64,000 nucleotides of DNA from an uncultured virus (IMG/VR IMGVR_UViG_3300008117_000029) (lineage: Duplodnaviria > Heunggongvirae > Uroviricota > Caudoviricetes): IMG/VR virus record IMGVR_UViG_3300008117_000029, positions 1 through 64,000 of that record. One strand, given 5' to 3'. How positions within the stretch are numbered: the stretch's first letter is position 1; every line of letters begins with the position of its first letter. Below, piece by piece: positions 1 through 64,000 of the stretch. Both the position numbers and the translations under genes were made by a program. The notes beneath the pieces were generated by a model. It made no database searches. It had not been told where the DNA came from and was given only the letters and a program-made list of their open reading frames with translations.

Positions 1-7
1 ACTCAAA

Positions 8-1819
8 ATGGGAGCATTATTAGAATCAGGTCTTGTTGGTAACATCGGTCTTAAGCACCTTAAAGTTATCAAAGAAGACACAATCAACAAATGGGACAAA
101 TTAGGATTCTTAGAGGGTCTTAAAGGTCACATGAGAGAAAACGTAGCTCAACTTTATGAAAACCAAGCTTCTCACTTAATCAACGAAGCTTCATCTACAT
201 CTGATACAGGTGCATTTGAAACTGTTGTATTTCCAATCGTGAGAAGAGTGTTCTCTAAGTTGTTGGCTAACGATATCGTTTCAGTACAAGCAATGAACTT
301 ACCAATCGGTAAATTGTTCTACTTTGTACCAAACATTCAGAGCTATGACCCAGCAGCACCTGCAGGTCTTAATCAACACTATTCACCATACGGTGCACCA
401 GATGGTCCAACATCTCCAAATGCAGGATACAACTATAACAATGGTAGAGACCTTTATGATAGATTTTATGAGGGTAATGAACCAGCGTTAGACCCACCAG
501 GTTTATTCGATTATTCTAAGGGTTCTTTCACTTCTGTAACATCTGCAATAACTTCAGTTGTAACAGCTCAGTGGAACAACACAACTTTGAATCTTGAACC
601 AGCGGCATACGCAACAGATAACTATAGAAAAGTATTAGTTATCATGTCAGGTTTTGCATCTGACGGAGCAGGTAAATTAATCGGTCCTGATGGTAACCCA
701 ATCGACACAGAATCATTCTTGTCTGATTTGACTATCTACGGTGTATCTGCTAACCCAACAACAGCGGGTGGTGGTCCTTACCTTTTCAGAGTAGTAACTC
801 AAAGATATGGTAAAGGTATCGTTCAATACGGTAACAACAACGCTACTTTAGATTTCCCAGGTTCATTAACTGATGGTGGTCAGTATGACAACATCTGTGA
901 TGTAAATGGTGATATCTATCTTGAAATCGACCTTCAAGTTCCAGTATGTATTACATGTACAGGTTCTATGGACGGTTACACAGGTTCTACATTCTCTTCA
1001 ACAACAGCTGCAAACTCAGCGTTCTCAGCTACTTACAGATTGTATAAGAACTTAGAATTTGAAGATAAAATTGGTGAGGTTTCATTTGACCTTATGTCAG
1101 TAACTGTTTCTGTTACAGAAAGAAAGTTAAGAGCACAATGGTCACCTGAAATGGCACAAGACGTTGCAGCATTCCACAACATTGACGCTGAAGCTGAATT
1201 GACAGCTTTATTGTCTGAGCAGGTTGCGGCTGAAATCGATAGAGAAATCTTGAGAGACCTTAGAAAAGGTGCAGCATGGAACTTGAGATGGGATTACAAC
1301 GGTTGGAAGAGACTCGGTGGTGGAACTGGCGCAGTTTCTTACACTCAGAAAGACTGGAACCAAACGTTGATTACTGCAATCAATCAATTGTCAGCTCAAA
1401 TTCACAAATCAACTTTAAGAGGCGGTGCTAACTGGATTGTTGTATCTTCTGAAATCTCTGCGATTTTTGATGATTTAGAATATTTCCACGTTTCAAACGC
1501 AGCTCCTGAGCAAGACCAATACAACATGGGTATTGAAAGAGTAGGAACTCTAGCTGGTAGATACCAAGTTTATAGAGACCCTTACTTCCCACCAAACCAA
1601 GTGTTAATCGGTCACAAAGGAACTTCGCTTCTTGATACAGGTTACATTTACGCACCATATGTACCTTTACAACTTACTCCAACAATGTATAACCCATTCA
1701 ACTTCACACCAATCAAAGGTATCATGACTAGATACGCTAAGAAAATGGTGAACAACAGATTCTACGGTAGAATCACAGTTGATGGTGTTAGAACATTCGA
1801 TTTGAAAGAGTTGAGATAA
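8..1819 (+). CDS. gp23: Major capsid protein, T4 gp23-like
   Basis: Contains VSVQAMNLPIGKLFY, RKLRAQWSPEMAQD, EIDREIL and GYIYAPYVPL...FTPIKGIMTRYA, which match gp23 motifs. Strongly biased codons and a downstream terminator. Confidence 0.97.
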   Translation: MGALLESGLVGNIGLKHLKVIKEDTINKWDKLGFLEGLKGHMRENVAQLYENQASHLINEASSTSDTGAFETVVFPIVRRVFSKLLANDIVSVQAMNLPIGKLFYFVPNIQSYDPAAPAGLNQHYSPYGAPDGPTSPNAGYNYNNGRDLYDRFYEGNEPALDPPGLFDYSKGSFTSVTSAITSVVTAQWNNTTLNLEPAAYATDNYRKVLVIMSGFASDGAGKLIGPDGNPIDTESFLSDLTIYGVSANPTTAGGGPYLFRVVTQRYGKGIVQYGNNNATLDFPGSLTDGGQYDNICDVNGDIYLEIDLQVPVCITCTGSMDGYTGSTFSSTTAANSAFSATYRLYKNLEFEDKIGEVSFDLMSVTVSVTERKLRAQWSPEMAQDVAAFHNIDAEAELTALLSEQVAAEIDREILRDLRKGAAWNLRWDYNGWKRLGGGTGAVSYTQKDWNQTLITAINQLSAQIHKSTLRGGANWIVVSSEISAIFDDLEYFHVSNAAPEQDQYNMGIERVGTLAGRYQVYRDPYFPPNQVLIGHKGTSLLDTGYIYAPYVPLQLTPTMYNPFNFTPIKGIMTRYAKKMVNNRFYGRITVDGVRTFDLKELR

Positions 1820-1838
1820 TATGGTCTAACCAAAATAT

Positions 1839-1867
1839 AAAAGGGTCCTTCGGGACCCTTTTTTTTT
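1839..1867 (+). terminator. Rho-independent terminator after the capsid gene
   Basis: AAGGGTCC-TTCG-GGACCCTT hairpin with a UUCG loop, followed by a T-run. Confidence 0.95.
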
Positions 1868-1885
1868 ATTATGATATTTATTTAT

Positions 1886-2452
1886 ATGACCAAGAAAATA
1901 ATAAGATTAACGGAATCGGAATTTGTGGAAATTGTTAATAGAGTAATTAATGAACAACAGCAAAACTATGATTTTATTTTTTCAAGAAACACATCCTTAA
2001 CGGAACCTACCAAGGCGGAGGAAATATATTTGGTTAAAAATGGAGATACCTATGATGTTTTTGCGAAAAGACCTAAAAGTAACATCATTGAGAAAACTGA
2101 ATTTAGTTTACCGAAACTTTCTGAGTTATCGCTAAGGTGGAATGGTTCCACATTCGAAAATAATGAGACAACCGAAACCGCGAATATGATTGCCTCTTTG
2201 ATTAAAACTAACTTCGAAAGGAGTCAGGGTAATTGGGTTGTCTATACAAAAGAAAATGGTTTACCTGCTATCGGAAAATTATCTTTGGGTCCTGTGTATG
2301 ATTTTGATATTTTAGACAAATACAAAAAAAATAGAAAGAAACTTAAGACTGGAGAATCCTACACCCCAAATGATTATTTCATTGTAAAACAAAACAAGGG
2401 TCGTTCTTTAGAAGTTAAAGACGTGGAAGAAGCAAAACCCTACGAAGTTTAA
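1886..2452 (+). CDS. Hypothetical protein with N-terminal IRLTESE...VINEQ motif (possible internal head protein)
   Basis: Track ORF starts at 1871. The ATG at 1886 is preferred because it lies just downstream of TATTTAT. Confidence 0.75.
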   Translation: MTKKIIRLTESEFVEIVNRVINEQQQNYDFIFSRNTSLTEPTKAEEIYLVKNGDTYDVFAKRPKSNIIEKTEFSLPKLSELSLRWNGSTFENNETTETANMIASLIKTNFERSQGNWVVYTKENGLPAIGKLSLGPVYDFDILDKYKKNRKKLKTGESYTPNDYFIVKQNKGRSLEVKDVEEAKPYEV

Positions 2453-2838
2453 TAATATTGTTGCACCGTTATTTTTGAACCATTAGTATCCCTATTAACA
2501 AAAACCATGTATTTTGGTTCCATCAGTGTTGCATTACGAAATAGTGTTTCAATTAAATAGTTTGTATAAGTTTGTGTTCTAGAATCCTTGAAAAGGTAAT
2601 CACTTTTAACTACAGCTTTTATATTACAGTTCAATAAAATTGGTGAATCATAAATTTCATCAACTCCTTTGATTGAATCAAGTTTAACATTTAGAGAATC
2701 CAAACATTCATTTAGTAAGATTTTTTCTGATTGTGATAAAAATTGATAACAATCTTTCGGATTTTTAAATCCGAGGTTTTGTCCGAAAGTGGAAAAAACA
2801 GATATAACAAACAAGATAAATAAATAATATTTTTTCAT
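2449..2838 (-). CDS. Hypothetical exported protein with a Sec signal peptide
   Basis: MKKYYLFILFVISVFSTFG-Q signal peptide. TAATTTTG element just upstream. Start moved from 2913 to 2838. Confidence 0.7.
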   Translation of the reverse strand: MKKYYLFILFVISVFSTFGQNLGFKNPKDCYQFLSQSEKILLNECLDSLNVKLDSIKGVDEIYDSPILLNCNIKAVVKSDYLFKDSRTQTYTNYLIETLFRNATLMEPKYMVFVNRDTNGSKITVQQYY

Positions 2839-2844
2839 ATCACA

Positions 2845-2852
2845 CAAAATTA
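2845..2852 (-). promoter_or_regulatory. Bacteroidota-type sigmaA -7 element (TAnnTTTG)
   Basis: TAATTTTG on the minus strand, 6 nt before the ATG at 2838, with TTG 20 nt further upstream. Confidence 0.55.
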
Positions 2853-2857
2853 ATCGA

Positions 2858-3055
2858 TTATTTTTTATCCACCAATTTTTTTTTACAATATGGACTATTG
2901 TAACCGAATACAATACATCTCAATGTGTCAACTTCTTGTCTGAGAGGTTCTAAATAGTCACCAAAAAAAGGTTTATGTCCTTTAGAGATTTCTGAGGTAA
3001 TGTGATATTCAATTTCTATAATTCGAGAAATTAATTGATTCTTGTTATCAAACAT
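2858..3055 (-). CDS. Small hypothetical protein
   Basis: 65-aa ORF that fills the gap between neighbours with plausible composition. Confidence 0.55.
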   Translation of the reverse strand: MFDNKNQLISRIIEIEYHITSEISKGHKPFFGDYLEPLRQEVDTLRCIVFGYNSPYCKKKLVDKK

Positions 3056-3083
3056 TTTACAGGATATTTATATTAAGAAATAT

Positions 3084-3977
3084 ATGAAAAAAAGATTCAT
3101 TAATGAAGCCACTGGTTCAGGTAGTTCAGGTAGAATGAAAATACCATTAGTTCTTGCACCCCAAATATGGGAAAAAGAGCCCTTGGAACCTTTCACGAAA
3201 CCAGTATCGAACTTTGTTAGTGCGGTGAATGCTTACGATAGTTATGATGGTGAAATGGAAAGGGACCAAACGTTAATAAGAAAAAACGAAACGAAGGCAA
3301 TAAAAAGAGCTAAAAAAGCAAAAGAAATGTTTTCACAAAGCGATGATGACGGAAATCCAATAAATGGGTATTCACCCATGGGAAGTGATGCCCTTGGAAC
3401 ACCCAAAGAAGTAAAAAGAATTGCACATATACCAAAAACTGAATATGAACCAGTTTTAAAAGAGGATTTAGCGGTATGGTTTGGGACAAAAAAGAAACCA
3501 AAAGGTAGTAAACAACCCAAAGGACCTTGGGTAAATATATGTAGAAAAAAAGAAGGTGGGGGACATCCTCCGTGTGGAAGACCCGAGGCAGATAGTAAGG
3601 GATATCCAAAATGTAGAGCGGCAGGTGTTGCTTCAAAAATGAGTGACTCTCAAAAAAAGAATGCATGTGCTCAAAAAAGGAAAGCTGAGAAAAAAGACCC
3701 TAAAATGGGAACAGGTAACAAACCAACAATGACTTCATATAAACCAAAAAATGAATCTTTGAGGGGATTAATTAAGAGGGTTTTAAAAGAAGAATATAGT
3801 CCCAATTTGTTATATCCTGTTGAACAGGTTTACCTAATGACAAGTAAAGCCCCATATGAACTGAGAAAACTTGTAAAAAATCTAAAACCAATAGATTGTG
3901 TAAACAATAAAGGTGAAAAGAAAAGTTGTTTCAGAATACCTGAGGTATTATACGTATATTTTAGTGGGAGATACTAA
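3084..3977 (+). CDS. Hypothetical multi-module protein with a Cys/Lys-rich central domain
   Basis: ATG at 3084 follows TATTTAT at 3065-3071. Contains WVNICRK...PPCGR...YPKCR. Confidence 0.8.
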   Translation: MKKRFINEATGSGSSGRMKIPLVLAPQIWEKEPLEPFTKPVSNFVSAVNAYDSYDGEMERDQTLIRKNETKAIKRAKKAKEMFSQSDDDGNPINGYSPMGSDALGTPKEVKRIAHIPKTEYEPVLKEDLAVWFGTKKKPKGSKQPKGPWVNICRKKEGGGHPPCGRPEADSKGYPKCRAAGVASKMSDSQKKNACAQKRKAEKKDPKMGTGNKPTMTSYKPKNESLRGLIKRVLKEEYSPNLLYPVEQVYLMTSKAPYELRKLVKNLKPIDCVNNKGEKKSCFRIPEVLYVYFSGRY

Positions 3978-4384
3978 TCAAGTTTTTTTAAAATTTCCTC
4001 TAAAGAATGATTGATATTATTATTGATTTCAATCTCAAGTTTCATTCTTTCATCATCCAATTTCTTGTCAAATTTTTCGACTAACTCTACGTAAAGACTT
4101 GTGTCTGAGATATACACGGAATAACTGTATATATGATTTATTAGTTTTACACTATGGTCATGTAAAACAATAAACATATCCTTGGACTCGTTTTTTATAA
4201 ATCTTTTATTAGATAATGGGGCTAAAGTTAATTTTGAATCTGAGTCGTCAAGGACCTTTCTACATATTTCGTAGGTGATTCTTTCGTCAGCCGGCAACGG
4301 TTTTTTGGGGTCGAACTTTTCCTTGAGTGCTAAAAAAACCTTATATAATATATTCGGGATGAAACCAACAACTTTGTTATCCAT
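3974..4384 (-). CDS. Hypothetical protein
   Basis: 136-aa ORF preceded by TATCTTTG. Confidence 0.8.
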   Translation of the reverse strand: MDNKVVGFIPNILYKVFLALKEKFDPKKPLPADERITYEICRKVLDDSDSKLTLAPLSNKRFIKNESKDMFIVLHDHSVKLINHIYSYSVYISDTSLYVELVEKFDKKLDDERMKLEIEINNNINHSLEEILKKLD

Positions 4385-4388
4385 TAAT

Positions 4389-4396
4389 CAAAGATA
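4389..4396 (-). promoter_or_regulatory. Bacteroidota-type sigmaA -7 element (TAnnTTTG)
   Basis: TATCTTTG on the minus strand, 4 nt before the ATG at 4384, with TTG 19 nt upstream. Confidence 0.55.
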
Positions 4397-4411
4397 AAAA
4401 TAATAATCAAA

Positions 4412-4882
4412 TTAACAATATGCACCTGAACATTGTTTTTTTCCATCTAAACCTGGCATTTTTCCTTTACAAACCTGAACGGCATATCCATTTGCATAAG
4501 CTGATGGGTAAACTTTGAATTTACTCTTAGCCGCTGCCTTACCTCTTGCACAAAGTTTAGTTCCTGTTTTTTTTCTACCTTCACTCAAATCTTCGAAATC
4601 TAAATAATCTCCCATTTTAGATTTTTCATTCATGAAAAAATCAAAAACTTGGTCCATGTTGGTTTTAGCCTCAGTAACGTGGTCATCGGCCCAGTCGTGA
4701 CCGTTTTGTAAAATTTCATCTATCATCTGTGGGTCAAACTCCAACAACATTTTACATTGTCTCATAATCTGTTTGAGGTTAGAAAAAAACATGTAATTTT
4801 CATGCTCTTGGTATGATTCATTGAGAACTTTGTTAACCAACTTGGTTATATCTGATTCGGTTAATTTTACAACTTTAGCCAT
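4412..4882 (-). CDS. Hypothetical protein with N-terminal KLTESD motif and a basic Cys-containing C-terminal module
   Basis: Starts MAKVVKLTESDITKLVNKVLNES and ends KLCARGKAAAK...YPSAYANGYAVQVCKG. Overlaps the upstream gene. Confidence 0.8.
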   Translation of the reverse strand: MAKVVKLTESDITKLVNKVLNESYQEHENYMFFSNLKQIMRQCKMLLEFDPQMIDEILQNGHDWADDHVTEAKTNMDQVFDFFMNEKSKMGDYLDFEDLSEGRKKTGTKLCARGKAAAKSKFKVYPSAYANGYAVQVCKGKMPGLDGKKQCSGAYC

Positions 4883-6383
4883 TTTGTTTCTGATTTACTA
4901 TGTTAAACGTTAATTGTCTTTTATAAGTATCTTTCTCACCTGAAGTGTTAACTTGAATGTCAACATAATATTGATTAGGAATTTTATCTCTCATATCGAA
5001 AATGAAATAATACTCATTTGGCGTTCTGTTTATTGGTGTCCAATCTTGAACTAATACTTCTGTTGTTCCTTCTTTGACATAAACCCTGTAAAATGCTGAT
5101 ACATCTAATAACATTTGTTGACCGGTGTATGCTTTTTTAATTGTGACACCAACCTTTCTAATGTCTGTATTCAAAATTTGTTCGTTCTGTAGAATCCCGT
5201 AAAAATTGAAACCAAACTTTTGAGGTTCTTTGGATAGAGTTCCGATTTGTATTCCTGCAGAATATTGTTGAAGAGTGAAGGTATTCGATACGTTTGGAAG
5301 TGATTGACCATTAATTGTTAATCCTGACCAAACATCGTAGTATTGACATGGGGTAGCACCTGTAAAACCATTCGGAACAATTACTTCATAAACCCCTTTA
5401 GTTCTTAAACAAGTTGTCAATGCCTCCATACCAGTTACAGCAACACCAACTCTATCTTCTATTCTCACAAACGGGTCACTATCAAGATTAACCAAATCAC
5501 CATTCTGATAAATGTAGAGATATAATCTATTCTCTTGGTTCTTCAGAAATTGGTTTCTATCATCCTGAATCAAATCGTCGTAATTGGTCAAAAGGTATGG
5601 TTGGTAGAAAGTTTGGGTATGTCTCGAGAAGAATGCAACACTGTAACTATCGGTCAAACCTGTTATATTTTCAATCTGAGGAAGATATGCTAAACCCCAA
5701 CCTGTTACACCCGTTATAGAACCGTTTAAAACACCGTTAATTTCGTTTGTCATGTCCATGTTGAGGTCTTCATTACCCAACTCGAAATGTTGTCTAGAAA
5801 CGACTGTAAGACCCGTATAATTAACACTGCCCTCATTCTTGTTATTGTAAATTCCTGCTTGTGACCAATCATCAATTGTGGTAGTCTGATACCAATTGGA
5901 TGGTCTTGTAGAAAAGGCTCTTGGGTCAACGTATGTCAAAGGGGATTGACCACCTTGTGCACTGTTCTGTGCTAAATTAAAATTGTTATAATCGTATCCA
6001 ACCCCTTCATCCCATTCTTGAGGGTTACCTGTTGAGCCTGAGGTTTTGGGGATTCTGAATAATATTAAATCGAATGAGGTCGCCCTTCTCCTTGAGTCGG
6101 ACATAAAGGTGTTGAGTAACTCGTTGTCAAAAGAAGACGTGTTTGTCATCTTAAGTGTATGTGTCATCGCCGATGTGCATCCTGTCGAAATTGTTCCGTT
6201 TGCAATCGAATCTCTTAGTTGTTGTAGGTCTAAATCAAAAATGAAACGTGTATATCCATAGTTTGGAACTATGTAATCCGACGCACCAAAATTCAATTGA
6301 ACAACAGGGTTACGTCCTGTGTTCACGTATGAATTGGAAATAATTGTGTTATTTTTACTGAAATATGACCTTAAAATTGACAT
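4875..6383 (-). CDS. Putative virion structural protein
   Basis: 502 aa, beta-rich T/N/G composition, TATTTAT upstream (6396-6402), structural gene context. Confidence 0.6.
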   Translation of the reverse strand: MSILRSYFSKNNTIISNSYVNTGRNPVVQLNFGASDYIVPNYGYTRFIFDLDLQQLRDSIANGTISTGCTSAMTHTLKMTNTSSFDNELLNTFMSDSRRRATSFDLILFRIPKTSGSTGNPQEWDEGVGYDYNNFNLAQNSAQGGQSPLTYVDPRAFSTRPSNWYQTTTIDDWSQAGIYNNKNEGSVNYTGLTVVSRQHFELGNEDLNMDMTNEINGVLNGSITGVTGWGLAYLPQIENITGLTDSYSVAFFSRHTQTFYQPYLLTNYDDLIQDDRNQFLKNQENRLYLYIYQNGDLVNLDSDPFVRIEDRVGVAVTGMEALTTCLRTKGVYEVIVPNGFTGATPCQYYDVWSGLTINGQSLPNVSNTFTLQQYSAGIQIGTLSKEPQKFGFNFYGILQNEQILNTDIRKVGVTIKKAYTGQQMLLDVSAFYRVYVKEGTTEVLVQDWTPINRTPNEYYFIFDMRDKIPNQYYVDIQVNTSGEKDTYKRQLTFNIVNQKQNG

Positions 6384-6402
6384 TCACTTTTTTTTATAAA
6401 TA

Positions 6403-7935
6403 TCAATTAATTCGGATATTGGAGTTCAGAATTTTGTTTACCGCATTTTGTAGTTCAGTAAGTATTTCTTGAGACGTAGAACCGTCTTCTGTCACAGGTA
6501 TTGGTGGTAATCCAGGATAAGCGTGAGTGTGTGTAATAAGATATCTTACAATCAAATTTATAAGTTCCAATAACTCTTCACCTCTAACGGTGCTAGATGT
6601 TTTAGATTCTATGTTTGCAAATTCTTCAGGACCGATACCATACAAGGTATTGTCAAAATTTATTTTTCCTTTACCTGGAATTTGAGAATTATGTGATAGT
6701 AAGAATAATTTGTCACCACCTAGAGCCCCAACTGTATTTTGTTGGTTTATATATTTTACGTCAGGAACTTTAAGTTTTTTAATTGTTTGAGGTTCACCAA
6801 CTTTATTTTTTGCATATATGAGACCATAACCACCTTTTATTCCTGATAATAATTTTATGTTATTATAAACATCCGAAATGTTCTTGACCTCAATTGATGT
6901 TGCATTAACACCTGACGGGGTCGTAAGATTTAGTTTTTCACTCATCAATCGACTTGGTCTATAAAATATTGGGAACTTTTCGGCAGCGTTGTTATTCGGA
7001 AAAACAACTCTACCACCTACGGTTCTATCTGAACTGTTACAGTCCCTGATAAAATTATTTATATATTTGATGGCATCCTCTTTTGACAACATTGTGAAAC
7101 TTTGTTTCGTCACCAAGAATTTAAGATTTTCCTTAACTACACTATCAACTTTTAAGTTTTTAGAGTTTACGGTTGCGTCAGGTTTCAACTGATAAAGAAA
7201 AACCGAACCATTGAATTTGTCTTGGGAATTTTCGGGATTGTTGAGAACCCATTCTATAAGATATTTTACCAAAACTACATTTTCTTGTAACTGATAAAAC
7301 GTTCTATCTGGCTGATTTCTTTTAATGTATTGAAATCTTGAAAGTTGAAGAAAACTCCTTTGGGGATTATTGACGGGGACAACATTAGGTTGTAAAGTTT
7401 CCCCTTTGAATTTACCCGCTCTTAATAAAACGTCGTCCTGTTTGATGACTACGTCAGCACTACCCCTACCCAATAAAGCATTATCACCAGGTTCAGGAAA
7501 AACACCTTTATGTATTGCCTTATCAGAATAAGTTCCATCTTGGTTTTTTAAAGGTTTTGGGCTTTTGATTTGCATACCCGTTCCTGTAAATTTATTTGCG
7601 CCAAATTGGAATTGATTGAATGTTGAAGTTGGGCTAAAATATGTGTTTTGAACATAATATTGGTTCTGATATTTGAAATCTTTGTTCAAATATATAACCT
7701 GAACCATTTCCTCGTTTTTGGGGACTTGGTATAAGAAGTATGGTAGGAGCGGATTAAATACCAATGGGTCACGGGATGTCCAAGGGTCTTTCTCTGGATT
7801 CCACGGTGGGTCCGACACTGCTCTTAAAATGTCCTCAACGTTATCAATTTCGAGACACCCTCTAATTCTACCGAGCATCATTGGGTCATTGTTATCGATA
7901 ACTCTTACCTGAAAAAAAATTGAATTGTTATCCAT
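6403..7935 (-). CDS. Baseplate hub/spike protein (gp5/gpV-like)
   Basis: N-terminal VIDNNDPMMLGRIRG resembles the gp5/gpV OB-fold start. C-terminal THTH is an HxH metal-binding tip motif. Confidence 0.65.
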   Translation of the reverse strand: MDNNSIFFQVRVIDNNDPMMLGRIRGCLEIDNVEDILRAVSDPPWNPEKDPWTSRDPLVFNPLLPYFLYQVPKNEEMVQVIYLNKDFKYQNQYYVQNTYFSPTSTFNQFQFGANKFTGTGMQIKSPKPLKNQDGTYSDKAIHKGVFPEPGDNALLGRGSADVVIKQDDVLLRAGKFKGETLQPNVVPVNNPQRSFLQLSRFQYIKRNQPDRTFYQLQENVVLVKYLIEWVLNNPENSQDKFNGSVFLYQLKPDATVNSKNLKVDSVVKENLKFLVTKQSFTMLSKEDAIKYINNFIRDCNSSDRTVGGRVVFPNNNAAEKFPIFYRPSRLMSEKLNLTTPSGVNATSIEVKNISDVYNNIKLLSGIKGGYGLIYAKNKVGEPQTIKKLKVPDVKYINQQNTVGALGGDKLFLLSHNSQIPGKGKINFDNTLYGIGPEEFANIESKTSSTVRGEELLELINLIVRYLITHTHAYPGLPPIPVTEDGSTSQEILTELQNAVNKILNSNIRIN

Positions 7936-8137
7936 TTCCTCTATCGTTGTAAATTTTCAAAATATTATTATATAACATTTCAACTTTATCTAAATAAATC
8001 GTCCCTGCGATAATATTTTTCTTTGTTGATTCGAAATCATCTGTCAATAAATCCATGTATTTGACCAATAAGTTGTTTGGTAAATTATTCAGATTTGGTT
8101 GTTCTTTTACAATTTCGTCAAGTTGTTCTTTTGTCAT
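7928..8137 (-). CDS. Small hypothetical protein
   Basis: 69 aa, coupled to its neighbours. Confidence 0.7.
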   Translation of the reverse strand: MTKEQLDEIVKEQPNLNNLPNNLLVKYMDLLTDDFESTKKNIIAGTIYLDKVEMLYNNILKIYNDRGNG

Positions 8138-8140
8138 AAA

Positions 8141-10252
8141 TTATATTGCTTTTCCGACTCCACTAATTGGGCTTGTTAATACGATTTCCACTTTTTCGTT
8201 TGCTGCTCTTTCCTCGTCAATTGCTCTATTGGTTAGTAAATTATACAAATTCATTAAATTGGGGGAGCCATCGGGTAATACACCTGTGGGTATTCCCAAG
8301 GCCTGTAATTTTTCCAAAAAGTTAATGTTTGCTCTTTGAGGTGAAAAACCTGGTAATATTGCTGCTGCGGGTAACAATGCCAAAGGGATTGCATTATTAG
8401 AAATTCCATTGATTGAGTTCAATAGTAATAAAATATTTTTTGTCAAATCTTTACACCTTGCAAAATCATTTACTAATTGAGATACTATTAATACAAGTTC
8501 AATTAATCTAAGTATGATTGCATAGTTTTTTAATCTTTTGGAATTTTCGACATCTTTTATTATGATACTAATTAAATTCAATATGTCCCTTTTCAAAATA
8601 TCATAAAGTGTTTTCAGAAATTCAGCATTGATTTTGGTGACCATGGAAATCATAAATTGTTTCCATTTTTTTGTAAAATCAGTTCCACTTGTGATGATGT
8701 TACTACCCTCTCGACCAATTTCAGTAGCCATGGTGTTTCCTGAATTGATTATTGTATTCGCGGAATTTATGTAAGTGTTGGCACTTGTAACTGCTTGGTT
8801 ATAGGTAAATGTTGCAGCCGATTGTGTTATGGCCATCACAGAGAATATTGGTAAAAGAACCTTTGGCGATAGAATATTTGCCACAACCGCTAATGGCAAA
8901 GTTTTCAGAATTTTGTTGTTCACAGAAACATCCAAATTCAAATTATTGATTCCATAAACTTTCCATTCAGGATTTTCTACTATTGAATCTAGAATTTGTT
9001 CCAAAACACCAACTTTTTCTTCTACTGTGGCACCAGTTAAATCCCTAAAAGCAATTAATTGGTCAACTAAATTTGTAGCGTCTACTGGGAGTTTGATATT
9101 ATCACAGTCTTCAAATTCCATCACACCATTTTTGATGTTTGAAATTTGTATATCAATATTTCTTAAATCAATCTCATTGAATTCAAAAAAGCTTTCATCA
9201 ACCCCATCTAATTCGGCTATCTTTGCAATTCCACTGACATCAATCTCCCTTCTGTTATCAAAACATAATCCCAAAATCCTCTGTAATATGATTCCATATC
9301 TTGATTGATTATCGATTTGCCCTGACCCTGTTTTGGCTTCAATATCAATTGCACCTGAAATTATGTTAACAAGCTGTGCACCAATATCCACTGGGTCATT
9401 TATGGTTATTGTGCTATAGTAGTCCGAGATAAATTCACCAACCTTGTTAGAGGTTAACCCAGCATTATTTTCCCTATCAATTAACGCAACACGATAAAAG
9501 TTACCAGTAATACCCAATCCATTTGTTGTGGTATATTGAACATCAAATAAATTCTGTCCTGATTTTCCTTGGTAATTTTTTCCCAAGATTTGAGATAAAC
9601 TTCTACCACTATTTGAAGGTTCCATGAGTTGATAGAGTTGTTTATTCATTGGATAATAATCAATCCCACCAAATGGTTTAAATTTTGGGTCAGCGGATGG
9701 CTCTGGTTTTTCGTAATAAACTTTTCCTATCTTAGTATCGGGTGCATTTTTTAAATTTTCTAAAAAATCGATTGATTGCACGGGTATGTAAAGGAATCCA
9801 TCATTAGGTCCCTGAGGAATTGTTGAGAGTGGTTGAAGTTGAAGTAAAGAAGGTGATACACCTTTATAGGTTTGTTCTTGTGAACAACCTAAAGCTTTTA
9901 TAGATTCTTCTTTGAGAATTGCGGCGGCTTTTGGCTCTAAGGTAGTAGCTACCTCTAAAAGTTTTTTTCTTAGATATTTTAATGTTTCAGAACCTTGTCC
10001 TTTAGTTTGAAAGATGTATCCTATTAATTGGTCTAACGAATTAGGGGGATTTCTTTGATACCTTTTTTGTAAATCTTTTACTTTATCGAGTTGACTTGTT
10101 GTAAAATTTTTTGATTCGGCAAATGAGTTCGCAACTGACTTTGATAAATCTTTTTCAGCTTTAAGAGTTTCCACCGCGGCCTTGAGAGCGCTTATTCTTG
10201 AGTTTACTCTTTGTTCCCCACTTGTTAAATCTATGACATTGTTAGCTTGCAT
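8141..10252 (-). CDS. Hypothetical protein, probably virion-associated
   Basis: 703-aa ORF in an operon with the spike gene. No family recognised. Confidence 0.6.
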   Translation of the reverse strand: MQANNVIDLTSGEQRVNSRISALKAAVETLKAEKDLSKSVANSFAESKNFTTSQLDKVKDLQKRYQRNPPNSLDQLIGYIFQTKGQGSETLKYLRKKLLEVATTLEPKAAAILKEESIKALGCSQEQTYKGVSPSLLQLQPLSTIPQGPNDGFLYIPVQSIDFLENLKNAPDTKIGKVYYEKPEPSADPKFKPFGGIDYYPMNKQLYQLMEPSNSGRSLSQILGKNYQGKSGQNLFDVQYTTTNGLGITGNFYRVALIDRENNAGLTSNKVGEFISDYYSTITINDPVDIGAQLVNIISGAIDIEAKTGSGQIDNQSRYGIILQRILGLCFDNRREIDVSGIAKIAELDGVDESFFEFNEIDLRNIDIQISNIKNGVMEFEDCDNIKLPVDATNLVDQLIAFRDLTGATVEEKVGVLEQILDSIVENPEWKVYGINNLNLDVSVNNKILKTLPLAVVANILSPKVLLPIFSVMAITQSAATFTYNQAVTSANTYINSANTIINSGNTMATEIGREGSNIITSGTDFTKKWKQFMISMVTKINAEFLKTLYDILKRDILNLISIIIKDVENSKRLKNYAIILRLIELVLIVSQLVNDFARCKDLTKNILLLLNSINGISNNAIPLALLPAAAILPGFSPQRANINFLEKLQALGIPTGVLPDGSPNLMNLYNLLTNRAIDEERAANEKVEIVLTSPISGVGKAI

Positions 10253-10253
10253 C

Positions 10254-10619
10254 TTATCTCATTTTGTATGTTCCCTCGTCATTAGAAACATCCTTTTCAA
10301 TGAGATTTTGAAGTAGGTCGTCATCCAAATCAGCCATTGAGAAGCTTTCCTGTGAATTATTGGATTTTTCCCAAATACTAGACTGTAGTTTCGAAAGACT
10401 TATTTTTTTCTCAACACAATCGTTTACAATTTTTTGTTGTTTCTCTATAACGGGACCTATGGTTGTCATGTCTTCAGGGTCCTTTAACATTGACAACATT
10501 TTATTTTGGATACGAATAGCGGTTTGTCTTTGTTCTACAAGTTCGTTGTATATCTCTTGCATCAAGGCAAGGATGGAGTCCTTAGTGAAATTAATTTCTT
10601 TTCTTTGTGGTCTTGGCAT
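10254..10619 (-). CDS. Hypothetical coiled-coil protein
   Basis: 121 aa, helical, with TATTTAT 4 nt upstream. Confidence 0.75.
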   Translation of the reverse strand: MPRPQRKEINFTKDSILALMQEIYNELVEQRQTAIRIQNKMLSMLKDPEDMTTIGPVIEKQQKIVNDCVEKKISLSKLQSSIWEKSNNSQESFSMADLDDDLLQNLIEKDVSNDEGTYKMR

Positions 10620-10638
10620 ATCAATAAATACTTTTTCA

Positions 10639-11385
10639 TTAATTTTTTAATTTATGTTGAATAACCAAGTATAACTTTTTGAATCTTTTGATTGAACTTC
10701 TGATTTCTTTGGTGCTTAGATTTGTCATCTCTCTCAATGACAATAAGATTACATTTTTATTGAATTTATTGTTATCTGCGCCGGAGAAAATACTTTCGTA
10801 GTTGTCAAACAAGTCTATGAGTGCATAACCCAACTTTTTTTCATTTTCATTCAAGTTTTCTACCTCAATAAAATCCTTCAATTCTTTGAGATATTCTACA
10901 ATCAATACATCTGTTTCCAAAACGTCATCATCAATTGTGTAAATCATATCTGGACGCTCTTCAATCATTGAGGATATATCCTCATAAGATATTTTTCTGT
11001 TCGTCTCTTTTTGGTCTTTAATTATTTGACCCATCAAATAATTCTTACAAATAGTGCCGAAATAAGAATAAGCTTTTTTGTTTTTAGAGGGTTTGAATTT
11101 ATCCACCTTTGTCATCAGGAAAGAATGAGTGTCAGTGTGTATTTCAATGAAATCCATATCTTTACGATACAATTTGTATCTTCGGATAATAGATGATATC
11201 ATCTTATCCAAAGGAGCTCTTAGGAATTCGTTATAGATTTTATTTTTTTCTTCTGAAGATTCGGCTAACAAAAAGTTTCTTACCGCAGTCTCTTCCCTTA
11301 CGTCAAAATAATTTTCTTTAACTGCTTTCCTACCCCTTTTTTTCGATGATATATCTTCTGTTAAAGCGGAGAGGGTTTCTTGCAT
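10639..11385 (-). CDS. Phage RNA polymerase sigma factor (gp55-like late sigma)
   Basis: KFKPSKNKKAYSYFGTICKNYL resembles sigma region 2 of T4 gp55-type factors. C-terminal helix-turn-helix-like LREMTNLSTKEIR. Confidence 0.65.
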   Translation of the reverse strand: MQETLSALTEDISSKKRGRKAVKENYFDVREETAVRNFLLAESSEEKNKIYNEFLRAPLDKMISSIIRRYKLYRKDMDFIEIHTDTHSFLMTKVDKFKPSKNKKAYSYFGTICKNYLMGQIIKDQKETNRKISYEDISSMIEERPDMIYTIDDDVLETDVLIVEYLKELKDFIEVENLNENEKKLGYALIDLFDNYESIFSGADNNKFNKNVILLSLREMTNLSTKEIRSSIKRFKKLYLVIQHKLKN

Positions 11386-12191
11386 TACGCATTTGGTGAT
11401 TCATATTTTATGACTCTGTCGTCAGTAAAGAAATATTCTTTCTTGGCTGTCTGTAGCCAAAACTTAACTTCATCTTCTAACATTTTCGAATCACCATTTT
11501 TGTAATTCCAAAATATTGAACCCTCTCTAAGGTTAACGTGTTTGTAACCAAGTTTGGGTATAGTCATAATAGAAACTGAATTATACGTAAGTCTCAAAAG
11601 GAACTCATAAATAAAAGTGAGTTTGATTGAGGGTTTGAAACCACCAAAATCATCAATCAAAGATTTTTTGAATACTGACCCTGCGGTTTGGAAGTTCTGA
11701 TAATCTTGAAGTGTGTCATTTGTCAAGAATCCCATTTCTTGTGTAAAGTTTGCCGCAAACGTTGCTTCATTTGTGAAACCAGCGAAGGTCCCTTTTTCGT
11801 CCACTTCGACAACTACTGGTAAGAACATCTGAACATCAGGATATGATTCAGCGTATTTCTTTACATTTTTGAACCAAATATTTGAGTATTCATCATCAAA
11901 TTCAAAAAGAGAAATCCAAGTTGCTTTCGCATTTTTAATTCCGAAGTTGACTTGAGAACAGTAATTAGGTTTTTGACTCCACTCTAATAATTTTACATTC
12001 AGATTTTCGAAATTATAACTTTTCAAAAATTCTTGAAGTGATTCTTCAATTGAATGAACGATTAGAATTTCCTCTAGCTCTACAGACTGATTTTTGATTG
12101 AATTGATTGCTTTATTAAAATACTCTTCAAAGTCTTTTGCTTTAGAAGATTTGATAGGTAATATTACAGATACTGAAAATTTGTTTTCCAT
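11385..12191 (-). CDS. Glycosyltransferase family 2 (GT-A)
   Basis: SVILPI, NFGIKNA and FEFDD (DxD-like) motifs. Confidence 0.85.
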   Translation of the reverse strand: MENKFSVSVILPIKSSKAKDFEEYFNKAINSIKNQSVELEEILIVHSIEESLQEFLKSYNFENLNVKLLEWSQKPNYCSQVNFGIKNAKATWISLFEFDDEYSNIWFKNVKKYAESYPDVQMFLPVVVEVDEKGTFAGFTNEATFAANFTQEMGFLTNDTLQDYQNFQTAGSVFKKSLIDDFGGFKPSIKLTFIYEFLLRLTYNSVSIMTIPKLGYKHVNLREGSIFWNYKNGDSKMLEDEVKFWLQTAKKEYFFTDDRVIKYESPNA

Positions 12192-12192
12192 A

Positions 12193-13242
12193 TTAGTTTT
12201 CTGTTTTTGACATTTGTTCTTTAAATGAGTTTGCTCTTGTGGTTAGATACGATTGAAATAGTTCAACTGCGTTCTCTTCAAACTCTTGTTTATTTGAGAA
12301 AGTTTCTGCTGTTTTTTGAAATTGTTCGTAAAGTTCAGGTTTGATGTTATCCTCCAACCAATTTTGAACAAAATCTGCTAATACATCAGGGAATAATGTT
12401 TGGTCTGTAATCCATATCCCATTGTCTTCGTTCATCCAATCGGGCATCAAATCTGGAATTTTGCCAATACAAGGAACACCACATTTCATGGATTCTAAAG
12501 GAAATGTTCCAAATCCACTCTTATCGTCAATCCAAACGCTGACAAAACATTCTTTCAAAGAGTTTGCAAATTCTGTTTCCGACAACCCTCTTAAGTCTCG
12601 GAAGGTAAACCATCTATATTGTGGAAACCTGAGATAAAAAGTTTTGATTATGTTCACCGCATCAGATTGTTCTTTGGTGTGAATACCAATAATCGGCATT
12701 GGTGGTAAATTTTTTGGTTGGAACTTATCATTTATATAAGGTTTCAAAACATCAATTGAGGATTGTCTCATTACCTTCTCGATATATTCTTTTTGTTTGA
12801 AATTGGTAGTTATACATTTGTAAAATCCAAACTGTGACCACGATTGACCTGGATTGAGAGTTTCTAACATGTGAGCATATTGTTGAGTTATAACAATTTT
12901 AGCACATGGCAATTGTTTAACTTGCTCCATAACGTATCCAAATATCTCGGGGATTACCAAAAAGTCTTCGGGAGAAATTTCTAAATTCTCACCTTCAATT
13001 GTTTTATGAGGAATCTTCATGTATTCCTCACCCATCCAATTTACACCTAAGTAATCTTTCTTTTCATGTAAAATGATTGGATTGAATCCATTATCCAAAA
13101 GGGTTTTTGCAACTTGATAGATAAATCTAACAGAAGCTTTAGCGTTGTTTTTGGTATCTTGAACCAAAAAATAAATTCTGGCTTTTTTGTCTTCCAAATT
13201 TTTGATTGAAATTTCTAATTTTTCTTTTACTGGTGCCTGCAT
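12193..13242 (-). CDS. Glycosyltransferase, GT-B (GT4-like)
   Basis: SGFGTFPLESMKCGVPCIG matches the GT4 E-x7-E region. Confidence 0.75.
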   Translation of the reverse strand: MQAPVKEKLEISIKNLEDKKARIYFLVQDTKNNAKASVRFIYQVAKTLLDNGFNPIILHEKKDYLGVNWMGEEYMKIPHKTIEGENLEISPEDFLVIPEIFGYVMEQVKQLPCAKIVITQQYAHMLETLNPGQSWSQFGFYKCITTNFKQKEYIEKVMRQSSIDVLKPYINDKFQPKNLPPMPIIGIHTKEQSDAVNIIKTFYLRFPQYRWFTFRDLRGLSETEFANSLKECFVSVWIDDKSGFGTFPLESMKCGVPCIGKIPDLMPDWMNEDNGIWITDQTLFPDVLADFVQNWLEDNIKPELYEQFQKTAETFSNKQEFEENAVELFQSYLTTRANSFKEQMSKTEN

Positions 13243-13243
13243 A

Positions 13244-13525
13244 TCAATAATGATTTATTAATTTTTTGTTTAGTAAGGTATTAAATGCCAATTTGAACGG
13301 TATACTAACGTTCTTCGGATTGTTTAAACCTAACTTATCTTCGAGAGGTTCCTGTTCTGATAGAACAGTTTCTAATAATAATTTTATGAGTTCAAATTTA
13401 ATAACATTTATTCTCATTTCAGATGTTCCTGAAAGTGGCTCGTAGTTTTCATCATTGGACATGTCTAAATAATTTTCGACTTTATCCAAATCGATATAAT
13501 AAGTTTCACCTAAAACACTAATCAT
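13244..13525 (-). CDS. Hypothetical protein
   Basis: 93 aa, coupled within the operon. Confidence 0.75.
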   Translation of the reverse strand: MISVLGETYYIDLDKVENYLDMSNDENYEPLSGTSEMRINVIKFELIKLLLETVLSEQEPLEDKLGLNNPKNVSIPFKLAFNTLLNKKLINHY

Positions 13526-14111
13526 AAAGTTTGTTCAATTTTGATTTCAATTCTCCTATCGACTGAATTGAATGGTTTGTATTTATATCCTTATTGTATG
13601 ACGTTTCATATTTAATGACTTCCACATTAGAAGGATGATTTAATAATAGGTTTGGATTTGCAGTAAGTAAAACGTCTACGCTGTCCCAAAGATAATTTAT
13701 TGTAGATTCACTATAAAATTTGACGTTTTCTGTAAGACATCCGAACTTGGATAGAAAAAATAAAGAAGCTGGTTTCGATTTTCCTATTTCGTCAGAAACA
13801 ACAATAATATCATGTTCTTCTCTCATGTCCAAATAAAAATCATTAAAATCATTCATACCGTTATATTCCTTAGAACCGGCATGACCGAATATTTCCATAG
13901 TATACTCTTTGTATAAGAAATTATATAATTCATCTTCATCTTTAAATTTAAGATGTTTCATAATTTCTAAGGAATTCAATTCTGAAAAAACTTCACCTTT
14001 AGGTTCTTCGTCATCATCGAAACGATTTTCTATAAACCACTTCTCATAAACTTCTTGAATCTTTTTTAAGGTGTCTCTTAAAACTCCATTTATTTCGATT
14101 CCAATTCTCAT
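13518..14111 (-). CDS. HAD-fold 5'(3')-nucleotidase-like protein with a degenerate motif I
   Basis: MRIGIEINGVLRD resembles IGIDIDGVL of NT5C-type HAD proteins. Confidence 0.6.
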   Translation of the reverse strand: MRIGIEINGVLRDTLKKIQEVYEKWFIENRFDDDEEPKGEVFSELNSLEIMKHLKFKDEDELYNFLYKEYTMEIFGHAGSKEYNGMNDFNDFYLDMREEHDIIVVSDEIGKSKPASLFFLSKFGCLTENVKFYSESTINYLWDSVDVLLTANPNLLLNHPSNVEVIKYETSYNKDINTNHSIQSIGELKSKLNKLYD

Positions 14112-14842
14112 TGTTCGTATTTTTTTAATATTTTCGAAATCAATGGATTTCTAACTACATCATAAGGTTTGAATTCGAAAATGCCAACATCTTCAATGTC
14201 ATCGAATCTTCTAATCACGTCCCATAAACCTGTTTGTGTTTTATCTTTATGTCTGTCAAATTGTTCCAAATCCCCTGATATGAAAAATTTCGAATTGAAT
14301 CCTATTCTTGTCAATAATAATTTCATTTGACTCGGAGTTGAGTTTTGAGCTTCTTCGAAAATGAGTATTGAATTATCAATATTCATACCTCTCATATAAG
14401 CTAATGCAAAGACCTCAATAGCTTCAGCTTCCTTAAGTTTTTCTCTCGTCTCTTTACCTATTATTTTATTCAAAAGATAGTATGATGGAAAAATGTATGG
14501 GTCTAACTTTTCTTCAACGCCACCAGGTAAACTACCTAATTTTTCTTCTGCCTCCACCGCCGGTCTGACGATGATAATCTTTTCGAAAGGAGTTAGAGGG
14601 TCAGAAAGTAAGTCTATTGCACATTTCATTGCAACATAACTTTTACCAACACCTGCTGGTCCTGAACAGATTGTAATTTGATTATTTAAAAGTGTGTCGT
14701 AATATATTTTTTGATTTTCAGATAAAAATTTTTGTTTGGTTTTCTTTTTTACTATCGAACAAATTAAGTCTTTCTTTGTTTTTATTTGTGCCTCATCTCT
14801 CTGAGCGGTCGTTCCACTCAACTTTCTCGTCGTTTTTGCCAT
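14108..14842 (-). CDS. phoH: PhoH-family ATPase
   Basis: GPAGVGKS, RPAVEAEEKLGSLPG, YMRG, EEAQN, GDLEQ and VVRNPL motifs. Confidence 0.95.
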   Translation of the reverse strand: MAKTTRKLSGTTAQRDEAQIKTKKDLICSIVKKKTKQKFLSENQKIYYDTLLNNQITICSGPAGVGKSYVAMKCAIDLLSDPLTPFEKIIIVRPAVEAEEKLGSLPGGVEEKLDPYIFPSYYLLNKIIGKETREKLKEAEAIEVFALAYMRGMNIDNSILIFEEAQNSTPSQMKLLLTRIGFNSKFFISGDLEQFDRHKDKTQTGLWDVIRRFDDIEDVGIFEFKPYDVVRNPLISKILKKYEQ

Positions 14843-14858
14843 TGTATAAATTTAATTT

Positions 14859-15245
14859 TTATCTTTTGTAGTTCACATATTCTTTTACTTCTCTTATTTC
14901 AGATGAAGTGATTGAATTGATTTCGTTTTTCAATTCGAATCTTCTGTCGTTTGTGATATACACTTTTCTAGCCAAATCTATAAACTCACCCTCGAATTTA
15001 CTTTCAAGTTCCAAAACTCTGAGTCTATCCTCAATTTCCCACAGATTTGAGTTTGTGTTTACCAAATCGTGGTATAAATTTTCAATTGTCATATCGTTCA
15101 AATATTCTGAAGACAAGTTGTAAAGTAACTCGAATTCCTTTTTGATGTATTCAAGTTTTTCTGTATTTTTTACTTTTGTCTTTTTTACTTGAAGGATGGA
15201 AAGTTTATCAATTAACTCTCCGACACTAACAGGGACATTTATCAT
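14859..15245 (-). CDS. Conserved hypothetical protein (DUF6165-like), often found next to glycosyltransferases
   Basis: VPVSVGELIDKLSIL...LWEIED...ARKVYITNDRR. Family assignment is from recall. Confidence 0.7.
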   Translation of the reverse strand: MINVPVSVGELIDKLSILQVKKTKVKNTEKLEYIKKEFELLYNLSSEYLNDMTIENLYHDLVNTNSNLWEIEDRLRVLELESKFEGEFIDLARKVYITNDRRFELKNEINSITSSEIREVKEYVNYKR

Positions 15246-15246
15246 T

Positions 15247-16347
15247 TTATTTAATTTTTTTTCTAATTGGATTGTTTATTTCTCTTCTATAAACTGTTTT
15301 ACCATTGTCAGGTGTTTCATATATCCAAGGGGTTTGTGTCTCATAGTCATCAACCTGAGATTTAATCCATTGATATGTTTTTCTTATACCAACTTCTAAA
15401 GGTTGACTAACTTCCCATCCAATTTTTTCTCTATATAACTTGTTGTCTGAGTTTCTTCCCTTAACACCCAACGGACACTTGAAACCGTATTTTTTTTCAA
15501 ACTCTCGACCTGCAATATTTTTGACTTTTAATTTCTTACCTGAAATATTGATTGCTAGAATTGCTAATTCGTTGATTGAAACCATTTCTTCACTTCCTAT
15601 GTTGACAGGTCCGGTAAAGTCAGACTTCATTAATCTTAACACAGCTTCTACACATTCGTCTACATAAAGAAATGAACGGGTTTGATTACCCTCTCCCCAA
15701 ACCTCTATCTCATCACCGTCTTTTGATTCTGCAGCTTTTCTACACATCGCTGCGGGTGATTTTTCTCTACCCCCTTTCCAAGTTCCTTGAGGTCCAAAAA
15801 TATTATGAAATCTTGCTATTCTAACATTGAGTCCATAGTTTCTATGAAATGAAAGGAATACTCTCTCTGAGAATAACTTTTCCCATCCGTATTCCGAATC
15901 TGGATTTGCAGGATATGCTGAAGATTCTTCACAATTTGGATTGTTGGGGTCTAATTGATTGTGCTCGGGATACATACAAGCAGAAGAAGAGTAAAAAACC
16001 TTTCCTACTTTTTTCTTAACACATTCTCTTGCAACATTGAGATTAATCATTGCTGAGTTATACATTACATCTGCATCGTGTTCTCCTGTGAAAATATACA
16101 AAGCACCCCCCATATCTGCAGCTAACTGATAAATTTCGTCAACACCTTCTTCGATTACCAATTCCACAACCTTTGGGTCAGTCAAATCACCCAAAATAAA
16201 TTCATCACATATTTCATCTTGGAAAAAGTATTCATGTTTTTTTATATCACATATTCTAACGTGACATCCTTCTTCTTTTAATCTTTTAGCCAAATGCCCC
16301 CCTATGAATCCTCCACCACCTAAAACAACTACTTTTTTTTGTTTCAT
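15247..16347 (-). CDS. GDP-mannose 3,5-epimerase-like NAD-dependent epimerase
   Basis: GGGGFIG, LAADMGG, YSSSACMYP, YGWEK and EKSPAAMCRK, including the catalytic Cys/Lys pair of GME. Confidence 0.88.
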   Translation of the reverse strand: MKQKKVVVLGGGGFIGGHLAKRLKEEGCHVRICDIKKHEYFFQDEICDEFILGDLTDPKVVELVIEEGVDEIYQLAADMGGALYIFTGEHDADVMYNSAMINLNVARECVKKKVGKVFYSSSACMYPEHNQLDPNNPNCEESSAYPANPDSEYGWEKLFSERVFLSFHRNYGLNVRIARFHNIFGPQGTWKGGREKSPAAMCRKAAESKDGDEIEVWGEGNQTRSFLYVDECVEAVLRLMKSDFTGPVNIGSEEMVSINELAILAINISGKKLKVKNIAGREFEKKYGFKCPLGVKGRNSDNKLYREKIGWEVSQPLEVGIRKTYQWIKSQVDDYETQTPWIYETPDNGKTVYRREINNPIRKKIK

Positions 16348-16348
16348 A

Positions 16349-17164
16349 CTAATTTGTCATTTCATTTATAATTTTATTGATACCCTCTTTCAAGGATATC
16401 TCAGGTTTCCAAAAATTCAATATGTAAGGGTCGGGTTCGTTCTTTTTATTAAGTTGAACAGAATCTTTTTCGGTTGAAGGAATGACTTCACAAGGAATTG
16501 TCTCACGAATAATATTTGCAACTTCTAAAATTGTATTCCATTCAAAATTTGTTATGTGTAGGTTTTTTGACCTATCAATCTCATTATATTTTTGTGAAAG
16601 AATATACAAACAATTTGAACAATCCTCAGCATGTAAAAACTGTCTTTCTTCTGTTCCATCGGTCATCATTGTAATTTGACCTTTTTTAGCCTTTAATATG
16701 AAATCAGTCACAACGTGTGATTTTTCCAAATCATGTTCAGGTCCATACACGTTCCAAAACTTGACTGTGACTCCATTCAGTGCAGTTGAGAAAATCTCAC
16801 CTAAACTTTTACAAACTCCATATGGTGAATATGACATATTTGCCATTTGTGATGATGCAAATATAAAAGGTTTGTTATGTTTTTTCAAACTTTCAAAAGT
16901 GTATAGTGTTAGCTTTGTATTATTTTCAATAAATTCATATGTGTGTTGATATTTTTTCAAATATCTTGAACCACCAACATCAAAAGCCAAGAACATCACA
17001 AAATCAGATTCCATCACCAAATCATCAATGATATTTGGTATTCTTAAATCTTGACTGGGTATTTTAGCGTTATCAAATTCTATTACTGTTTCCCCTTTGT
17101 TTCTGAGGAATTTACATAATTCCATTCCGATTTGTCCTTCGGAGCCTAAAACAAGATATTTCAT
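16349..17164 (-). CDS. NAD-dependent sugar epimerase/dehydratase (extended SDR)
   Basis: GSEGQIG, FASS, YGVCK (YxxxK) and NVYGP motifs. Confidence 0.88.
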   Translation of the reverse strand: MKYLVLGSEGQIGMELCKFLRNKGETVIEFDNAKIPSQDLRIPNIIDDLVMESDFVMFLAFDVGGSRYLKKYQHTYEFIENNTKLTLYTFESLKKHNKPFIFASSQMANMSYSPYGVCKSLGEIFSTALNGVTVKFWNVYGPEHDLEKSHVVTDFILKAKKGQITMMTDGTEERQFLHAEDCSNCLYILSQKYNEIDRSKNLHITNFEWNTILEVANIIRETIPCEVIPSTEKDSVQLNKKNEPDPYILNFWKPEISLKEGINKIINEMTN

Positions 17165-17997
17165 TAGAATAAATTTTTAAGATAGTTTTCCCACATGTAA
17201 TCTTCTGCTAGTGGTAATTCCAACGCTTTCTTGAAATTTCTTTCAATTGCGGGCATCATGGACTGATATTTTTCTACAGTTAAACTTGACAAGTCGGGGT
17301 CATCCTCCAAGAATATTACTCCTGTTGGGTCGAAGTATTTCTCAACGACCTTCCTCGAACCATAATATACAGGGACAGTTCCCATAACAAAATTATCTGT
17401 AAGTTTCTCTGTGAAGTATGTGTCAGAATTATCATTTTCAATTGAGACTGAAAACATATAATCTCTCAATCCATCCTCTTTATCGTTTATTTGGTGGGGT
17501 CTGCCTGAACCGAATAGGTCCACTTTATCTTTCAATCTCTCAACCCATTGTAGTCTGTTTTGGTGACCCCTCAACCATCCTTTATTGGATGCAATCATGG
17601 ATACAAGTTTAGTTTTTGGGTGTATCATTCTATTTCTTTCCCAAATCCAAGGAACCGCATTTGATATATTGTAAACAAATGGTGCACCCATTTCGACAAG
17701 ACTATCCATACAAGTGAATATCCACTTATAATGTTCCCTTGTTTTGTCAATATTATCTAAGAGATATTTGATTGTGTGCTCATTCATCTGTGGTGATTCG
17801 AGTAACCATCCAATTTTTTCTCTTGATGGGTCATTGAATCCCCAATCTTTAATGTAGTTATCAACATATACACTAACTTCGTGTGGTGTTTCAGTTTCTC
17901 TAGATAGCCATTGTATATACTTTGGCATGTTGCGGTTTGATGAACAATCATATTCACCCCACCAATCTGATACTTTCCTGATTAATTTTTTTTCCAT
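17164..17997 (-). CDS. GT10-like (alpha-1,3-fucosyltransferase-family) glycosyltransferase
   Basis: YMFSVSIENDNSDTYFTEKLTD...GTVPVYYG is the GT10 signature. Confidence 0.8.
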   Translation of the reverse strand: MEKKLIRKVSDWWGEYDCSSNRNMPKYIQWLSRETETPHEVSVYVDNYIKDWGFNDPSREKIGWLLESPQMNEHTIKYLLDNIDKTREHYKWIFTCMDSLVEMGAPFVYNISNAVPWIWERNRMIHPKTKLVSMIASNKGWLRGHQNRLQWVERLKDKVDLFGSGRPHQINDKEDGLRDYMFSVSIENDNSDTYFTEKLTDNFVMGTVPVYYGSRKVVEKYFDPTGVIFLEDDPDLSSLTVEKYQSMMPAIERNFKKALELPLAEDYMWENYLKNLF

Positions 17998-18000
17998 TTT

Positions 18001-18609
18001 TTATCTTTTAATATATGCTCCACCATAAGTCCCATTATGGGTTAATTCAAATTGGAGATTATGTTTATTTATCCATTCGTTGAAGGCCTGCCTTTCGTGA
18101 TGGTCATATTCAGAATTCCCACCATGCCAATCATCAAATCTTATGAAAACCTCTGACCATTCACATTTTAACAAAAATTCGAGTGATGATACCGTTGGTT
18201 CATATATGTCTACATCAACATTACATATAGAAATTTTTCCGATTCCGTAATCTGATGGATGTGTTAATTTGTGAATATCTGAGATAATTGGTTTTATATT
18301 TGGCTTACTTGATAGTTTTTGCAGGGCCTCATCTATTGTTTTTGGAAACTCGCAACCTTTTGCGTTCCATGCACCCAACGCAAAAGAACCTTCCCTCCAA
18401 TCACTTGAGGATGGTAATGGTTTGGAACTTTTTCCAAGTCCTTGAAAATGGTCAATTGTGAATACTGTTTTGTCAGGAAACATTGTGGCAAGTTGGATTG
18501 CACTTTGACAAGTGCAAGTTCCAAACTCCAAAACATCACCAATTAGAGAATATTTTTTCGATATCTCTTTTAAAATTTCTAATTTACATGAAAGGTTTGA
18601 GTTGTTCAT
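18001..18609 (-). CDS. TylF/MycF-like SAM-dependent O-methyltransferase, paralog 2
   Basis: GDVLEFG, DHFQGL, NVDVDIYEP and FDDW motifs. Confidence 0.8.
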   Translation of the reverse strand: MNNSNLSCKLEILKEISKKYSLIGDVLEFGTCTCQSAIQLATMFPDKTVFTIDHFQGLGKSSKPLPSSSDWREGSFALGAWNAKGCEFPKTIDEALQKLSSKPNIKPIISDIHKLTHPSDYGIGKISICNVDVDIYEPTVSSLEFLLKCEWSEVFIRFDDWHGGNSEYDHHERQAFNEWINKHNLQFELTHNGTYGGAYIKR

Positions 18610-19238
18610 CTTGCTCTTTTTACGTGGACCCCACCTATATAACCACCGTGAGTTATTTGGAAATCATATTTATATTTTTCAATCCACTCTACGAATGCTA
18701 AACGTTCATGTTGGTCGTATTCGGATTCACCTCCGTGCCAATCGTCAAACCTGATGAATATCTCGGACCATTCGCATTTTGTTAAAAACTCTAATGAAGA
18801 AACTGCTGGTTCATAAATGTCAACATCAAGGTTACATATGGAAATTTTTGAGATATTATAATCCGAAGGTTCAGTTAAGTCATGGATATCCGATATAATC
18901 ATTTCGATATTATTATGACCTTTGAATCTATTTTTAAGTTCTTCTATAGATTTTGGAACACTAGAAATATGTTTATACAAAGGATTGTCCAAAGCAAATG
19001 CTCTCTCAATCCAATCACTATCTTTAGGAACGTTTTTGTTTGTTTTTTCTAACCCTTGAAAATGGTCTATTGTGAAGATGGTTTTATCGGGGAAAAGACC
19101 TGAAAGGACTTTGGTGCTCCCACCTGTGAAAGTTCCAAATTCAATTACATCACCATCCAATTTGAAGTTTCGAGATGTAACAATTTTTTTTACGTCAGAT
19201 ATTTGACAAGATTCGCTGTTTGGACTTGTATTAATCAT
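18606..19238 (-). CDS. TylF/MycF-like SAM-dependent O-methyltransferase, paralog 1
   Basis: GDVIEFGTFTGGS, DHFQGL, NLDVDIYEP and FDDW motifs. Confidence 0.82.
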   Translation of the reverse strand: MINTSPNSESCQISDVKKIVTSRNFKLDGDVIEFGTFTGGSTKVLSGLFPDKTIFTIDHFQGLEKTNKNVPKDSDWIERAFALDNPLYKHISSVPKSIEELKNRFKGHNNIEMIISDIHDLTEPSDYNISKISICNLDVDIYEPAVSSLEFLTKCEWSEIFIRFDDWHGGESEYDQHERLAFVEWIEKYKYDFQITHGGYIGGVHVKRAR

Positions 19239-20061
19239 TTTTTAGAGGAATTAATCTTCCACCCTCAACCCAATCACAATTTATAGTGTGCCAGTAAGAT
19301 TCGTAGATATCCTTTGCATTAGGACCTTTAGGACCGAACCAACGAGATGGGGCGACAATTTTTTTATTTAAGTTTTTGTTCAAAAATACACCCCACCATG
19401 AAAAAGTGGAGTTTGATATTATGTGATTTTGACAGAGTCCCATTAAGTATAATTCTCTCCAATCCTCAGACTCATTTACATAAACTACACTTGGAAAATT
19501 TAAATTTTGTTTAACAAAATCGTGGTCATCACTGAAAACAAATACTGTTGAGTATTCCCCAATTACTTTTAGAGCTTCTTGAATATACTCTAAACTAATT
19601 GTTGGGTGAATCTCAGGGAATTGAAGATATTCACTTCTTCTGACGTGGAGAGATAAAGTATTTGGTTGGGATAATTGAGGATATTTTAATTTCATTTCTT
19701 CGACCAATTCAGGGTTAGGTTGAAAAATATCTCTTATTTTTTCATCGTATCCAAACCAATTTTTGGAACTTTGATAGTATCCATAGAATGAGGTATTGGT
19801 TTCCAGTGGATTCACTTCAGAATACTCGAAAGGTCCTTCATATACGTGTGTAAAACCTTCAATCTTATCTGAAAATTCCAAGTTTCTGAATACGTTATCG
19901 ATGTAATTTTTAGCATTTCTCCCTTGACCTGGTGTCCAAGAATCAGGAAAGAATTTTACCTCTCTGTTGTGTTTCCAGCCTTGAGCTAAAGCGTGTGCAG
20001 CCTCAAACAATTGATTTCCTAATCCACCCATAAGGTGTGCTGATATTAAATTCGACATCAC
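19231..20061 (-). CDS. GT11 alpha-1,2-fucosyltransferase-like protein
   Basis: GGLGNQLF, GYYQS, SLHVRR, FSDD and NSTFSWWG motifs. Confidence 0.92.
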   Translation of the reverse strand: MMSNLISAHLMGGLGNQLFEAAHALAQGWKHNREVKFFPDSWTPGQGRNAKNYIDNVFRNLEFSDKIEGFTHVYEGPFEYSEVNPLETNTSFYGYYQSSKNWFGYDEKIRDIFQPNPELVEEMKLKYPQLSQPNTLSLHVRRSEYLQFPEIHPTISLEYIQEALKVIGEYSTVFVFSDDHDFVKQNLNFPSVVYVNESEDWRELYLMGLCQNHIISNSTFSWWGVFLNKNLNKKIVAPSRWFGPKGPNAKDIYESYWHTINCDWVEGGRLIPLKND

Positions 20062-20062
20062 T

Positions 20063-20710
20063 TTAATTTTTTACATATAGAGTATCACCCCAAACACTAT
20101 GAAATTGGTGATAGTATTTTTTATGAAATCCCTTGGACTCCATTAATGAATCTATTTCTGTGTCAATTTTCTGACCTTCGTATAATTCTACTTTAGCCGT
20201 CTCAATTACTATTATATTCGCATTAAAAATTAATTCACTCGAATTAAGTATTTCAAAATCATGTCCTTGTGTATCAAGACTGACTAAATCGAAATTAGAC
20301 TCTAAATTATTTTCAGAAATGAATTCATCTATGTTGATTGTATTAACTTGGCAAGTATCAACTTTCTGTATATCTTGATAAAGTTCCAAGTGGATTTTCA
20401 AATCCTGAAGGGATGAACATCCTGGGTTTGTTTTCGATGTGTTTTCAATTATGTTGAAACTAGCAACTCCTTTCTTATTGCTTACCGCATAGGGAAATAA
20501 TGAGTTTTCAAAATTATATCCTGCAAGGTTTTTTTCTAATTGGCTCAATAGTTTTGGGTTTGGTTCGAACCAGTAAACTTTTTTTGGATTGAGTCTGTTG
20601 TAAAAAGTTACTTCTTCACCTAAACACGCTCCGATGTGGAGGATGTTGTCTATTTTTTTTGTTTGGTTAATTTCCAAAATAATGTTTTCTATACTTGAAT
20701 CAAAACTCAT
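20063..20710 (-). CDS. FkbM-family methyltransferase
   Basis: HIGACLG, FEPNP and LDTQGHD motifs. Confidence 0.88.
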   Translation of the reverse strand: MSFDSSIENIILEINQTKKIDNILHIGACLGEEVTFYNRLNPKKVYWFEPNPKLLSQLEKNLAGYNFENSLFPYAVSNKKGVASFNIIENTSKTNPGCSSLQDLKIHLELYQDIQKVDTCQVNTINIDEFISENNLESNFDLVSLDTQGHDFEILNSSELIFNANIIVIETAKVELYEGQKIDTEIDSLMESKGFHKKYYHQFHSVWGDTLYVKN

Positions 20711-21417
20711 AGTTTTGTGTAGGGGGTTTTGTTTCTGATTTTATTGACCGTTTCAATAACCTTGTTCATATTGACTTTATGGTCATTGAGTGGGTTAGAT
20801 TCATTGTAAATATAATTTATGTCGGTCAAAAATCTATAATGTTCCATACCTGACATTTCAAACATCGGAAACATAAAAGATAGGTCACCAGCAACATCCC
20901 AATAGTTACCTTTGTCGTCTCTCAAGTCTTTTTCGTCAATTTTTTTCCAAAGCCAAGATTTCCATGTTCTCATGTGAGAAAGGGTGAAAACTTGTTTTCT
21001 TACATCTACATTTGTCGTAGGTGGATTTGCAAAACCTGGTCTTCCGTCATGATACTTGAACGAACCACTTGTCATCCAAACATTTTTATCTTCATAGACT
21101 TTTGCAATATTGGACAGAACTTGTGAGTTTGGTAACCAATCGTCTCCATCAATCTCAACACAGATTTCTTCCCCTTCAATACCTCTCCATCTTATTATTT
21201 GGTCGTAGTTGCCTGGTTGATAAAACTTGATATGATTTTCAATAAGAATAAACCTTGGGTCGTCAGATATAGTCCTTTTGATGATTTCTCTAGTTTTATC
21301 CGTAGATAAATCATCAGTTATGTAACATATAAAATCTTTGAATTTTTGACCCATTATACTCAACAAACACCTTTCAATGAATTGTTCGCAGTTAAAAGTG
21401 GTGGTTAGAATAATCAT
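20707..21417 (-). CDS. Glycosyltransferase family 2
   Basis: DDLSTD and IDGDDWL motifs. Confidence 0.88.
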   Translation of the reverse strand: MIILTTTFNCEQFIERCLLSIMGQKFKDFICYITDDLSTDKTREIIKRTISDDPRFILIENHIKFYQPGNYDQIIRWRGIEGEEICVEIDGDDWLPNSQVLSNIAKVYEDKNVWMTSGSFKYHDGRPGFANPPTTNVDVRKQVFTLSHMRTWKSWLWKKIDEKDLRDDKGNYWDVAGDLSFMFPMFEMSGMEHYRFLTDINYIYNESNPLNDHKVNMNKVIETVNKIRNKTPYTKL

Positions 21418-23042
21418 GATAAAACTTCTCTGTATATATTTTTTATTTTTTCACTTACTTTACTACTGTGGTATTTCTCAACGTCATCGGGAACTTGATA
21501 AAGTTCTTTAGAAATAATAAATCCATTCGAATCTACCTTATATATCCAACCTGGTTTCTGGCATAACCAACCCTCTATTGTTGTTCTACCCAATTGTATT
21601 CCGGCTGTCTCTGAACATCTATTTATAAAACTTTCAACATTCCAAGTTGGTGGGAAATGCTTGACGTGTGAATTCAAAAGAATTTGTGGAAGATAATTCG
21701 ATTTATCCTCTCCAACAATCCAAAGTTCCTTTTCATTTTCTTTTGTGTAGTCAATCAAATCCATTATTGTTTCTCTTCTAAGATAATCTATAGTCCCAAC
21801 AAACAATATCGCGTTTTCTTTTTTTACATTCTTAGTAACAAATTTGTTTTCATCTATAGGGTTATAAATCACTTCAATCTCATTTTCAGAAATCTGAAAA
21901 TTTTCAATCATATAATTTTTTATTTCAGGTCTGATTGCAATGTATTTTTTTATAGATTCATGTTTGATTGGATTTTCTAATTCAATGACTTCAGAATGTA
22001 TCGAATAAACTTTTTCAACCTCAGGATAGAATTGAATCATCCTTTCCGCAACAGGTTTGTGTTGCATATGAATAATATCGAATGGCGCCTCTGTAACTCT
22101 ATACATCATATTTGGTGTAGAAGGTTGAAATCCTTTTTCCGTTGTAAATCCCCATTTCCCGTCACCCAATTTAAAACCAGGCGCTTGTTCGAAACTTATA
22201 ACCTTGATACCTTGTCTTTTTGCCATATCGGTTAACACTCCACCTATTTGAGACATGATTGTAACATCACAACCCAATTTTTGTAATTTTTGTGCTAATT
22301 CATAAACGTATAATTCAGAACCGGTAAAAGTTTTAAAAAATAAACAACTCAATAAAACTCTAATTTTTCTTTGAGTATCATATGGTATTTTGACAGGTAG
22401 GTTTTGGCTGTATTTGGTTTCGAATAACTGTCTATTTTTTTCCCATTGGTCATTGGTGGCACCGATTGATTTGTGAGTTATTCTTATATTTGTGATTACT
22501 CCAATCTTAACACCTTCCATAAAGTTTTCAAAACAAAATGGGATATCATAGAAATGAAATCCTTCGAATTCTTCATTGAAGTTTTTCTTAATTCGACTTT
22601 TACTGACAGCAATGAAAACACCGTCCAAGACAATCACAGGAGTCACCGAACTACCAATTGATTCCGAGTATTTTGATTCCCATTTTTTTCCTCCACTTTC
22701 GTGATTAACAATTCCTATCATTTTTCTTCTATCCTCCCACCATTTTCCACTCGCGGGCATAGATGTTGTTCCTGCCATACCGATAATACCATAGTCGGTT
22801 TTTTCGAAATGTTTAGTGATTTTGGAATACCAGGAGTTTGTATCGAAATAAATGTCATCATGACAAAATACGATAATATCAGTTTCTGATTCTTTCAGAA
22901 TTTCGTTATAAACTTGAGCCAATGATTTTTCTCCGTTATTTATTTTTTCAATAACGTTAATTTTTTTGTATCCTGATGACTTTTTTAAATATTCTATAAA
23001 TTCAGGCTTGTGTTCTCTGCTTGAATAACCAACTGTTATCAT
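21414..23042 (-). CDS. Two-domain glycosyltransferase (GT-A plus GT-B)
   Basis: N-terminal VFCHDD...FHFYD and C-terminal TGSELY...VIYNPID...GRTTIEG. Confidence 0.8.
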   Translation of the reverse strand: MITVGYSSREHKPEFIEYLKKSSGYKKINVIEKINNGEKSLAQVYNEILKESETDIIVFCHDDIYFDTNSWYSKITKHFEKTDYGIIGMAGTTSMPASGKWWEDRRKMIGIVNHESGGKKWESKYSESIGSSVTPVIVLDGVFIAVSKSRIKKNFNEEFEGFHFYDIPFCFENFMEGVKIGVITNIRITHKSIGATNDQWEKNRQLFETKYSQNLPVKIPYDTQRKIRVLLSCLFFKTFTGSELYVYELAQKLQKLGCDVTIMSQIGGVLTDMAKRQGIKVISFEQAPGFKLGDGKWGFTTEKGFQPSTPNMMYRVTEAPFDIIHMQHKPVAERMIQFYPEVEKVYSIHSEVIELENPIKHESIKKYIAIRPEIKNYMIENFQISENEIEVIYNPIDENKFVTKNVKKENAILFVGTIDYLRRETIMDLIDYTKENEKELWIVGEDKSNYLPQILLNSHVKHFPPTWNVESFINRCSETAGIQLGRTTIEGWLCQKPGWIYKVDSNGFIISKELYQVPDDVEKYHSSKVSEKIKNIYREVLS

Positions 23043-23212
23043 TATCCTAATCTTTTTTTCTTTGCTTCTTTTATAATTTCGTGTGGTGTTTTGTTGGGGT
23101 CAATTTTGGATATTTGGATGCAATCCAAAATAAACTCAGCGAGCAAATGTTTCCTCTCTAGTTTTTTGATTAATTCAATCAAAGTGTCCAGATTTTCGTA
23201 GTATTTTCCCAT
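23042..23212 (-). CDS. Small hypothetical protein
   Basis: Start moved to MGKYY (23212) to avoid overlap with dUTPase. 56 aa. Confidence 0.55.
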   Translation of the reverse strand: MGKYYENLDTLIELIKKLERKHLLAEFILDCIQISKIDPNKTPHEIIKEAKKKRLG

Positions 23213-23222
23213 TATCAAAAAT

Positions 23223-23828
23223 TTAAATTCCTGTGCTTCCAAAACCATTGTCTCCCCTGTCTTTTTGACCAATCTCATCAACAGGAACTAAATTGACAAA
23301 TCTTCCGTTTTTCACAGGACAAAGAACTGCTTGAGCAACTTTCATGTTTTTTGAGATTGTAAATTTGGTTGGGTTTGCATTAAAAACAGGCACTTTTATT
23401 TCCCCTGTGTATCCTTGGTCTACGGTGCCTGGCGAGTTTAAGACCATTAAACCTTGATTAACTGCTAATCCACTTTTGGTTCTTATTTGTATTTCATATC
23501 CCTCTTCGAAATTGAACTTTAGACCAGTAGAAACCAAACCTCTTCCAAATGGTTCTAAGGTCATTTCATCAACAGAATATAAATCAAATCCTGAATCAGT
23601 TGGGTAGTTATATGATGGAAAGATTGCGTCCTCATGAATTAGTTCAATCTCAACCGTTTGTGTCTGTAATGCAATTGTTGCGTCGGCATTCATTTGTTCC
23701 ATGGACATCCCAAATAAATCTTCCAACTCACGTTGGTAATTCTCATCAGGTTCCATACCTACCTCATCCTTTATCCTTTGGAATTGTTCCATGATTTCTT
23801 TCAGAAGTTCTTCATCTTTTTTTTGCAT
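23223..23828 (-). CDS. dut: Trimeric dUTPase with an acidic N-terminal extension
   Basis: SGFDL, KSGLA, GTVDQGYTGEI and RGDNGFGSTG (motifs I-V). Confidence 0.95.
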   Translation of the reverse strand: MQKKDEELLKEIMEQFQRIKDEVGMEPDENYQRELEDLFGMSMEQMNADATIALQTQTVEIELIHEDAIFPSYNYPTDSGFDLYSVDEMTLEPFGRGLVSTGLKFNFEEGYEIQIRTKSGLAVNQGLMVLNSPGTVDQGYTGEIKVPVFNANPTKFTISKNMKVAQAVLCPVKNGRFVNLVPVDEIGQKDRGDNGFGSTGI

Positions 23829-23829
23829 G

Positions 23830-24531
23830 TTATTTAAGTTTTTGAATTTTTTTAATTACATCAATTAATACAGACACATCTTTCTCACAATATTTTACAA
23901 TACCTTCAATATCTTTTTTTACCCAAAAAGCGTCATGAACCTTATTACCTGTAATTTCCATGGTCTTCGAAGATTCTACACCCAAACATACACACATAAG
24001 TTCCAAGGATGCAATTGAGCCATAGCCACCGTATTGCCAAAATTCCTTAGTGTCAAAAGCCTTTATTTCCCAAGGTTTCGTATCGTGTCCTGGTAATATC
24101 TTTGGTGGTTGAAAACCGTTTATAATCATTCTTTTAGCCAACATTGGAATGTCAAAACCTTTTACATTATGTCCACAAAGAAAAAAACCTAACTCCCCAA
24201 CTTTTTGTAAAAGTTTCTGAACTTCAAATAATATCTTTTTCTCATCAGGGTCACTGAAAGATTGCATTCGTGTGTTACCTTGTTCGGTCACAAATGCAAC
24301 ACTTATACATGCAATTCTTGCAAACTCAGGGACAAGTGCCGCTCTATTGACGAACATATCACCGATTGGTTTGTCCGCATCTTCTGGGAATCTTTTTTGA
24401 AACCAATCAAAATAGTTTTCAAATTGGAAAGACAACGCTGGTTGGTTTTTTACCAAGGAATCCCAATTGGGTTGGACTCCAACGGTTTCGATATCTAAAA
24501 AAAGAATCTTACTAAGTGGAATGTTTATCAT
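23830..24531 (-). CDS. Stand-alone DEDDy 3'-5' exonuclease (PolB-exo-related)
   Basis: LDIET, GHNVKGFD and YCEKD motifs. Confidence 0.88.
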   Translation of the reverse strand: MINIPLSKILFLDIETVGVQPNWDSLVKNQPALSFQFENYFDWFQKRFPEDADKPIGDMFVNRAALVPEFARIACISVAFVTEQGNTRMQSFSDPDEKKILFEVQKLLQKVGELGFFLCGHNVKGFDIPMLAKRMIINGFQPPKILPGHDTKPWEIKAFDTKEFWQYGGYGSIASLELMCVCLGVESSKTMEITGNKVHDAFWVKKDIEGIVKYCEKDVSVLIDVIKKIQKLK

Positions 24532-25739
24532 AATATAGATTTATAAAACTCTGCTCTATGTTTGGTGACTATGTTCAAATCATATTTGTCCTTCACGGTT
24601 TCATACAACCTTTCACCTAAATCGGTAACCCAATTTCTATTTTTTTCTAATTTTTCTATAAACTTAGCCCAATCTGAATGATTTCTATTTTCTTCAACTA
24701 AAAGAGCATTACCGTCTGTAAATTCTCCATTTTTTAAAGCGTGTTTTAAATCTATTGTATAAGGACCTAAGTTAGAAGCAATTATTGCTTTTTTGTAAAA
24801 ACCAGCCTCAATTACTTTAAGTTGAGATTTCATTCTGTTGAACATATGATTTTTAATTGGTGCTAAAGATATGTCGAACTTTGAATAGTTTTTTGCATAT
24901 GACTGAACTGGTTTGGTCCAGACTCTGATATATGATTCTTTGTTTTCTTCAGGGTAAGATTCTTGAGAGTATTTCAAAAGATAATTTTTATATTCTTCGG
25001 ATACAATAGAGAAATCTTGTGTGAATATTTTTTCGTAATTAGCCCAAACAGTTTCGTGTGGTAATATGTTTCTTTTTTTATGTTCTCCTGTTTGTTGGTT
25101 GATTTCAGTTATTGTTCCTCTTGTGTCAAATCCACAAATTACAAACTGTAGTTTGTCTGAAAGTTTAGATAACTTACTGAATGATTGGTCTAACAACTGT
25201 AGGTCGTGTAGATGAGAAGAACCTCCAAGCCAACCTACTCGTAATCTGTCTGATTCAGGTGTTGGTTCCTTAAATTGTGATTCTGTTGGGTTAATTGCGT
25301 TTGGAAAAACGAAAACGTTTTTGTTCAATTTTTTTATTTCGTCTGCAAATATTGAGGTAGTTGTTGTAACAAATTCGGCGACTTTGAGATTGTTTGTAAT
25401 TTTCTCATTTATTTTGTTGAATCTTATTACATCGTGGATTGGGTGTTCCTTACCTGGCATCCAATAGTCATCGATGTCACATATTGTTTTAATTCCCATT
25501 GATTTCAATCTCGGAATCAATTCATAGGCTTTTTCGAAATCAGCACCTAAACTTCTATGGAACGCAACTATTTGGTATTTCTTCCAAAAAGAATCATCGT
25601 TATACGGAACTTCATATATAATATCGACATGAAACTCTTCAGGATATAAATTTTGTAGAAAAATGTGAGGGTCTACAGACCTAAATTTGCCAACACCTGT
25701 TCTATCTGATGGGACAACTAATACGTTAATTTTGGGCAT
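24528..25739 (-). CDS. Glycosyltransferase, GT-B (GT4-like)
   Basis: DIDDYW, VGWLGGSSH and KSQLKVIEAG...IIASN motifs. Confidence 0.82.
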   Translation of the reverse strand: MPKINVLVVPSDRTGVGKFRSVDPHIFLQNLYPEEFHVDIIYEVPYNDDSFWKKYQIVAFHRSLGADFEKAYELIPRLKSMGIKTICDIDDYWMPGKEHPIHDVIRFNKINEKITNNLKVAEFVTTTTSIFADEIKKLNKNVFVFPNAINPTESQFKEPTPESDRLRVGWLGGSSHLHDLQLLDQSFSKLSKLSDKLQFVICGFDTRGTITEINQQTGEHKKRNILPHETVWANYEKIFTQDFSIVSEEYKNYLLKYSQESYPEENKESYIRVWTKPVQSYAKNYSKFDISLAPIKNHMFNRMKSQLKVIEAGFYKKAIIASNLGPYTIDLKHALKNGEFTDGNALLVEENRNHSDWAKFIEKLEKNRNWVTDLGERLYETVKDKYDLNIVTKHRAEFYKSIL

Positions 25740-25772
25740 AAAAAAATTGTTATATTGGAGAAATATAACAAT
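25740..25772 (-). promoter_or_regulatory. 11-bp inverted repeat in front of the glycosylation operon (terminator or operator)
   Basis: ATTGTTATATT-N5-AATATAACAAT, followed on the minus strand by a T-run and the ATG. Confidence 0.5.
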
Positions 25773-25794
25773 CTATGTTGAATAAAGAAATATG

Positions 25795-26400
25795 TTAGGA
25801 TAACTTTTTAATCTTTGTAACCTTTCCTTCGAAAATATGTTTACCAACCTTGAAAGAGAAAATCTCATTAGTTTTTTCTGCACTTTCAACCAAAAGTCCA
25901 TTTTTTTCTAATGCTTTCTCTACGGCCTCTTCAATCATTTTTTGAATCATGTTGTAGTCAATACCTGAGGATACTTTTGTTGTTTGTTTGTTCTTAGCAG
26001 ATTCAGGAATGTAGTTACTATCTTCTCTCTTCATTAATCTTGAAGCTTTTTCTACTAAGTCATTTGATAGAGTTGCTTGTTGTTGTTGTGCTTGCGCAAT
26101 CGGATGTTCAATCATTAATCTTTTGATTTCGTCAGGTAATTTTGAGTTCTTGATTGCATCGACACTAGGAACTCCAACAGGTTTAGTATTTTCTCTTGGG
26201 ATTTGACTCAGAAGAGGTGCAGATTGTTGTTCTTGTAAATACTCCTGTGGAATATTGTATTTTGCTTGTGGGACATCGAAGTCTTGTAAAGATGTTGGTG
26301 GCAATCCACCACTAATACTATTTCTAGATTGGTTGAATTTTGGACTGTCCATTATGGCTTTTGAAGCCACTAATCTACTCATTAAATCGTTCTCGTTCAT
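25795..26400 (-). CDS. Hypothetical protein
   Basis: ATG at 26400 (MNENDLMSR) preferred over the TTG at 26442. Confidence 0.75.
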   Translation of the reverse strand: MNENDLMSRLVASKAIMDSPKFNQSRNSISGGLPPTSLQDFDVPQAKYNIPQEYLQEQQSAPLLSQIPRENTKPVGVPSVDAIKNSKLPDEIKRLMIEHPIAQAQQQQATLSNDLVEKASRLMKREDSNYIPESAKNKQTTKVSSGIDYNMIQKMIEEAVEKALEKNGLLVESAEKTNEIFSFKVGKHIFEGKVTKIKKLS

Positions 26401-26404
26401 AAAA

Positions 26405-26809
26405 TTATGTTGTTTGAGGTTGAGTATTATCAAACTTAGCAATCGTAATTACTGATACCATACTCTTATCTCCGTTAAAATTATAATTTGGTTTCGGAGT
26501 ATTGTAAACTTCACCTGTTGGTTTCATAGATAGGATTTTATCAAGTCTAAATAATCTCCATCCAGGTAAAGGTTGTTCACCCTTATATCCTGTGTGAGAT
26601 GCTCCTTCTCTATCCCAACCTCTCATGACTAAATTACCTGCCTTACTTTTACCTAAAGCCACGGGCTCTATTTCACGAAGTCCTCTACCACCTGGCTCGT
26701 CACCATCGTAGTATATCACACAAACTTTTCTCCCATTGACAGCATCTTGAACTGTTTGTATGGAAGCAATCTCCGTGAGTAAACCTTTTAGTGTGTTCGT
26801 TAGATTCAT
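26405..26809 (-). CDS. Stand-alone WYL-domain protein
   Basis: IYY...REIEPVALG...RGWD...WRLFRLDKI matches the WYL signature. Confidence 0.8.
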   Translation of the reverse strand: MNLTNTLKGLLTEIASIQTVQDAVNGRKVCVIYYDGDEPGGRGLREIEPVALGKSKAGNLVMRGWDREGASHTGYKGEQPLPGWRLFRLDKILSMKPTGEVYNTPKPNYNFNGDKSMVSVITIAKFDNTQPQTT

Positions 26810-27102
26810 TAGAAATCAGGGTAAGTTTTACTTGAATTGAATTTGTTGATTTTTATTTCATTTTTTCTTTCAACAATGTCTGTGATTGTTCCTGCATTAA
26901 CATTGTAAACATCTAAAAATGTTCCCGTTCCTCTACCCATTGAATCACCGTCGGCAACAGCGTCTCTATTAACTGATGAGTATTCATTCCCAACCGCATT
27001 AAAATCGTTTTTTGGAATTAACTTTGCTCTCTCAGCGTCTGCGATAGCGGTAAGGGTATTAGGTATGTTCTGTGATAAATCAACATTGATTTGTTCTGAC
27101 AT
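26809..27102 (-). CDS. Hypothetical protein
   Basis: 97 aa, coupled to neighbours. Confidence 0.75.
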   Translation of the reverse strand: MSEQINVDLSQNIPNTLTAIADAERAKLIPKNDFNAVGNEYSSVNRDAVADGDSMGRGTGTFLDVYNVNAGTITDIVERKNEIKINKFNSSKTYPDF

Positions 27103-27105
27103 AAA

Positions 27106-27573
27106 TTACAATTTTGAAATTATTTCGTTTATCCTTTTCAGACTTTCAGTTACCGCGGCAGTATATTTGTCCACGGTTTTCGAATGTTCTTTTGAAGGTC
27201 TCACATTTGTAAAATCCTTTTTTTCGTGAGGTTTTATAAATTGATTCTGCATTCCTGCATCCATCTTATTTCTTTTAGTAAGGTGACCAAATTCCCTCAT
27301 TTTTCTTAACTCATCATTCACAAAATTTTTCATCAGATGACCACCGTTTAGAATGAATTCCTTTTCGTTTTGATTTCCCTTAAAACTATCGAAAAAGTTT
27401 TTTATTCTTTTCAATTGTTTATACCCAATAAATCTTTTGTCTTGAAGTTCTTTATTTCTTTTAAGTCCTTCAGTGTTTTCATCAACTTCTCCCACATATT
27501 TGAAAGATTTTTTTAGATGCTTTCTTATGTGTGCGGGTAATTCAATTTCCTTATCGTATAAATCTTTATTCAC
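27106..27573 (-). CDS. Hypothetical basic protein
   Basis: 155 aa, overlaps the upstream gene. Confidence 0.75.
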   Translation of the reverse strand: MNKDLYDKEIELPAHIRKHLKKSFKYVGEVDENTEGLKRNKELQDKRFIGYKQLKRIKNFFDSFKGNQNEKEFILNGGHLMKNFVNDELRKMREFGHLTKRNKMDAGMQNQFIKPHEKKDFTNVRPSKEHSKTVDKYTAAVTESLKRINEIISKL

Positions 27574-28384
27574 CGTCTAGTAATTTCAAAAAGTCTTTTT
27601 TAGATAATCCTTCTTTTTCCATTTGTTTCAACAAAGATTTCGCATTTTTCTTAAGCAGACTTGAAACTTCTATATTTTTTTCTTTTTCTGAAATGTCTGC
27701 GTTCGACGAATCCTTTTTCTTGGCCAACATATCCTCTAACATTTTTATTGCTTTTTGTTTTTGGATTTCAGGTAAAATTTGTCTTGAAATAAAATTAGGG
27801 TCTTTTCTGTATTTTGACTTTTTGTCTCTTTTACCTGAAGGGTCTTTGCCTTGTTGTTCTGTTCGGTCCTTGGCCTCTTCGGAACCCATTTCTAATTCAT
27901 CTTTGAAATACTTGAAAGTTTCTTTTCCGTCGAGGTCTTTTGTTTCTTCATATCCGAAAGCTGCAGACATATCCTCTTCGCTCATTTCTTCGATTGACTC
28001 GCCATAGTAAGTTCTGTAACCACGTGAAATTGGGTCGTTTGTTATACGGGAAGCTGCAACAGTTTGGTCCATAGTTTTTCTAGGGTGAAGTTTCGGGTCT
28101 AAGATTGGGATTTTAGAGTTTGTCATTGAACCATCGGTTGCAACTAGCTCCTCAATTTCCCCTTTCATGTCTTTTGTGTTTTTATTTGATTTATTTTTCA
28201 ATAATTTTTCCAAATAATTTAAGACGTGTTTAACCTTAGATTTAGGGACCTTAATCATTTCATCTTTTTTTCTTGCTTCCACAAGAGTTGGCTCTACAGA
28301 GAAATATAATGAATAGTCTTTTCCTTTATCTCTTAAAAAGAAATAATATGGTGAAGAATAAAATTCTTTATCTGTTGTAATCAT
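27566..28384 (-). CDS. Hypothetical protein
   Basis: 272 aa, with TATTTAT upstream on the minus strand (28401-28407). Confidence 0.75.
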   Translation of the reverse strand: MITTDKEFYSSPYYFFLRDKGKDYSLYFSVEPTLVEARKKDEMIKVPKSKVKHVLNYLEKLLKNKSNKNTKDMKGEIEELVATDGSMTNSKIPILDPKLHPRKTMDQTVAASRITNDPISRGYRTYYGESIEEMSEEDMSAAFGYEETKDLDGKETFKYFKDELEMGSEEAKDRTEQQGKDPSGKRDKKSKYRKDPNFISRQILPEIQKQKAIKMLEDMLAKKKDSSNADISEKEKNIEVSSLLKKNAKSLLKQMEKEGLSKKDFLKLLDGE

Positions 28385-28400
28385 CGCTTCTTTTTAAACT

Positions 28401-28427
28401 ATAAATACTATGACACAAGGTATTTAT
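28401..28427. promoter_or_regulatory. Back-to-back TATTTAT motifs (putative divergent late promoters)
   Basis: ATAAATA at 28401-28407 faces the minus-strand gene. TATTTAT at 28421-28427 faces the plus-strand gene. Confidence 0.6.
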
Positions 28428-28436
28428 CATTAGTTT

Positions 28437-30986
28437 ATGTCGTATCAGAATATTAATCAATACAATTTTAGAAGGTTAGGCCTATTACCTGTTAATGAAA
28501 TAACGGATATTTGTCTTGCGTCAGACGAAAAAACCTTTGACCAAGAGGTAATTTTTTCACCATTATTAATTGGTGATGATGACGGTAATAGAATGCCTTT
28601 TAAATTTGAATTTAATTCGACAGGGACAACTGTTGCGACAGTCTCTGCGGTAACATTTGATTTTGATACCATAGTATCCGAAAACTACTGGAACCCAGAC
28701 AACCTCGACCCAAATTTTTGTCCATCAGCACAAACTCTTTGTGATGTTGGTCTTACGGGTATTGATAATGGTTTAGTAAAAAGAATGTCGGGTGAAACAA
28801 TTGAGATAACGACTGGTCTATATACAAACATATCCGACAAGTTTTCAAGATACAAATATGATAGGAGAATGAAACTTCATCCTATCACAGGTTTTACAAC
28901 AACAAGTAACCGTCTTTGGAATGATGATTCATATACCTACGATTTATCGTATGACAGTTATGGTGATTTAGTAGGAAATTTTGCCAGATTGAATGGAGGA
29001 TTTTACCAAGGATTCTATAAGTTACCAGGTTATACCTATCAAGTATTCCCTCAAAGACCTCATTGGGGTTGGACAACTGAGGTTATGTTACGTTATAGAT
29101 GGACTGGTGATACAAATGTAGGTTTGAATAAAAGATACCCTGAAAATAAAGGGGCATTCTTCTACATGGGTGCGAGAGCCGAAAACAAATTTTATCATTA
29201 TGCGGACGGACACCCAAAACAAGATACAGGTTACACAAGAGTTACATCTGGGTTGACTTGTATGCATACCTGCGAATGTCTACTGACGGGAATTACCGCT
29301 GAACATTCTTGTATGAAAGTTTATCAACAATCGGGAGGAACATCAACAAATTGCTCCTGTGGTTGTCCGTGTAATTGTGAAACAACTGTCAAGTATCCTG
29401 AGCTAGACCCACTATATGACGGAGTGTCAAATGCACTTTCTTTGAGATTGAGTGGGGACACTGGTAATCCAAGACTGTGTGTTAAAACATATAGAATTAC
29501 AGGGGATTGTGAATTTACAGGTGCATGCCTGTCGGGTTTAACTTATGTTACTGGTGTTACAGTAAATGAATGGTGTTCAACAAGGGGTATCTTCCATGAT
29601 TGTGAACAAACTGATTATTCAAAGCTTGAGCATTGGGTACAAATAGATGCTGTTTTTGAAAGAAATGAATGGTTTGATACTTGTGATTTATATGAAAAAG
29701 GGGGATTAGGTTTGATAACAGAAACAATCTATACCGCTACTCCTGCTCACAATAGTGTTAGTCTTATTGAACCTCCTCTAACCCATGAGAAAGATTATGA
29801 CCCGGCAACAACTGAAATTGTAACTTTTAATGACAATTGGACACTTGAACAAATATACCGTTTGGGTAAATTCAAGTTATACGTAAATGGTAGACTTTTC
29901 ATGGTTGTTGAAAACTTTGAAGAGATTATTCCGAGACTTTTAGACACACCAAGAGAAAAACAAATAGGCGTTTCTTATAACATTTCTGTTGGTGGTGGAA
30001 CACAGGGATTACACGACAACCTTACATTCTCAGGAGGATGTCCTGAAACTGTTGACGAAATAGTTTATCAACAAGACCCAGAGTGTTTAACAACACATGA
30101 TTTGGACAACACAATCTATTCAGGTTTAACAACACACATCAAACTTGAAGAATATTTTGGTGGCAGTTTAATTGGGGACATTAGTGCATTTAGAATGTAT
30201 ACAGAGCCTTTAAATGCTTCACAGATTTGGCACAATTTCAAAATTCAAAAAGACAAATATGATTTGTTAGACCCTAAGTGTCCTGACTGTAGAGTTTTAA
30301 TTTTACCAACACCTTCACCTACAGTAACTCCTACTGTAACACCAACACCTTCGATTACCGCTTCGGAAACACCAACCTTGACACCAACAAGTACGGAAAC
30401 ACCAACCGTTACGCCATCAGAAACCCCAACAAATACTCCTACACCTTCAATTACTGCAAGTCCTGGTCAAACTCCAACTGCAACTGAAACTCAAACACCT
30501 ACACCTACCGAGACACCAACAAATACTCCTACAGAAACATCAACTCCTACATCCACACCTTCGGAGACACCAACTGAAACTCCAACCGAAACACCTACCA
30601 ACACTCCAACACCGACGAAATTGAGATTCGCGTTTAATGTTTGTTCGGGAACTACTTTGATTGATGCATGTCAATGTGTTGATAATGGAATTATATATGG
30701 TGAGTTTGAGAACTTCGATGAGAATAATCAATTCTTTGATTCTCCTACGGGTTCAAACACGGTTAATCTTTCTGGATATTATTCATATAATAACATTGTG
30801 GTTGAACTTGATTCAGAGGGGTTCACAATTGGTAGTTTCTCAATATGTCCTACAACAACACCAACATCAACGGTTACACAGACTCCGAGTGAGACGCCAA
30901 CACAAACTCCGAGTGAAACCCCAACAAATACCCCAACTCAAACTGAGACACCAACACAAACTCCTACTGAGACTCCCTCAAACTGA
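28437..30986 (+). CDS. Virion fibre/decoration protein: Cys-rich LamG/ConA-like domain plus Thr/Pro mucin-like repeats (5' part of an interrupted gene)
   Basis: KLYVNG...[19 protein letters not shown] resembles a LamG C-terminus. TPT repeats run up to the stop codon. Confidence 0.75.
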
Positions 30987-31641
30987 GACTCCAACAGAAA
31001 CTCCTACTAACACTCCAACAGGAACCCCGATAGAAACCGTAACCCAAACACCAACAGAAACTCCTACTAACACTCCAACTGAAACTCCTACAAATACGCC
31101 AACTGAGTCTCCAACTCAAACACCTACTAATACTGTAACACCAACCATAACCGATACTTCTACATCTACGCCTACTCCAACAATTACAGATACACCTACT
31201 AATACTCCTACTAATACTACAACTCCAACAATTACAGATACACCTACTAATACTCCTACTAATACTACAACTCCAACAATCACAGATACACCTACTAATA
31301 CTCCTACTAATACTGAAACTCCAACTCAAACACCAACACCTGATGTAACACCTAATCCTGTTTGTGATATTCAAATAACCTTACTACCAACACCTACTCC
31401 TTCGTCAACTCAGACACCAACACCAACAAATGAACCAAGTCCAACACCTACTGAAACTCCAACTCAAACACCAACACCTGAGGTAACAAGTACTCCAACA
31501 CAAACCAACACACCAGATGTAACACCTACACCAACTCAAGCGATTGTACCAAGTGACCCAACCCTTGAAATTTATTATCAAGGTCAGACTGGTGACCAAT
31601 TTAACCCTAATGCAACAAGTGGTTCGACATTTACACAATGG
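30976..31641 (+). CDS. Frameshifted continuation of the Thr/Pro-repeat protein
   Basis: TETPTNTPT repeats resume in the +1 frame. There is no credible independent start codon. Confidence 0.65.
31174..31317 (+). repeat. 48-nt tandem repeat, three near-identical copies ([16 protein letters not shown])
   Basis: Units start at 31174, 31222 and 31270. Confidence 0.9.
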
Positions 31642-31642
31642 C

Positions 31643-32137
31643 TTATCATCAAAATCAGGACAAACAATCATTATGGTTGTTAAGACACTCAATTCAACTA
31701 ATACGGCTCAATATATTCAGGGAGGTTCTGATGGAAATACAGGGTTGGATGCAACATACATAAGACAAAGTGGTTCAACATACAACATTGCGGCTGGTGG
31801 TGGTTTTGCTACGGGTGGTGTTGTTAATACAAATCCACACATTATATCTTATGTGTTTAGTGGAACAGGTGTGACCAATCAAGATAAATTAAAGTTTTAT
31901 ATTGATGGTTCAGGACAAACCTTGACCTATATAACTAATGTTGGAACAACAACAAATGCACTTCTTGATTATGTGTTCTTGGGAGTATCCTATACGGGAG
32001 CACCCGCGGGAACCACACAGTTCTTCTATAATGGATTTTTGTTTGATGTGTTAGCTTACAGTAGAGCTTTATCTCCATCGGAGTTACAATCTGTCCAACA
32101 ATATCTATCAAATAAATGGAATATACCACTATTATAA
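31643..32137 (+). CDS. LamG/ConA-like C-terminal domain (second frameshifted continuation)
   Basis: LKFYIDG...[30 protein letters not shown]. Confidence 0.65.
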
Positions 32138-32138
32138 A

Positions 32139-32414
32139 ATGACTACAGGAGTACAAATATCAAGCACGAATTTTAATGGTCAGATAGCCAATATTACCTT
32201 TTATCCTGATACGGGAGGAACTGTGAGCTTGGGTGCAAATGTGTTACCATATACGGTTGAGTTGGAATATTTTAATGGAAGTTATGAACTTTATTTTGGG
32301 GCTTTTGACCAAACATGTTATACCTATATTTCTAACCCCGATACAAACTATTTATTACAAGAAGATTATTCAACCCTTGACCAAGAGGATAATTACAAAA
32401 TTTTAATTACATAA
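32139..32414 (+). CDS. Small putative virion protein
   Basis: 91 aa, with a YLLQED motif, in the fibre operon. Confidence 0.7.
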   Translation: MTTGVQISSTNFNGQIANITFYPDTGGTVSLGANVLPYTVELEYFNGSYELYFGAFDQTCYTYISNPDTNYLLQEDYSTLDQEDNYKILIT

Positions 32415-32415
32415 T

Positions 32416-33051
32416 ATGCCTAATTTACCAATATCTGCATTACCAGAATTAACCGCGATGACTGCCAACGCTGAATTCGCAGTTGCTCAAGGAGGAGTAA
32501 CTTATCGTGTTAAAAATAGCACATTAGCACCATTTCCAACTGTTTATGGATTATTTTCCCAAACGGCAAATAGCGTATCAATTAGTGCAACAACTGTTGA
32601 AGGGACTTTAATCAATGGGGGTGTTGGAACTCTTACCGTTGGTGCGAATCAATTTCAAATTGGGGATTCTTTTAGAGCGGATTTTGGTGGGTTATTGTCT
32701 TCAAAAAATGGAGACACAATTCAAATCCGTGTGAAGGCGGGTTCAGTTGTGTTGGCGGACAGTGGTGTACAAACTATGAGTTCAGCGACAGACGATGTTT
32801 GGCAGTTCTCAATAAATTTTACAATTAGAACTCTTGGTGTTGCTGGAGTTGCCGATATTGTATCTCTTGGAGTATTTCATACAACAAAACAATCAAGTGG
32901 TGTTCCTGCAGGTTTTGCGTTCAATACTGTAAACGATACAACCTTTGATACAACTATTCCGAATACTCTGAATGTGACTGCTCAGTTTAGTTCTAATAGT
33001 CCTTTGAACTCAATTTTCAGTGATATTTTTGTTCTGAATAAGATTTATTAA
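32416..33051 (+). CDS. Putative virion fibre-associated protein
   Basis: MPNLPISALPEL N-terminus and a beta-rich body. Confidence 0.7.
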   Translation: MPNLPISALPELTAMTANAEFAVAQGGVTYRVKNSTLAPFPTVYGLFSQTANSVSISATTVEGTLINGGVGTLTVGANQFQIGDSFRADFGGLLSSKNGDTIQIRVKAGSVVLADSGVQTMSSATDDVWQFSINFTIRTLGVAGVADIVSLGVFHTTKQSSGVPAGFAFNTVNDTTFDTTIPNTLNVTAQFSSNSPLNSIFSDIFVLNKIY

Positions 33052-33102
33052 AAAAGAAAATAAAATTGAGCGAGTTCTCAGTATTTATATAAAAAAAGTA
33101 AA

Positions 33103-35099
33103 ATGGCTTGTAGTAAATATATTTTACAACTTTCAACTATAGAAGATGCGAAGATTCAATGTGGGATTACCAAGTAGAATTAGAACCAAATCAGGTAAAA
33201 AACATTTGGTTGATAGATGGAACATATTCCACGGCGAATACAACAATCGTTCTCCAAAATATGGGTGCGTTCCCACCAACTGGACCCACACCTACTCCGA
33301 CATCTAGTCCGACTCAAACACCTTCGAACACTGCAACGCCTACAACAACACCAACCAATACTCAGACACCAACTGCGTCAGAAACACCGACAAATACTCC
33401 AACGTTCACACAGACTCCGACTAACACGGAAACTCCAACGCAAACTCCAACACCTACAAACGTTGAGAGAACTGCTATTGTGAGATGTCACGATGAGACG
33501 GATATATTACTAACTTGTGATTGTGTTCAAACAGCAAACATATTTGTAAATGGAACAAGTTTGGCGGATTCAACATTAGTTTGGTCAGATGCTACAGGTC
33601 CAAATACAGGTAATCCGGAAGGTTATTATACTGAAGATGGTATTATTTACATAGTTGCTTCTGGTTGTGGACCAGGTTGTATTACGGGAGCTACAATTAC
33701 AGTTGATGGAAATTGTGGTCCAACACCAACTCCTACTTCAAGTCAAACACCTACACCAACTCCAACTAACACAGAAACACCAACTCAAACTCCAACACCT
33801 ACACCGACACCAGTAAGATTTGAGTTTTCAGTAGGTTCAGGTTCAACTGAGAATGAAGCATGTTCTTCAGGAATAGTTGGAAATATTTGGGGTAATGCGG
33901 TTCTTTTCGATAACTGCACACAATTCTATCCTGAAAGTTTTGGTCCGTCAACAATGTTGGCAGGTTTTTATAACAGTTCAAATATTGTAACAGAAATAGA
34001 TTCGAATGGTGCTCAAGTGGGTGCATTCAGTTCTTGTTTGGTTGTTCCAACACCAACAGCAACTGTAACCGCATCTCCAACTGAAACACCAACACCGACT
34101 CCAACTACAACACCAACAGCAACATTTGGATACTATACATATAATTTAGGTTCAGGTTCAACTCCGAATGAAGCTTGTTTGGGTTCAACTAATCCTGTCT
34201 ACGGAACTGTAGCGGGTGGAGTAGGTCCAAACGTTGGTGAGTCACTTTATCAAAATACAGCTCTGACAGTTCCTGTTATTGATGGTTATTATTCTAATGG
34301 GATTGCTTGGTTTATTGTTAGCGGTGGAGCAGGATTGATTACAAGTTCCGACCCTAACGGATGTTCGAACTTACCGACACCGACACCTACAGTGACTTCA
34401 ACATCTACACCAATATCATCACCAACACCAACAACAACTCAAACACCAACCAACACAGAAACTCCAACTCAAACACCAACCAACACAGAAACTCCAACTC
34501 AAACACCATCTCAAACTGCAACATACACACCAACACCTACTGAAACACCAGGAACTTTCGCATTAATTGGTGCAACTAAATTTTCAACAGTGTCTGGATT
34601 GGACGCTTGTTCAGGAGGAACTTCGACAACTTCTTATTACTATAATCAACCGTCATATCCGAATGATATCATATTTAGTGGGGCATCTTTCTCAGATATT
34701 TATCCATCAGGATGGCTTAACTTACTTGGCGGTGGCGGATGGGAATTAACTAACGGTGAAATAACAGGAACTCTTATTTGTCCCGAAATCATAGCGGTTA
34801 ACGAATCAACAGGTGGAGCGGAAATTATAGATTTTGTTGATGATGGTGGAAGTATAACACTTACCAATCTATCAGGAGCTTTACCTGTAACATCAGGTCA
34901 AACTTTTACAGCACTACACGGTCTAACATTCGGTAATCCAAGAGCTTCTATAACAGGAACTCCTGTTAATTTTATAGTTGAACTTAATGGGTCGTTCTTA
35001 TATTCAGGGTCAACAATCCCACCATCAATGATTGGATTAACTAGTGGTGGAGTTCCTTTACAAGATACAGATGTAGCAAAAATCACACTTACAGATTAA
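33103..35099 (+). CDS. Thr/Pro-repeat virion protein with four Cys-flanked modules; 5' end frameshifted near 33126 (intact ORF from 33159)
   Basis: The TATTTAT-preceded ATG at 33103 (MACSKYIL) is out of frame with the main ORF. TPT linkers separate the repeated modules. Confidence 0.75.
34435..34508 (+). repeat. 30-nt tandem repeat, about 2.4 copies ([10 protein letters not shown])
   Basis: AAACACCAACCAACACAGAAACTCCAACTC is repeated exactly. Confidence 0.9.
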
Positions 35100-35118
35100 A
35101 TTTAAAAATAATAAAGAT

Positions 35119-35148
35119 AAAACCCTCTACTTTCGTGGAGGGTTTTTT
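35119..35148 (+). terminator. Rho-independent terminator
   Basis: CCCTCTAC-TTTC-GTGGAGGG hairpin followed by T6. Confidence 0.85.
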
Positions 35149-35169
35149 ATTTTTAGACAAAAAGATAAT

Positions 35170-36444
35170 ATGTCTAACAGTAAAATTTTTATTCAAATCG
35201 CATCATACAGGGACCCACAGTTAGTTCCAACACTCAAAGATATGATTGCAAACGCTAAAAAACCAAAGAACTTGGTTTTCTCAATCGCAAGACAATTTAG
35301 TGAAACAGATGGATTTGACAACTTAGATGAGTTTAGAGAAGATAAAAGATTCAAGATTTTAGATATACCTTATCAAGAATCTAGAGGCGTTTGTTGGGCA
35401 AGAAACTTAACCCAACAACTTTACGATGGTGAAGGATACACAATGCAAATTGATTCCCACATGAGATTTGTAAAGGATTGGGATGAAATATTAATAAAAA
35501 TGATTAAGGGTCTACAAAAGGATGGGTATGAAAAACCTCTACTTACGGGTTATGTGCCCTCCTTTGACCCTGAAAATGACCCAGCGGGAAGGGCACAAGA
35601 TGCTTGGAGAATGGCATTTGATAGATTCATTCCTGAGGGTGCTGTGTTTTTTCTCCCTGAAACAATTCCTGGTTGGAGAGAGATGACAAAACCCGTAACA
35701 GCGAGATTTTATTCTGCACATTTTTGTTTTACTTTGGGTCAGTTTTCTCTAGAAGTCCAACACAATCCTGAATATTACTTCCACGGAGAAGAAATCTCAA
35801 TTGCAGCTAGAGCTTACACATGGGGTTATGATTTATTTCACCCTCACATTCCTGTTGTCTATCATGAATACACACGTAAGGGTAGGACAAAACAATGGGA
35901 TGATGACAAAACTTGGGGTGAGAAAAACAAAGTATCCCATTTGACCAACAGAAAACTTTTTGGTATGGATGGTGAAACCCAAGAGGGTCATGATGGACCT
36001 TATGGTTTTGGTCCTGTGAGAACTTTAAGAGAATATGAGAAGTATGCTGGTATTTTATTTGAAAAGAGAGCTGTTCAAAAATATACACTCGATAAGAATT
36101 ATCCTCCAAACCCATATAACTATTCATCAGAGGAAGATTGGAAAAATGATTTTGCTAAGGTATTCAAACATTGTATAGATATTGGATACTCACAGGTTCC
36201 TGAAACGGATTATGATTTTTGGGTTGTGGCTTTCCACGGACCTAACGACGAAACTTTATTCAGAAAGGACTCCGACAAAAATGAAATTGCTGGTTATATG
36301 AGAGACCCTGACAAATATTGTAAGATTTGGAGAGAATTTCAAACGGACGTTACTCCCACATATTGGGTTGTTTGGCCTCACTCGGTATCAAAAGGATGGT
36401 GTGATAGAATCACTGGACAATTAAATCATAATGTTGTAAGCTAA
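35170..36444 (+). CDS. GT60-like polypeptide N-acetylglucosaminyltransferase (Skp1 Gnt1 / trypanosome mucin ppGlcNAcT family)
   Basis: IFIQIASYRDP, SRGVCWAR, QIDSHMRF (DxH), FHGEEI, RAYTWGYD and VYHEY motifs. Confidence 0.88.
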   Translation: MSNSKIFIQIASYRDPQLVPTLKDMIANAKKPKNLVFSIARQFSETDGFDNLDEFREDKRFKILDIPYQESRGVCWARNLTQQLYDGEGYTMQIDSHMRFVKDWDEILIKMIKGLQKDGYEKPLLTGYVPSFDPENDPAGRAQDAWRMAFDRFIPEGAVFFLPETIPGWREMTKPVTARFYSAHFCFTLGQFSLEVQHNPEYYFHGEEISIAARAYTWGYDLFHPHIPVVYHEYTRKGRTKQWDDDKTWGEKNKVSHLTNRKLFGMDGETQEGHDGPYGFGPVRTLREYEKYAGILFEKRAVQKYTLDKNYPPNPYNYSSEEDWKNDFAKVFKHCIDIGYSQVPETDYDFWVVAFHGPNDETLFRKDSDKNEIAGYMRDPDKYCKIWREFQTDVTPTYWVVWPHSVSKGWCDRITGQLNHNVVS

Positions 36445-37187
36445 TGATTTTCAAAGACATACCAAAATTTGTTATAAATTTGGAAAGTAGACCTGACAGA
36501 CTTGAAGATATAAAGTTCGAGATGAATTACATCGGTTGGGATTACGATTTGTTTAAGGCTGTTCCACGTAACGATTATATGGGTTGTGCTCTTTCTCATT
36601 TGTCAATAATTGAAATGGCTAAAGAAAGAGGTTACAAGAGAGTAATGGTGATAGAAGATGATTGTGTATTTATGCCTTATGCAAAAAATTTCATTGAGGA
36701 TTTGGAGAGAAATATAAATGGAATTGATTTTGGTGTATTGAATCTTTCTCCAACACTCAATCGTCCAATGAACGTCAGTGAAAAATACAGTATGCTTTTG
36801 GATTTGACAAACTTACCTCCAAAACCACATGAAAGATTGACCGAAACTTTCGCAACAAATATTCTGATATACGATGAATCATCTTTCGAAAAAATAGAAA
36901 AAATTAAAGATAAGTGTTTTTATAGTGGTGATTTTATCATTCCTATTGATGAACAATTGGTAAAACATGTGTATCCTTCAATTCAATCATATGCACCAAT
37001 CTTACCAATTGCCCCTCAGAAAAATTCTTATTCTGATGTGTCGCAGGGAATGTATAACAATTTCTACGCCCAAACATACAATTGGAATGTCTATTCACCA
37101 ATCAAGATTAATCACAGATTTTTGAATGAATCAGAAAATAAAAAAATGAAAACAGAAAAAAAATATTTACCTTATAATGTCAACTAA
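36444..37187 (+). CDS. GT25-like glycosyltransferase
   Basis: VINLESRPDR, GCALSH and IEDDC motifs. Confidence 0.85.
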   Translation: MIFKDIPKFVINLESRPDRLEDIKFEMNYIGWDYDLFKAVPRNDYMGCALSHLSIIEMAKERGYKRVMVIEDDCVFMPYAKNFIEDLERNINGIDFGVLNLSPTLNRPMNVSEKYSMLLDLTNLPPKPHERLTETFATNILIYDESSFEKIEKIKDKCFYSGDFIIPIDEQLVKHVYPSIQSYAPILPIAPQKNSYSDVSQGMYNNFYAQTYNWNVYSPIKINHRFLNESENKKMKTEKKYLPYNVN

Positions 37188-38061
37188 GTTTATAACCGCA
37201 ATTTATAGTGACCTTTATGGAACTGAATTTGGTGGTAGACCTAACAGAGGTGCCCACTATAGATATAGTTTATTGTCATTATTGAAGATGACCGATGCGG
37301 ATTTTTTATGTTATACCTCGGATAGAGAAATAGATTCCCTAAAGAAATTTTTCTATGAAGAAAACAATATACCAGAATCCAAGTTGAAATTTACAACATA
37401 CGATATTTCAAATTCCAAGTTTAAACATTTAATTGATTCGAGAAAAAATGTCGATGAGATTAAAAGAGGGGATAGATGTATCGAAATACAATATTCTAAA
37501 TTTTCATGGTGGTGGAATGAGGATAAATCCTACGATAACTATTATTGGATAGACGCGGGATTATCCCATTGTGGTTTAATACCTCTCAAGTATTTGACTG
37601 AAACAAAACATGCCTTAAGAAGATTTTATGAAAGCAATTTGTTTGATAATGATTTTTTGAAAAATTTGATAGAAGACACTAAAGACAAATTTTTAATTTT
37701 AGGAAAAGAAAATGAAAGAAACTATTGGTCAGGAACTGTAAGTCCAAGATGGTATAAAAATTATGATAGAAGTATTCATATCATAGGAGGATTGTTTGGT
37801 GGTCACAGGGACAAGTGGGATAATATAGTCAATATATTCGAAAACTATGTCCAAGAAGTTTTATCTAACGATGAGGGTTTACCTCATGAAGAACAAATAA
37901 TGACTCTTATGTATTTCAATCATATTGAGTTATTTGAGAGAAAACATTTTGATATTTGGTGGTGCAGGGATAATGCACCTCAAGGTGTAACAGATGAGTT
38001 ATTTCAGAAAAATAAAAGTTTCTATAAAATATTAGAAGAATTTAAAAGAATTTATGAGTAA
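37177..38061 (+). CDS. HtrL/WlaTC-like glycosyltransferase
   Basis: FITAIY, YYWIDAG, GGLFGG and EEQIM motifs. Confidence 0.72.
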   Translation: MSTKFITAIYSDLYGTEFGGRPNRGAHYRYSLLSLLKMTDADFLCYTSDREIDSLKKFFYEENNIPESKLKFTTYDISNSKFKHLIDSRKNVDEIKRGDRCIEIQYSKFSWWWNEDKSYDNYYWIDAGLSHCGLIPLKYLTETKHALRRFYESNLFDNDFLKNLIEDTKDKFLILGKENERNYWSGTVSPRWYKNYDRSIHIIGGLFGGHRDKWDNIVNIFENYVQEVLSNDEGLPHEEQIMTLMYFNHIELFERKHFDIWWCRDNAPQGVTDELFQKNKSFYKILEEFKRIYE

Positions 38062-39727
38062 TATAACACTTGTAACAGGAATTTGGGACATCGGAAGAGG
38101 TGATTTAAGTGAAGGTTGGTCAAGACCTTTTCAACATTATTTGGATAAATTTGAAAAACTATTGGATGTCAATACCAATATGATTATCTATGGTGATAAA
38201 AGTTTAGAGGAATTTGTTTTTTCAAAAAGGGATAAGTCAAATACACAATTTATTGTAAGAGACATGTCTTGGTTCAGGAATAATGAATTTTTTGATAAAA
38301 TCCAAAACATAAGAAATAACCCTGAGTGGTATAATCAAGTTGGTTGGTTAAAAGATTCAACTCAATCGAGATTGGAAAACTATAACCCGTTGGTTATGTC
38401 AAAAGTTTATCTTTTGAATGATGCAAAAATAATGGATAGGTTTGATTCAGAATATCTGTTTTGGATTGACGGTGGGTTGACAAATACTGTGCATCCTGGT
38501 TACTTTACACACGACAAGGTTTTGGATAAATTAGTAAAATATATCTCCAAATTCAGTTTCGTTTGTTTTCCTTATGAAGCTAATACAGAAGTCCACGGGT
38601 TCAATTTCGATAAGATGAACTCTATGGCAGGTGCTAAAGTTGAGAGGGTTGCTAGAGGTGGGTTCTTCGGTGGACCAAAACACTCAATATCAGAAATCAA
38701 TTCAATATATTATTCTCTGATGAAAGAAACCTTGGATTCGGGATATATGGGAACTGAAGAATCTTTATTCAGCATAATGTGTTATAGACACTCCGAGTTA
38801 ATAAATTATTTTGAAATAGAATCAAATGGTTTGTTAGGTAAATTTTTTGAGGATTTGAAGAACGATGATTTGAAAGTAAAAACAGAATCAGTTCATAGAC
38901 AAGTTTCAAATTTGGATATTAACAAAGTTGGTCTATATGTTATAACTTTCAATAGTCCAAACCAATTCAAAACGTTGATTAATTCAATGTTAATGTATGA
39001 TAAAGAATTCATACTTAAAACAAAAAAATTCTTACTTGATAACTCAAGTGATTTGTCAACAACAGAAGAGTATAAACAACTTTGTGATGAATATAATTTT
39101 GAACATATCAAAAAAGATAACTTGGGTATTTGTGGAGGAAGGCAGTGGATTGCAGAACATTTTGAAGAAACAGATTTGGATTATTATTTGTTTTTTGAAG
39201 ATGACATGTTTTTTTATCCGAATGAAGGTTCGAAATGTAAAAACGGTTTTTCAAGATACGAACCAAATCTATTTTCAATCTCGATGCAAATAATGCAAAA
39301 GGAAAACTTTGATTTCTTAAAATTGAATTATTCTGAATTCTACGGAGATAACGGGACTCAATGGTCTTGGTATAATGTTCCTCAAGATGTTAGGTCAAAG
39401 TATTGGCCCTTAAATCCAAGATTACCACAAATAGGATTGGACCCGAATGCGCCAAAGACAGAGTTCAAAAAAGTTCTTTCACACAGAAAAGTTCCATATG
39501 CGACAGGCGACATATATTATTGTAACTGGCCTCAAATTATTTCAAGACCAGGTAACAAAAAAATGTTTTTGGATGTTACTTGGGCACATCCATTTGAACA
39601 AACGTGGATGAGTCATATGTATCAACTGACAAAAGAAGAAAAATTAAATCCTGGTTTACTTCTAATGACACCAACTGAACACGACCGTTTCGAACATTAC
39701 AACAGAGAGTTACGTAAAGAGTCCTAA
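38054..39727 (+). CDS. HtrL/WlaTC-like glycosyltransferase fused to a C-terminal GT-A domain
   Basis: TLVTGIWDIGR, FWIDGG, RGGFFGG and GTEES, then a second domain with FFEDDM. Confidence 0.75.
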   Translation: MSNITLVTGIWDIGRGDLSEGWSRPFQHYLDKFEKLLDVNTNMIIYGDKSLEEFVFSKRDKSNTQFIVRDMSWFRNNEFFDKIQNIRNNPEWYNQVGWLKDSTQSRLENYNPLVMSKVYLLNDAKIMDRFDSEYLFWIDGGLTNTVHPGYFTHDKVLDKLVKYISKFSFVCFPYEANTEVHGFNFDKMNSMAGAKVERVARGGFFGGPKHSISEINSIYYSLMKETLDSGYMGTEESLFSIMCYRHSELINYFEIESNGLLGKFFEDLKNDDLKVKTESVHRQVSNLDINKVGLYVITFNSPNQFKTLINSMLMYDKEFILKTKKFLLDNSSDLSTTEEYKQLCDEYNFEHIKKDNLGICGGRQWIAEHFEETDLDYYLFFEDDMFFYPNEGSKCKNGFSRYEPNLFSISMQIMQKENFDFLKLNYSEFYGDNGTQWSWYNVPQDVRSKYWPLNPRLPQIGLDPNAPKTEFKKVLSHRKVPYATGDIYYCNWPQIISRPGNKKMFLDVTWAHPFEQTWMSHMYQLTKEEKLNPGLLLMTPTEHDRFEHYNRELRKES

Positions 39728-39743
39728 CAATATATTTATTGTT

Positions 39744-40121
39744 ATGGAATTTTATATCAAACAAAATGCTACGTTACCAGTTTTGAAAATGCAAGTCGTA
39801 AAAGACGGTAGAGCGGGGTATATTCAGTTTATGGAAGCGTTGGAGGTTTCCACAATATATTTCACTATGATAGATTATGAGACTGGGATTCCAAAAATAG
39901 TTTCAGCCCCATGTGAAATAGTTAATCTCATTTTGGACCCTGGTGCTCCTGCAGAATACTACATTTATTTCAAATTTACTTCGAGAGATACTGATACGCC
40001 AGGAAGATACGAAGGACAATTCTTAATCAAAAATGATGAAGGAAATTTAATTCTTCCAATCAGAGAACAACTTTATATTAATATTCAACCAAGTTTCATT
40101 TCCGAAACTGCGTGTTGTTGA
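39744..40121 (+). CDS. BppU N-terminal-like virion adaptor protein
   Basis: FYIKQNATLP...DTDTPGRYEGQF, with TATTTAT 4 nt upstream. Confidence 0.6.
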   Translation: MEFYIKQNATLPVLKMQVVKDGRAGYIQFMEALEVSTIYFTMIDYETGIPKIVSAPCEIVNLILDPGAPAEYYIYFKFTSRDTDTPGRYEGQFLIKNDEGNLILPIREQLYINIQPSFISETACC

Positions 40122-40207
40122 TTTGATTAAGACTTAATTTTTTTTATATTTATTATTGAATGAGTAAGGTGAATTTCACGATAGTGTGAAAGCCAATAAA
40201 CCACTCG
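40122..40207 (+). promoter_or_regulatory. Promoter and structured leader of the DNA polymerase gene
   Basis: TTTG-N19-TATATTTA followed by a nested stem-loop at 40161-40207. Confidence 0.5.
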
Positions 40208-40217
40208 TCTTAATCAT

Positions 40218-42950
40218 ATGTTCAGTCACGAAGCAATTGAGTCTTTCCTATTAGGAAACGACCCCGAAGAATTTATTGTAGCAATAGAATTTGACTACGT
40301 CTCCAATTCAATTTTCAAGGTAAAAGAAATACCTGGTAAAGGTAAGGAAATACGTAAAGACACTTTTATCCCATTCGCATGGGTCGGTGATTTACGTGGT
40401 GTAAATTTCTACAACGATTCCAAAATGGCTCAAAAAGAAGCCATGACAAAATATGGAATTGTAATACAAAAATTAGATACAAAGGATAATGAAAGATTAG
40501 AAAACGGTTTGACCTATATGGTAAAATCGCTCAAGGGATACAGAGAACTGATTCAGTTTTTTAGAGATGGTGGATGCGACCCATGGGGAGAAAAAACGAA
40601 AGATAAAATATTAATCCTTCCACCTGTAGAACAATATTTGGTCTCTAAAGAAAAAAGATTATTCAAGGGGTTTACTGATTATGATGATGTGACACGTCTT
40701 GTATTTGACTTGGAAACAAATGCGTTAGACCCCAAAGATGGTAGAATATTCATGATAGGAATTAAGACCAATAAAGGATATCATAGAGTAATTGAATGTT
40801 TGGATGAATCACAAGAGAAGGGTGCTATACAGGAGTTCTTCAATGTGATTGACCAACTCAAACCATCAATCATAGGTGGATATAATTCGGCAAACTTCGA
40901 CTGGCACTGGATATTCGAAAGAGGTCAAAGACTTGGTTTAGATATGAGGAAGGCGATTAAATCCTTACATCCCCAACACTCATACACAAGAAAAGATACG
41001 ATTCTCAAATTAGCAAATGAAGTCGAAGATTTTCTTCAAACATCAATTTGGGGATATAATGTAATCGATATAATTCATGCTGTTCGAAGAGCTCAAGCCA
41101 TCAATTCAAATATCAAGGCGGCTGGTTTGAAGTATATCACAAAGTTTATTAATAAAGAGGCTCCTGACCGTGTTTATATCGAACACACGGACATTGGAAA
41201 ATTTTATGCCGCTAAGGAAGAATATTGGTTAAATATTAAAAACGGTAATTACAAGAAGGTTGGTTTGGACCCAAAGATTGATGAGGTATGTGAAAAAAGA
41301 AATGACATTTATATCAAAACTACTGGTGACAATCTTGTTGAGAGATATCTTGATGATGACTTGGAAGAAACCTTGGCTGTGGATAAAGAATTTAACCAAG
41401 CGTCATTTCTACTTGCATCTATGATTCCTACGACTTACGAAAGAGTATCAACCATGGGAACTGCGACTCTTTGGAAAATGCTGATGCTTGCTTGGTCATA
41501 CAAACACGGACTGGCAATCCCTGCCAAACAATCGAAGACAGACTTCGTAGGAGGTCTTTCTCGACTACTTAAGGTTGGTTATAGTAAGAATGTATTAAAG
41601 CTCGACTTCTCCTCTCTATACCCCTCTATTCAGCTTGTGCATGATGTATTTCCTGATTGTGATGTGACAGGTGCGATGAAAGGAATGTTGAAGTATTTCC
41701 GTGACACACGTATTCGTTACAAACAACTTGCGGAAGAGTTTGAAAAGTCTGACCCACAAAAGTCCGCATCATATTCAAACAAACAATTGCCCATCAAAAT
41801 ATTCATCAACTCCATGTTTGGTGCTTTGTCTGCTCCACAAGTTTTTGCTTGGGGTGACATGTATATGGGGGAACAGATTACTTGCACAGGTAGACAATAT
41901 CTGAGACAAATGATTAAATTTTTTATGTCTAAGGGTTATGTCCCACTTGTAATGGATACAGACGGTGTAAACTTCTCCAGTCCCGATGATGTGGAAAGTC
42001 ATCACTATGTTGGTCGTGGGTTGAATTGGAAGGTAAAGGCGGGAAAAGTTTATAAAGGTCCTGAAGCGGACGTTGCAGAATACAATGACATATTCATGAG
42101 GGGTGAGATGGCTCTCGATACTGATGGTGTGTGGCCTTCATGTATTAATCTTGCCAGAAAAAATTATGCGGTCATGGACGCCAAAGGAAAGATTAAATTG
42201 ACTGGCAATTCCATCAAATCAAAAAAACTTCCATTGTATATCGAGGAGTTTTTGGATAAAGGTATCAAATTACTTTTGGAGGGTAAGGGTAAAGACTTCG
42301 TGGAATATTATTATGAGTATCTTCAAAAAATATTCAACCAACAAATTCCCCTTTCAAAGATTGCACAAAGAGCGAAAGTTAAGTTAACACTCGAGGATTA
42401 TAAAAAAAGATTAACCCAAAAGACTAAAGCAGGGAATACAATGTCCCGTATGGCACACATGGAACTTGCACTTCAAACGGGGATAGGTGTAAACTTGGGA
42501 GATGTTATTATGTATGTTAATAATGGTGTCAAAGCCTCTCATGGTGATGTCCAAAAAAAGGGAGACAGTGTTCAGATTAATTGTTACATGTTGGATGCAA
42601 ACATATTAGAAAATAACCCCAATCTGACAGGTGAATATAATGTTCCAAGAGCAATTGTAACTTTCAACAAAAGAATTGAACCTTTACTTGTTGTTTATAA
42701 ACAAGACGTTCGTGACCAACTACTTGTTACGAATCCTGAAGAAAGGGGAATTTTTACGGGAGAACAATGTGAACTAATCAACGGTATGCCATTCGAAGAT
42801 GGAGACCAAGATAAACTTCAAGAAGATGTTTTAGATATAACATCGGATGAACTATCTTATTGGGAAAAACGTGGACTTGACCCTAATTACATGTATGAAT
42901 TAGCCGAAGAAAATTGGGAAACTAAATTAGGATTGCTTAAGACCGTCTGA
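40218..42950 (+). CDS. polB: Family B DNA polymerase
   Basis: Exonuclease motifs FDLET and GYNSANFD. Polymerase motifs DFSSLYPS, KIFINSMFG and MDTDGV. Confidence 0.97.
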   Translation: MFSHEAIESFLLGNDPEEFIVAIEFDYVSNSIFKVKEIPGKGKEIRKDTFIPFAWVGDLRGVNFYNDSKMAQKEAMTKYGIVIQKLDTKDNERLENGLTYMVKSLKGYRELIQFFRDGGCDPWGEKTKDKILILPPVEQYLVSKEKRLFKGFTDYDDVTRLVFDLETNALDPKDGRIFMIGIKTNKGYHRVIECLDESQEKGAIQEFFNVIDQLKPSIIGGYNSANFDWHWIFERGQRLGLDMRKAIKSLHPQHSYTRKDTILKLANEVEDFLQTSIWGYNVIDIIHAVRRAQAINSNIKAAGLKYITKFINKEAPDRVYIEHTDIGKFYAAKEEYWLNIKNGNYKKVGLDPKIDEVCEKRNDIYIKTTGDNLVERYLDDDLEETLAVDKEFNQASFLLASMIPTTYERVSTMGTATLWKMLMLAWSYKHGLAIPAKQSKTDFVGGLSRLLKVGYSKNVLKLDFSSLYPSIQLVHDVFPDCDVTGAMKGMLKYFRDTRIRYKQLAEEFEKSDPQKSASYSNKQLPIKIFINSMFGALSAPQVFAWGDMYMGEQITCTGRQYLRQMIKFFMSKGYVPLVMDTDGVNFSSPDDVESHHYVGRGLNWKVKAGKVYKGPEADVAEYNDIFMRGEMALDTDGVWPSCINLARKNYAVMDAKGKIKLTGNSIKSKKLPLYIEEFLDKGIKLLLEGKGKDFVEYYYEYLQKIFNQQIPLSKIAQRAKVKLTLEDYKKRLTQKTKAGNTMSRMAHMELALQTGIGVNLGDVIMYVNNGVKASHGDVQKKGDSVQINCYMLDANILENNPNLTGEYNVPRAIVTFNKRIEPLLVVYKQDVRDQLLVTNPEERGIFTGEQCELINGMPFEDGDQDKLQEDVLDITSDELSYWEKRGLDPNYMYELAEENWETKLGLLKTV

Positions 42951-43262
42951 AGAAAGAATATACCAATTACCTCCAACGTATTGGAATTCTACACAGGCAA
43001 ACTTATCTAATACAATTTCGTCCCATTCCTCGTCAATTTTTCCGACATCGGGTCTTACTGTTACCATAGTCATAGCTTTGACTACAACATGGTCTGTTGT
43101 TTTTGAATCTAAGACTAAAAATGATTGTGGGATTCCTCTAACAATTATACAAAATTCACCGTTGGTTCTATAATCCAATTCGGATACAACTGAAAGTTCA
43201 GATGTATTGATTGCATGACCATTAATAATTCTTTTGGATGGGATTGATTTTACTATTGCCAT
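42927..43262 (-). CDS. Hypothetical beta-rich protein, probably virion-associated
   Basis: 111 aa, directly downstream of the neck gene. Confidence 0.7.
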   Translation of the reverse strand: MAIVKSIPSKRIINGHAINTSELSVVSELDYRTNGEFCIIVRGIPQSFLVLDSKTTDHVVVKAMTMVTVRPDVGKIDEEWDEIVLDKFACVEFQYVGGNWYILSSDGLKQS

Positions 43263-43263
43263 A

Positions 43264-44391
43264 TTAGATTACGTAGATTTGACGAGGCATTGCTCTGAAT
43301 TTCATTTGTTTATTTAAATTTTCAGCAATTTGTGCTTCTCTTTCCATAACCTTTTCAGGTCTTAGTCTTGTAAGCCATCCTTCAGCGCCCGTCAATTCTT
43401 CCATCAGTTTAGATTTTTCATCCTTGGCTTCAGTTAAAAGACTGGTGTAATCCATTGTAATTTCAGAATCAGGTGTCTTAAGATTCCCACTGTATTTACC
43501 TCTCACTCTTGCTAAGGTTTCTTTACAATATGCTGTAAACCATCTTCTTATCCATTGTTGTCCAGGAACATTGATATCTTCCCAACTCAAGGATTCAAGA
43601 GGAACGTCAGTCGGTAGTTTGATAATGTCAGGATTGTTTTTAAGACAATCAGCTCTACTGTCTGGTGTTACATCATAATACCAATACCAAACCGCTTTAC
43701 CAGCATACATGTTGAAATTAGCCCAGTTAAATTTACCACCAGGGGTATTCATCAAGTGTATCAACTTTTTACCATCAGGTAATGCGGTAATCCTATATGT
43801 CATAGAACCACCGAGAATTCTATTCAAGATATTTGCTTCTTGCATTCTGATGAGGTAATCAAAACCAGACATCATAAAATAAGAACCTTGGTATCCCATC
43901 TGAGCGTATCCTGCTTCATTGGCACCCAAACCTATACCACCGAATCCAAATCCACCAAGACCTCCAAGTCCGAATGCTGTCCAAGCCTGATTACTAAACC
44001 AAAGAAGTTCATTGACTTCTCTGTTGGCTGGTATTTCGTATGTCTGAACATTCTTTTCAATTATGAAATAATCTTTCTTCAAGACCCATGGTCCTACGGT
44101 CTGAAGTCCAACAATCTTAGAATACGAATATGCAAATTGTTGTTCGAAGTCCATTGTCCTTGTAACCAAAGCTCTGGCAACAGACTTTTCATTCATATTG
44201 AGGTTTACTAAGTTAACCCATTGTGAATCGATTAGCCATTGTAGAATATATTCTTCATAATCACCAATAGATAATTCCATTAGCGAGTCCATCATTTCGT
44301 CTTCTAATTCTACACTTCTTAAGGGTGCTCCCAACAAGTGTTTGACTCTTGTATAAATTTTACTTCTTTCTGGTTCTGGTAGTGCTGCCAT
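43264..44391 (-). CDS. Neck protein, T4 gp13-like
   Basis: LLGAPLRSVELEDEM and ARVRGKYSG resemble gp13. TATTTAT 5 nt upstream. Confidence 0.8.
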   Translation of the reverse strand: MAALPEPERSKIYTRVKHLLGAPLRSVELEDEMMDSLMELSIGDYEEYILQWLIDSQWVNLVNLNMNEKSVARALVTRTMDFEQQFAYSYSKIVGLQTVGPWVLKKDYFIIEKNVQTYEIPANREVNELLWFSNQAWTAFGLGGLGGFGFGGIGLGANEAGYAQMGYQGSYFMMSGFDYLIRMQEANILNRILGGSMTYRITALPDGKKLIHLMNTPGGKFNWANFNMYAGKAVWYWYYDVTPDSRADCLKNNPDIIKLPTDVPLESLSWEDINVPGQQWIRRWFTAYCKETLARVRGKYSGNLKTPDSEITMDYTSLLTEAKDEKSKLMEELTGAEGWLTRLRPEKVMEREAQIAENLNKQMKFRAMPRQIYVI

Positions 44392-44409
44392 ATCAAATAA
44401 ATATCTTTA

Positions 44410-45948
44410 TTATTCTATTTCGTGTAGTAGTGAACTAACGTTGAAGACATATTGGTTTTTATCACTTATAGGGTCGTTTTTGAATATAAGTATCTTATTT
44501 GTTTTAGGATTAATAAAAATATACCAATCGACTTCGTAATGCTTAACATTTCCTGTATCCAAAAGTTTAACTCTGTCCTCGATTATTGAAACATTAGAGA
44601 ATGGTTTAACCTGTGCAGAAAACTTTTTTCCATCTAAAATCACATTTACATCAATACCTTTGAAGGCGTCTTGTTTTCCACCATGTGAACCAATCTTTTC
44701 AATTTTAGCATTACCATCAAAATAGTCTTCTATTTTTTTAATTGCGTTGTCTTCAGACTTTTGACCCCTATCCCAAAGTTTTTTAAGGACTTTGATTATA
44801 TTGATAAAGTCTTCGTTATTCTCTGTAAAGATTTCGTTTCTGAAGTGGTCCAATGCTGAAATAAATCTAGTTGTTTCCTTTAGAGTTCTTTTTTCTTTTT
44901 TTGAAAAATCAAACTTCTTTTCTGACCTTCCAATTAATTCAATCTGTTTGTTTACTGCTTTTACCAATAAACAAAATGTATTGAAATTTGTATTAAGGTT
45001 ATTGAGTATAGACCTACCCTCGGGTGATTCTACACCATAAAATCCTGACATCTCTTCAGTATTACCCTCAACCCAAAAATGTGAAAATACTTTTTTTAGA
45101 ACGTAGGATACTCCCTCCTGATATCTTTTTTTGATTGCGTAATTATTAATCAAGTCTCTATAGAACAATACTTCTTTTGGATTACAGAATTGTGGTTCTT
45201 TTGATTCAGTAATTATTCCTTGAAATTTGTTCGACTCTAGTAGTTTTGTTTCAACTTTCATTTCATAAAGTTTCTGAACAAAATCCCAATTGACCACCTT
45301 CCAAAAATTTGAAATGTATTCGTCTCTCTTATTTCTGTATTTCAAATAGTAGGCGTGTTCCCAAAGGTCCAAACCTAATAGAGGGAAACCTCCACCTTCG
45401 ATAACATTCATAAGTGGATTGTCTTGATTTGGTGTCGACATTATTTTCAAAGTATTTTTTGAGGTTAAAATTAACCATACCCAACCTGAGCCAAATCTAT
45501 CCTTTGCAACAGTTTCAAATTTCTTTTTGAATAGATTGAAACTACCGTATTCTTTGGTAATTTTTTTATACAATTCCCCTGTTAATTTTTTTGGTGTTGG
45601 AGACAACATATTCCAAAAAAGTGCGTGATTGAATGCTCCTCCAGCGTTGTTCCTTACTACTTGGTCGTATCGACTAATGTTTTTGACAATTTTTTCTAAG
45701 TCTAAATCTCCATGTTTTTTCTTTGACAGGGCGGCATTTAATTTATCTACATATCCCTTATAGTGTTTGTTGTAGTGGAAATTCATCGTTTCTGCGTCGA
45801 TGAATCCTTTGAGGGCTGAATAAGAATAGGGTAGTTTTTCTATTCCAATTTTTTTCATTTCTGTAATCAACAATTGTTTTTCTGTTTCGATATGGTTTTC
45901 GGTAATTTGTTTTTCAATTTGTTGAATTCTTTCTTCTATTTTTTTCAT
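44410..45948 (-). CDS. sodA: Mn/Fe superoxide dismutase fused to a C-terminal PD-(D/E)XK-like domain
   Basis: LPYSYSAL, HYNKH, GGAFNHALFW, FGSGW, NQD and DLWEHAYY. The GG/NQD residues suggest Mn type. About 280 extra C-terminal residues. Confidence 0.9.
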   Translation of the reverse strand: MKKIEERIQQIEKQITENHIETEKQLLITEMKKIGIEKLPYSYSALKGFIDAETMNFHYNKHYKGYVDKLNAALSKKKHGDLDLEKIVKNISRYDQVVRNNAGGAFNHALFWNMLSPTPKKLTGELYKKITKEYGSFNLFKKKFETVAKDRFGSGWVWLILTSKNTLKIMSTPNQDNPLMNVIEGGGFPLLGLDLWEHAYYLKYRNKRDEYISNFWKVVNWDFVQKLYEMKVETKLLESNKFQGIITESKEPQFCNPKEVLFYRDLINNYAIKKRYQEGVSYVLKKVFSHFWVEGNTEEMSGFYGVESPEGRSILNNLNTNFNTFCLLVKAVNKQIELIGRSEKKFDFSKKEKRTLKETTRFISALDHFRNEIFTENNEDFINIIKVLKKLWDRGQKSEDNAIKKIEDYFDGNAKIEKIGSHGGKQDAFKGIDVNVILDGKKFSAQVKPFSNVSIIEDRVKLLDTGNVKHYEVDWYIFINPKTNKILIFKNDPISDKNQYVFNVSSLLHEIE

Positions 45949-46007
45949 ATTGGCGAGTTATTCGTTTTATATAAATAACTCAGAATTGTTTTAAGGTTTG
46001 ATTGACT

Positions 46008-46220
46008 TTAATTTATTTTAACATAAATGTCACTGTTGGTTGGTAGGGCTAATGTATTATGATGATATATAATTTTTCCGTTTTCTGAAAAACTTGTTAT
46101 GACAACCTCTTCATTTAGGTCAACGTTAGCTAGTAATTTTGAATGTAATTTGTCTGATATAATTTTAATTCTATCACCAACTCTCAATTCAACTCCTTGG
46201 TGATTAGTTACTTTCTCCAT
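46008..46220 (-). CDS. Small hypothetical protein (SH3/KOW-like)
   Basis: LRVGDRIKII motif, 70 aa. Confidence 0.6.
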   Translation of the reverse strand: MEKVTNHQGVELRVGDRIKIISDKLHSKLLANVDLNEEVVITSFSENGKIIYHHNTLALPTNSDIYVKIN

Positions 46221-46225
46221 CTATG

Positions 46226-47986
46226 TTAAGGGCGTAATTCGTTTATTCTTTTCAGAATTTCTTCGGCAGTGTCACCGATGTTTTGATTGTCACCCATAAC
46301 GGTCGCGATGACTTGCTTCTTATTATTAAGTATGTCATATATCGCGCCTTCGATTGTGTTTTCAAATATTGGATAATAGACTAACACATTATTTTTTTGT
46401 CCAAATCTGTATGCCCTATCTTCAGCCTGAGAGTGGTCCGATGGTAGGAATGATAAGTCGTTCATAATAACCGCTTCTGCGGAAGTCAAAGTAAGTCCAA
46501 CACCCGCAGCCTTTATGTTACCGACAAAAACTTTTATTTTATCATTTTCTTGAAATTGGTCAACACTAAATTGTCTATCTTGTTTTGTCATTGACCCATC
46601 AACTTTGACGGCAGTTTTTCCAAAATGTTGAACAATTTGATTTAGTGAATCTGTGAAGTTACAAAATATGATAACTTTTTTGTCCTGCTCTAATATGTTT
46701 TCGGCAAGTTCTATTGTTTGAGATATTTTCTCGTTGGCAATAACTTGTCTAACTTTTGTAAGTTTTGAAAATTGAACTGTTAACGATTTTGACTCGTCGG
46801 GGTTTTTATCATACCAATTATAATATTCCCCCATGAGTTCTTCATAGTCCTTTGATTTGAGTCTGAGATAAACAGGTGTGATAATTTTTTCAGGTAAATC
46901 CAAAACGTCTTCTTTCAATCTCCTTAGGATTGTATTCGAGGTTCTATCCCTTAGTTCATCTAAATTAGACGCACCCATTACGTTCCATACTTTCCTTGCT
47001 CCGACCTTGAATTGATATCCACTGCAATATCTTATGACGTAGGCCATCCAGTTCTTGGCAACAGGGGAATCTACGAGACTCAATAAATTATAATAATCAA
47101 TTGGTCTTGATGTCATCGGTGTTCCTGTTAATAACCAAAGTCTGTCAATTTTTTTTATGAAGTCGTTTATAAGTTTGGTTCTTTGTGCTTGAGCATTTTT
47201 GATATAGTGTGCTTCATCAATAACAACCAAATCAAAATTGGCTCTAAGAATTTGCGAATCATCTTTCTTTTTAGGGTCATGGAAGTTTTTTAGAATGTCG
47301 TAGTTTATGATTACAAAGTCGTGTTCTGTGCTAAAGTTTTTACCCTCCGCTATGTATATTGTCCTGTCAGAGTAATTTTCAATTTCACGCTTCCAGTTTA
47401 TCTTCAAAGTTGCGGGACATATGATTAAAACCTTTTTAGCCCCTGTTTCTAAGGCTGCAATTATAGTTGAGGTTGTTTTACCCAAACCCATATCATCGGC
47501 CAAAATATATTTTTTATTTTCAACCAGTTTCTGAATGGATTCTTTTTGATGGTTTAACGGGGGTCTGTTTGAATATTTTTCAAAATCGATGACAACGTCT
47601 TTAACGGTGTTGTCTTTTATTATAGAAGCCTTGGGTAACCAAAAATCATGTAGTTGTTCAGAGTCCCAAATCTTTCCCCAAATATGATAAGCTTTGTCCT
47701 TCTCCGCTAGAAGTTTTTCAACCCAGACTTTTTGTGGGATTTCAGTATACATCTTGTCGTCAGCTAATTTCTGTGCAAAATATGCGTCTAAAATTACCCA
47801 CTTTTTGGCAACTTTGGGTTGTTTGTCGTGGTTATTGATTATGTATTCTGATTGACTTCTTGTTGGGTAGAATTTTTTATTTACTTGGGATTTCCTTTGT
47901 AGTTCCAAGATATAATTGTTATACCCCTCATATTGTTCAAGAAGTGTTAGTGCTTTTGACTCGAGTGATATTTCTGATAAGCTCAT
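46226..47986 (-). CDS. SNF2-family helicase (SMARCAL1/HARP-like)
   Basis: LADDMGLGKT, DEAH, TGTP, GVGLTL and QAEDRAYRFGQ motifs. Confidence 0.93.
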   Translation of the reverse strand: MSLSEISLESKALTLLEQYEGYNNYILELQRKSQVNKKFYPTRSQSEYIINNHDKQPKVAKKWVILDAYFAQKLADDKMYTEIPQKVWVEKLLAEKDKAYHIWGKIWDSEQLHDFWLPKASIIKDNTVKDVVIDFEKYSNRPPLNHQKESIQKLVENKKYILADDMGLGKTTSTIIAALETGAKKVLIICPATLKINWKREIENYSDRTIYIAEGKNFSTEHDFVIINYDILKNFHDPKKKDDSQILRANFDLVVIDEAHYIKNAQAQRTKLINDFIKKIDRLWLLTGTPMTSRPIDYYNLLSLVDSPVAKNWMAYVIRYCSGYQFKVGARKVWNVMGASNLDELRDRTSNTILRRLKEDVLDLPEKIITPVYLRLKSKDYEELMGEYYNWYDKNPDESKSLTVQFSKLTKVRQVIANEKISQTIELAENILEQDKKVIIFCNFTDSLNQIVQHFGKTAVKVDGSMTKQDRQFSVDQFQENDKIKVFVGNIKAAGVGLTLTSAEAVIMNDLSFLPSDHSQAEDRAYRFGQKNNVLVYYPIFENTIEGAIYDILNNKKQVIATVMGDNQNIGDTAEEILKRINELRP

Positions 47987-48378
47987 TTTACTTCAATGTG
48001 ACTTCTACCGTCAGACCAATAACTTTCATCACCATAATAAGTTGTGACTTCCTCATCTTTCGAAATTGGTTTTGTTGCTTTAAATCTTAAAATGTCTTTG
48101 TCCAAATCGTCTTCCCATGTTGCGTTATAGTTTTCGGAATGGTTATATAGTGAACCATATCCAAGAGCAATAACGTGGTTTTGCCAATTCTCTCCTTTTG
48201 GAAATACAAATGTATAGTCAATTAAGGTGTAGTTTGTTTCTCCTCTTTGAACAGGTAATCTAAGAATCGGACACTCTTCAATAACCTCACCCTCGTTTAT
48301 GTCTTCACATGCGAAAACCCCCCAACCGTGAATTGAACTTTTTCTTACTTGTAGTTTTGTATTTCTTTGAATTTCCAT
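47983..48378 (-). CDS. SET-domain protein-lysine methyltransferase
   Basis: IHGWGVFA, YNHS and EEVTTYYG motifs. Confidence 0.9.
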   Translation of the reverse strand: MEIQRNTKLQVRKSSIHGWGVFACEDINEGEVIEECPILRLPVQRGETNYTLIDYTFVFPKGENWQNHVIALGYGSLYNHSENYNATWEDDLDKDILRFKATKPISKDEEVTTYYGDESYWSDGRSHIEVK

Positions 48379-48436
48379 TTGGATTAAATATAATAAACTT
48401 AAAAGTATTTATCAATATAAACAAGTTCAGCTGACT

Positions 48437-48952
48437 ATGGCAGAGAAATTAGTTCCAATTACAAGACTCGGTAAATTTTTTGGCGGTGAGGATTACGCTC
48501 TCGACATTGGTATGGGTGAGGAGTGGTTAATTGGTGATATGAATTTCACCGTAATTTTATATAGAATAGATAGATACAAAACCAAAACTGATGATGTATA
48601 TGGTGAAGTTTTGGAAGATGGTATTCAGTTCTTAGCTCCCGTTGAATTGAAGGGTTACGTTCAGGTTATGGCTCCTACAAATAAAACTGTTGGTAACTCT
48701 AGAGTTGAGTTACAAGAACCAGGTAATATGAGATTTAGTATTTACCAAAAAACTTTGGATGACATGGGTGTTGATATATTCATGGGTGATTATTTTGGAT
48801 ATTATGAAAGTGAAGATAGAGTAAGATATTATGTTGTTAGTGATGATGGATATGTAAAGTCAGACAATAAACACACCTATGGTGGTTACAAACCTTTCTA
48901 TAGAACTGTTGTTGCCACATGGGTTAGTGAAAACGAATTTAACGGAATCTAA
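48437..48952 (+). CDS. Head closure/neck protein (gp14-like)
   Basis: DDVYGE motif, size and position before the tail genes, with TATTTAT upstream. Confidence 0.55.
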   Translation: MAEKLVPITRLGKFFGGEDYALDIGMGEEWLIGDMNFTVILYRIDRYKTKTDDVYGEVLEDGIQFLAPVELKGYVQVMAPTNKTVGNSRVELQEPGNMRFSIYQKTLDDMGVDIFMGDYFGYYESEDRVRYYVVSDDGYVKSDNKHTYGGYKPFYRTVVATWVSENEFNGI

Positions 48953-48954
48953 TT

Positions 48955-49647
48955 ATGAGATTTATTTTAAAAGAATCACAATTGGGTTTTTTATTAGAAC
49001 AAATATCCTATGACCCAAATGTTGAAATCATACAAAAGTATCTGATAAAAAAGGGGTATGATTTGGGTAAGTATGGTCCAAACAAAGATGGAGTGGATGG
49101 TAAGTTAGGACCTTTGACAAGAGGTGCGATGGAACAAGAGTTTGGTTTGAAAATTGTGAGAAAAGGTTCCTCATCACAAAAAACATCTGGTGAGTATGAT
49201 GCAATTTTAGTTGGGGGGTTAGATAATAGGTCTGGTGACTTAAATATAGATTCACAAGTAAGTTTATTGAAACAGGGGATTGGAACTGAAAAGAATGTTA
49301 AAGGTTTTAGGTTTAACACACCATCCTCTACAATTATAGATTTTATCAATAAAAACCCAGGAATCCCGATTTATCTTTTCAGTGCGGGATGCAGGAAATC
49401 TAATGAGATTTCAAATGTCTTGGGTCAAAATAAAAATAACTTGTTCATCATTGAGCCATATGCTGCTGGAAGTGAAACGAAAAATAATGTAAGAAATGCT
49501 GTGAACAACGGAGTTCCTGCTTCAAATGTTTTTGTTGGAAACTCAGTCGGGAGAGGACAAGGGATTGTGATTGGGGCGAGTTCATCCAAGTCAGACTCTC
49601 ATTGGAATGCACTTAAAACTGTGGGTTCAATGACTAAAAATAATTAA
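48955..49647 (+). CDS. Peptidoglycan-binding domain plus alpha/beta-hydrolase-like domain protein
   Basis: IQKYLIKKGY...VDGKLGPLTRGA (PG_binding_1-like), YLFSAG elbow and a C-terminal His. Confidence 0.7.
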   Translation: MRFILKESQLGFLLEQISYDPNVEIIQKYLIKKGYDLGKYGPNKDGVDGKLGPLTRGAMEQEFGLKIVRKGSSSQKTSGEYDAILVGGLDNRSGDLNIDSQVSLLKQGIGTEKNVKGFRFNTPSSTIIDFINKNPGIPIYLFSAGCRKSNEISNVLGQNKNNLFIIEPYAAGSETKNNVRNAVNNGVPASNVFVGNSVGRGQGIVIGASSSKSDSHWNALKTVGSMTKNN

Positions 49648-49648
49648 T

Positions 49649-50689
49649 ATGCCATTACCAAAACAAGTCATACCAACTTTACCATTAGTTCCCAAGAAGA
49701 CTCTTTCTGCAAGGAGGGAGCAACTCTTAGAATATATTAATAAGGATGGGACTTATCTTCCTAAATCAGTATTACATGCGGATTTGGACAGAGGTATGTT
49801 GGACTTTGTAAAAAACGATTTGAAGGTTGTTACTGGAGGTAAAACTGTTCCGATGATTGACATACTATTGACAACACAAAATTGGAGTCAGTATGTTGAA
49901 ACTGCAACATTTGTTAACTTAGATTATAATGTCGAACCTCCATTCGTTACTGTTGTGAGAAATCCTGAGGTGAAATACGGAACCAATCCATCTTTACAAT
50001 ACACAATACCAAACAGAAAACAATTTTATTATGCATCTGTTCCGACTTGGAATGGTAACGAACAAGGTATGGACATATATACAATTCCACAACCAGTTCC
50101 TGTTGATATTAATTATAGTGTGAAGATTGTGTGTAACAGAATGAGAGAATTGAATCAGTTAAATAAAATTACACTTCAGAAGTTTTCTTCGCGTCAAGCC
50201 TATACCTTCATAAAAGGGCAGTATGTTCCGATAATTATGAACAATATTTCAGATGAATCACAAATGACATTGGAGTCAAGGAAGTATTATGTTCAATCAT
50301 ATGATTTTACAATGTTGGGTTACTTGATTGATGAGGAGGAGTTTCAGGTGAAACCAGCCATTGCTCGCGTCGCTCAAGTTGTGGAACTTGACACATCTAC
50401 GATTAGTAAAAGAAGAAGGAAGTTTCCTGAAAATCCTGACGAGTTTTTGTCAAATTTTCAATACGTGGTTGGTAATGACTCTTTGTCTGAGTTCATTGAT
50501 TTCACTGCAGATATGACTTGGGTTGGTTCTGAGAACATCTCTAATTTTGATGTCTTTATTAATGGAGATTATTTCGGTTCGAATGTTAATAAAATACAAA
50601 TAACAACCAACGACATTCTTACAATATCCGTAATGAAACAAGACAACCTGAAAGAAGGTTCTATAAAGTTTGATAGTAAGTTGGTTTAG
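49649..50689 (+). CDS. Tail terminator/sheath stabilizer-like protein (gp15-like)
   Basis: IPQPVPVDINYSV motif, immediately upstream of the sheath gene. Confidence 0.55.
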   Translation: MPLPKQVIPTLPLVPKKTLSARREQLLEYINKDGTYLPKSVLHADLDRGMLDFVKNDLKVVTGGKTVPMIDILLTTQNWSQYVETATFVNLDYNVEPPFVTVVRNPEVKYGTNPSLQYTIPNRKQFYYASVPTWNGNEQGMDIYTIPQPVPVDINYSVKIVCNRMRELNQLNKITLQKFSSRQAYTFIKGQYVPIIMNNISDESQMTLESRKYYVQSYDFTMLGYLIDEEEFQVKPAIARVAQVVELDTSTISKRRRKFPENPDEFLSNFQYVVGNDSLSEFIDFTADMTWVGSENISNFDVFINGDYFGSNVNKIQITTNDILTISVMKQDNLKEGSIKFDSKLV

Positions 50690-50847
50690 TCCTCCCCATA
50701 CAAATCTTTCTTTTCTTTACACTTCTCTAATATTAAATTTTCTAAGAATTTATAAATCTTTATCCCCCTTTTATCACAGTATTTTTTCAATACCTCGTGA
50801 ACCTCAGGTGCTATCTTTATATTCTTTATTTCTTTCTTTTTATTCAT
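50686..50847 (-). CDS. Small ribbon-helix-helix-like DNA-binding protein
   Basis: KNIKIAPEVHEVLKKYCDKRGIKIYKFLENLI. Start moved to the ATG at 50847. Confidence 0.65.
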   Translation of the reverse strand: MNKKKEIKNIKIAPEVHEVLKKYCDKRGIKIYKFLENLILEKCKEKKDLYGED

Positions 50848-50966
50848 AGGTAGAAAAAAGGTAGAATTTATTCTCACCATTTACAAATAGATATTCAAAA
50901 GTCAAGTTTTTTCATTCAGATTAGAATATTTATCATTAAAATAAATCTGCATAGAATAATTTAATA

Positions 50967-53900
50967 ATGGCAACAGCACAAGCAAATCAAAAAGTTTATG
51001 TTTCACCTGGTGTTTATACCTCTGAAACGGATTTATCATTCGTGGCTCAGAGTGTGGGTGTTACTACGTTAGGTTTAGTTGGGGAAACAATTAAGGGTCC
51101 CGCATTTGAACCGATTTTTATAACGAACTACGATGAATTTCAGGCATATTTCGGGGGGTCCGAGCCTGTAAAATTTGTTAATACACAAATCCCTAAATAT
51201 GAAGCGGCTTACATTGCCAAATCTTACTTACAACAATCTAATCAATTGTTCGTAACAAGAATCCTTGGTCTTTCAGGATACGACGCAGGTCCGTCTTGGA
51301 GTATCAAAGTTGTTGCTAATGTTGACCCAACTACGGTTGGTTTCAATCCTGCAACAGCTACCCCTTGGGTGGTAAACTTTACAGGAAGTTCGACAGGGAA
51401 TACAATTTCTTTTCTTAATTCATTCCCTTCACAAATTAACAATTCGTTGACTTCACTTTATAGAATGAGTGACGGAAGCACATCTAATATCCAATCCGAT
51501 ATTTTAGGGTTTGTGAAAGATGTTCTAACAACAAATTCATTGTCTTCAACAACTGCAAATGTATATGGTGCAATTCCAGAAAGTGACTATTATAGTTTGT
51601 CTACAGGACGTAACTTAGTCAACGTATATAATTGTGATAATATAAATTATCCTCTTAATGATTTAACAAGTGGTTTGAATGATTCTTGGTTCTATGCAAA
51701 CTTTAACAACTATTCCAATGATAACTATTCAGGTTATTCTATGGACTATATTGTTTCATCAATAGCAACAGGAGCTTCTAATAGTTTCTCGGGTAGTATT
51801 TCTGGTAATGTATATACATGGTCAGGAACTGCTTTCAGTGAATATAATAACATGGTTGTAGCGACAATCCGTTCAAGAGGTATATCACTTTTTGAAAATA
51901 GTGCAGCAAGTAATGCTCACGGTCCAATTTACGAGGTAAACTCGGGTGGAACTGTTTCAGGATTGAGTGCATTAACTATGGTTTGTTCGGGACAATACTC
52001 AGGGGTTACAATTAATCCTTACGAAACCTTCTTGTTATCAGGTATAACGAAAGATAATGATAATTTCAGTTTTGAAGTTTCATTGTCGGCACTTTCTTCT
52101 AAGTTTATAACTAAAGTATTAGGGACGGACAATTTCGGAAAATCTAGACAGGAGGTTCCTGTATTCGTTGAGGAAGTTTATCCAGCTTCTTTGGCTTATG
52201 CTTATAATCAAAGTTATATCCGTGGATTAGATTGTCAGTTGATTGGTTTACCTGGAGCAAGAACAGAAGACCCAAGTTCAATTGCTTATAACGTAGAAAA
52301 ATATCAATCACCTATGACACCATTCTTGGTTTCAGAGTTGAGAGGTAATAAAGTTTATAAATTATTCAGATTCATATCAATCTCTGATGGAGATGCAGCT
52401 AACGTTGAAGTAAAAGTTTCAATCGCGAACTTGTCTTTTAACAACATGACATTTGATGTTTTAGTTAGAAATTTCTTTGACACCGATGCGAACCCTGTTG
52501 TGATTGAGAAATTCACAAATTGCACTATGGACCCAGCTTCAAATAACTTTGTGGCTAAAAAGATTGGTTCTTCTAATGGTGAGTTTGCTTTAATATCAAA
52601 ATATGTGATGGTTGAAATGTCTGAAGAGGCACCAATAGATGCACTTCCTTGTGGATTCTACGGATACACTCAAAGAGAATATGCATCTGTTAGTAATCCA
52701 TCTCCTGTTCCAAAGTTCAAAACAAAATACTACTTCCCTGGTGAAGTTATCTATAACCCACCTTTCGGTGCAGCAACTGGAGGTGATAATTTAGTCGAGT
52801 CACCTGGTGATATAGTGAGAAGAAGTTACTTAGGTTTTTCAACTCAGTTCGGAATTGACGAATCATTCCTTTCTTATAAAGGTAAACAAAATCCACCTTC
52901 TTGGGTCATTGCTCCAATCCCTGTCGAGGGTGCTACTTGGAACTACTTAAGTAAAGGTTTCCATATGGACTCAGGTGCAACTGTAGTTACTATTGGTAAT
53001 GTTTATCAAACAAGTGGAACACCGGCATTTGAGTGTGGGGTTGCTGATTTCAGATTTGACCCAGAAACACAAGAAAATCCTTACTACTTTATCTACTCAA
53101 GAAAATACACAGTATGTTTCGCTGGTGGGTTTGATGGTTGGGACATTTATAGAGAATATAGAACAAACCAAGATAGATTCCAATTGGGAGCATCAGGTTA
53201 CTTGGCGGGTGCATCTGCATCATCAAGATATCCTTCAGCAACTGGTCAAGGTTTATTTAAGAGAATTGTGGTTGAAAACAATACACAAGATTTTGCTAAC
53301 ACTGACTATTATGCTTATCTATTAGGTATTCTTACGTTCAGAAATCCTGAAGCTACTAATATCAATGTATTTGCAACTTCAAGTATCGATTATTACAATA
53401 ACTCAAACCTTGTTGAAGAAGCTATCGACATGATTCAGTTCCAAAGGGCTGATTCTGTTTATATAGCAACGACACCAGATTATAACATGTATACTCCTGA
53501 TGGAACAAACTCTTTGGATATTATTTATCCTCAGGAAGCGGTTGATAACTTAGATAACACAGGAATTGATTCTAACTATACATCTACTTACTATCCTTGG
53601 ATTTTGGTGAGAGATACAGTAAACAATACACAGATTTACTTACCACCAACAGGTGAAGTTTGTAGAAATTTAGCTCTTACAGATAACATATCCTTCCCAT
53701 GGTTCGCGTCAGCGGGTTACACAAGAGGTCTTGTAAATTCAATAAAGGCAAGATTGAAGTTGACTCAAGAGGATAGAGATACTCTTTATCAAGGAAGAAT
53801 CAACCCTATTGCAACTTTTGCGGACGTTGGAACTGTAATTTGGGGTAACAAAACCCTACAGGTTGCGGATACCGCTCTAAACAGACTTAACGTAAGAAGA

Positions 53901-54191
53901 TTGTTACTTCAGGCTCGTAAGTTAATTTCAGCGGTGGCTGTAAGATTACTGTTCGAACAGAACGACCAAGTAGTAAGACAACAATTCTTGGATAGTGTGA
54001 ACCCAATCCTTGATTCAATTAGAAGAGATAGAGGTCTATATGATTTCCGTGTGACAGTATCTTCTTCACCTGAAGATTTAGACAGAAACACATTAACAGG
54101 AAAGATTTACTTAAAACCAACGAAGGCTCTCGAATTCATAGATATTGAATTCTTTATTACACCAACAGGAGCTTCGTTCGAAAATATCTAA
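50967..54191 (+). CDS. gp18: Tail sheath protein
   Basis: SPGVYTSETD, PWFASAGYTRG, INPI, LNVRRLL and LFEQND motifs. Confidence 0.96.
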   Translation: MATAQANQKVYVSPGVYTSETDLSFVAQSVGVTTLGLVGETIKGPAFEPIFITNYDEFQAYFGGSEPVKFVNTQIPKYEAAYIAKSYLQQSNQLFVTRILGLSGYDAGPSWSIKVVANVDPTTVGFNPATATPWVVNFTGSSTGNTISFLNSFPSQINNSLTSLYRMSDGSTSNIQSDILGFVKDVLTTNSLSSTTANVYGAIPESDYYSLSTGRNLVNVYNCDNINYPLNDLTSGLNDSWFYANFNNYSNDNYSGYSMDYIVSSIATGASNSFSGSISGNVYTWSGTAFSEYNNMVVATIRSRGISLFENSAASNAHGPIYEVNSGGTVSGLSALTMVCSGQYSGVTINPYETFLLSGITKDNDNFSFEVSLSALSSKFITKVLGTDNFGKSRQEVPVFVEEVYPASLAYAYNQSYIRGLDCQLIGLPGARTEDPSSIAYNVEKYQSPMTPFLVSELRGNKVYKLFRFISISDGDAANVEVKVSIANLSFNNMTFDVLVRNFFDTDANPVVIEKFTNCTMDPASNNFVAKKIGSSNGEFALISKYVMVEMSEEAPIDALPCGFYGYTQREYASVSNPSPVPKFKTKYYFPGEVIYNPPFGAATGGDNLVESPGDIVRRSYLGFSTQFGIDESFLSYKGKQNPPSWVIAPIPVEGATWNYLSKGFHMDSGATVVTIGNVYQTSGTPAFECGVADFRFDPETQENPYYFIYSRKYTVCFAGGFDGWDIYREYRTNQDRFQLGASGYLAGASASSRYPSATGQGLFKRIVVENNTQDFANTDYYAYLLGILTFRNPEATNINVFATSSIDYYNNSNLVEEAIDMIQFQRADSVYIATTPDYNMYTPDGTNSLDIIYPQEAVDNLDNTGIDSNYTSTYYPWILVRDTVNNTQIYLPPTGEVCRNLALTDNISFPWFASAGYTRGLVNSIKARLKLTQEDRDTLYQGRINPIATFADVGTVIWGNKTLQVADTALNRLNVRRLLLQARKLISAVAVRLLFEQNDQVVRQQFLDSVNPILDSIRRDRGLYDFRVTVSSSPEDLDRNTLTGKIYLKPTKALEFIDIEFFITPTGASFENI

Positions 54192-54198
54192 TAAAAAC

Positions 54199-54224
54199 GG
54201 GGGGACAAAATCCCCCCATTTTTT
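54199..54224 (+). terminator. Rho-independent terminator
   Basis: GGGGGGA-CAAAA-TCCCCCC hairpin followed by AT6. Confidence 0.85.
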
Positions 54225-54235
54225 AGCCATACTAA

Positions 54236-55066
54236 ATGAGAAAAGAGATTACAGAAGGTTTCAAAGACGAGAAAACCCCGGATTTAAAATATTACGCTTT
54301 CGACTGGGATGACAATATTGTGCACATGCCGACAAAGATAATTCTGAAAGATTCAGACGGAGAAGAGGTAGGTATGTCAACCGAAGATTTTGCAGAATAC
54401 CGACACATTGTAGGAAAAGAAGATTTTGAATATAACGGACATAAGATTGTTGGGTTCGGTGACAATCCGTTTAGAAACTTTCGAACTGAAGGAGACAAAG
54501 ACTTTTTGATTGATTCTATGCAAGCAAAGAAGGGACCAGCTTTTGATGACTTTAGAGAAGCAATAAATAATGGTTCAATATTTGCAATAATCACTGCAAG
54601 GGGTCATAATCCCGAAACCCTGAAACAATCCGTCTACAATTATATTGTAAATGATTTCGGCGGGATATCCAAAGATGAACTAATCAAAAATTTAAAAAAA
54701 TATAGGAACTTTACAGGTGAAGAAGATTTATCTGATAAAGAACTTATCGACCTTTATTTGGATTTAAACAAATACCATCCCGTTTCTTTTGGAGATGAGT
54801 CGGGTGCCACAAATCCCGAGGAGGCGAAGGTTAGAGCGATGAATGATTTTGTGGACTACATTAAGAATATGGCAGCATTACTTAATAAAAGAGCATGGTT
54901 AAAAAACGACATAGGAAACAAATTTACACCATCTAAACCATCAATTGGTTTTTCAGACGATGACCCAAGAAATGTAGAAGTAATGAGAAAAGCCTTTAAA
55001 GATAAACCAGATAATTTAGTTAAAACATATTCTACTGCTGGAGGAACTAAGAAGGAAGTGCAATAA
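54236..55066 (+). CDS. HAD-superfamily phosphatase-like protein
   Basis: FDWDDN (motif I), ITARGH (II), K (III) and FSDDD (IV). Confidence 0.75.
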   Translation: MRKEITEGFKDEKTPDLKYYAFDWDDNIVHMPTKIILKDSDGEEVGMSTEDFAEYRHIVGKEDFEYNGHKIVGFGDNPFRNFRTEGDKDFLIDSMQAKKGPAFDDFREAINNGSIFAIITARGHNPETLKQSVYNYIVNDFGGISKDELIKNLKKYRNFTGEEDLSDKELIDLYLDLNKYHPVSFGDESGATNPEEAKVRAMNDFVDYIKNMAALLNKRAWLKNDIGNKFTPSKPSIGFSDDDPRNVEVMRKAFKDKPDNLVKTYSTAGGTKKEVQ

Positions 55067-55158
55067 GAATACTTTTTTTAAAAATTAAAGTAAAGAGAAA
55101 TATTTTCTAACAGACTATATTTATAACATATAAACACTGAAAACAAAAAATTAATTAT

Positions 55159-55647
55159 ATGGCTGATTTACTGATGAAAATGCCCATACCTTACGAACCG
55201 AAACGTCAGAATCGATTCATTCTAAGGTTTCCGTCAAGTTTAGGTATTAATGAGTGGTTCGTGGAGTCTGCTTCAAGACCATCTATCAAGATAAACTCAA
55301 CTGAAATTCAATTCTTAAACACTTCAACATTTGTTGCAGGTAGATTTAACTGGGATGAAATTCAGGTAAAATTTAGAGACCCAATTGGTCCTTCAGCTGC
55401 ACAAGCACTTATGGAATGGGTTCGTCTACACGCTGAGTCGGTAACAGGTCGTATGGGTTACGCAGCGGGTTATAAAAAAGATATTGACCTTGAGATGTTG
55501 GACCCAACAGGGGTGGTGGTAGAAAAATGGATTCTCTATGGAACCTTCCTAACAAGTGCAAACTTCGGAAGTCTGTCTTACAGTCAGGACGCTCTTGCAG
55601 ATATTACTTGTGGATTGAGAATGGATAGATGTGTGTTAGTTTACTAA
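55159..55647 (+). CDS. gp19: Tail tube protein (gp19-like)
   Basis: YEPKRQNRF and YKKDI...VEKWILYG motifs, 162 aa, downstream of the sheath gene. Confidence 0.9.
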   Translation: MADLLMKMPIPYEPKRQNRFILRFPSSLGINEWFVESASRPSIKINSTEIQFLNTSTFVAGRFNWDEIQVKFRDPIGPSAAQALMEWVRLHAESVTGRMGYAAGYKKDIDLEMLDPTGVVVEKWILYGTFLTSANFGSLSYSQDALADITCGLRMDRCVLVY

Positions 55648-55680
55648 TACTCTTTATAAAAAATCGTTTCTAATTATATT

Positions 55681-55717
55681 TAACCGTAGACATAAACTCT
55701 ACGGTTATTTTTTTTTT
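55681..55717 (+). terminator. Rho-independent terminator
   Basis: TAACCGTAGA-N7-TCTACGGTTA followed by T10. Confidence 0.85.
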
Positions 55718-56467
55718 ATGGATGAACAAACAAGAAATTATGCACAGAGTAATTTAACATTACCTCACGATATCGTGCCCTTACCATCTGAAGGGGTATT
55801 TTACAAGAATAAAAAGAAATCTGTGAAGGTTGGTTATCTGACCGCAGCTGATGAAAACATTCTTATGGCTGGTGGATTGGATATTACCACTAATCTTTTG
55901 AGAAATAAATTATACGAACCTGACATGAGGATTGATGATTTATTGGAAGGAGATGTGGAAGCTATTTTAGTATTTTTAAGAAACACAGGTTTTGGACCAG
56001 AGATGAACTTAAACCTTACCGACCCACAAACCAAAAAGACTTTTCCTGCGACAATTGTATTGGACGAATTGAATGTAAATAAAGGACAAAAACCAAATGA
56101 AGACGGAACTTTTATCACTACTTTACCAAAATCAAATTCAACAGTCAAACTCAAACCTATTACATATGGTGAGATAAACGAAATACAAAAAATCATAGAT
56201 ACATATCCCCAAGGGAGAGTTGCACCAAAAGTTACTCTCAGGCTTAATAAAGAAATTGTTGAGGTAAATGGAACTAGTGACAGAGCGGAAATTGCCAAGT
56301 TTGTAGAACAAATGCCAATTATGGACTCCAAGTATATTCGTAAGTTCATGGATGAAAATGAACCTAAATTGGATTTGAGAAGAGAAGTAATAGCCCCATC
56401 AGGAGAAAGACTAACAGTCAACGTTGGTTTTGGGGTTGAATTTTTTCGCCCTTTCTTCGGATTATAG
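55718..56467 (+). CDS. Tail/baseplate hub assembly chaperone (gp26-like)
   Basis: VPLPSEGVFY and LTAADENIL motifs. Lies between the tube and tape-measure genes. Confidence 0.75.
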   Translation: MDEQTRNYAQSNLTLPHDIVPLPSEGVFYKNKKKSVKVGYLTAADENILMAGGLDITTNLLRNKLYEPDMRIDDLLEGDVEAILVFLRNTGFGPEMNLNLTDPQTKKTFPATIVLDELNVNKGQKPNEDGTFITTLPKSNSTVKLKPITYGEINEIQKIIDTYPQGRVAPKVTLRLNKEIVEVNGTSDRAEIAKFVEQMPIMDSKYIRKFMDENEPKLDLRREVIAPSGERLTVNVGFGVEFFRPFFGL

Positions 56468-56600
56468 GAAAGGTCAAATTGATGAATTCTATTATTTGAA
56501 TAGATTGTTGAATATAAGTTGGACCGATTTTGAAAAAATGCCTCTTTTTGTGAGAAGATATATTTTGGATAAATGGGTTGAAGAAAATCAAAAGGACTGA
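56442..56600 (+). CDS. Unannotated frameshift extension of the tail chaperone (gp51-like / gpGT-analogous)
   Basis: The +1 frame reads FFALSSDYRKGQIDEFYYLNRLLNISWTDFEKMPLFVRRYILDKWVEENQKD. It has no upstream ATG and is entered at TTT TTT CGC. Confidence 0.7.
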   Translation, partial: FFALSSDYRKGQIDEFYYLNRLLNISWTDFEKMPLFVRRYILDKWVEENQKD

Positions 56601-56616
56601 AAAATCAGTCCTTTTG
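56589..56616 (+). terminator. Hairpin, probably a terminator
   Basis: CAAAAGGACTGA-AAAA-TCAGTCCTTTTG, a 12-bp perfect inverted repeat at the end of the frameshift ORF. Confidence 0.65.
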
Positions 56617-56639
56617 TATTTATATAATATTACTAAATT

Positions 56640-58490
56640 ATGCAAGCAGATTACGGAGGACAAATAGGCGGGGAAACAACACCAGAAGGATTTGCCGCAA
56701 GGATAAAATCGCTTTTAGATATTGGTGTAGAAGACTTTGCTTCAGCGGTCACAAGATTGAGTCAGGCCTCAACCGATATCAATAAGGTATTCACCCAAGG
56801 AAGACAAAGAGTAGTTGAACTTCAGCAGGCAGTTGCGGATTCAGTTCCTGACGTTCTTAGACTTGGAGGTTCAGTTCAAGATGTTAGTAGTGCAATCGAA
56901 GGAGTTGCCAAAGCGGCAAACAGGAATGTGTTGGCAACACAAGAACAAATCGAAAAGTTATATGCTGCAAATAAAATTCTAGACCTGAGTGCAGAGAGTC
57001 TTACCAACAGTTTCATGAATGTTGGTATGTCTGTGAAAGACATTGGAAAGAATTTAGAGTCATCAATACAGTATGTTCAAAGTATAGGAGGAAACGCTGC
57101 TGAGGTTGTCAAAGACATGACTGCAAACATGGACCAACTCAACCGTTATCAGTTTGAGGGTGGTGTGAAAGGTTTAACAAAAATGGCAGCACAAGCCTCA
57201 ATGTTAAGGTTTGACATGAACCAAACTTTTCAATTGGCGGAAAAGGTTCTGAGCCCTGAGGGTGCAATTCAAGTAGCATCAGCATTCCAAAGATTAGGTG
57301 TTTCCGTAGGAAACTTAGTTGACCCTTTTCAACTGATGAATCAATCCATCAACGACCCATCAGGTTTACAAGATAGTTTAGCCCAAATGACAAAACAGTT
57401 TTCTTATTTCGATGAGGAAACTAAAACATTCAAAATCAATCCACAGGGAGTTCTGACAATTAATGAGATTGCAAATCAAACTCAAATGAGTGCTAAAGAA
57501 CTTAGAGAAATGTCTTTAGCTGCTTTAGAATTGGACAGGAGATTATCTGCGGTAAGTGCTGCAGGTCTTTCTATTGCAAGTGAAGAGGACAAACAATACT
57601 TAGCTAACATAGCCACAATGACGAGTGAGGGGACCTATGAAGTAAAAATCAAAGATGAAAAGTCTGGTGAGTATATTACAAAAGAACTTTCACAAGTTAC
57701 TCAAACAGAATTTGACAAATTGATACAGGAACAAAAAAAAGGACCAAAAACTTTAGAGGATTTGGTTAGAAGTCAAATGAATTATACGGAGTCAATTGAG
57801 GCTGACGTATCTGCAATAAGAAATAAGTTGGTTGGTGGACTTGCCTCTGCTTCTCCTGTCTTAAGAGGATTTGAGGGTGCAAGAAATGTTATCTCTACAA
57901 TTGGTGGTGAACTTTCGGATATAGGTGGAACAAAAGAAGTTAGAGAAAAGGTTCAAAAATTCATGTCGGGTATGGGAAGTATTGTTGATGAATTAGCAGA
58001 CCCAAACACAAATAAGTTGTCGGTTATCCAAAAATACATGGCAAGTTTTGGAACTGAACTTGATGATATAAAAAATGATTTGAATAAAGCAATAAAAAGT
58101 GCTTTAGAAAAATCAAAAAACAAACTCAATACAGATAATAAAGTTGAAGCTGCTGGTTCGTGGGTGCTCGGTAAAGTTCTTGGTCAAGAAACAACTAACA
58201 CAAAGGCAAGTAAACAAGCTGAAATTTTGAATGACGCTTCGAAAAAAGCAGAATCTTTAGCCAAAGAAGGTAAGATTCCTTATGGGACACAGGTAAATTC
58301 AAAAGTGGAGTTTGGTGTATTGAAAGTTGATTTGAACATCCAAGGAAACCAAACCTTAAACGAAACGCAAAAACAAGAGATAGTTAAAATTTTAAGTGAT
58401 AAATTTAGAGAAATTGGGGTCCAAAATTATATGGTTCAGGTTAGCCAAAAGAATCCTTCAACAGCATCTGGTATAGCCAAAGCCAAATAA
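56640..58490 (+). CDS. Tape-measure-like protein
   Basis: Ala/Gln/Ser-rich helical protein directly after the chaperone pair. Confidence 0.65.
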   Translation: MQADYGGQIGGETTPEGFAARIKSLLDIGVEDFASAVTRLSQASTDINKVFTQGRQRVVELQQAVADSVPDVLRLGGSVQDVSSAIEGVAKAANRNVLATQEQIEKLYAANKILDLSAESLTNSFMNVGMSVKDIGKNLESSIQYVQSIGGNAAEVVKDMTANMDQLNRYQFEGGVKGLTKMAAQASMLRFDMNQTFQLAEKVLSPEGAIQVASAFQRLGVSVGNLVDPFQLMNQSINDPSGLQDSLAQMTKQFSYFDEETKTFKINPQGVLTINEIANQTQMSAKELREMSLAALELDRRLSAVSAAGLSIASEEDKQYLANIATMTSEGTYEVKIKDEKSGEYITKELSQVTQTEFDKLIQEQKKGPKTLEDLVRSQMNYTESIEADVSAIRNKLVGGLASASPVLRGFEGARNVISTIGGELSDIGGTKEVREKVQKFMSGMGSIVDELADPNTNKLSVIQKYMASFGTELDDIKNDLNKAIKSALEKSKNKLNTDNKVEAAGSWVLGKVLGQETTNTKASKQAEILNDASKKAESLAKEGKIPYGTQVNSKVEFGVLKVDLNIQGNQTLNETQKQEIVKILSDKFREIGVQNYMVQVSQKNPSTASGIAKAK

Positions 58491-58526
58491 AAAATACTAT
58501 ATAACCTATTTATAGAAAAATAATTG

Positions 58527-61500
58527 ATGGCGAGTTTATTAGAATTTTCATCTTCCTCAGGATTCAGAAAAAAGTTACTCACAAGGAACCTTACACCATA
58601 TGCTAAGGCTCCTAATAGACCGTCACAACCGATAGACACGGAATATATCCAAAGCGATTCTTCTGTTCAAGACAGTCCAGACCAACTTATTGATGAACCT
58701 AGTTTTGCTAACAGACTCTACCCTCTCAACCAATGGGGGTCAGACGGTGGATATAAACAAGCACCAGACCCGACAGGATTACTTAATACGAAGTCAAATC
58801 AAGGAGAATATGGACCAGGTCAACAAGATGCAAGATTACTTGGTCAGGCCGAACCTGAATCGTTGAGATGGAAAACGGTTAACGCATATTCAAATGGTTC
58901 TGAAGCTCTGTTAGACAGTGGGGAATATATTACTGAACCTAATTTTGTTATAGGTGGAACAAGATTATATAATAATCAACCCTACCCGACAACATTCGTC
59001 CCTTCATTATATGGACCTGTTACTATTCTATTAACCAAAGACCCACTGGGTAGTAATGGGTTATTGAGTCAAGATTCCTTCATTGCCAAGTTGGGAGCTC
59101 AAACCTTGAGGAAATCTTTTGAGGAAAGAATTGCTGCACAAATAAGACAAAATACATTAGGTAGAGTAAATCTATTCAATGTTGACAGCGGGAACGATGT
59201 TTTGAATTTAATAACAGGAAGAGTTCCATTGTTGGAACCAAACTGGACTATTACAACCCCAAGTAACCCAATATTAGCCGCAACAGATTTTGCGCTCAGA
59301 CTTGCTGGAAGTATATTACCTGTATCCCCAATCCCAGGTTCTTATTGGGACCCATCAATAAATTCAGGACAGCCAACAACAATACAACAACTACAGAATG
59401 CATTTAGAAGAAGTGCTGTTGGAAACTTTTTCAATAGACTTTTAGGTGCCCCTCAATCAGGTTCTCAACTCTTCCTTAATAACACAGGTGGAGGACAAAA
59501 GTCTAGACTTTTCGCCAACATCGATTTTAACAAATTCAAACCGAACTACGAAAGAACTTTCTTGGACAGAGCCGCTGGTGCAATTGTTGGTGGTTTATCA
59601 GACAATAGTAACTATTATGTTGGTTCAAGAACATCAGAACCATCACAAGTCTTTTCTCCTGCGGGTGCATTACCCGTAAATGAGTTTGGGGTAGTCCAAC
59701 AATCTCCTGTTTTTGGACCAACTGAGTTAGCTCAACTTTATGAAGGACCTAGTCAAGATGTAAAATTAGGTGCTAATGGACCAACGTATAGTGACGGTGG
59801 TGGTATCGAAGGTGGGTTTACTTGGGTTTCACCGAAATACAAGGGAAATGCTGGTAAGAGAGTGGGTCTTGGTGGGGAGGTGACAAGAGAAGATGAAGAT
59901 TTCAGACCATCATCCTATAACTCAACAGAATCAACTGAAAGAAGATTTAGAGAGGGTTCAATTCTTGATGACACTCAAAGATTAATAGACAGTCAACCAC
60001 AAGGAGGAAAAAGATTACAACACGTAGGTAATGCCATAGACCAAGTATCCAAAGTTTTCAACGACGGATATAAAGAAATGACAAAGGGTTCTAGAGTTTA
60101 TAGATACGAAGGGGCTGTAGGACAGGAAGTTGGAACAGAATATTGTAGAGTTTTTGCTAAGGATACTCCATATCTTCAATATAATGATTTACAAAAGGTA
60201 GATGGTATAACAATTAATGGAAGAAGATTTGTAGATTCAGTTTTAGATAACACATATAATTTGAACATTGCTCCAAACAAACAAGAAGGTGGTCAAAGTT
60301 CTACAAATTTAATAGGAACTACAAATACCGCATTTGCAAAAAAATACATGTTCTCATTGGAAAATCTTGCTTGGAGAACCTCTTCTACACCAGGAGCATC
60401 AGTCTCTGATTTACCTGTTTGTGAGAGAGGACCTAATGGAGGAAGGGTTATGTGGTTCCCACCTTATGGACTTACCTTTAATGAAAACGTATCTGCGTCA
60501 TGGAACACTAGTGAGTTCCTTGGTAGACCAGAGCCAATATATACATATAAGTCAACAAGTAGAGGTGGGACTTTGGCTTGGAAGATAGTTGTTGACCATC
60601 CTTCAGTTTTGAATGTTATAGTCAACAAGGTTCTTGCAAATGAAACCAATAGAACAAGAGTTAATAGTATTATAGATTCATTCTTTGCGGGATGTAGGAA
60701 ATACGATTTATATGAATTAGCTAAGAAGTATTACACAATCAATCCGAATGACTTGTATCAATTACAAGAAGCTATTACCTCAAAGAAGTTGACAAGAGAA
60801 CAAATTGAATGGTCTAAACTTGAGATTCAAACAGGGGTTGATGGTGGACAAGGTCAAGACATCAGTCAACCTGGACCCACTGAAAGTGAACTATTAAAAT
60901 ATAAAGATGTTGGTTTGTATTTCGCAAATGATTATCCAAAAAAAGGGGACGTTACAGGATATGACCAGCAGAAACTGATATATGATGGTCAACGTGCAAA
61001 GTATGACACAAGTGCAGATACAAAAAGTTTTTTCGATGTTGTTGTAGATACTAACTTTAAAGTTGCTCAAAAACTAATTGATGATTTAGTTGCAAAATTA
61101 AAACAAACTAAAGGGTCTATTACAATCGTAATTGACTCAAGTTGTTCCGCACCACAAACACAAAGTTATAACGTAGAGTTATCAAAAAGAAGAATTGAGT
61201 CTGCTCAATTATTTTTCAATAAAAACCCTAAATTGTCCCAATACGTTAGTGAAGGGAGATTATTAGTTCAAGCTGGTAAAGGGTTTGGAGAATCTTTCAT
61301 TTCTCAACCAAGAAAGTTTGAAGGACCTGAACCATATGATTTATCTGTTAAAAATTTGGGAAACTCATATAATTGCACTGACACCGATAGTAGCGTTGTG
61401 GGTGGAGATATACAAGTTCAAGCTAAAGATGTTTTCACACCAGGAGCAATGGCCTGTAGGAGGGCTTATATCTATAATATCATAGATAATACCACCGACA

Positions 61501-63548
61501 ACACCCCTGAACCAGTTCCCACACCTCAATATACCGATGTATTAGTGTCTAATACAGTTGTAACAACAACTGAGACAGAGGAGATTTCAAGAGAATGGAG
61601 AAGAAGAGATAACATTACTAAAAGGGTTATTAGGTCCCTTCTATCTGAGTGTGATTACTTTGAGACAATAAAGGCAGAAACACCTATGGTTTTTGACAAC
61701 CTAAAAGACAAACTAAAGTTCTTCACACCGGCATTCCACTCAATGACACCAGAGGGATTAAACTCGAGGTTAACATTCTTACAACAGTGTATGAGACCTG
61801 GTGACACAATTCCTACAATCAAAGAAGTCAATGGTTCACCTGTGTTACAATACAACAATGCTGTAAACACAACATTTGGAGCACCTCCAGTTTTAGTTTT
61901 GAGAATTGGTGATTTTTATAATACCAAAATCATACCTGAGAGTTTATCATTACAATATGAGGAGTTGGACATAAATCCTGAGGGTATAGGGGTTCAACCA
62001 ATGATTGCAAATGTTAGTTTGAATTTCAAGTTCGTTGGGGGTAGCGGTCTAAAAGAATCTGTTGATAGATTACAAAACGCTTTGACATTCAATTATTATG
62101 CGAATACTGAGATATATGATGACAGAGCCGATGTTACAGCACAAGAGGATTTCTTGAAAGTCTTAGATGACGAGTTTCTGGCAATGGCGGTTCCACCAAA
62201 ACCACCTGCAGCTAATCAAGCGGCACCAAATAATGGACAAAATAATAACCAAACAATCGGTAGTATTCTAAACAGAACGAATCAACCTTTTGGTGAAAAC
62301 GGAACTATTTCATATTCTGATTTCATGGTAAATTTTGTCAATCAAACTCAAACTTATTTTCAAAATGTTGTTAACAAACAAATTACAATCACATCTCAGT
62401 ATAATAACGCGGTAAGGCAACAATGGATGGCTGAGAGAAATTATACATACGGAGGAACATCTGTGGATACCGCACCAGTATCAATATACATTTTTGGAAA
62501 ACCAAATAATGTTGAGAACAGATTCAATCAGATATTTGCTAATTTGGAGGAAGACATTACAAATGATGATGACCAATTTATCAACTTCATTTCAGATACC
62601 ACAAAAAATCTGACTCCAAGAGTAATAAATGCAATTAAGACAAACTATTCAAATGTTATTAAAAACAAGAGGGGTGTTTTCCAAAATGCCGTAACCCAAA
62701 TAACACAAGAGTTGGTTACACTGGAGACACAATATATTCAAAGTTGGTCAAGAGCCAACATAATTACTTATGATTATACGACTGGTTTTGCTTTCGATGG
62801 ATTCCAATCAGCGAAAGGTGATGTGACGGTTTATGAAATATCAGGATTATCTGAAGTAGATGTTTCATCCACTTCTGCAACTGATACCTTGGATGAGTTG
62901 GTGATTGATTTACAAAAAGTGAGAGATAATATTTCAGAATTTAATGATATTATTTGGGCGACAAATTCTTTTGTTTATTCTCAAGACAATTTAACTTATG
63001 ATGGTGTTATGGTTTATAAAACTGAGAATGGAATTGCAGACGGAGCACCTTCAACCGACGTAGTGTTTGAACCTTTTTCAAAAAAGGATGAGTTCACAAA
63101 CGGTAATTTCAAAAGACAATATATGATATTCTCTGATGACATTTTGGATGACAAGAAATATCAAACATTCAAACAATCAATTATCGGAGACGTTATTAAT
63201 AACACTGCACTCATAGGAGATTCAACAGCCGACGTTAGTAAGATTTTTGACGACTTTTGGATTGTAAAATCCAAACCTTTATATATTGAGGAAAATAACA
63301 TAACTAAAGGATTCTTGGATAGTGTGGCTAAGAATGAGTTGAAAGATTTCTTAATCTATACACCATTCCCCAAAAAGAATAGAATCCTTGGATTTTCAAC
63401 GGAAAACGTGTTTCCTGACCCAAGTTTGTTCGACCTTGAAAAATCTTGGATTAAAAGTTTGGCTGCACAAACAAACAGCTCGAACGACCAAGCCACTTGG
63501 AATGATGACATTTCAGGGGCATTAATATCTAAAGCAAAACTTAACTAA
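58527..63548 (+). CDS. Large baseplate hub / tail-tube-initiator protein with an embedded OmpA-like domain
   Basis: ENVSASWN...GRPEPIYTY and PPVLVLRIGDFY resemble tube initiators. YNVELSKRR is an OmpA-like motif. ATG at 58527 follows TATTTAT. Confidence 0.7.
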   Translation: MASLLEFSSSSGFRKKLLTRNLTPYAKAPNRPSQPIDTEYIQSDSSVQDSPDQLIDEPSFANRLYPLNQWGSDGGYKQAPDPTGLLNTKSNQGEYGPGQQDARLLGQAEPESLRWKTVNAYSNGSEALLDSGEYITEPNFVIGGTRLYNNQPYPTTFVPSLYGPVTILLTKDPLGSNGLLSQDSFIAKLGAQTLRKSFEERIAAQIRQNTLGRVNLFNVDSGNDVLNLITGRVPLLEPNWTITTPSNPILAATDFALRLAGSILPVSPIPGSYWDPSINSGQPTTIQQLQNAFRRSAVGNFFNRLLGAPQSGSQLFLNNTGGGQKSRLFANIDFNKFKPNYERTFLDRAAGAIVGGLSDNSNYYVGSRTSEPSQVFSPAGALPVNEFGVVQQSPVFGPTELAQLYEGPSQDVKLGANGPTYSDGGGIEGGFTWVSPKYKGNAGKRVGLGGEVTREDEDFRPSSYNSTESTERRFREGSILDDTQRLIDSQPQGGKRLQHVGNAIDQVSKVFNDGYKEMTKGSRVYRYEGAVGQEVGTEYCRVFAKDTPYLQYNDLQKVDGITINGRRFVDSVLDNTYNLNIAPNKQEGGQSSTNLIGTTNTAFAKKYMFSLENLAWRTSSTPGASVSDLPVCERGPNGGRVMWFPPYGLTFNENVSASWNTSEFLGRPEPIYTYKSTSRGGTLAWKIVVDHPSVLNVIVNKVLANETNRTRVNSIIDSFFAGCRKYDLYELAKKYYTINPNDLYQLQEAITSKKLTREQIEWSKLEIQTGVDGGQGQDISQPGPTESELLKYKDVGLYFANDYPKKGDVTGYDQQKLIYDGQRAKYDTSADTKSFFDVVVDTNFKVAQKLIDDLVAKLKQTKGSITIVIDSSCSAPQTQSYNVELSKRRIESAQLFFNKNPKLSQYVSEGRLLVQAGKGFGESFISQPRKFEGPEPYDLSVKNLGNSYNCTDTDSSVVGGDIQVQAKDVFTPGAMACRRAYIYNIIDNTTDNTPEPVPTPQYTDVLVSNTVVTTTETEEISREWRRRDNITKRVIRSLLSECDYFETIKAETPMVFDNLKDKLKFFTPAFHSMTPEGLNSRLTFLQQCMRPGDTIPTIKEVNGSPVLQYNNAVNTTFGAPPVLVLRIGDFYNTKIIPESLSLQYEELDINPEGIGVQPMIANVSLNFKFVGGSGLKESVDRLQNALTFNYYANTEIYDDRADVTAQEDFLKVLDDEFLAMAVPPKPPAANQAAPNNGQNNNQTIGSILNRTNQPFGENGTISYSDFMVNFVNQTQTYFQNVVNKQITITSQYNNAVRQQWMAERNYTYGGTSVDTAPVSIYIFGKPNNVENRFNQIFANLEEDITNDDDQFINFISDTTKNLTPRVINAIKTNYSNVIKNKRGVFQNAVTQITQELVTLETQYIQSWSRANIITYDYTTGFAFDGFQSAKGDVTVYEISGLSEVDVSSTSATDTLDELVIDLQKVRDNISEFNDIIWATNSFVYSQDNLTYDGVMVYKTENGIADGAPSTDVVFEPFSKKDEFTNGNFKRQYMIFSDDILDDKKYQTFKQSIIGDVINNTALIGDSTADVSKIFDDFWIVKSKPLYIEENNITKGFLDSVAKNELKDFLIYTPFPKKNRILGFSTENVFPDPSLFDLEKSWIKSLAAQTNSSNDQATWNDDISGALISKAKLN

Positions 63549-63871
63549 TGGCGTATCCATATTGGAATAGATATAGTCAATTTATCATTAATGGAGAACA
63601 AACAGTTGTCCCTTATGTTCAATTGCCTTCAAAACCAACCGATAAGGCTTACATTTATAAAGTTGGTAGAAGTAGGTTAGATAGAGTCTCACAAGAATAT
63701 TACAACTCACCATTTTTTGGTTGGTTGATATTACAAGCCAACCCTCAGTTTGGGGGTTTAGAAAATAATATTTTCGATGGTGCAATTTTGAGTATTCCAT
63801 TTCCATTGATACCATCATTACAAGATTATAAAGCGGCAATAGACAACCAATTCTTTTATTATGGCAGGTAA
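63548..63871 (+). CDS. Baseplate wedge protein (gp53/LysM-like)
   Basis: RLDRVSQEYYNSPFFGWLILQANP motif. Confidence 0.75.
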   Translation: MAYPYWNRYSQFIINGEQTVVPYVQLPSKPTDKAYIYKVGRSRLDRVSQEYYNSPFFGWLILQANPQFGGLENNIFDGAILSIPFPLIPSLQDYKAAIDNQFFYYGR

Positions 63872-64000
63872 TGTACAAGCGGACAACAGTGGGAATATCC
63901 TTGTCGAGTTTGATTATAACAACATTATCGTAGTCGACCCAAACAAAACAATTGATGCTTTCGGAAAGATAAGAGAAAGATTAGTCGACCACGAAAATTT
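63861..64000 (+). CDS. 5' end of the next baseplate-region gene (truncated by the window edge)
   Basis: ATG at 63861 opens MAGNVQADNSGNILVEFDYNNIIVVDPNK..., with no stop before the window end. Confidence 0.7.
   Translation, partial: MAGNVQADNSGNILVEFDYNNIIVVDPNKTIDAFGKIRERLVDHEN

Follow-up and report, generated by a model that had tools for sequence, protein, structure and literature searches.

A phage-encoded GT60-type transferase cassette that may O-glycosylate Thr/Pro-tract proteins of a freshwater jumbo phage

An uncultured freshwater jumbo phage probably sugar-coats its own Thr/Pro-tract proteins, which we propose because a soluble relative of mucin initiators is encoded right behind them. 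The window (the whole stretch of 64,000 nucleotides analysed here) is a piece of a ~321-kb jumbo myophage genome, and its plus strand carries, in order, two co-oriented genes with Thr/Pro tracts that sum to about 670 residues, a terminator-like hairpin and four overlapping transferase genes (Table 1). The reading we favour, and consider fairly likely, is that a soluble, phage-encoded pathway O-glycosylates the Thr/Pro-linker proteins of the phage itself in the cytoplasm. Its computed basis consists of family membership, fold, the lack of membrane segments, synteny across relatives and the association between GT60 and Thr/Pro tracts in phage and bacterial genomes alike.

Table 1 Features of the glycosylation region in the window.
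Feature	Position	Strand	Basis or remark
Second, larger sugar-enzyme block	11385..25739	-	Profile matches; absent from the sequence-only reading
Thr/Pro-tract gene 1	28437..32137	+	Intact form 1309 aa, broken in the window record
Two small genes, 91 aa and 211 aa	32139..33051	+	Between the Thr/Pro genes
Thr/Pro-tract gene 2, 646 aa	33159..35099	+	Tract composition
Terminator-like hairpin	35119..35146	+	12-bp stem, 4-nt loop, T run
GT60 / PF11397 glycosyltransferase, 424 aa	35170..36444	+	Pfam profile
GT25-like glycosyltransferase, 247 aa	36444..37187	+	PF01755 partial match
294-aa protein	37177..38061	+	BLAST only
Tandem GT-A enzyme, 557 aa	38054..39727	+	HtrL_YibB N-domain and second GT-A domain
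125-aa gene, no known family	39744..40121	+	Kept in 72/78 relatives

Both large genes that the earlier, sequence-only reading had described as carrying long Thr/Pro repeats do so, with 396 tract residues in intact gene 1 (161 Thr, 24 Ser and 86 Pro among them) and 273 in gene 2 (including 95 Thr, 23 Ser and 51 Pro), but the first is not a single open frame in the window record, where two clean deletions split it over three frames. The deletions, of 80 nt at 30976/30977 and 149 nt at 31641/31642, were called against the otherwise identical 1309-aa gene of the complete 321-kb genome. Six near-identical contigs hold gene 1 intact and only the window record has it broken, and the missing 149 nt are present in contigs of four of four public runs. 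Gene 1 begins with a Cys-rich part of ~615 aa that belongs to no known family, continues with two Thr/Pro tracts flanking a ~65-aa Cys-containing module and ends in a weakly LamG_3-like C-terminus, and gene 2 has four tracts between small Cys-containing modules. The two small genes between them matched no Pfam or PHROG family. Gene context suggests that the Thr/Pro-tract proteins are located in the virion; no signal peptide or membrane segment was detected in these proteins, the gene 2 product included, or in the transferases. Four more Thr/Pro-tract proteins are encoded beyond the cassette, at 97960-119614 of the same record, and because such genes occur well away from the cassette too, closeness to it is by itself weak evidence.

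The first transferase had been read as a GT60 enzyme, and this was borne out by a PF11397 match of 224.1 bits (E 4.6e-66; cut-off 21) in two stretches, covering profile positions 2-43 and 95-351 of 352. The catalytic domain of the protein, of GT-A type, takes up roughly residues 1-330, and a beta-rich C-terminal domain follows at roughly 330-417. In a structure search with its AlphaFold model (pLDDT 94.3), the top 29 PDB entries were all GT27 polypeptide GalNAc-transferases (Z 19.4-22.4; rmsd 3.4-3.9 Å over 259-284 residues), whereas other GT-A enzymes reached Z 17.9 at most. Residues D95 and H97 (D-S-H) and H232 do not vary among 38 aligned sequences that share 35-89% identity with the phage GT60, and by analogy we take them to be metal ligands. 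Analogy likewise leads us to propose that this enzyme is an initiating polypeptide HexNAc-transferase.

The four cassette genes overlap by 1, 11 and 8 nt, and the proposed series of one GT60-like, one GT25-like and two HtrL-like enzymes stood in all but the third gene. The GT25-like protein matched PF01755 (E 1.3e-12; 48.5 bits, cut-off 24) partially, over positions 68-126 (59/199), and is proposed to be a glycan extension enzyme. No Pfam or NCBIfam match was found for the 294-aa protein, and it therefore did not join PF09612 (HtrL/YibB); only BLAST connects it with HtrL, weakly (E 8.4e-4), through the N-domain of the 557-aa protein, and it is a putative transferase. The N-domain (1-279) of the 557-aa protein is itself HtrL_YibB-like (PF09612 E 1.9e-21; 77.3 bits, cut-off 24.1, 252/267 positions), but its score against NCBIfam TIGR02192 was 83.9, below the equivalog cut-off of 264.9, which places the protein in the HtrL/YibB family without making it YibB itself. 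Its C-domain (290-557) has an invariant E-D-D motif, and the structure of Mimivirus R699 is among the fold matches of the tandem enzyme. This tandem enzyme accompanies GT60 in 78/78 close relatives, in XacN1-type phages and in 26/79 bacterial loci, and the GT25-like and 294-aa genes were found in 67/80 and 67/79 close relatives, respectively.

Two features bordering the enzyme genes had also been named. A terminator, given as 35119-35148, was found as a hairpin ending 2 nt earlier; it parts the proposed substrates from the enzyme genes and counts against our preferred reading. The BppU-like virion gene said to follow the transferases was not recovered, the 125-aa gene in this place having no Pfam match at E 0.01 and no PHROG match at E 0.001. 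The gene after it is a family-B DNA polymerase.

The block on the minus strand encodes transferases of GT2, GT1-like, GT10-like, GT11-like, GT2, GT2+GT4 fusion and GT1-like type, of which the GT10-like and GT11-like members represent fucosyltransferase families, together with two NDP-sugar epimerase/dehydratase-type enzymes (nearest to GDP-L-fucose synthase, below cut-off) and three methyltransferases (TylF-like, FkbM). It possibly belongs to the same pathway as the GT60 cassette. Genes for PhoH, dUTPase and an exonuclease are scattered through the block.

Co-occurrence and synteny of GT60 with Thr/Pro genes, which had been set as a check, held in related phages. Thr/Pro-rich open-reading frames lie directly upstream of GT60, on the same strand, in 77 of 80 IMG/VR relatives whose GT60 is 84-100% identical, and the three exceptions each have <1 kb of upstream DNA. 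At the DNA level, five GT60-positive phage genomes contained 19, 5, 29, 26 and 19 (TP)3 sites, compared with 0, 0, 0, 1 and 1 in the five nearest GT60-negative capsid relatives, in a contrast of five against five genomes between which base composition differs; a reversed-pattern control gave 0-2.

The cassette recurs, as GT60 and homologues of the 294-aa and 557-aa proteins, in XacN1-type jumbo phages, which are absent among the 40 capsid matches listed for the window phage. The GT60 orthologue of XacN1 is ORF334 (49% identity), its 557-aa homologue shares 41% identity and its ORF332 shares 31% with the 294-aa protein. XacN1 thus resembles the window phage in an orthologous cassette and in many (TP)3 tracts, but differs in capsid lineage and host, and its cassette also comes with a carbamoyltransferase. 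Virions of this Xanthomonas phage gave at least two Schiff-positive glycoprotein bands, which its authors ascribe to ORF328/ORF334; the excerpt of their paper draws no link between GT60 and Thr/Pro tracts and does not identify the bands (PMC5852040).

In bacteria, 17 of 79 GT60 loci (1.365 Mb in total) contain a (TP)4 tract, whereas only three (TP)4 loci lie away from GT60 in ten whole genomes (about 47 Mb), so that about 0.09 would be expected against the 17 seen. The tract beside GT60 is the sole one of its genome in three of five genomes tested and is located in a VgrG spike in two genomes; carriers near GT60 include VgrG spikes, a crAss-type tail protein and a LamG_3 protein. A protein-level definition gave a modest enrichment (10/256 near vs 12/726 far open-reading frames, Fisher p 0.048, uncorrected for relatedness). 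At 62/79 bacterial loci no (TP)4 tract occurs within 10 kb, and five of five tested GT60 genomes without a nearby tract have none anywhere. Other acceptors must therefore serve many GT60 homologues, and the family as a whole has no fixed tie to these tracts. The central claim of the sequence-only reading, in which GT60 starts and the other transferases extend a glycan on the phage Thr/Pro tracts, has family, fold, synteny, the phage contrast, the bacterial control and the XacN1 staining in its favour.

We infer the donor, acceptor residues, glycan, virion location and biological role of the pathway as follows. In the host cytoplasm, during synthesis of the phage proteins, the GT60 enzyme would move a first sugar from a UDP-sugar to the hydroxyls of Thr (or Ser), and by analogy this sugar would be a HexNAc, probably GlcNAc. 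Its targets would be the long Thr/Pro tracts that join the small modules of the fibre-like phage proteins. The tandem GT-A enzyme, as the constant partner of GT60, would then lengthen the glycan, with contributions from the variable GT25-like and 294-aa enzymes, and the minus-strand block may provide a 6-deoxyhexose nucleotide sugar and decorate the glycan with fucose-type and O-methyl groups. Exposed appendages would in this way gain stiffened, mucin-like linkers that resist proteases; the possible roles named in the sequence-only reading were adhesion, protease resistance or shielding.

We consider it unlikely that the transferases instead build or remodel a non-protein glycan during infection, such as host lipopolysaccharide, capsule or another polysaccharide, with the Thr/Pro proteins as unglycosylated neighbours. 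Three of the families involved, HtrL/YibB, GT25 and, for XacN1, GT9, are known to occur in LPS core loci, the minus-strand block resembles a polysaccharide gene set, the fold of the 557-aa enzyme also resembles the polysaccharide polymerases K4CP, heparosan synthase 2 and LARGE1, and most bacterial GT60 homologues have no nearby Thr/Pro tract. However, the solved folds nearest to GT60 are polypeptide transferases, ahead of polysaccharide GT-A enzymes, and all four enzymes lack membrane segments. Neither a lipid-carrier priming phosphoglycosyl transferase (PF02397 or PF00953) nor a Wzx flippase (PF01943) was found in three complete phage genomes (G001, G002 and XacN1), by searches whose positive controls matched in 9, 12 and 13 of 14 reference genomes, although host enzymes could substitute. 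A non-protein glycan would also leave unexplained why the sole (TP)n tract of whole bacterial genomes adjoins GT60. That same association, seen in phages and bacteria, speaks against a cassette that glycosylates other phage proteins, such as the capsid or tail subunits that are modified in mycobacteriophages, with the Thr/Pro tracts as plain flexible linkers, and so does the preference of known GT60 and GT27 enzymes for Thr/Pro-rich mucin-type sequences (excerpt of PMC8724618). We hold this target to be distinctly unlikely, although the virion glycoproteins of XacN1 are not identified, in mycobacteriophages the glycans are carried by the C-termini of capsid and tail-tube proteins (cited in an excerpt of PMC12619734), a terminator separates the two gene sets and the Thr/Pro genes are scattered over the genome.

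That the transferases glycosylate modified DNA bases of the phage, in the manner of T-even phages or 5-hydroxymethyl-pyrimidine-glycan viruses, is very improbable. The cassette does adjoin a DNA polymerase gene in the window phage and in XacN1-type phages, and the C-domain of the 557-aa enzyme weakly matches TAGT (E 0.0068) and phrog_842, a beta-glucosyl-HMC alpha-glucosyltransferase (E 7e-5), both sub-threshold. Against this, no GT60 enzyme is known to use DNA as a substrate, and in fold the phage protein comes closest to polypeptide transferases. A hydroxymethylated-base pathway, through a dCMP/dUMP hydroxymethylase or a TET/JBP oxygenase, was considered and set aside: the thymidylate-synthase homologue of the complete genome is a true thymidylate synthase (TIGR03284 303 bits, cut-off 108), and Tet_JBP gave no match in a search that had no positive control and matched in no control genome either.

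The preferred reading, O-glycosylation of the phage's own Thr/Pro-linker proteins, has partial counterparts in several known systems. In the serine-rich-repeat adhesins of Gram-positive bacteria, cytoplasmic O-GlcNAc-type initiation on long hydroxy-amino-acid repeats is followed by extension by soluble transferases, with GtfA/GtfB (a GT4 pair) as initiator, an accessory Sec system and exported substrates; unlike there, the initiator proposed here is a GT60 enzyme and the substrates would be phage proteins or, in bacteria, for example VgrG spikes. The nearest solved structures to the phage enzyme, the metazoan and Toxoplasma GT27 polypeptide GalNAc-transferases, share with it a D-x-H motif, which presumably corresponds to the GT27 metal motif, but GT27 is another CAZy family at 10-16% identity, and no ricin-type lectin domain was identified in the phage protein. 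The GT60 enzymes characterised in Dictyostelium and T. cruzi attach the initial O-GlcNAc to mucin-type Ser/Thr domains, and the Skp1 enzyme is soluble and cytosolic and acts on a hydroxyproline of Skp1 (excerpt of PMC8724618). The phage GT60 is like these in its full-length PF11397 match, in being soluble, as is the Skp1 enzyme, and in proposed acceptors that would be Thr/Pro-rich and mucin-like, as for the protist Golgi enzymes (same excerpt). It is unlike them in being phage-encoded, in its presumed action in a bacterial cytoplasm, in its extra C-terminal beta-rich domain and in its tandem GT-A partner, which is unknown from protist pathways.

To our knowledge, self-encoded glycosylation of phage particles has been documented chemically in only a few cases so far. 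Freeman et al. 2023 reportedly found that mycobacteriophage glycans are attached to capsid and tail-tube subunits at their C-termini. These phages glycosylate their own structural proteins with phage transferases, and the account excerpted from PMC12619734, where this is cited, mentions neither GT60 nor a long Thr/Pro tract. Giant viruses and chloroviruses encode their own nucleotide-sugar enzymes and many transferases, independently of host secretory glycosylation (excerpt of PMC5852040). They differ in being eukaryotic viruses with other linkages and other enzyme families.

Mucin-type initiators of the GT60 family are known from protists, and our GT60 search found at least 4441 clusters at 50% identity. 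More speculatively, and in our view doubtfully, GT60 and the tandem GT-A enzyme may together make up a mucin-type system that is widely distributed among prokaryotes and viruses and would place long, possibly repeating (proteoglycan-like) chains on Thr/Pro linkers. These linkers would belong to machines built in the cytoplasm and later exposed outside the cell, such as jumbo-phage fibres and the VgrG spikes of type VI secretion. In the bacterial world, such a system would parallel the synthesis of mucin and matriglycan in eukaryotes. If the proposed glycosylation is true, mucin-type O-glycosylation would extend to viruses of bacteria, namely abundant freshwater jumbo phages, thousands of unannotated genes would gain a concrete function, the hypervariable Thr/Pro-linker proteins of these jumbo phages would be explained, and some bacterial injection spikes may be glycoproteins.

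The first gene of the transferase cassette encodes a GT60 enzyme, in agreement with the sequence-only reading, and matches PF11397 with an E-value of 4.6e-66 (224 bits against a cut-off of 21) and phrog_24687 in PHROG with an E-value of 4.7e-164. GT60 enzymes are described as protist polypeptide alpha-GlcNAc-transferases which initiate mucin-type glycans in Dictyostelium and T. cruzi, and they include a soluble cytosolic member that acts on Skp1 hydroxyproline (PMC8724618). Relatives of the phage enzyme form 4441 clusters at 50% identity (E <= 0.001), and D95, H97 (in a D-S-H motif) and H232 are invariant across 38 aligned sequences; many relatives (P0122, P0123, P0125 and others) are giants of 1300-2460 aa in which a GT60-like stretch occurs three or four times. 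The AlphaFold model (pLDDT 94.3) has a GT-A domain and, C-terminal to it, a beta-rich domain; GT27 polypeptide GalNAc-transferases make up all of its best Foldseek matches and top 29 VIA-align entries (Z 19.4-22.4, rmsd 3.4-3.9 A over 259-284 residues), with non-GT27 GT-A enzymes from Z 17.9 down. Sequence searches of the PDB with this protein and with the 294-aa and 557-aa cassette proteins returned nothing usable, and a literature search for PF11397 found one paper, on a brown alga.

The four cassette genes, all 3' of a terminator-like hairpin, overlap by 1, 11 and 8 nt, which fits the description of them as translationally coupled. The GT25 assignment of the second gene holds as a partial match, whilst the proposal of two HtrL-like enzymes stands for one gene only: the N-domain of the 557-aa enzyme matches HtrL_YibB, but the 294-aa protein has no family, is 31% identical to XacN1 ORF332 and is weakly similar to that N-domain. 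The C-domain of the 557-aa enzyme carries an invariant E-D-D motif, and the two-domain model of the whole (pLDDT 89.8) matches tandem GT-A proteins with E-values of 1e-11 to 1e-7, namely human LH3, Mimivirus R699, LARGE1, the chondroitin polymerase K4CP, COLGALT1 and heparosan synthase 2, at low TM-scores because the domain orientations differ. Its two halves are separate genes in three bacterial loci, and our literature search found no functional study of HtrL as a glycosyltransferase. The 125-aa gene following the transferases has no family match, so its earlier description as BppU-like is unsupported.

Features of the window and of the whole viral record (G000) discussed in the text
Feature	Position	Strand	Remarks
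Sugar-enzyme block	11385-25739	-	outside the feature of the sequence-only reading; family searches
Small protein	26405-26809	-	weak WYL-domain match
Thr/Pro gene 1	28437-32137	+	three frames in this record; intact form 1309 aa in the complete relative G001
Thr/Pro gene 2	33159-35099	+	646 aa; four tracts between small Cys-containing modules
GT60	35170-36444	+	
GT25-like	36444-37187	+	
294-aa protein	37177-38061	+	
557-aa tandem GT-A enzyme	38054-39727	+	
Superoxide dismutase protein	44410-45948	-	512 aa
2OG-Fe(II) oxygenase	G000 75487-76227 (L003 11688-12428)		PF13640-type; replication gene cluster
Thr/Pro-tract gene	G000 97960-99447		
Collagen-like tail-fibre protein	G000 99486-104357 (L005 37-4908)		1623 aa; directly after the preceding gene

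Both large Thr/Pro-repeat genes described upstream of the transferases were confirmed as plus-strand genes with long tracts. The tracts of gene 2 total 273 residues (95 Thr, 23 Ser, 51 Pro) and those of the intact gene 1 protein 396 residues (161 Thr, 24 Ser, 86 Pro); the latter ends in a C-terminus with a weak, sub-threshold LamG_3 match, and an ESM Atlas search with the C-terminal part of gene 2 gave no usable match. A topology check of the Thr/Pro proteins and cassette enzymes found no membrane segment or obvious signal peptide. The window copy of gene 1 aligns to the intact G001 gene with zero mismatches and two clean deletions, of 80 nt at 30976/30977 and 149 nt at 31641/31642. Since gene 1 is intact in G001 and in six near-identical contigs, and contigs of all four public runs compared bridge 31641/31642 with the 149 letters, the window's own junction appearing in none of them, the break probably arose in assembly or reflects a rare variant in this record. 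Programmed frameshifting and an alternative genetic code were both rejected as causes of the three frames, as the two deletions are specific to the record. The terminator reported at 35119-35148 was recovered as a terminator-like hairpin at 35119-35146. The small protein with the WYL match is encoded on the minus strand, shortly before the Thr/Pro genes.

The IMG/VR record is 137,794 bp long and an estimated 46% complete, the window being its first 64 kb, and includes genes for a T4-type major head protein, tail sheath, tail tube, baseplate parts, a family-B DNA polymerase and replication proteins. G001 is complete, at 321,139 bp with direct terminal repeats, encodes a GT60 gene 100% identical to that of the window and has nearly the same sequence as the record outside repeat regions, so the phage is a jumbo myophage of ~321 kb. 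Its closest capsid relatives among the matches listed for deposited phages are Microcystis phage Mel-JY01, the Flavobacterium 'immuto' phages, two uncultured huge phages and Rhodothermus RM378 (35-46% identity in partial-length alignments), and megablast of positions 28000-43000 against deposited phages gave no match. The stretch 30400-32300 is present in 20 public runs, which belong to 15 studies and are for the most part lake and freshwater metagenomes; no RNA run is among those listed. The 'moraphage' paper describes four core groups of glycosyltransferases for jumbo phages of aquatic habitats (PMC12619734). The window also encodes a protein whose N-terminal half holds a complete Fe/Mn superoxide dismutase with both Pfam domains (about residues 36-226), followed by ~285 residues of no known family.

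Synteny of GT60 with TP-repeat genes, which the sequence-only reading had put forward as a check, was found in 77 of 80 IMG/VR relatives (GT60 84-100% identical to the window's), with one to five same-strand Thr/Pro-rich ORFs directly upstream; in each of the other three, the sequence available upstream is <1 kb. These upstream genes differ widely in number and length, whilst the enzymes stay conserved: downstream lie the 557-aa gene in all 78 loci whose sequence extends far enough, the GT25-like gene in 67/80, the 294-aa gene in 67/79 and the polymerase in 71/71. As these phages are close kin, this is evidence of conservation, not of independent association. Across 50,697 deposited phage records only four, XacN1, Xoo-sp13 and the Stenotrophomonas phages CM1 and RAS14, encode a GT60 relative (44-50% identity), and their capsids are not among the 40 matches listed for that of the window phage, which implies that the cassette is common to distant jumbo phages. 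In XacN1, Xoo-sp13 and RAS14 the order is GT60, a carbamoyltransferase, the 294-aa homologue and the 557-aa homologue (41% identity), the first two phages having an extra ~246-aa gene between these homologues, and a few kb from the cassette, after baseplate wedge genes, all three encode a 3100-3300-aa protein with a Pro/Thr/Ser linker near its C-terminus. Whole-genome counts of (TP)3 codon patterns were 19 and 5 in two complete relatives, 29 in XacN1, 26 in Xoo-sp13 and 19 in RAS14, versus 0, 0, 0, 1 and 1 in the five nearest GT60-negative capsid relatives (reversed-pattern control 0-2), a clean contrast, albeit one of five genomes against five. XacN1, whose ORF334 is the GT60 orthologue, may add an experimental hint from a cultured relative: its virion proteins were Schiff-stained, with at least two positive bands that its authors ascribed to ORF328/ORF334, and the supplement marks stained bands with arrows (PMC5852040).

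A scan of one genome per species returned 587 bacterial GT60 relatives, the best 79 of which formed our locus set, spanning Bacteroidota, Gemmatimonadota, Verrucomicrobiota, Acidobacteriota, Planctomycetota and Proteobacteria; some short MAG contigs among them may be phage DNA. The 557-aa homologue adjoins GT60 in 26 loci. Under a strict protein-level definition a Thr/Pro-rich ORF lies within 10 kb in 18/79 loci and within 1.5 kb in 10/79, and enrichment of near over far ORFs inside loci is modest (10/256 vs 12/726; Fisher p 0.048, uncorrected for relatedness). The genome-wide test of (TP)4 is stronger. The exact pattern occurs in 17 of the 79 loci (1.365 Mb in total), from at least about a dozen lineages by record titles, whilst five whole genomes picked for a tract near GT60 (24 Mb) hold only three other (TP)4 loci, the tract beside GT60 being the sole one in three of them, and (TP)4 is entirely missing from another five (23 Mb), which carry GT60 without a tract close by. 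The background of ~0.06 loci per Mb predicts ~0.09 in 1.365 Mb, against 17 observed. Many GT60 homologues must nevertheless use other acceptors, as 62/79 loci and all five such genomes tested have no (TP)4 tract. Our literature search, with most subscription journals outside its scope, turned up no paper that connects GT60 with phages, or with Thr/Pro tracts in prokaryotes.

Domain scans of 15 tract ORFs identified two VgrG-type spikes with a C-terminal (TP)n run (Achromobacter, Ralstonia), two Rv2525c-like glycoside-hydrolase-like domains, two kumamolisin/subtilase-type peptidases, one LamG_3, one PqqD and one crAss 'muzzle' C-terminal domain, which makes that contig probably phage; six had no family. 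In the Achromobacter MAG (L134 15067-17535) and the Ralstonia genome (L151 12285-15146) the (TP)n run is the C-terminal part of a type VI secretion spike, lies 1-4 kb from the GT60 homologue and is the main or only one of the whole genome; in four Paraburkholderia loci a tract sits at that offset too. A Thr/Pro/Ala-rich ORF directly upstream of GT60 in a Gemmatimonadaceae MAG (L109 8510-9232) has a PqqD-like domain, which serves RiPP pathways as a peptide-recognition element. VgrG spikes and phage fibres have in common that the cytoplasm is where they assemble and that they reach the outside by a route other than Sec, a feature that fits a soluble cytoplasmic transferase.

Glycosylation of phage DNA is suggested by the adjoining DNA polymerase gene and two weak, sub-threshold family matches, but the thymidylate-synthase homologue of the complete genome scores as a true thymidylate synthase, and a search run without a positive control gave no Tet_JBP match. 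Synthesis of a host-surface or other polysaccharide agrees with the LPS-type enzyme families and with the tandem enzyme's polymerase-like fold; against it, neither priming phosphoglycosyl transferases nor a flippase was found in three complete phage genomes (controls working), the enzymes are soluble, and the bacterial tract association would be left unexplained.

A different protein is a possible acceptor, and collagen-like repeats are conceivable ones, since the GT25 family and the fold matches LH3, COLGALT1 and Mimivirus R699 are collagen glycosylation enzymes; the whole record encodes a collagen-like tail-fibre protein. Action of GT60 on hydroxyproline is likewise conceivable because the phage has PF13640 oxygenases, though we do not favour it; tblastn found none of these near GT60 in 159 loci (79 bacterial, 80 viral). 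The record's oxygenase lies among replication genes, and the complete relative has three.

The reading that we consider the most likely, with moderate confidence, is that the phage instead adds sugars to its own Thr/Pro-linker proteins within the host cytoplasm, where GT60 would start the glycan and the tandem GT-A enzyme would then extend it as a constant partner. The minus-strand block, which encodes a GT2, a GT1-like enzyme, two NDP-sugar epimerase/dehydratase-type enzymes (nearest NCBIfam model GDP-L-fucose synthase, far below cut-off), GT10-like and GT11-like enzymes (fucosyltransferase families), three methyltransferases, a further GT2, a GT2+GT4 fusion and another GT1-like enzyme, with PhoH, dUTPase and exonuclease genes interspersed, may feed the same pathway. 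For this proposed pathway we infer the sugar donor, sites, glycan, virion location and role; such a system would belong to a known kind, in which viruses encode the glycosylation of their own structural proteins.
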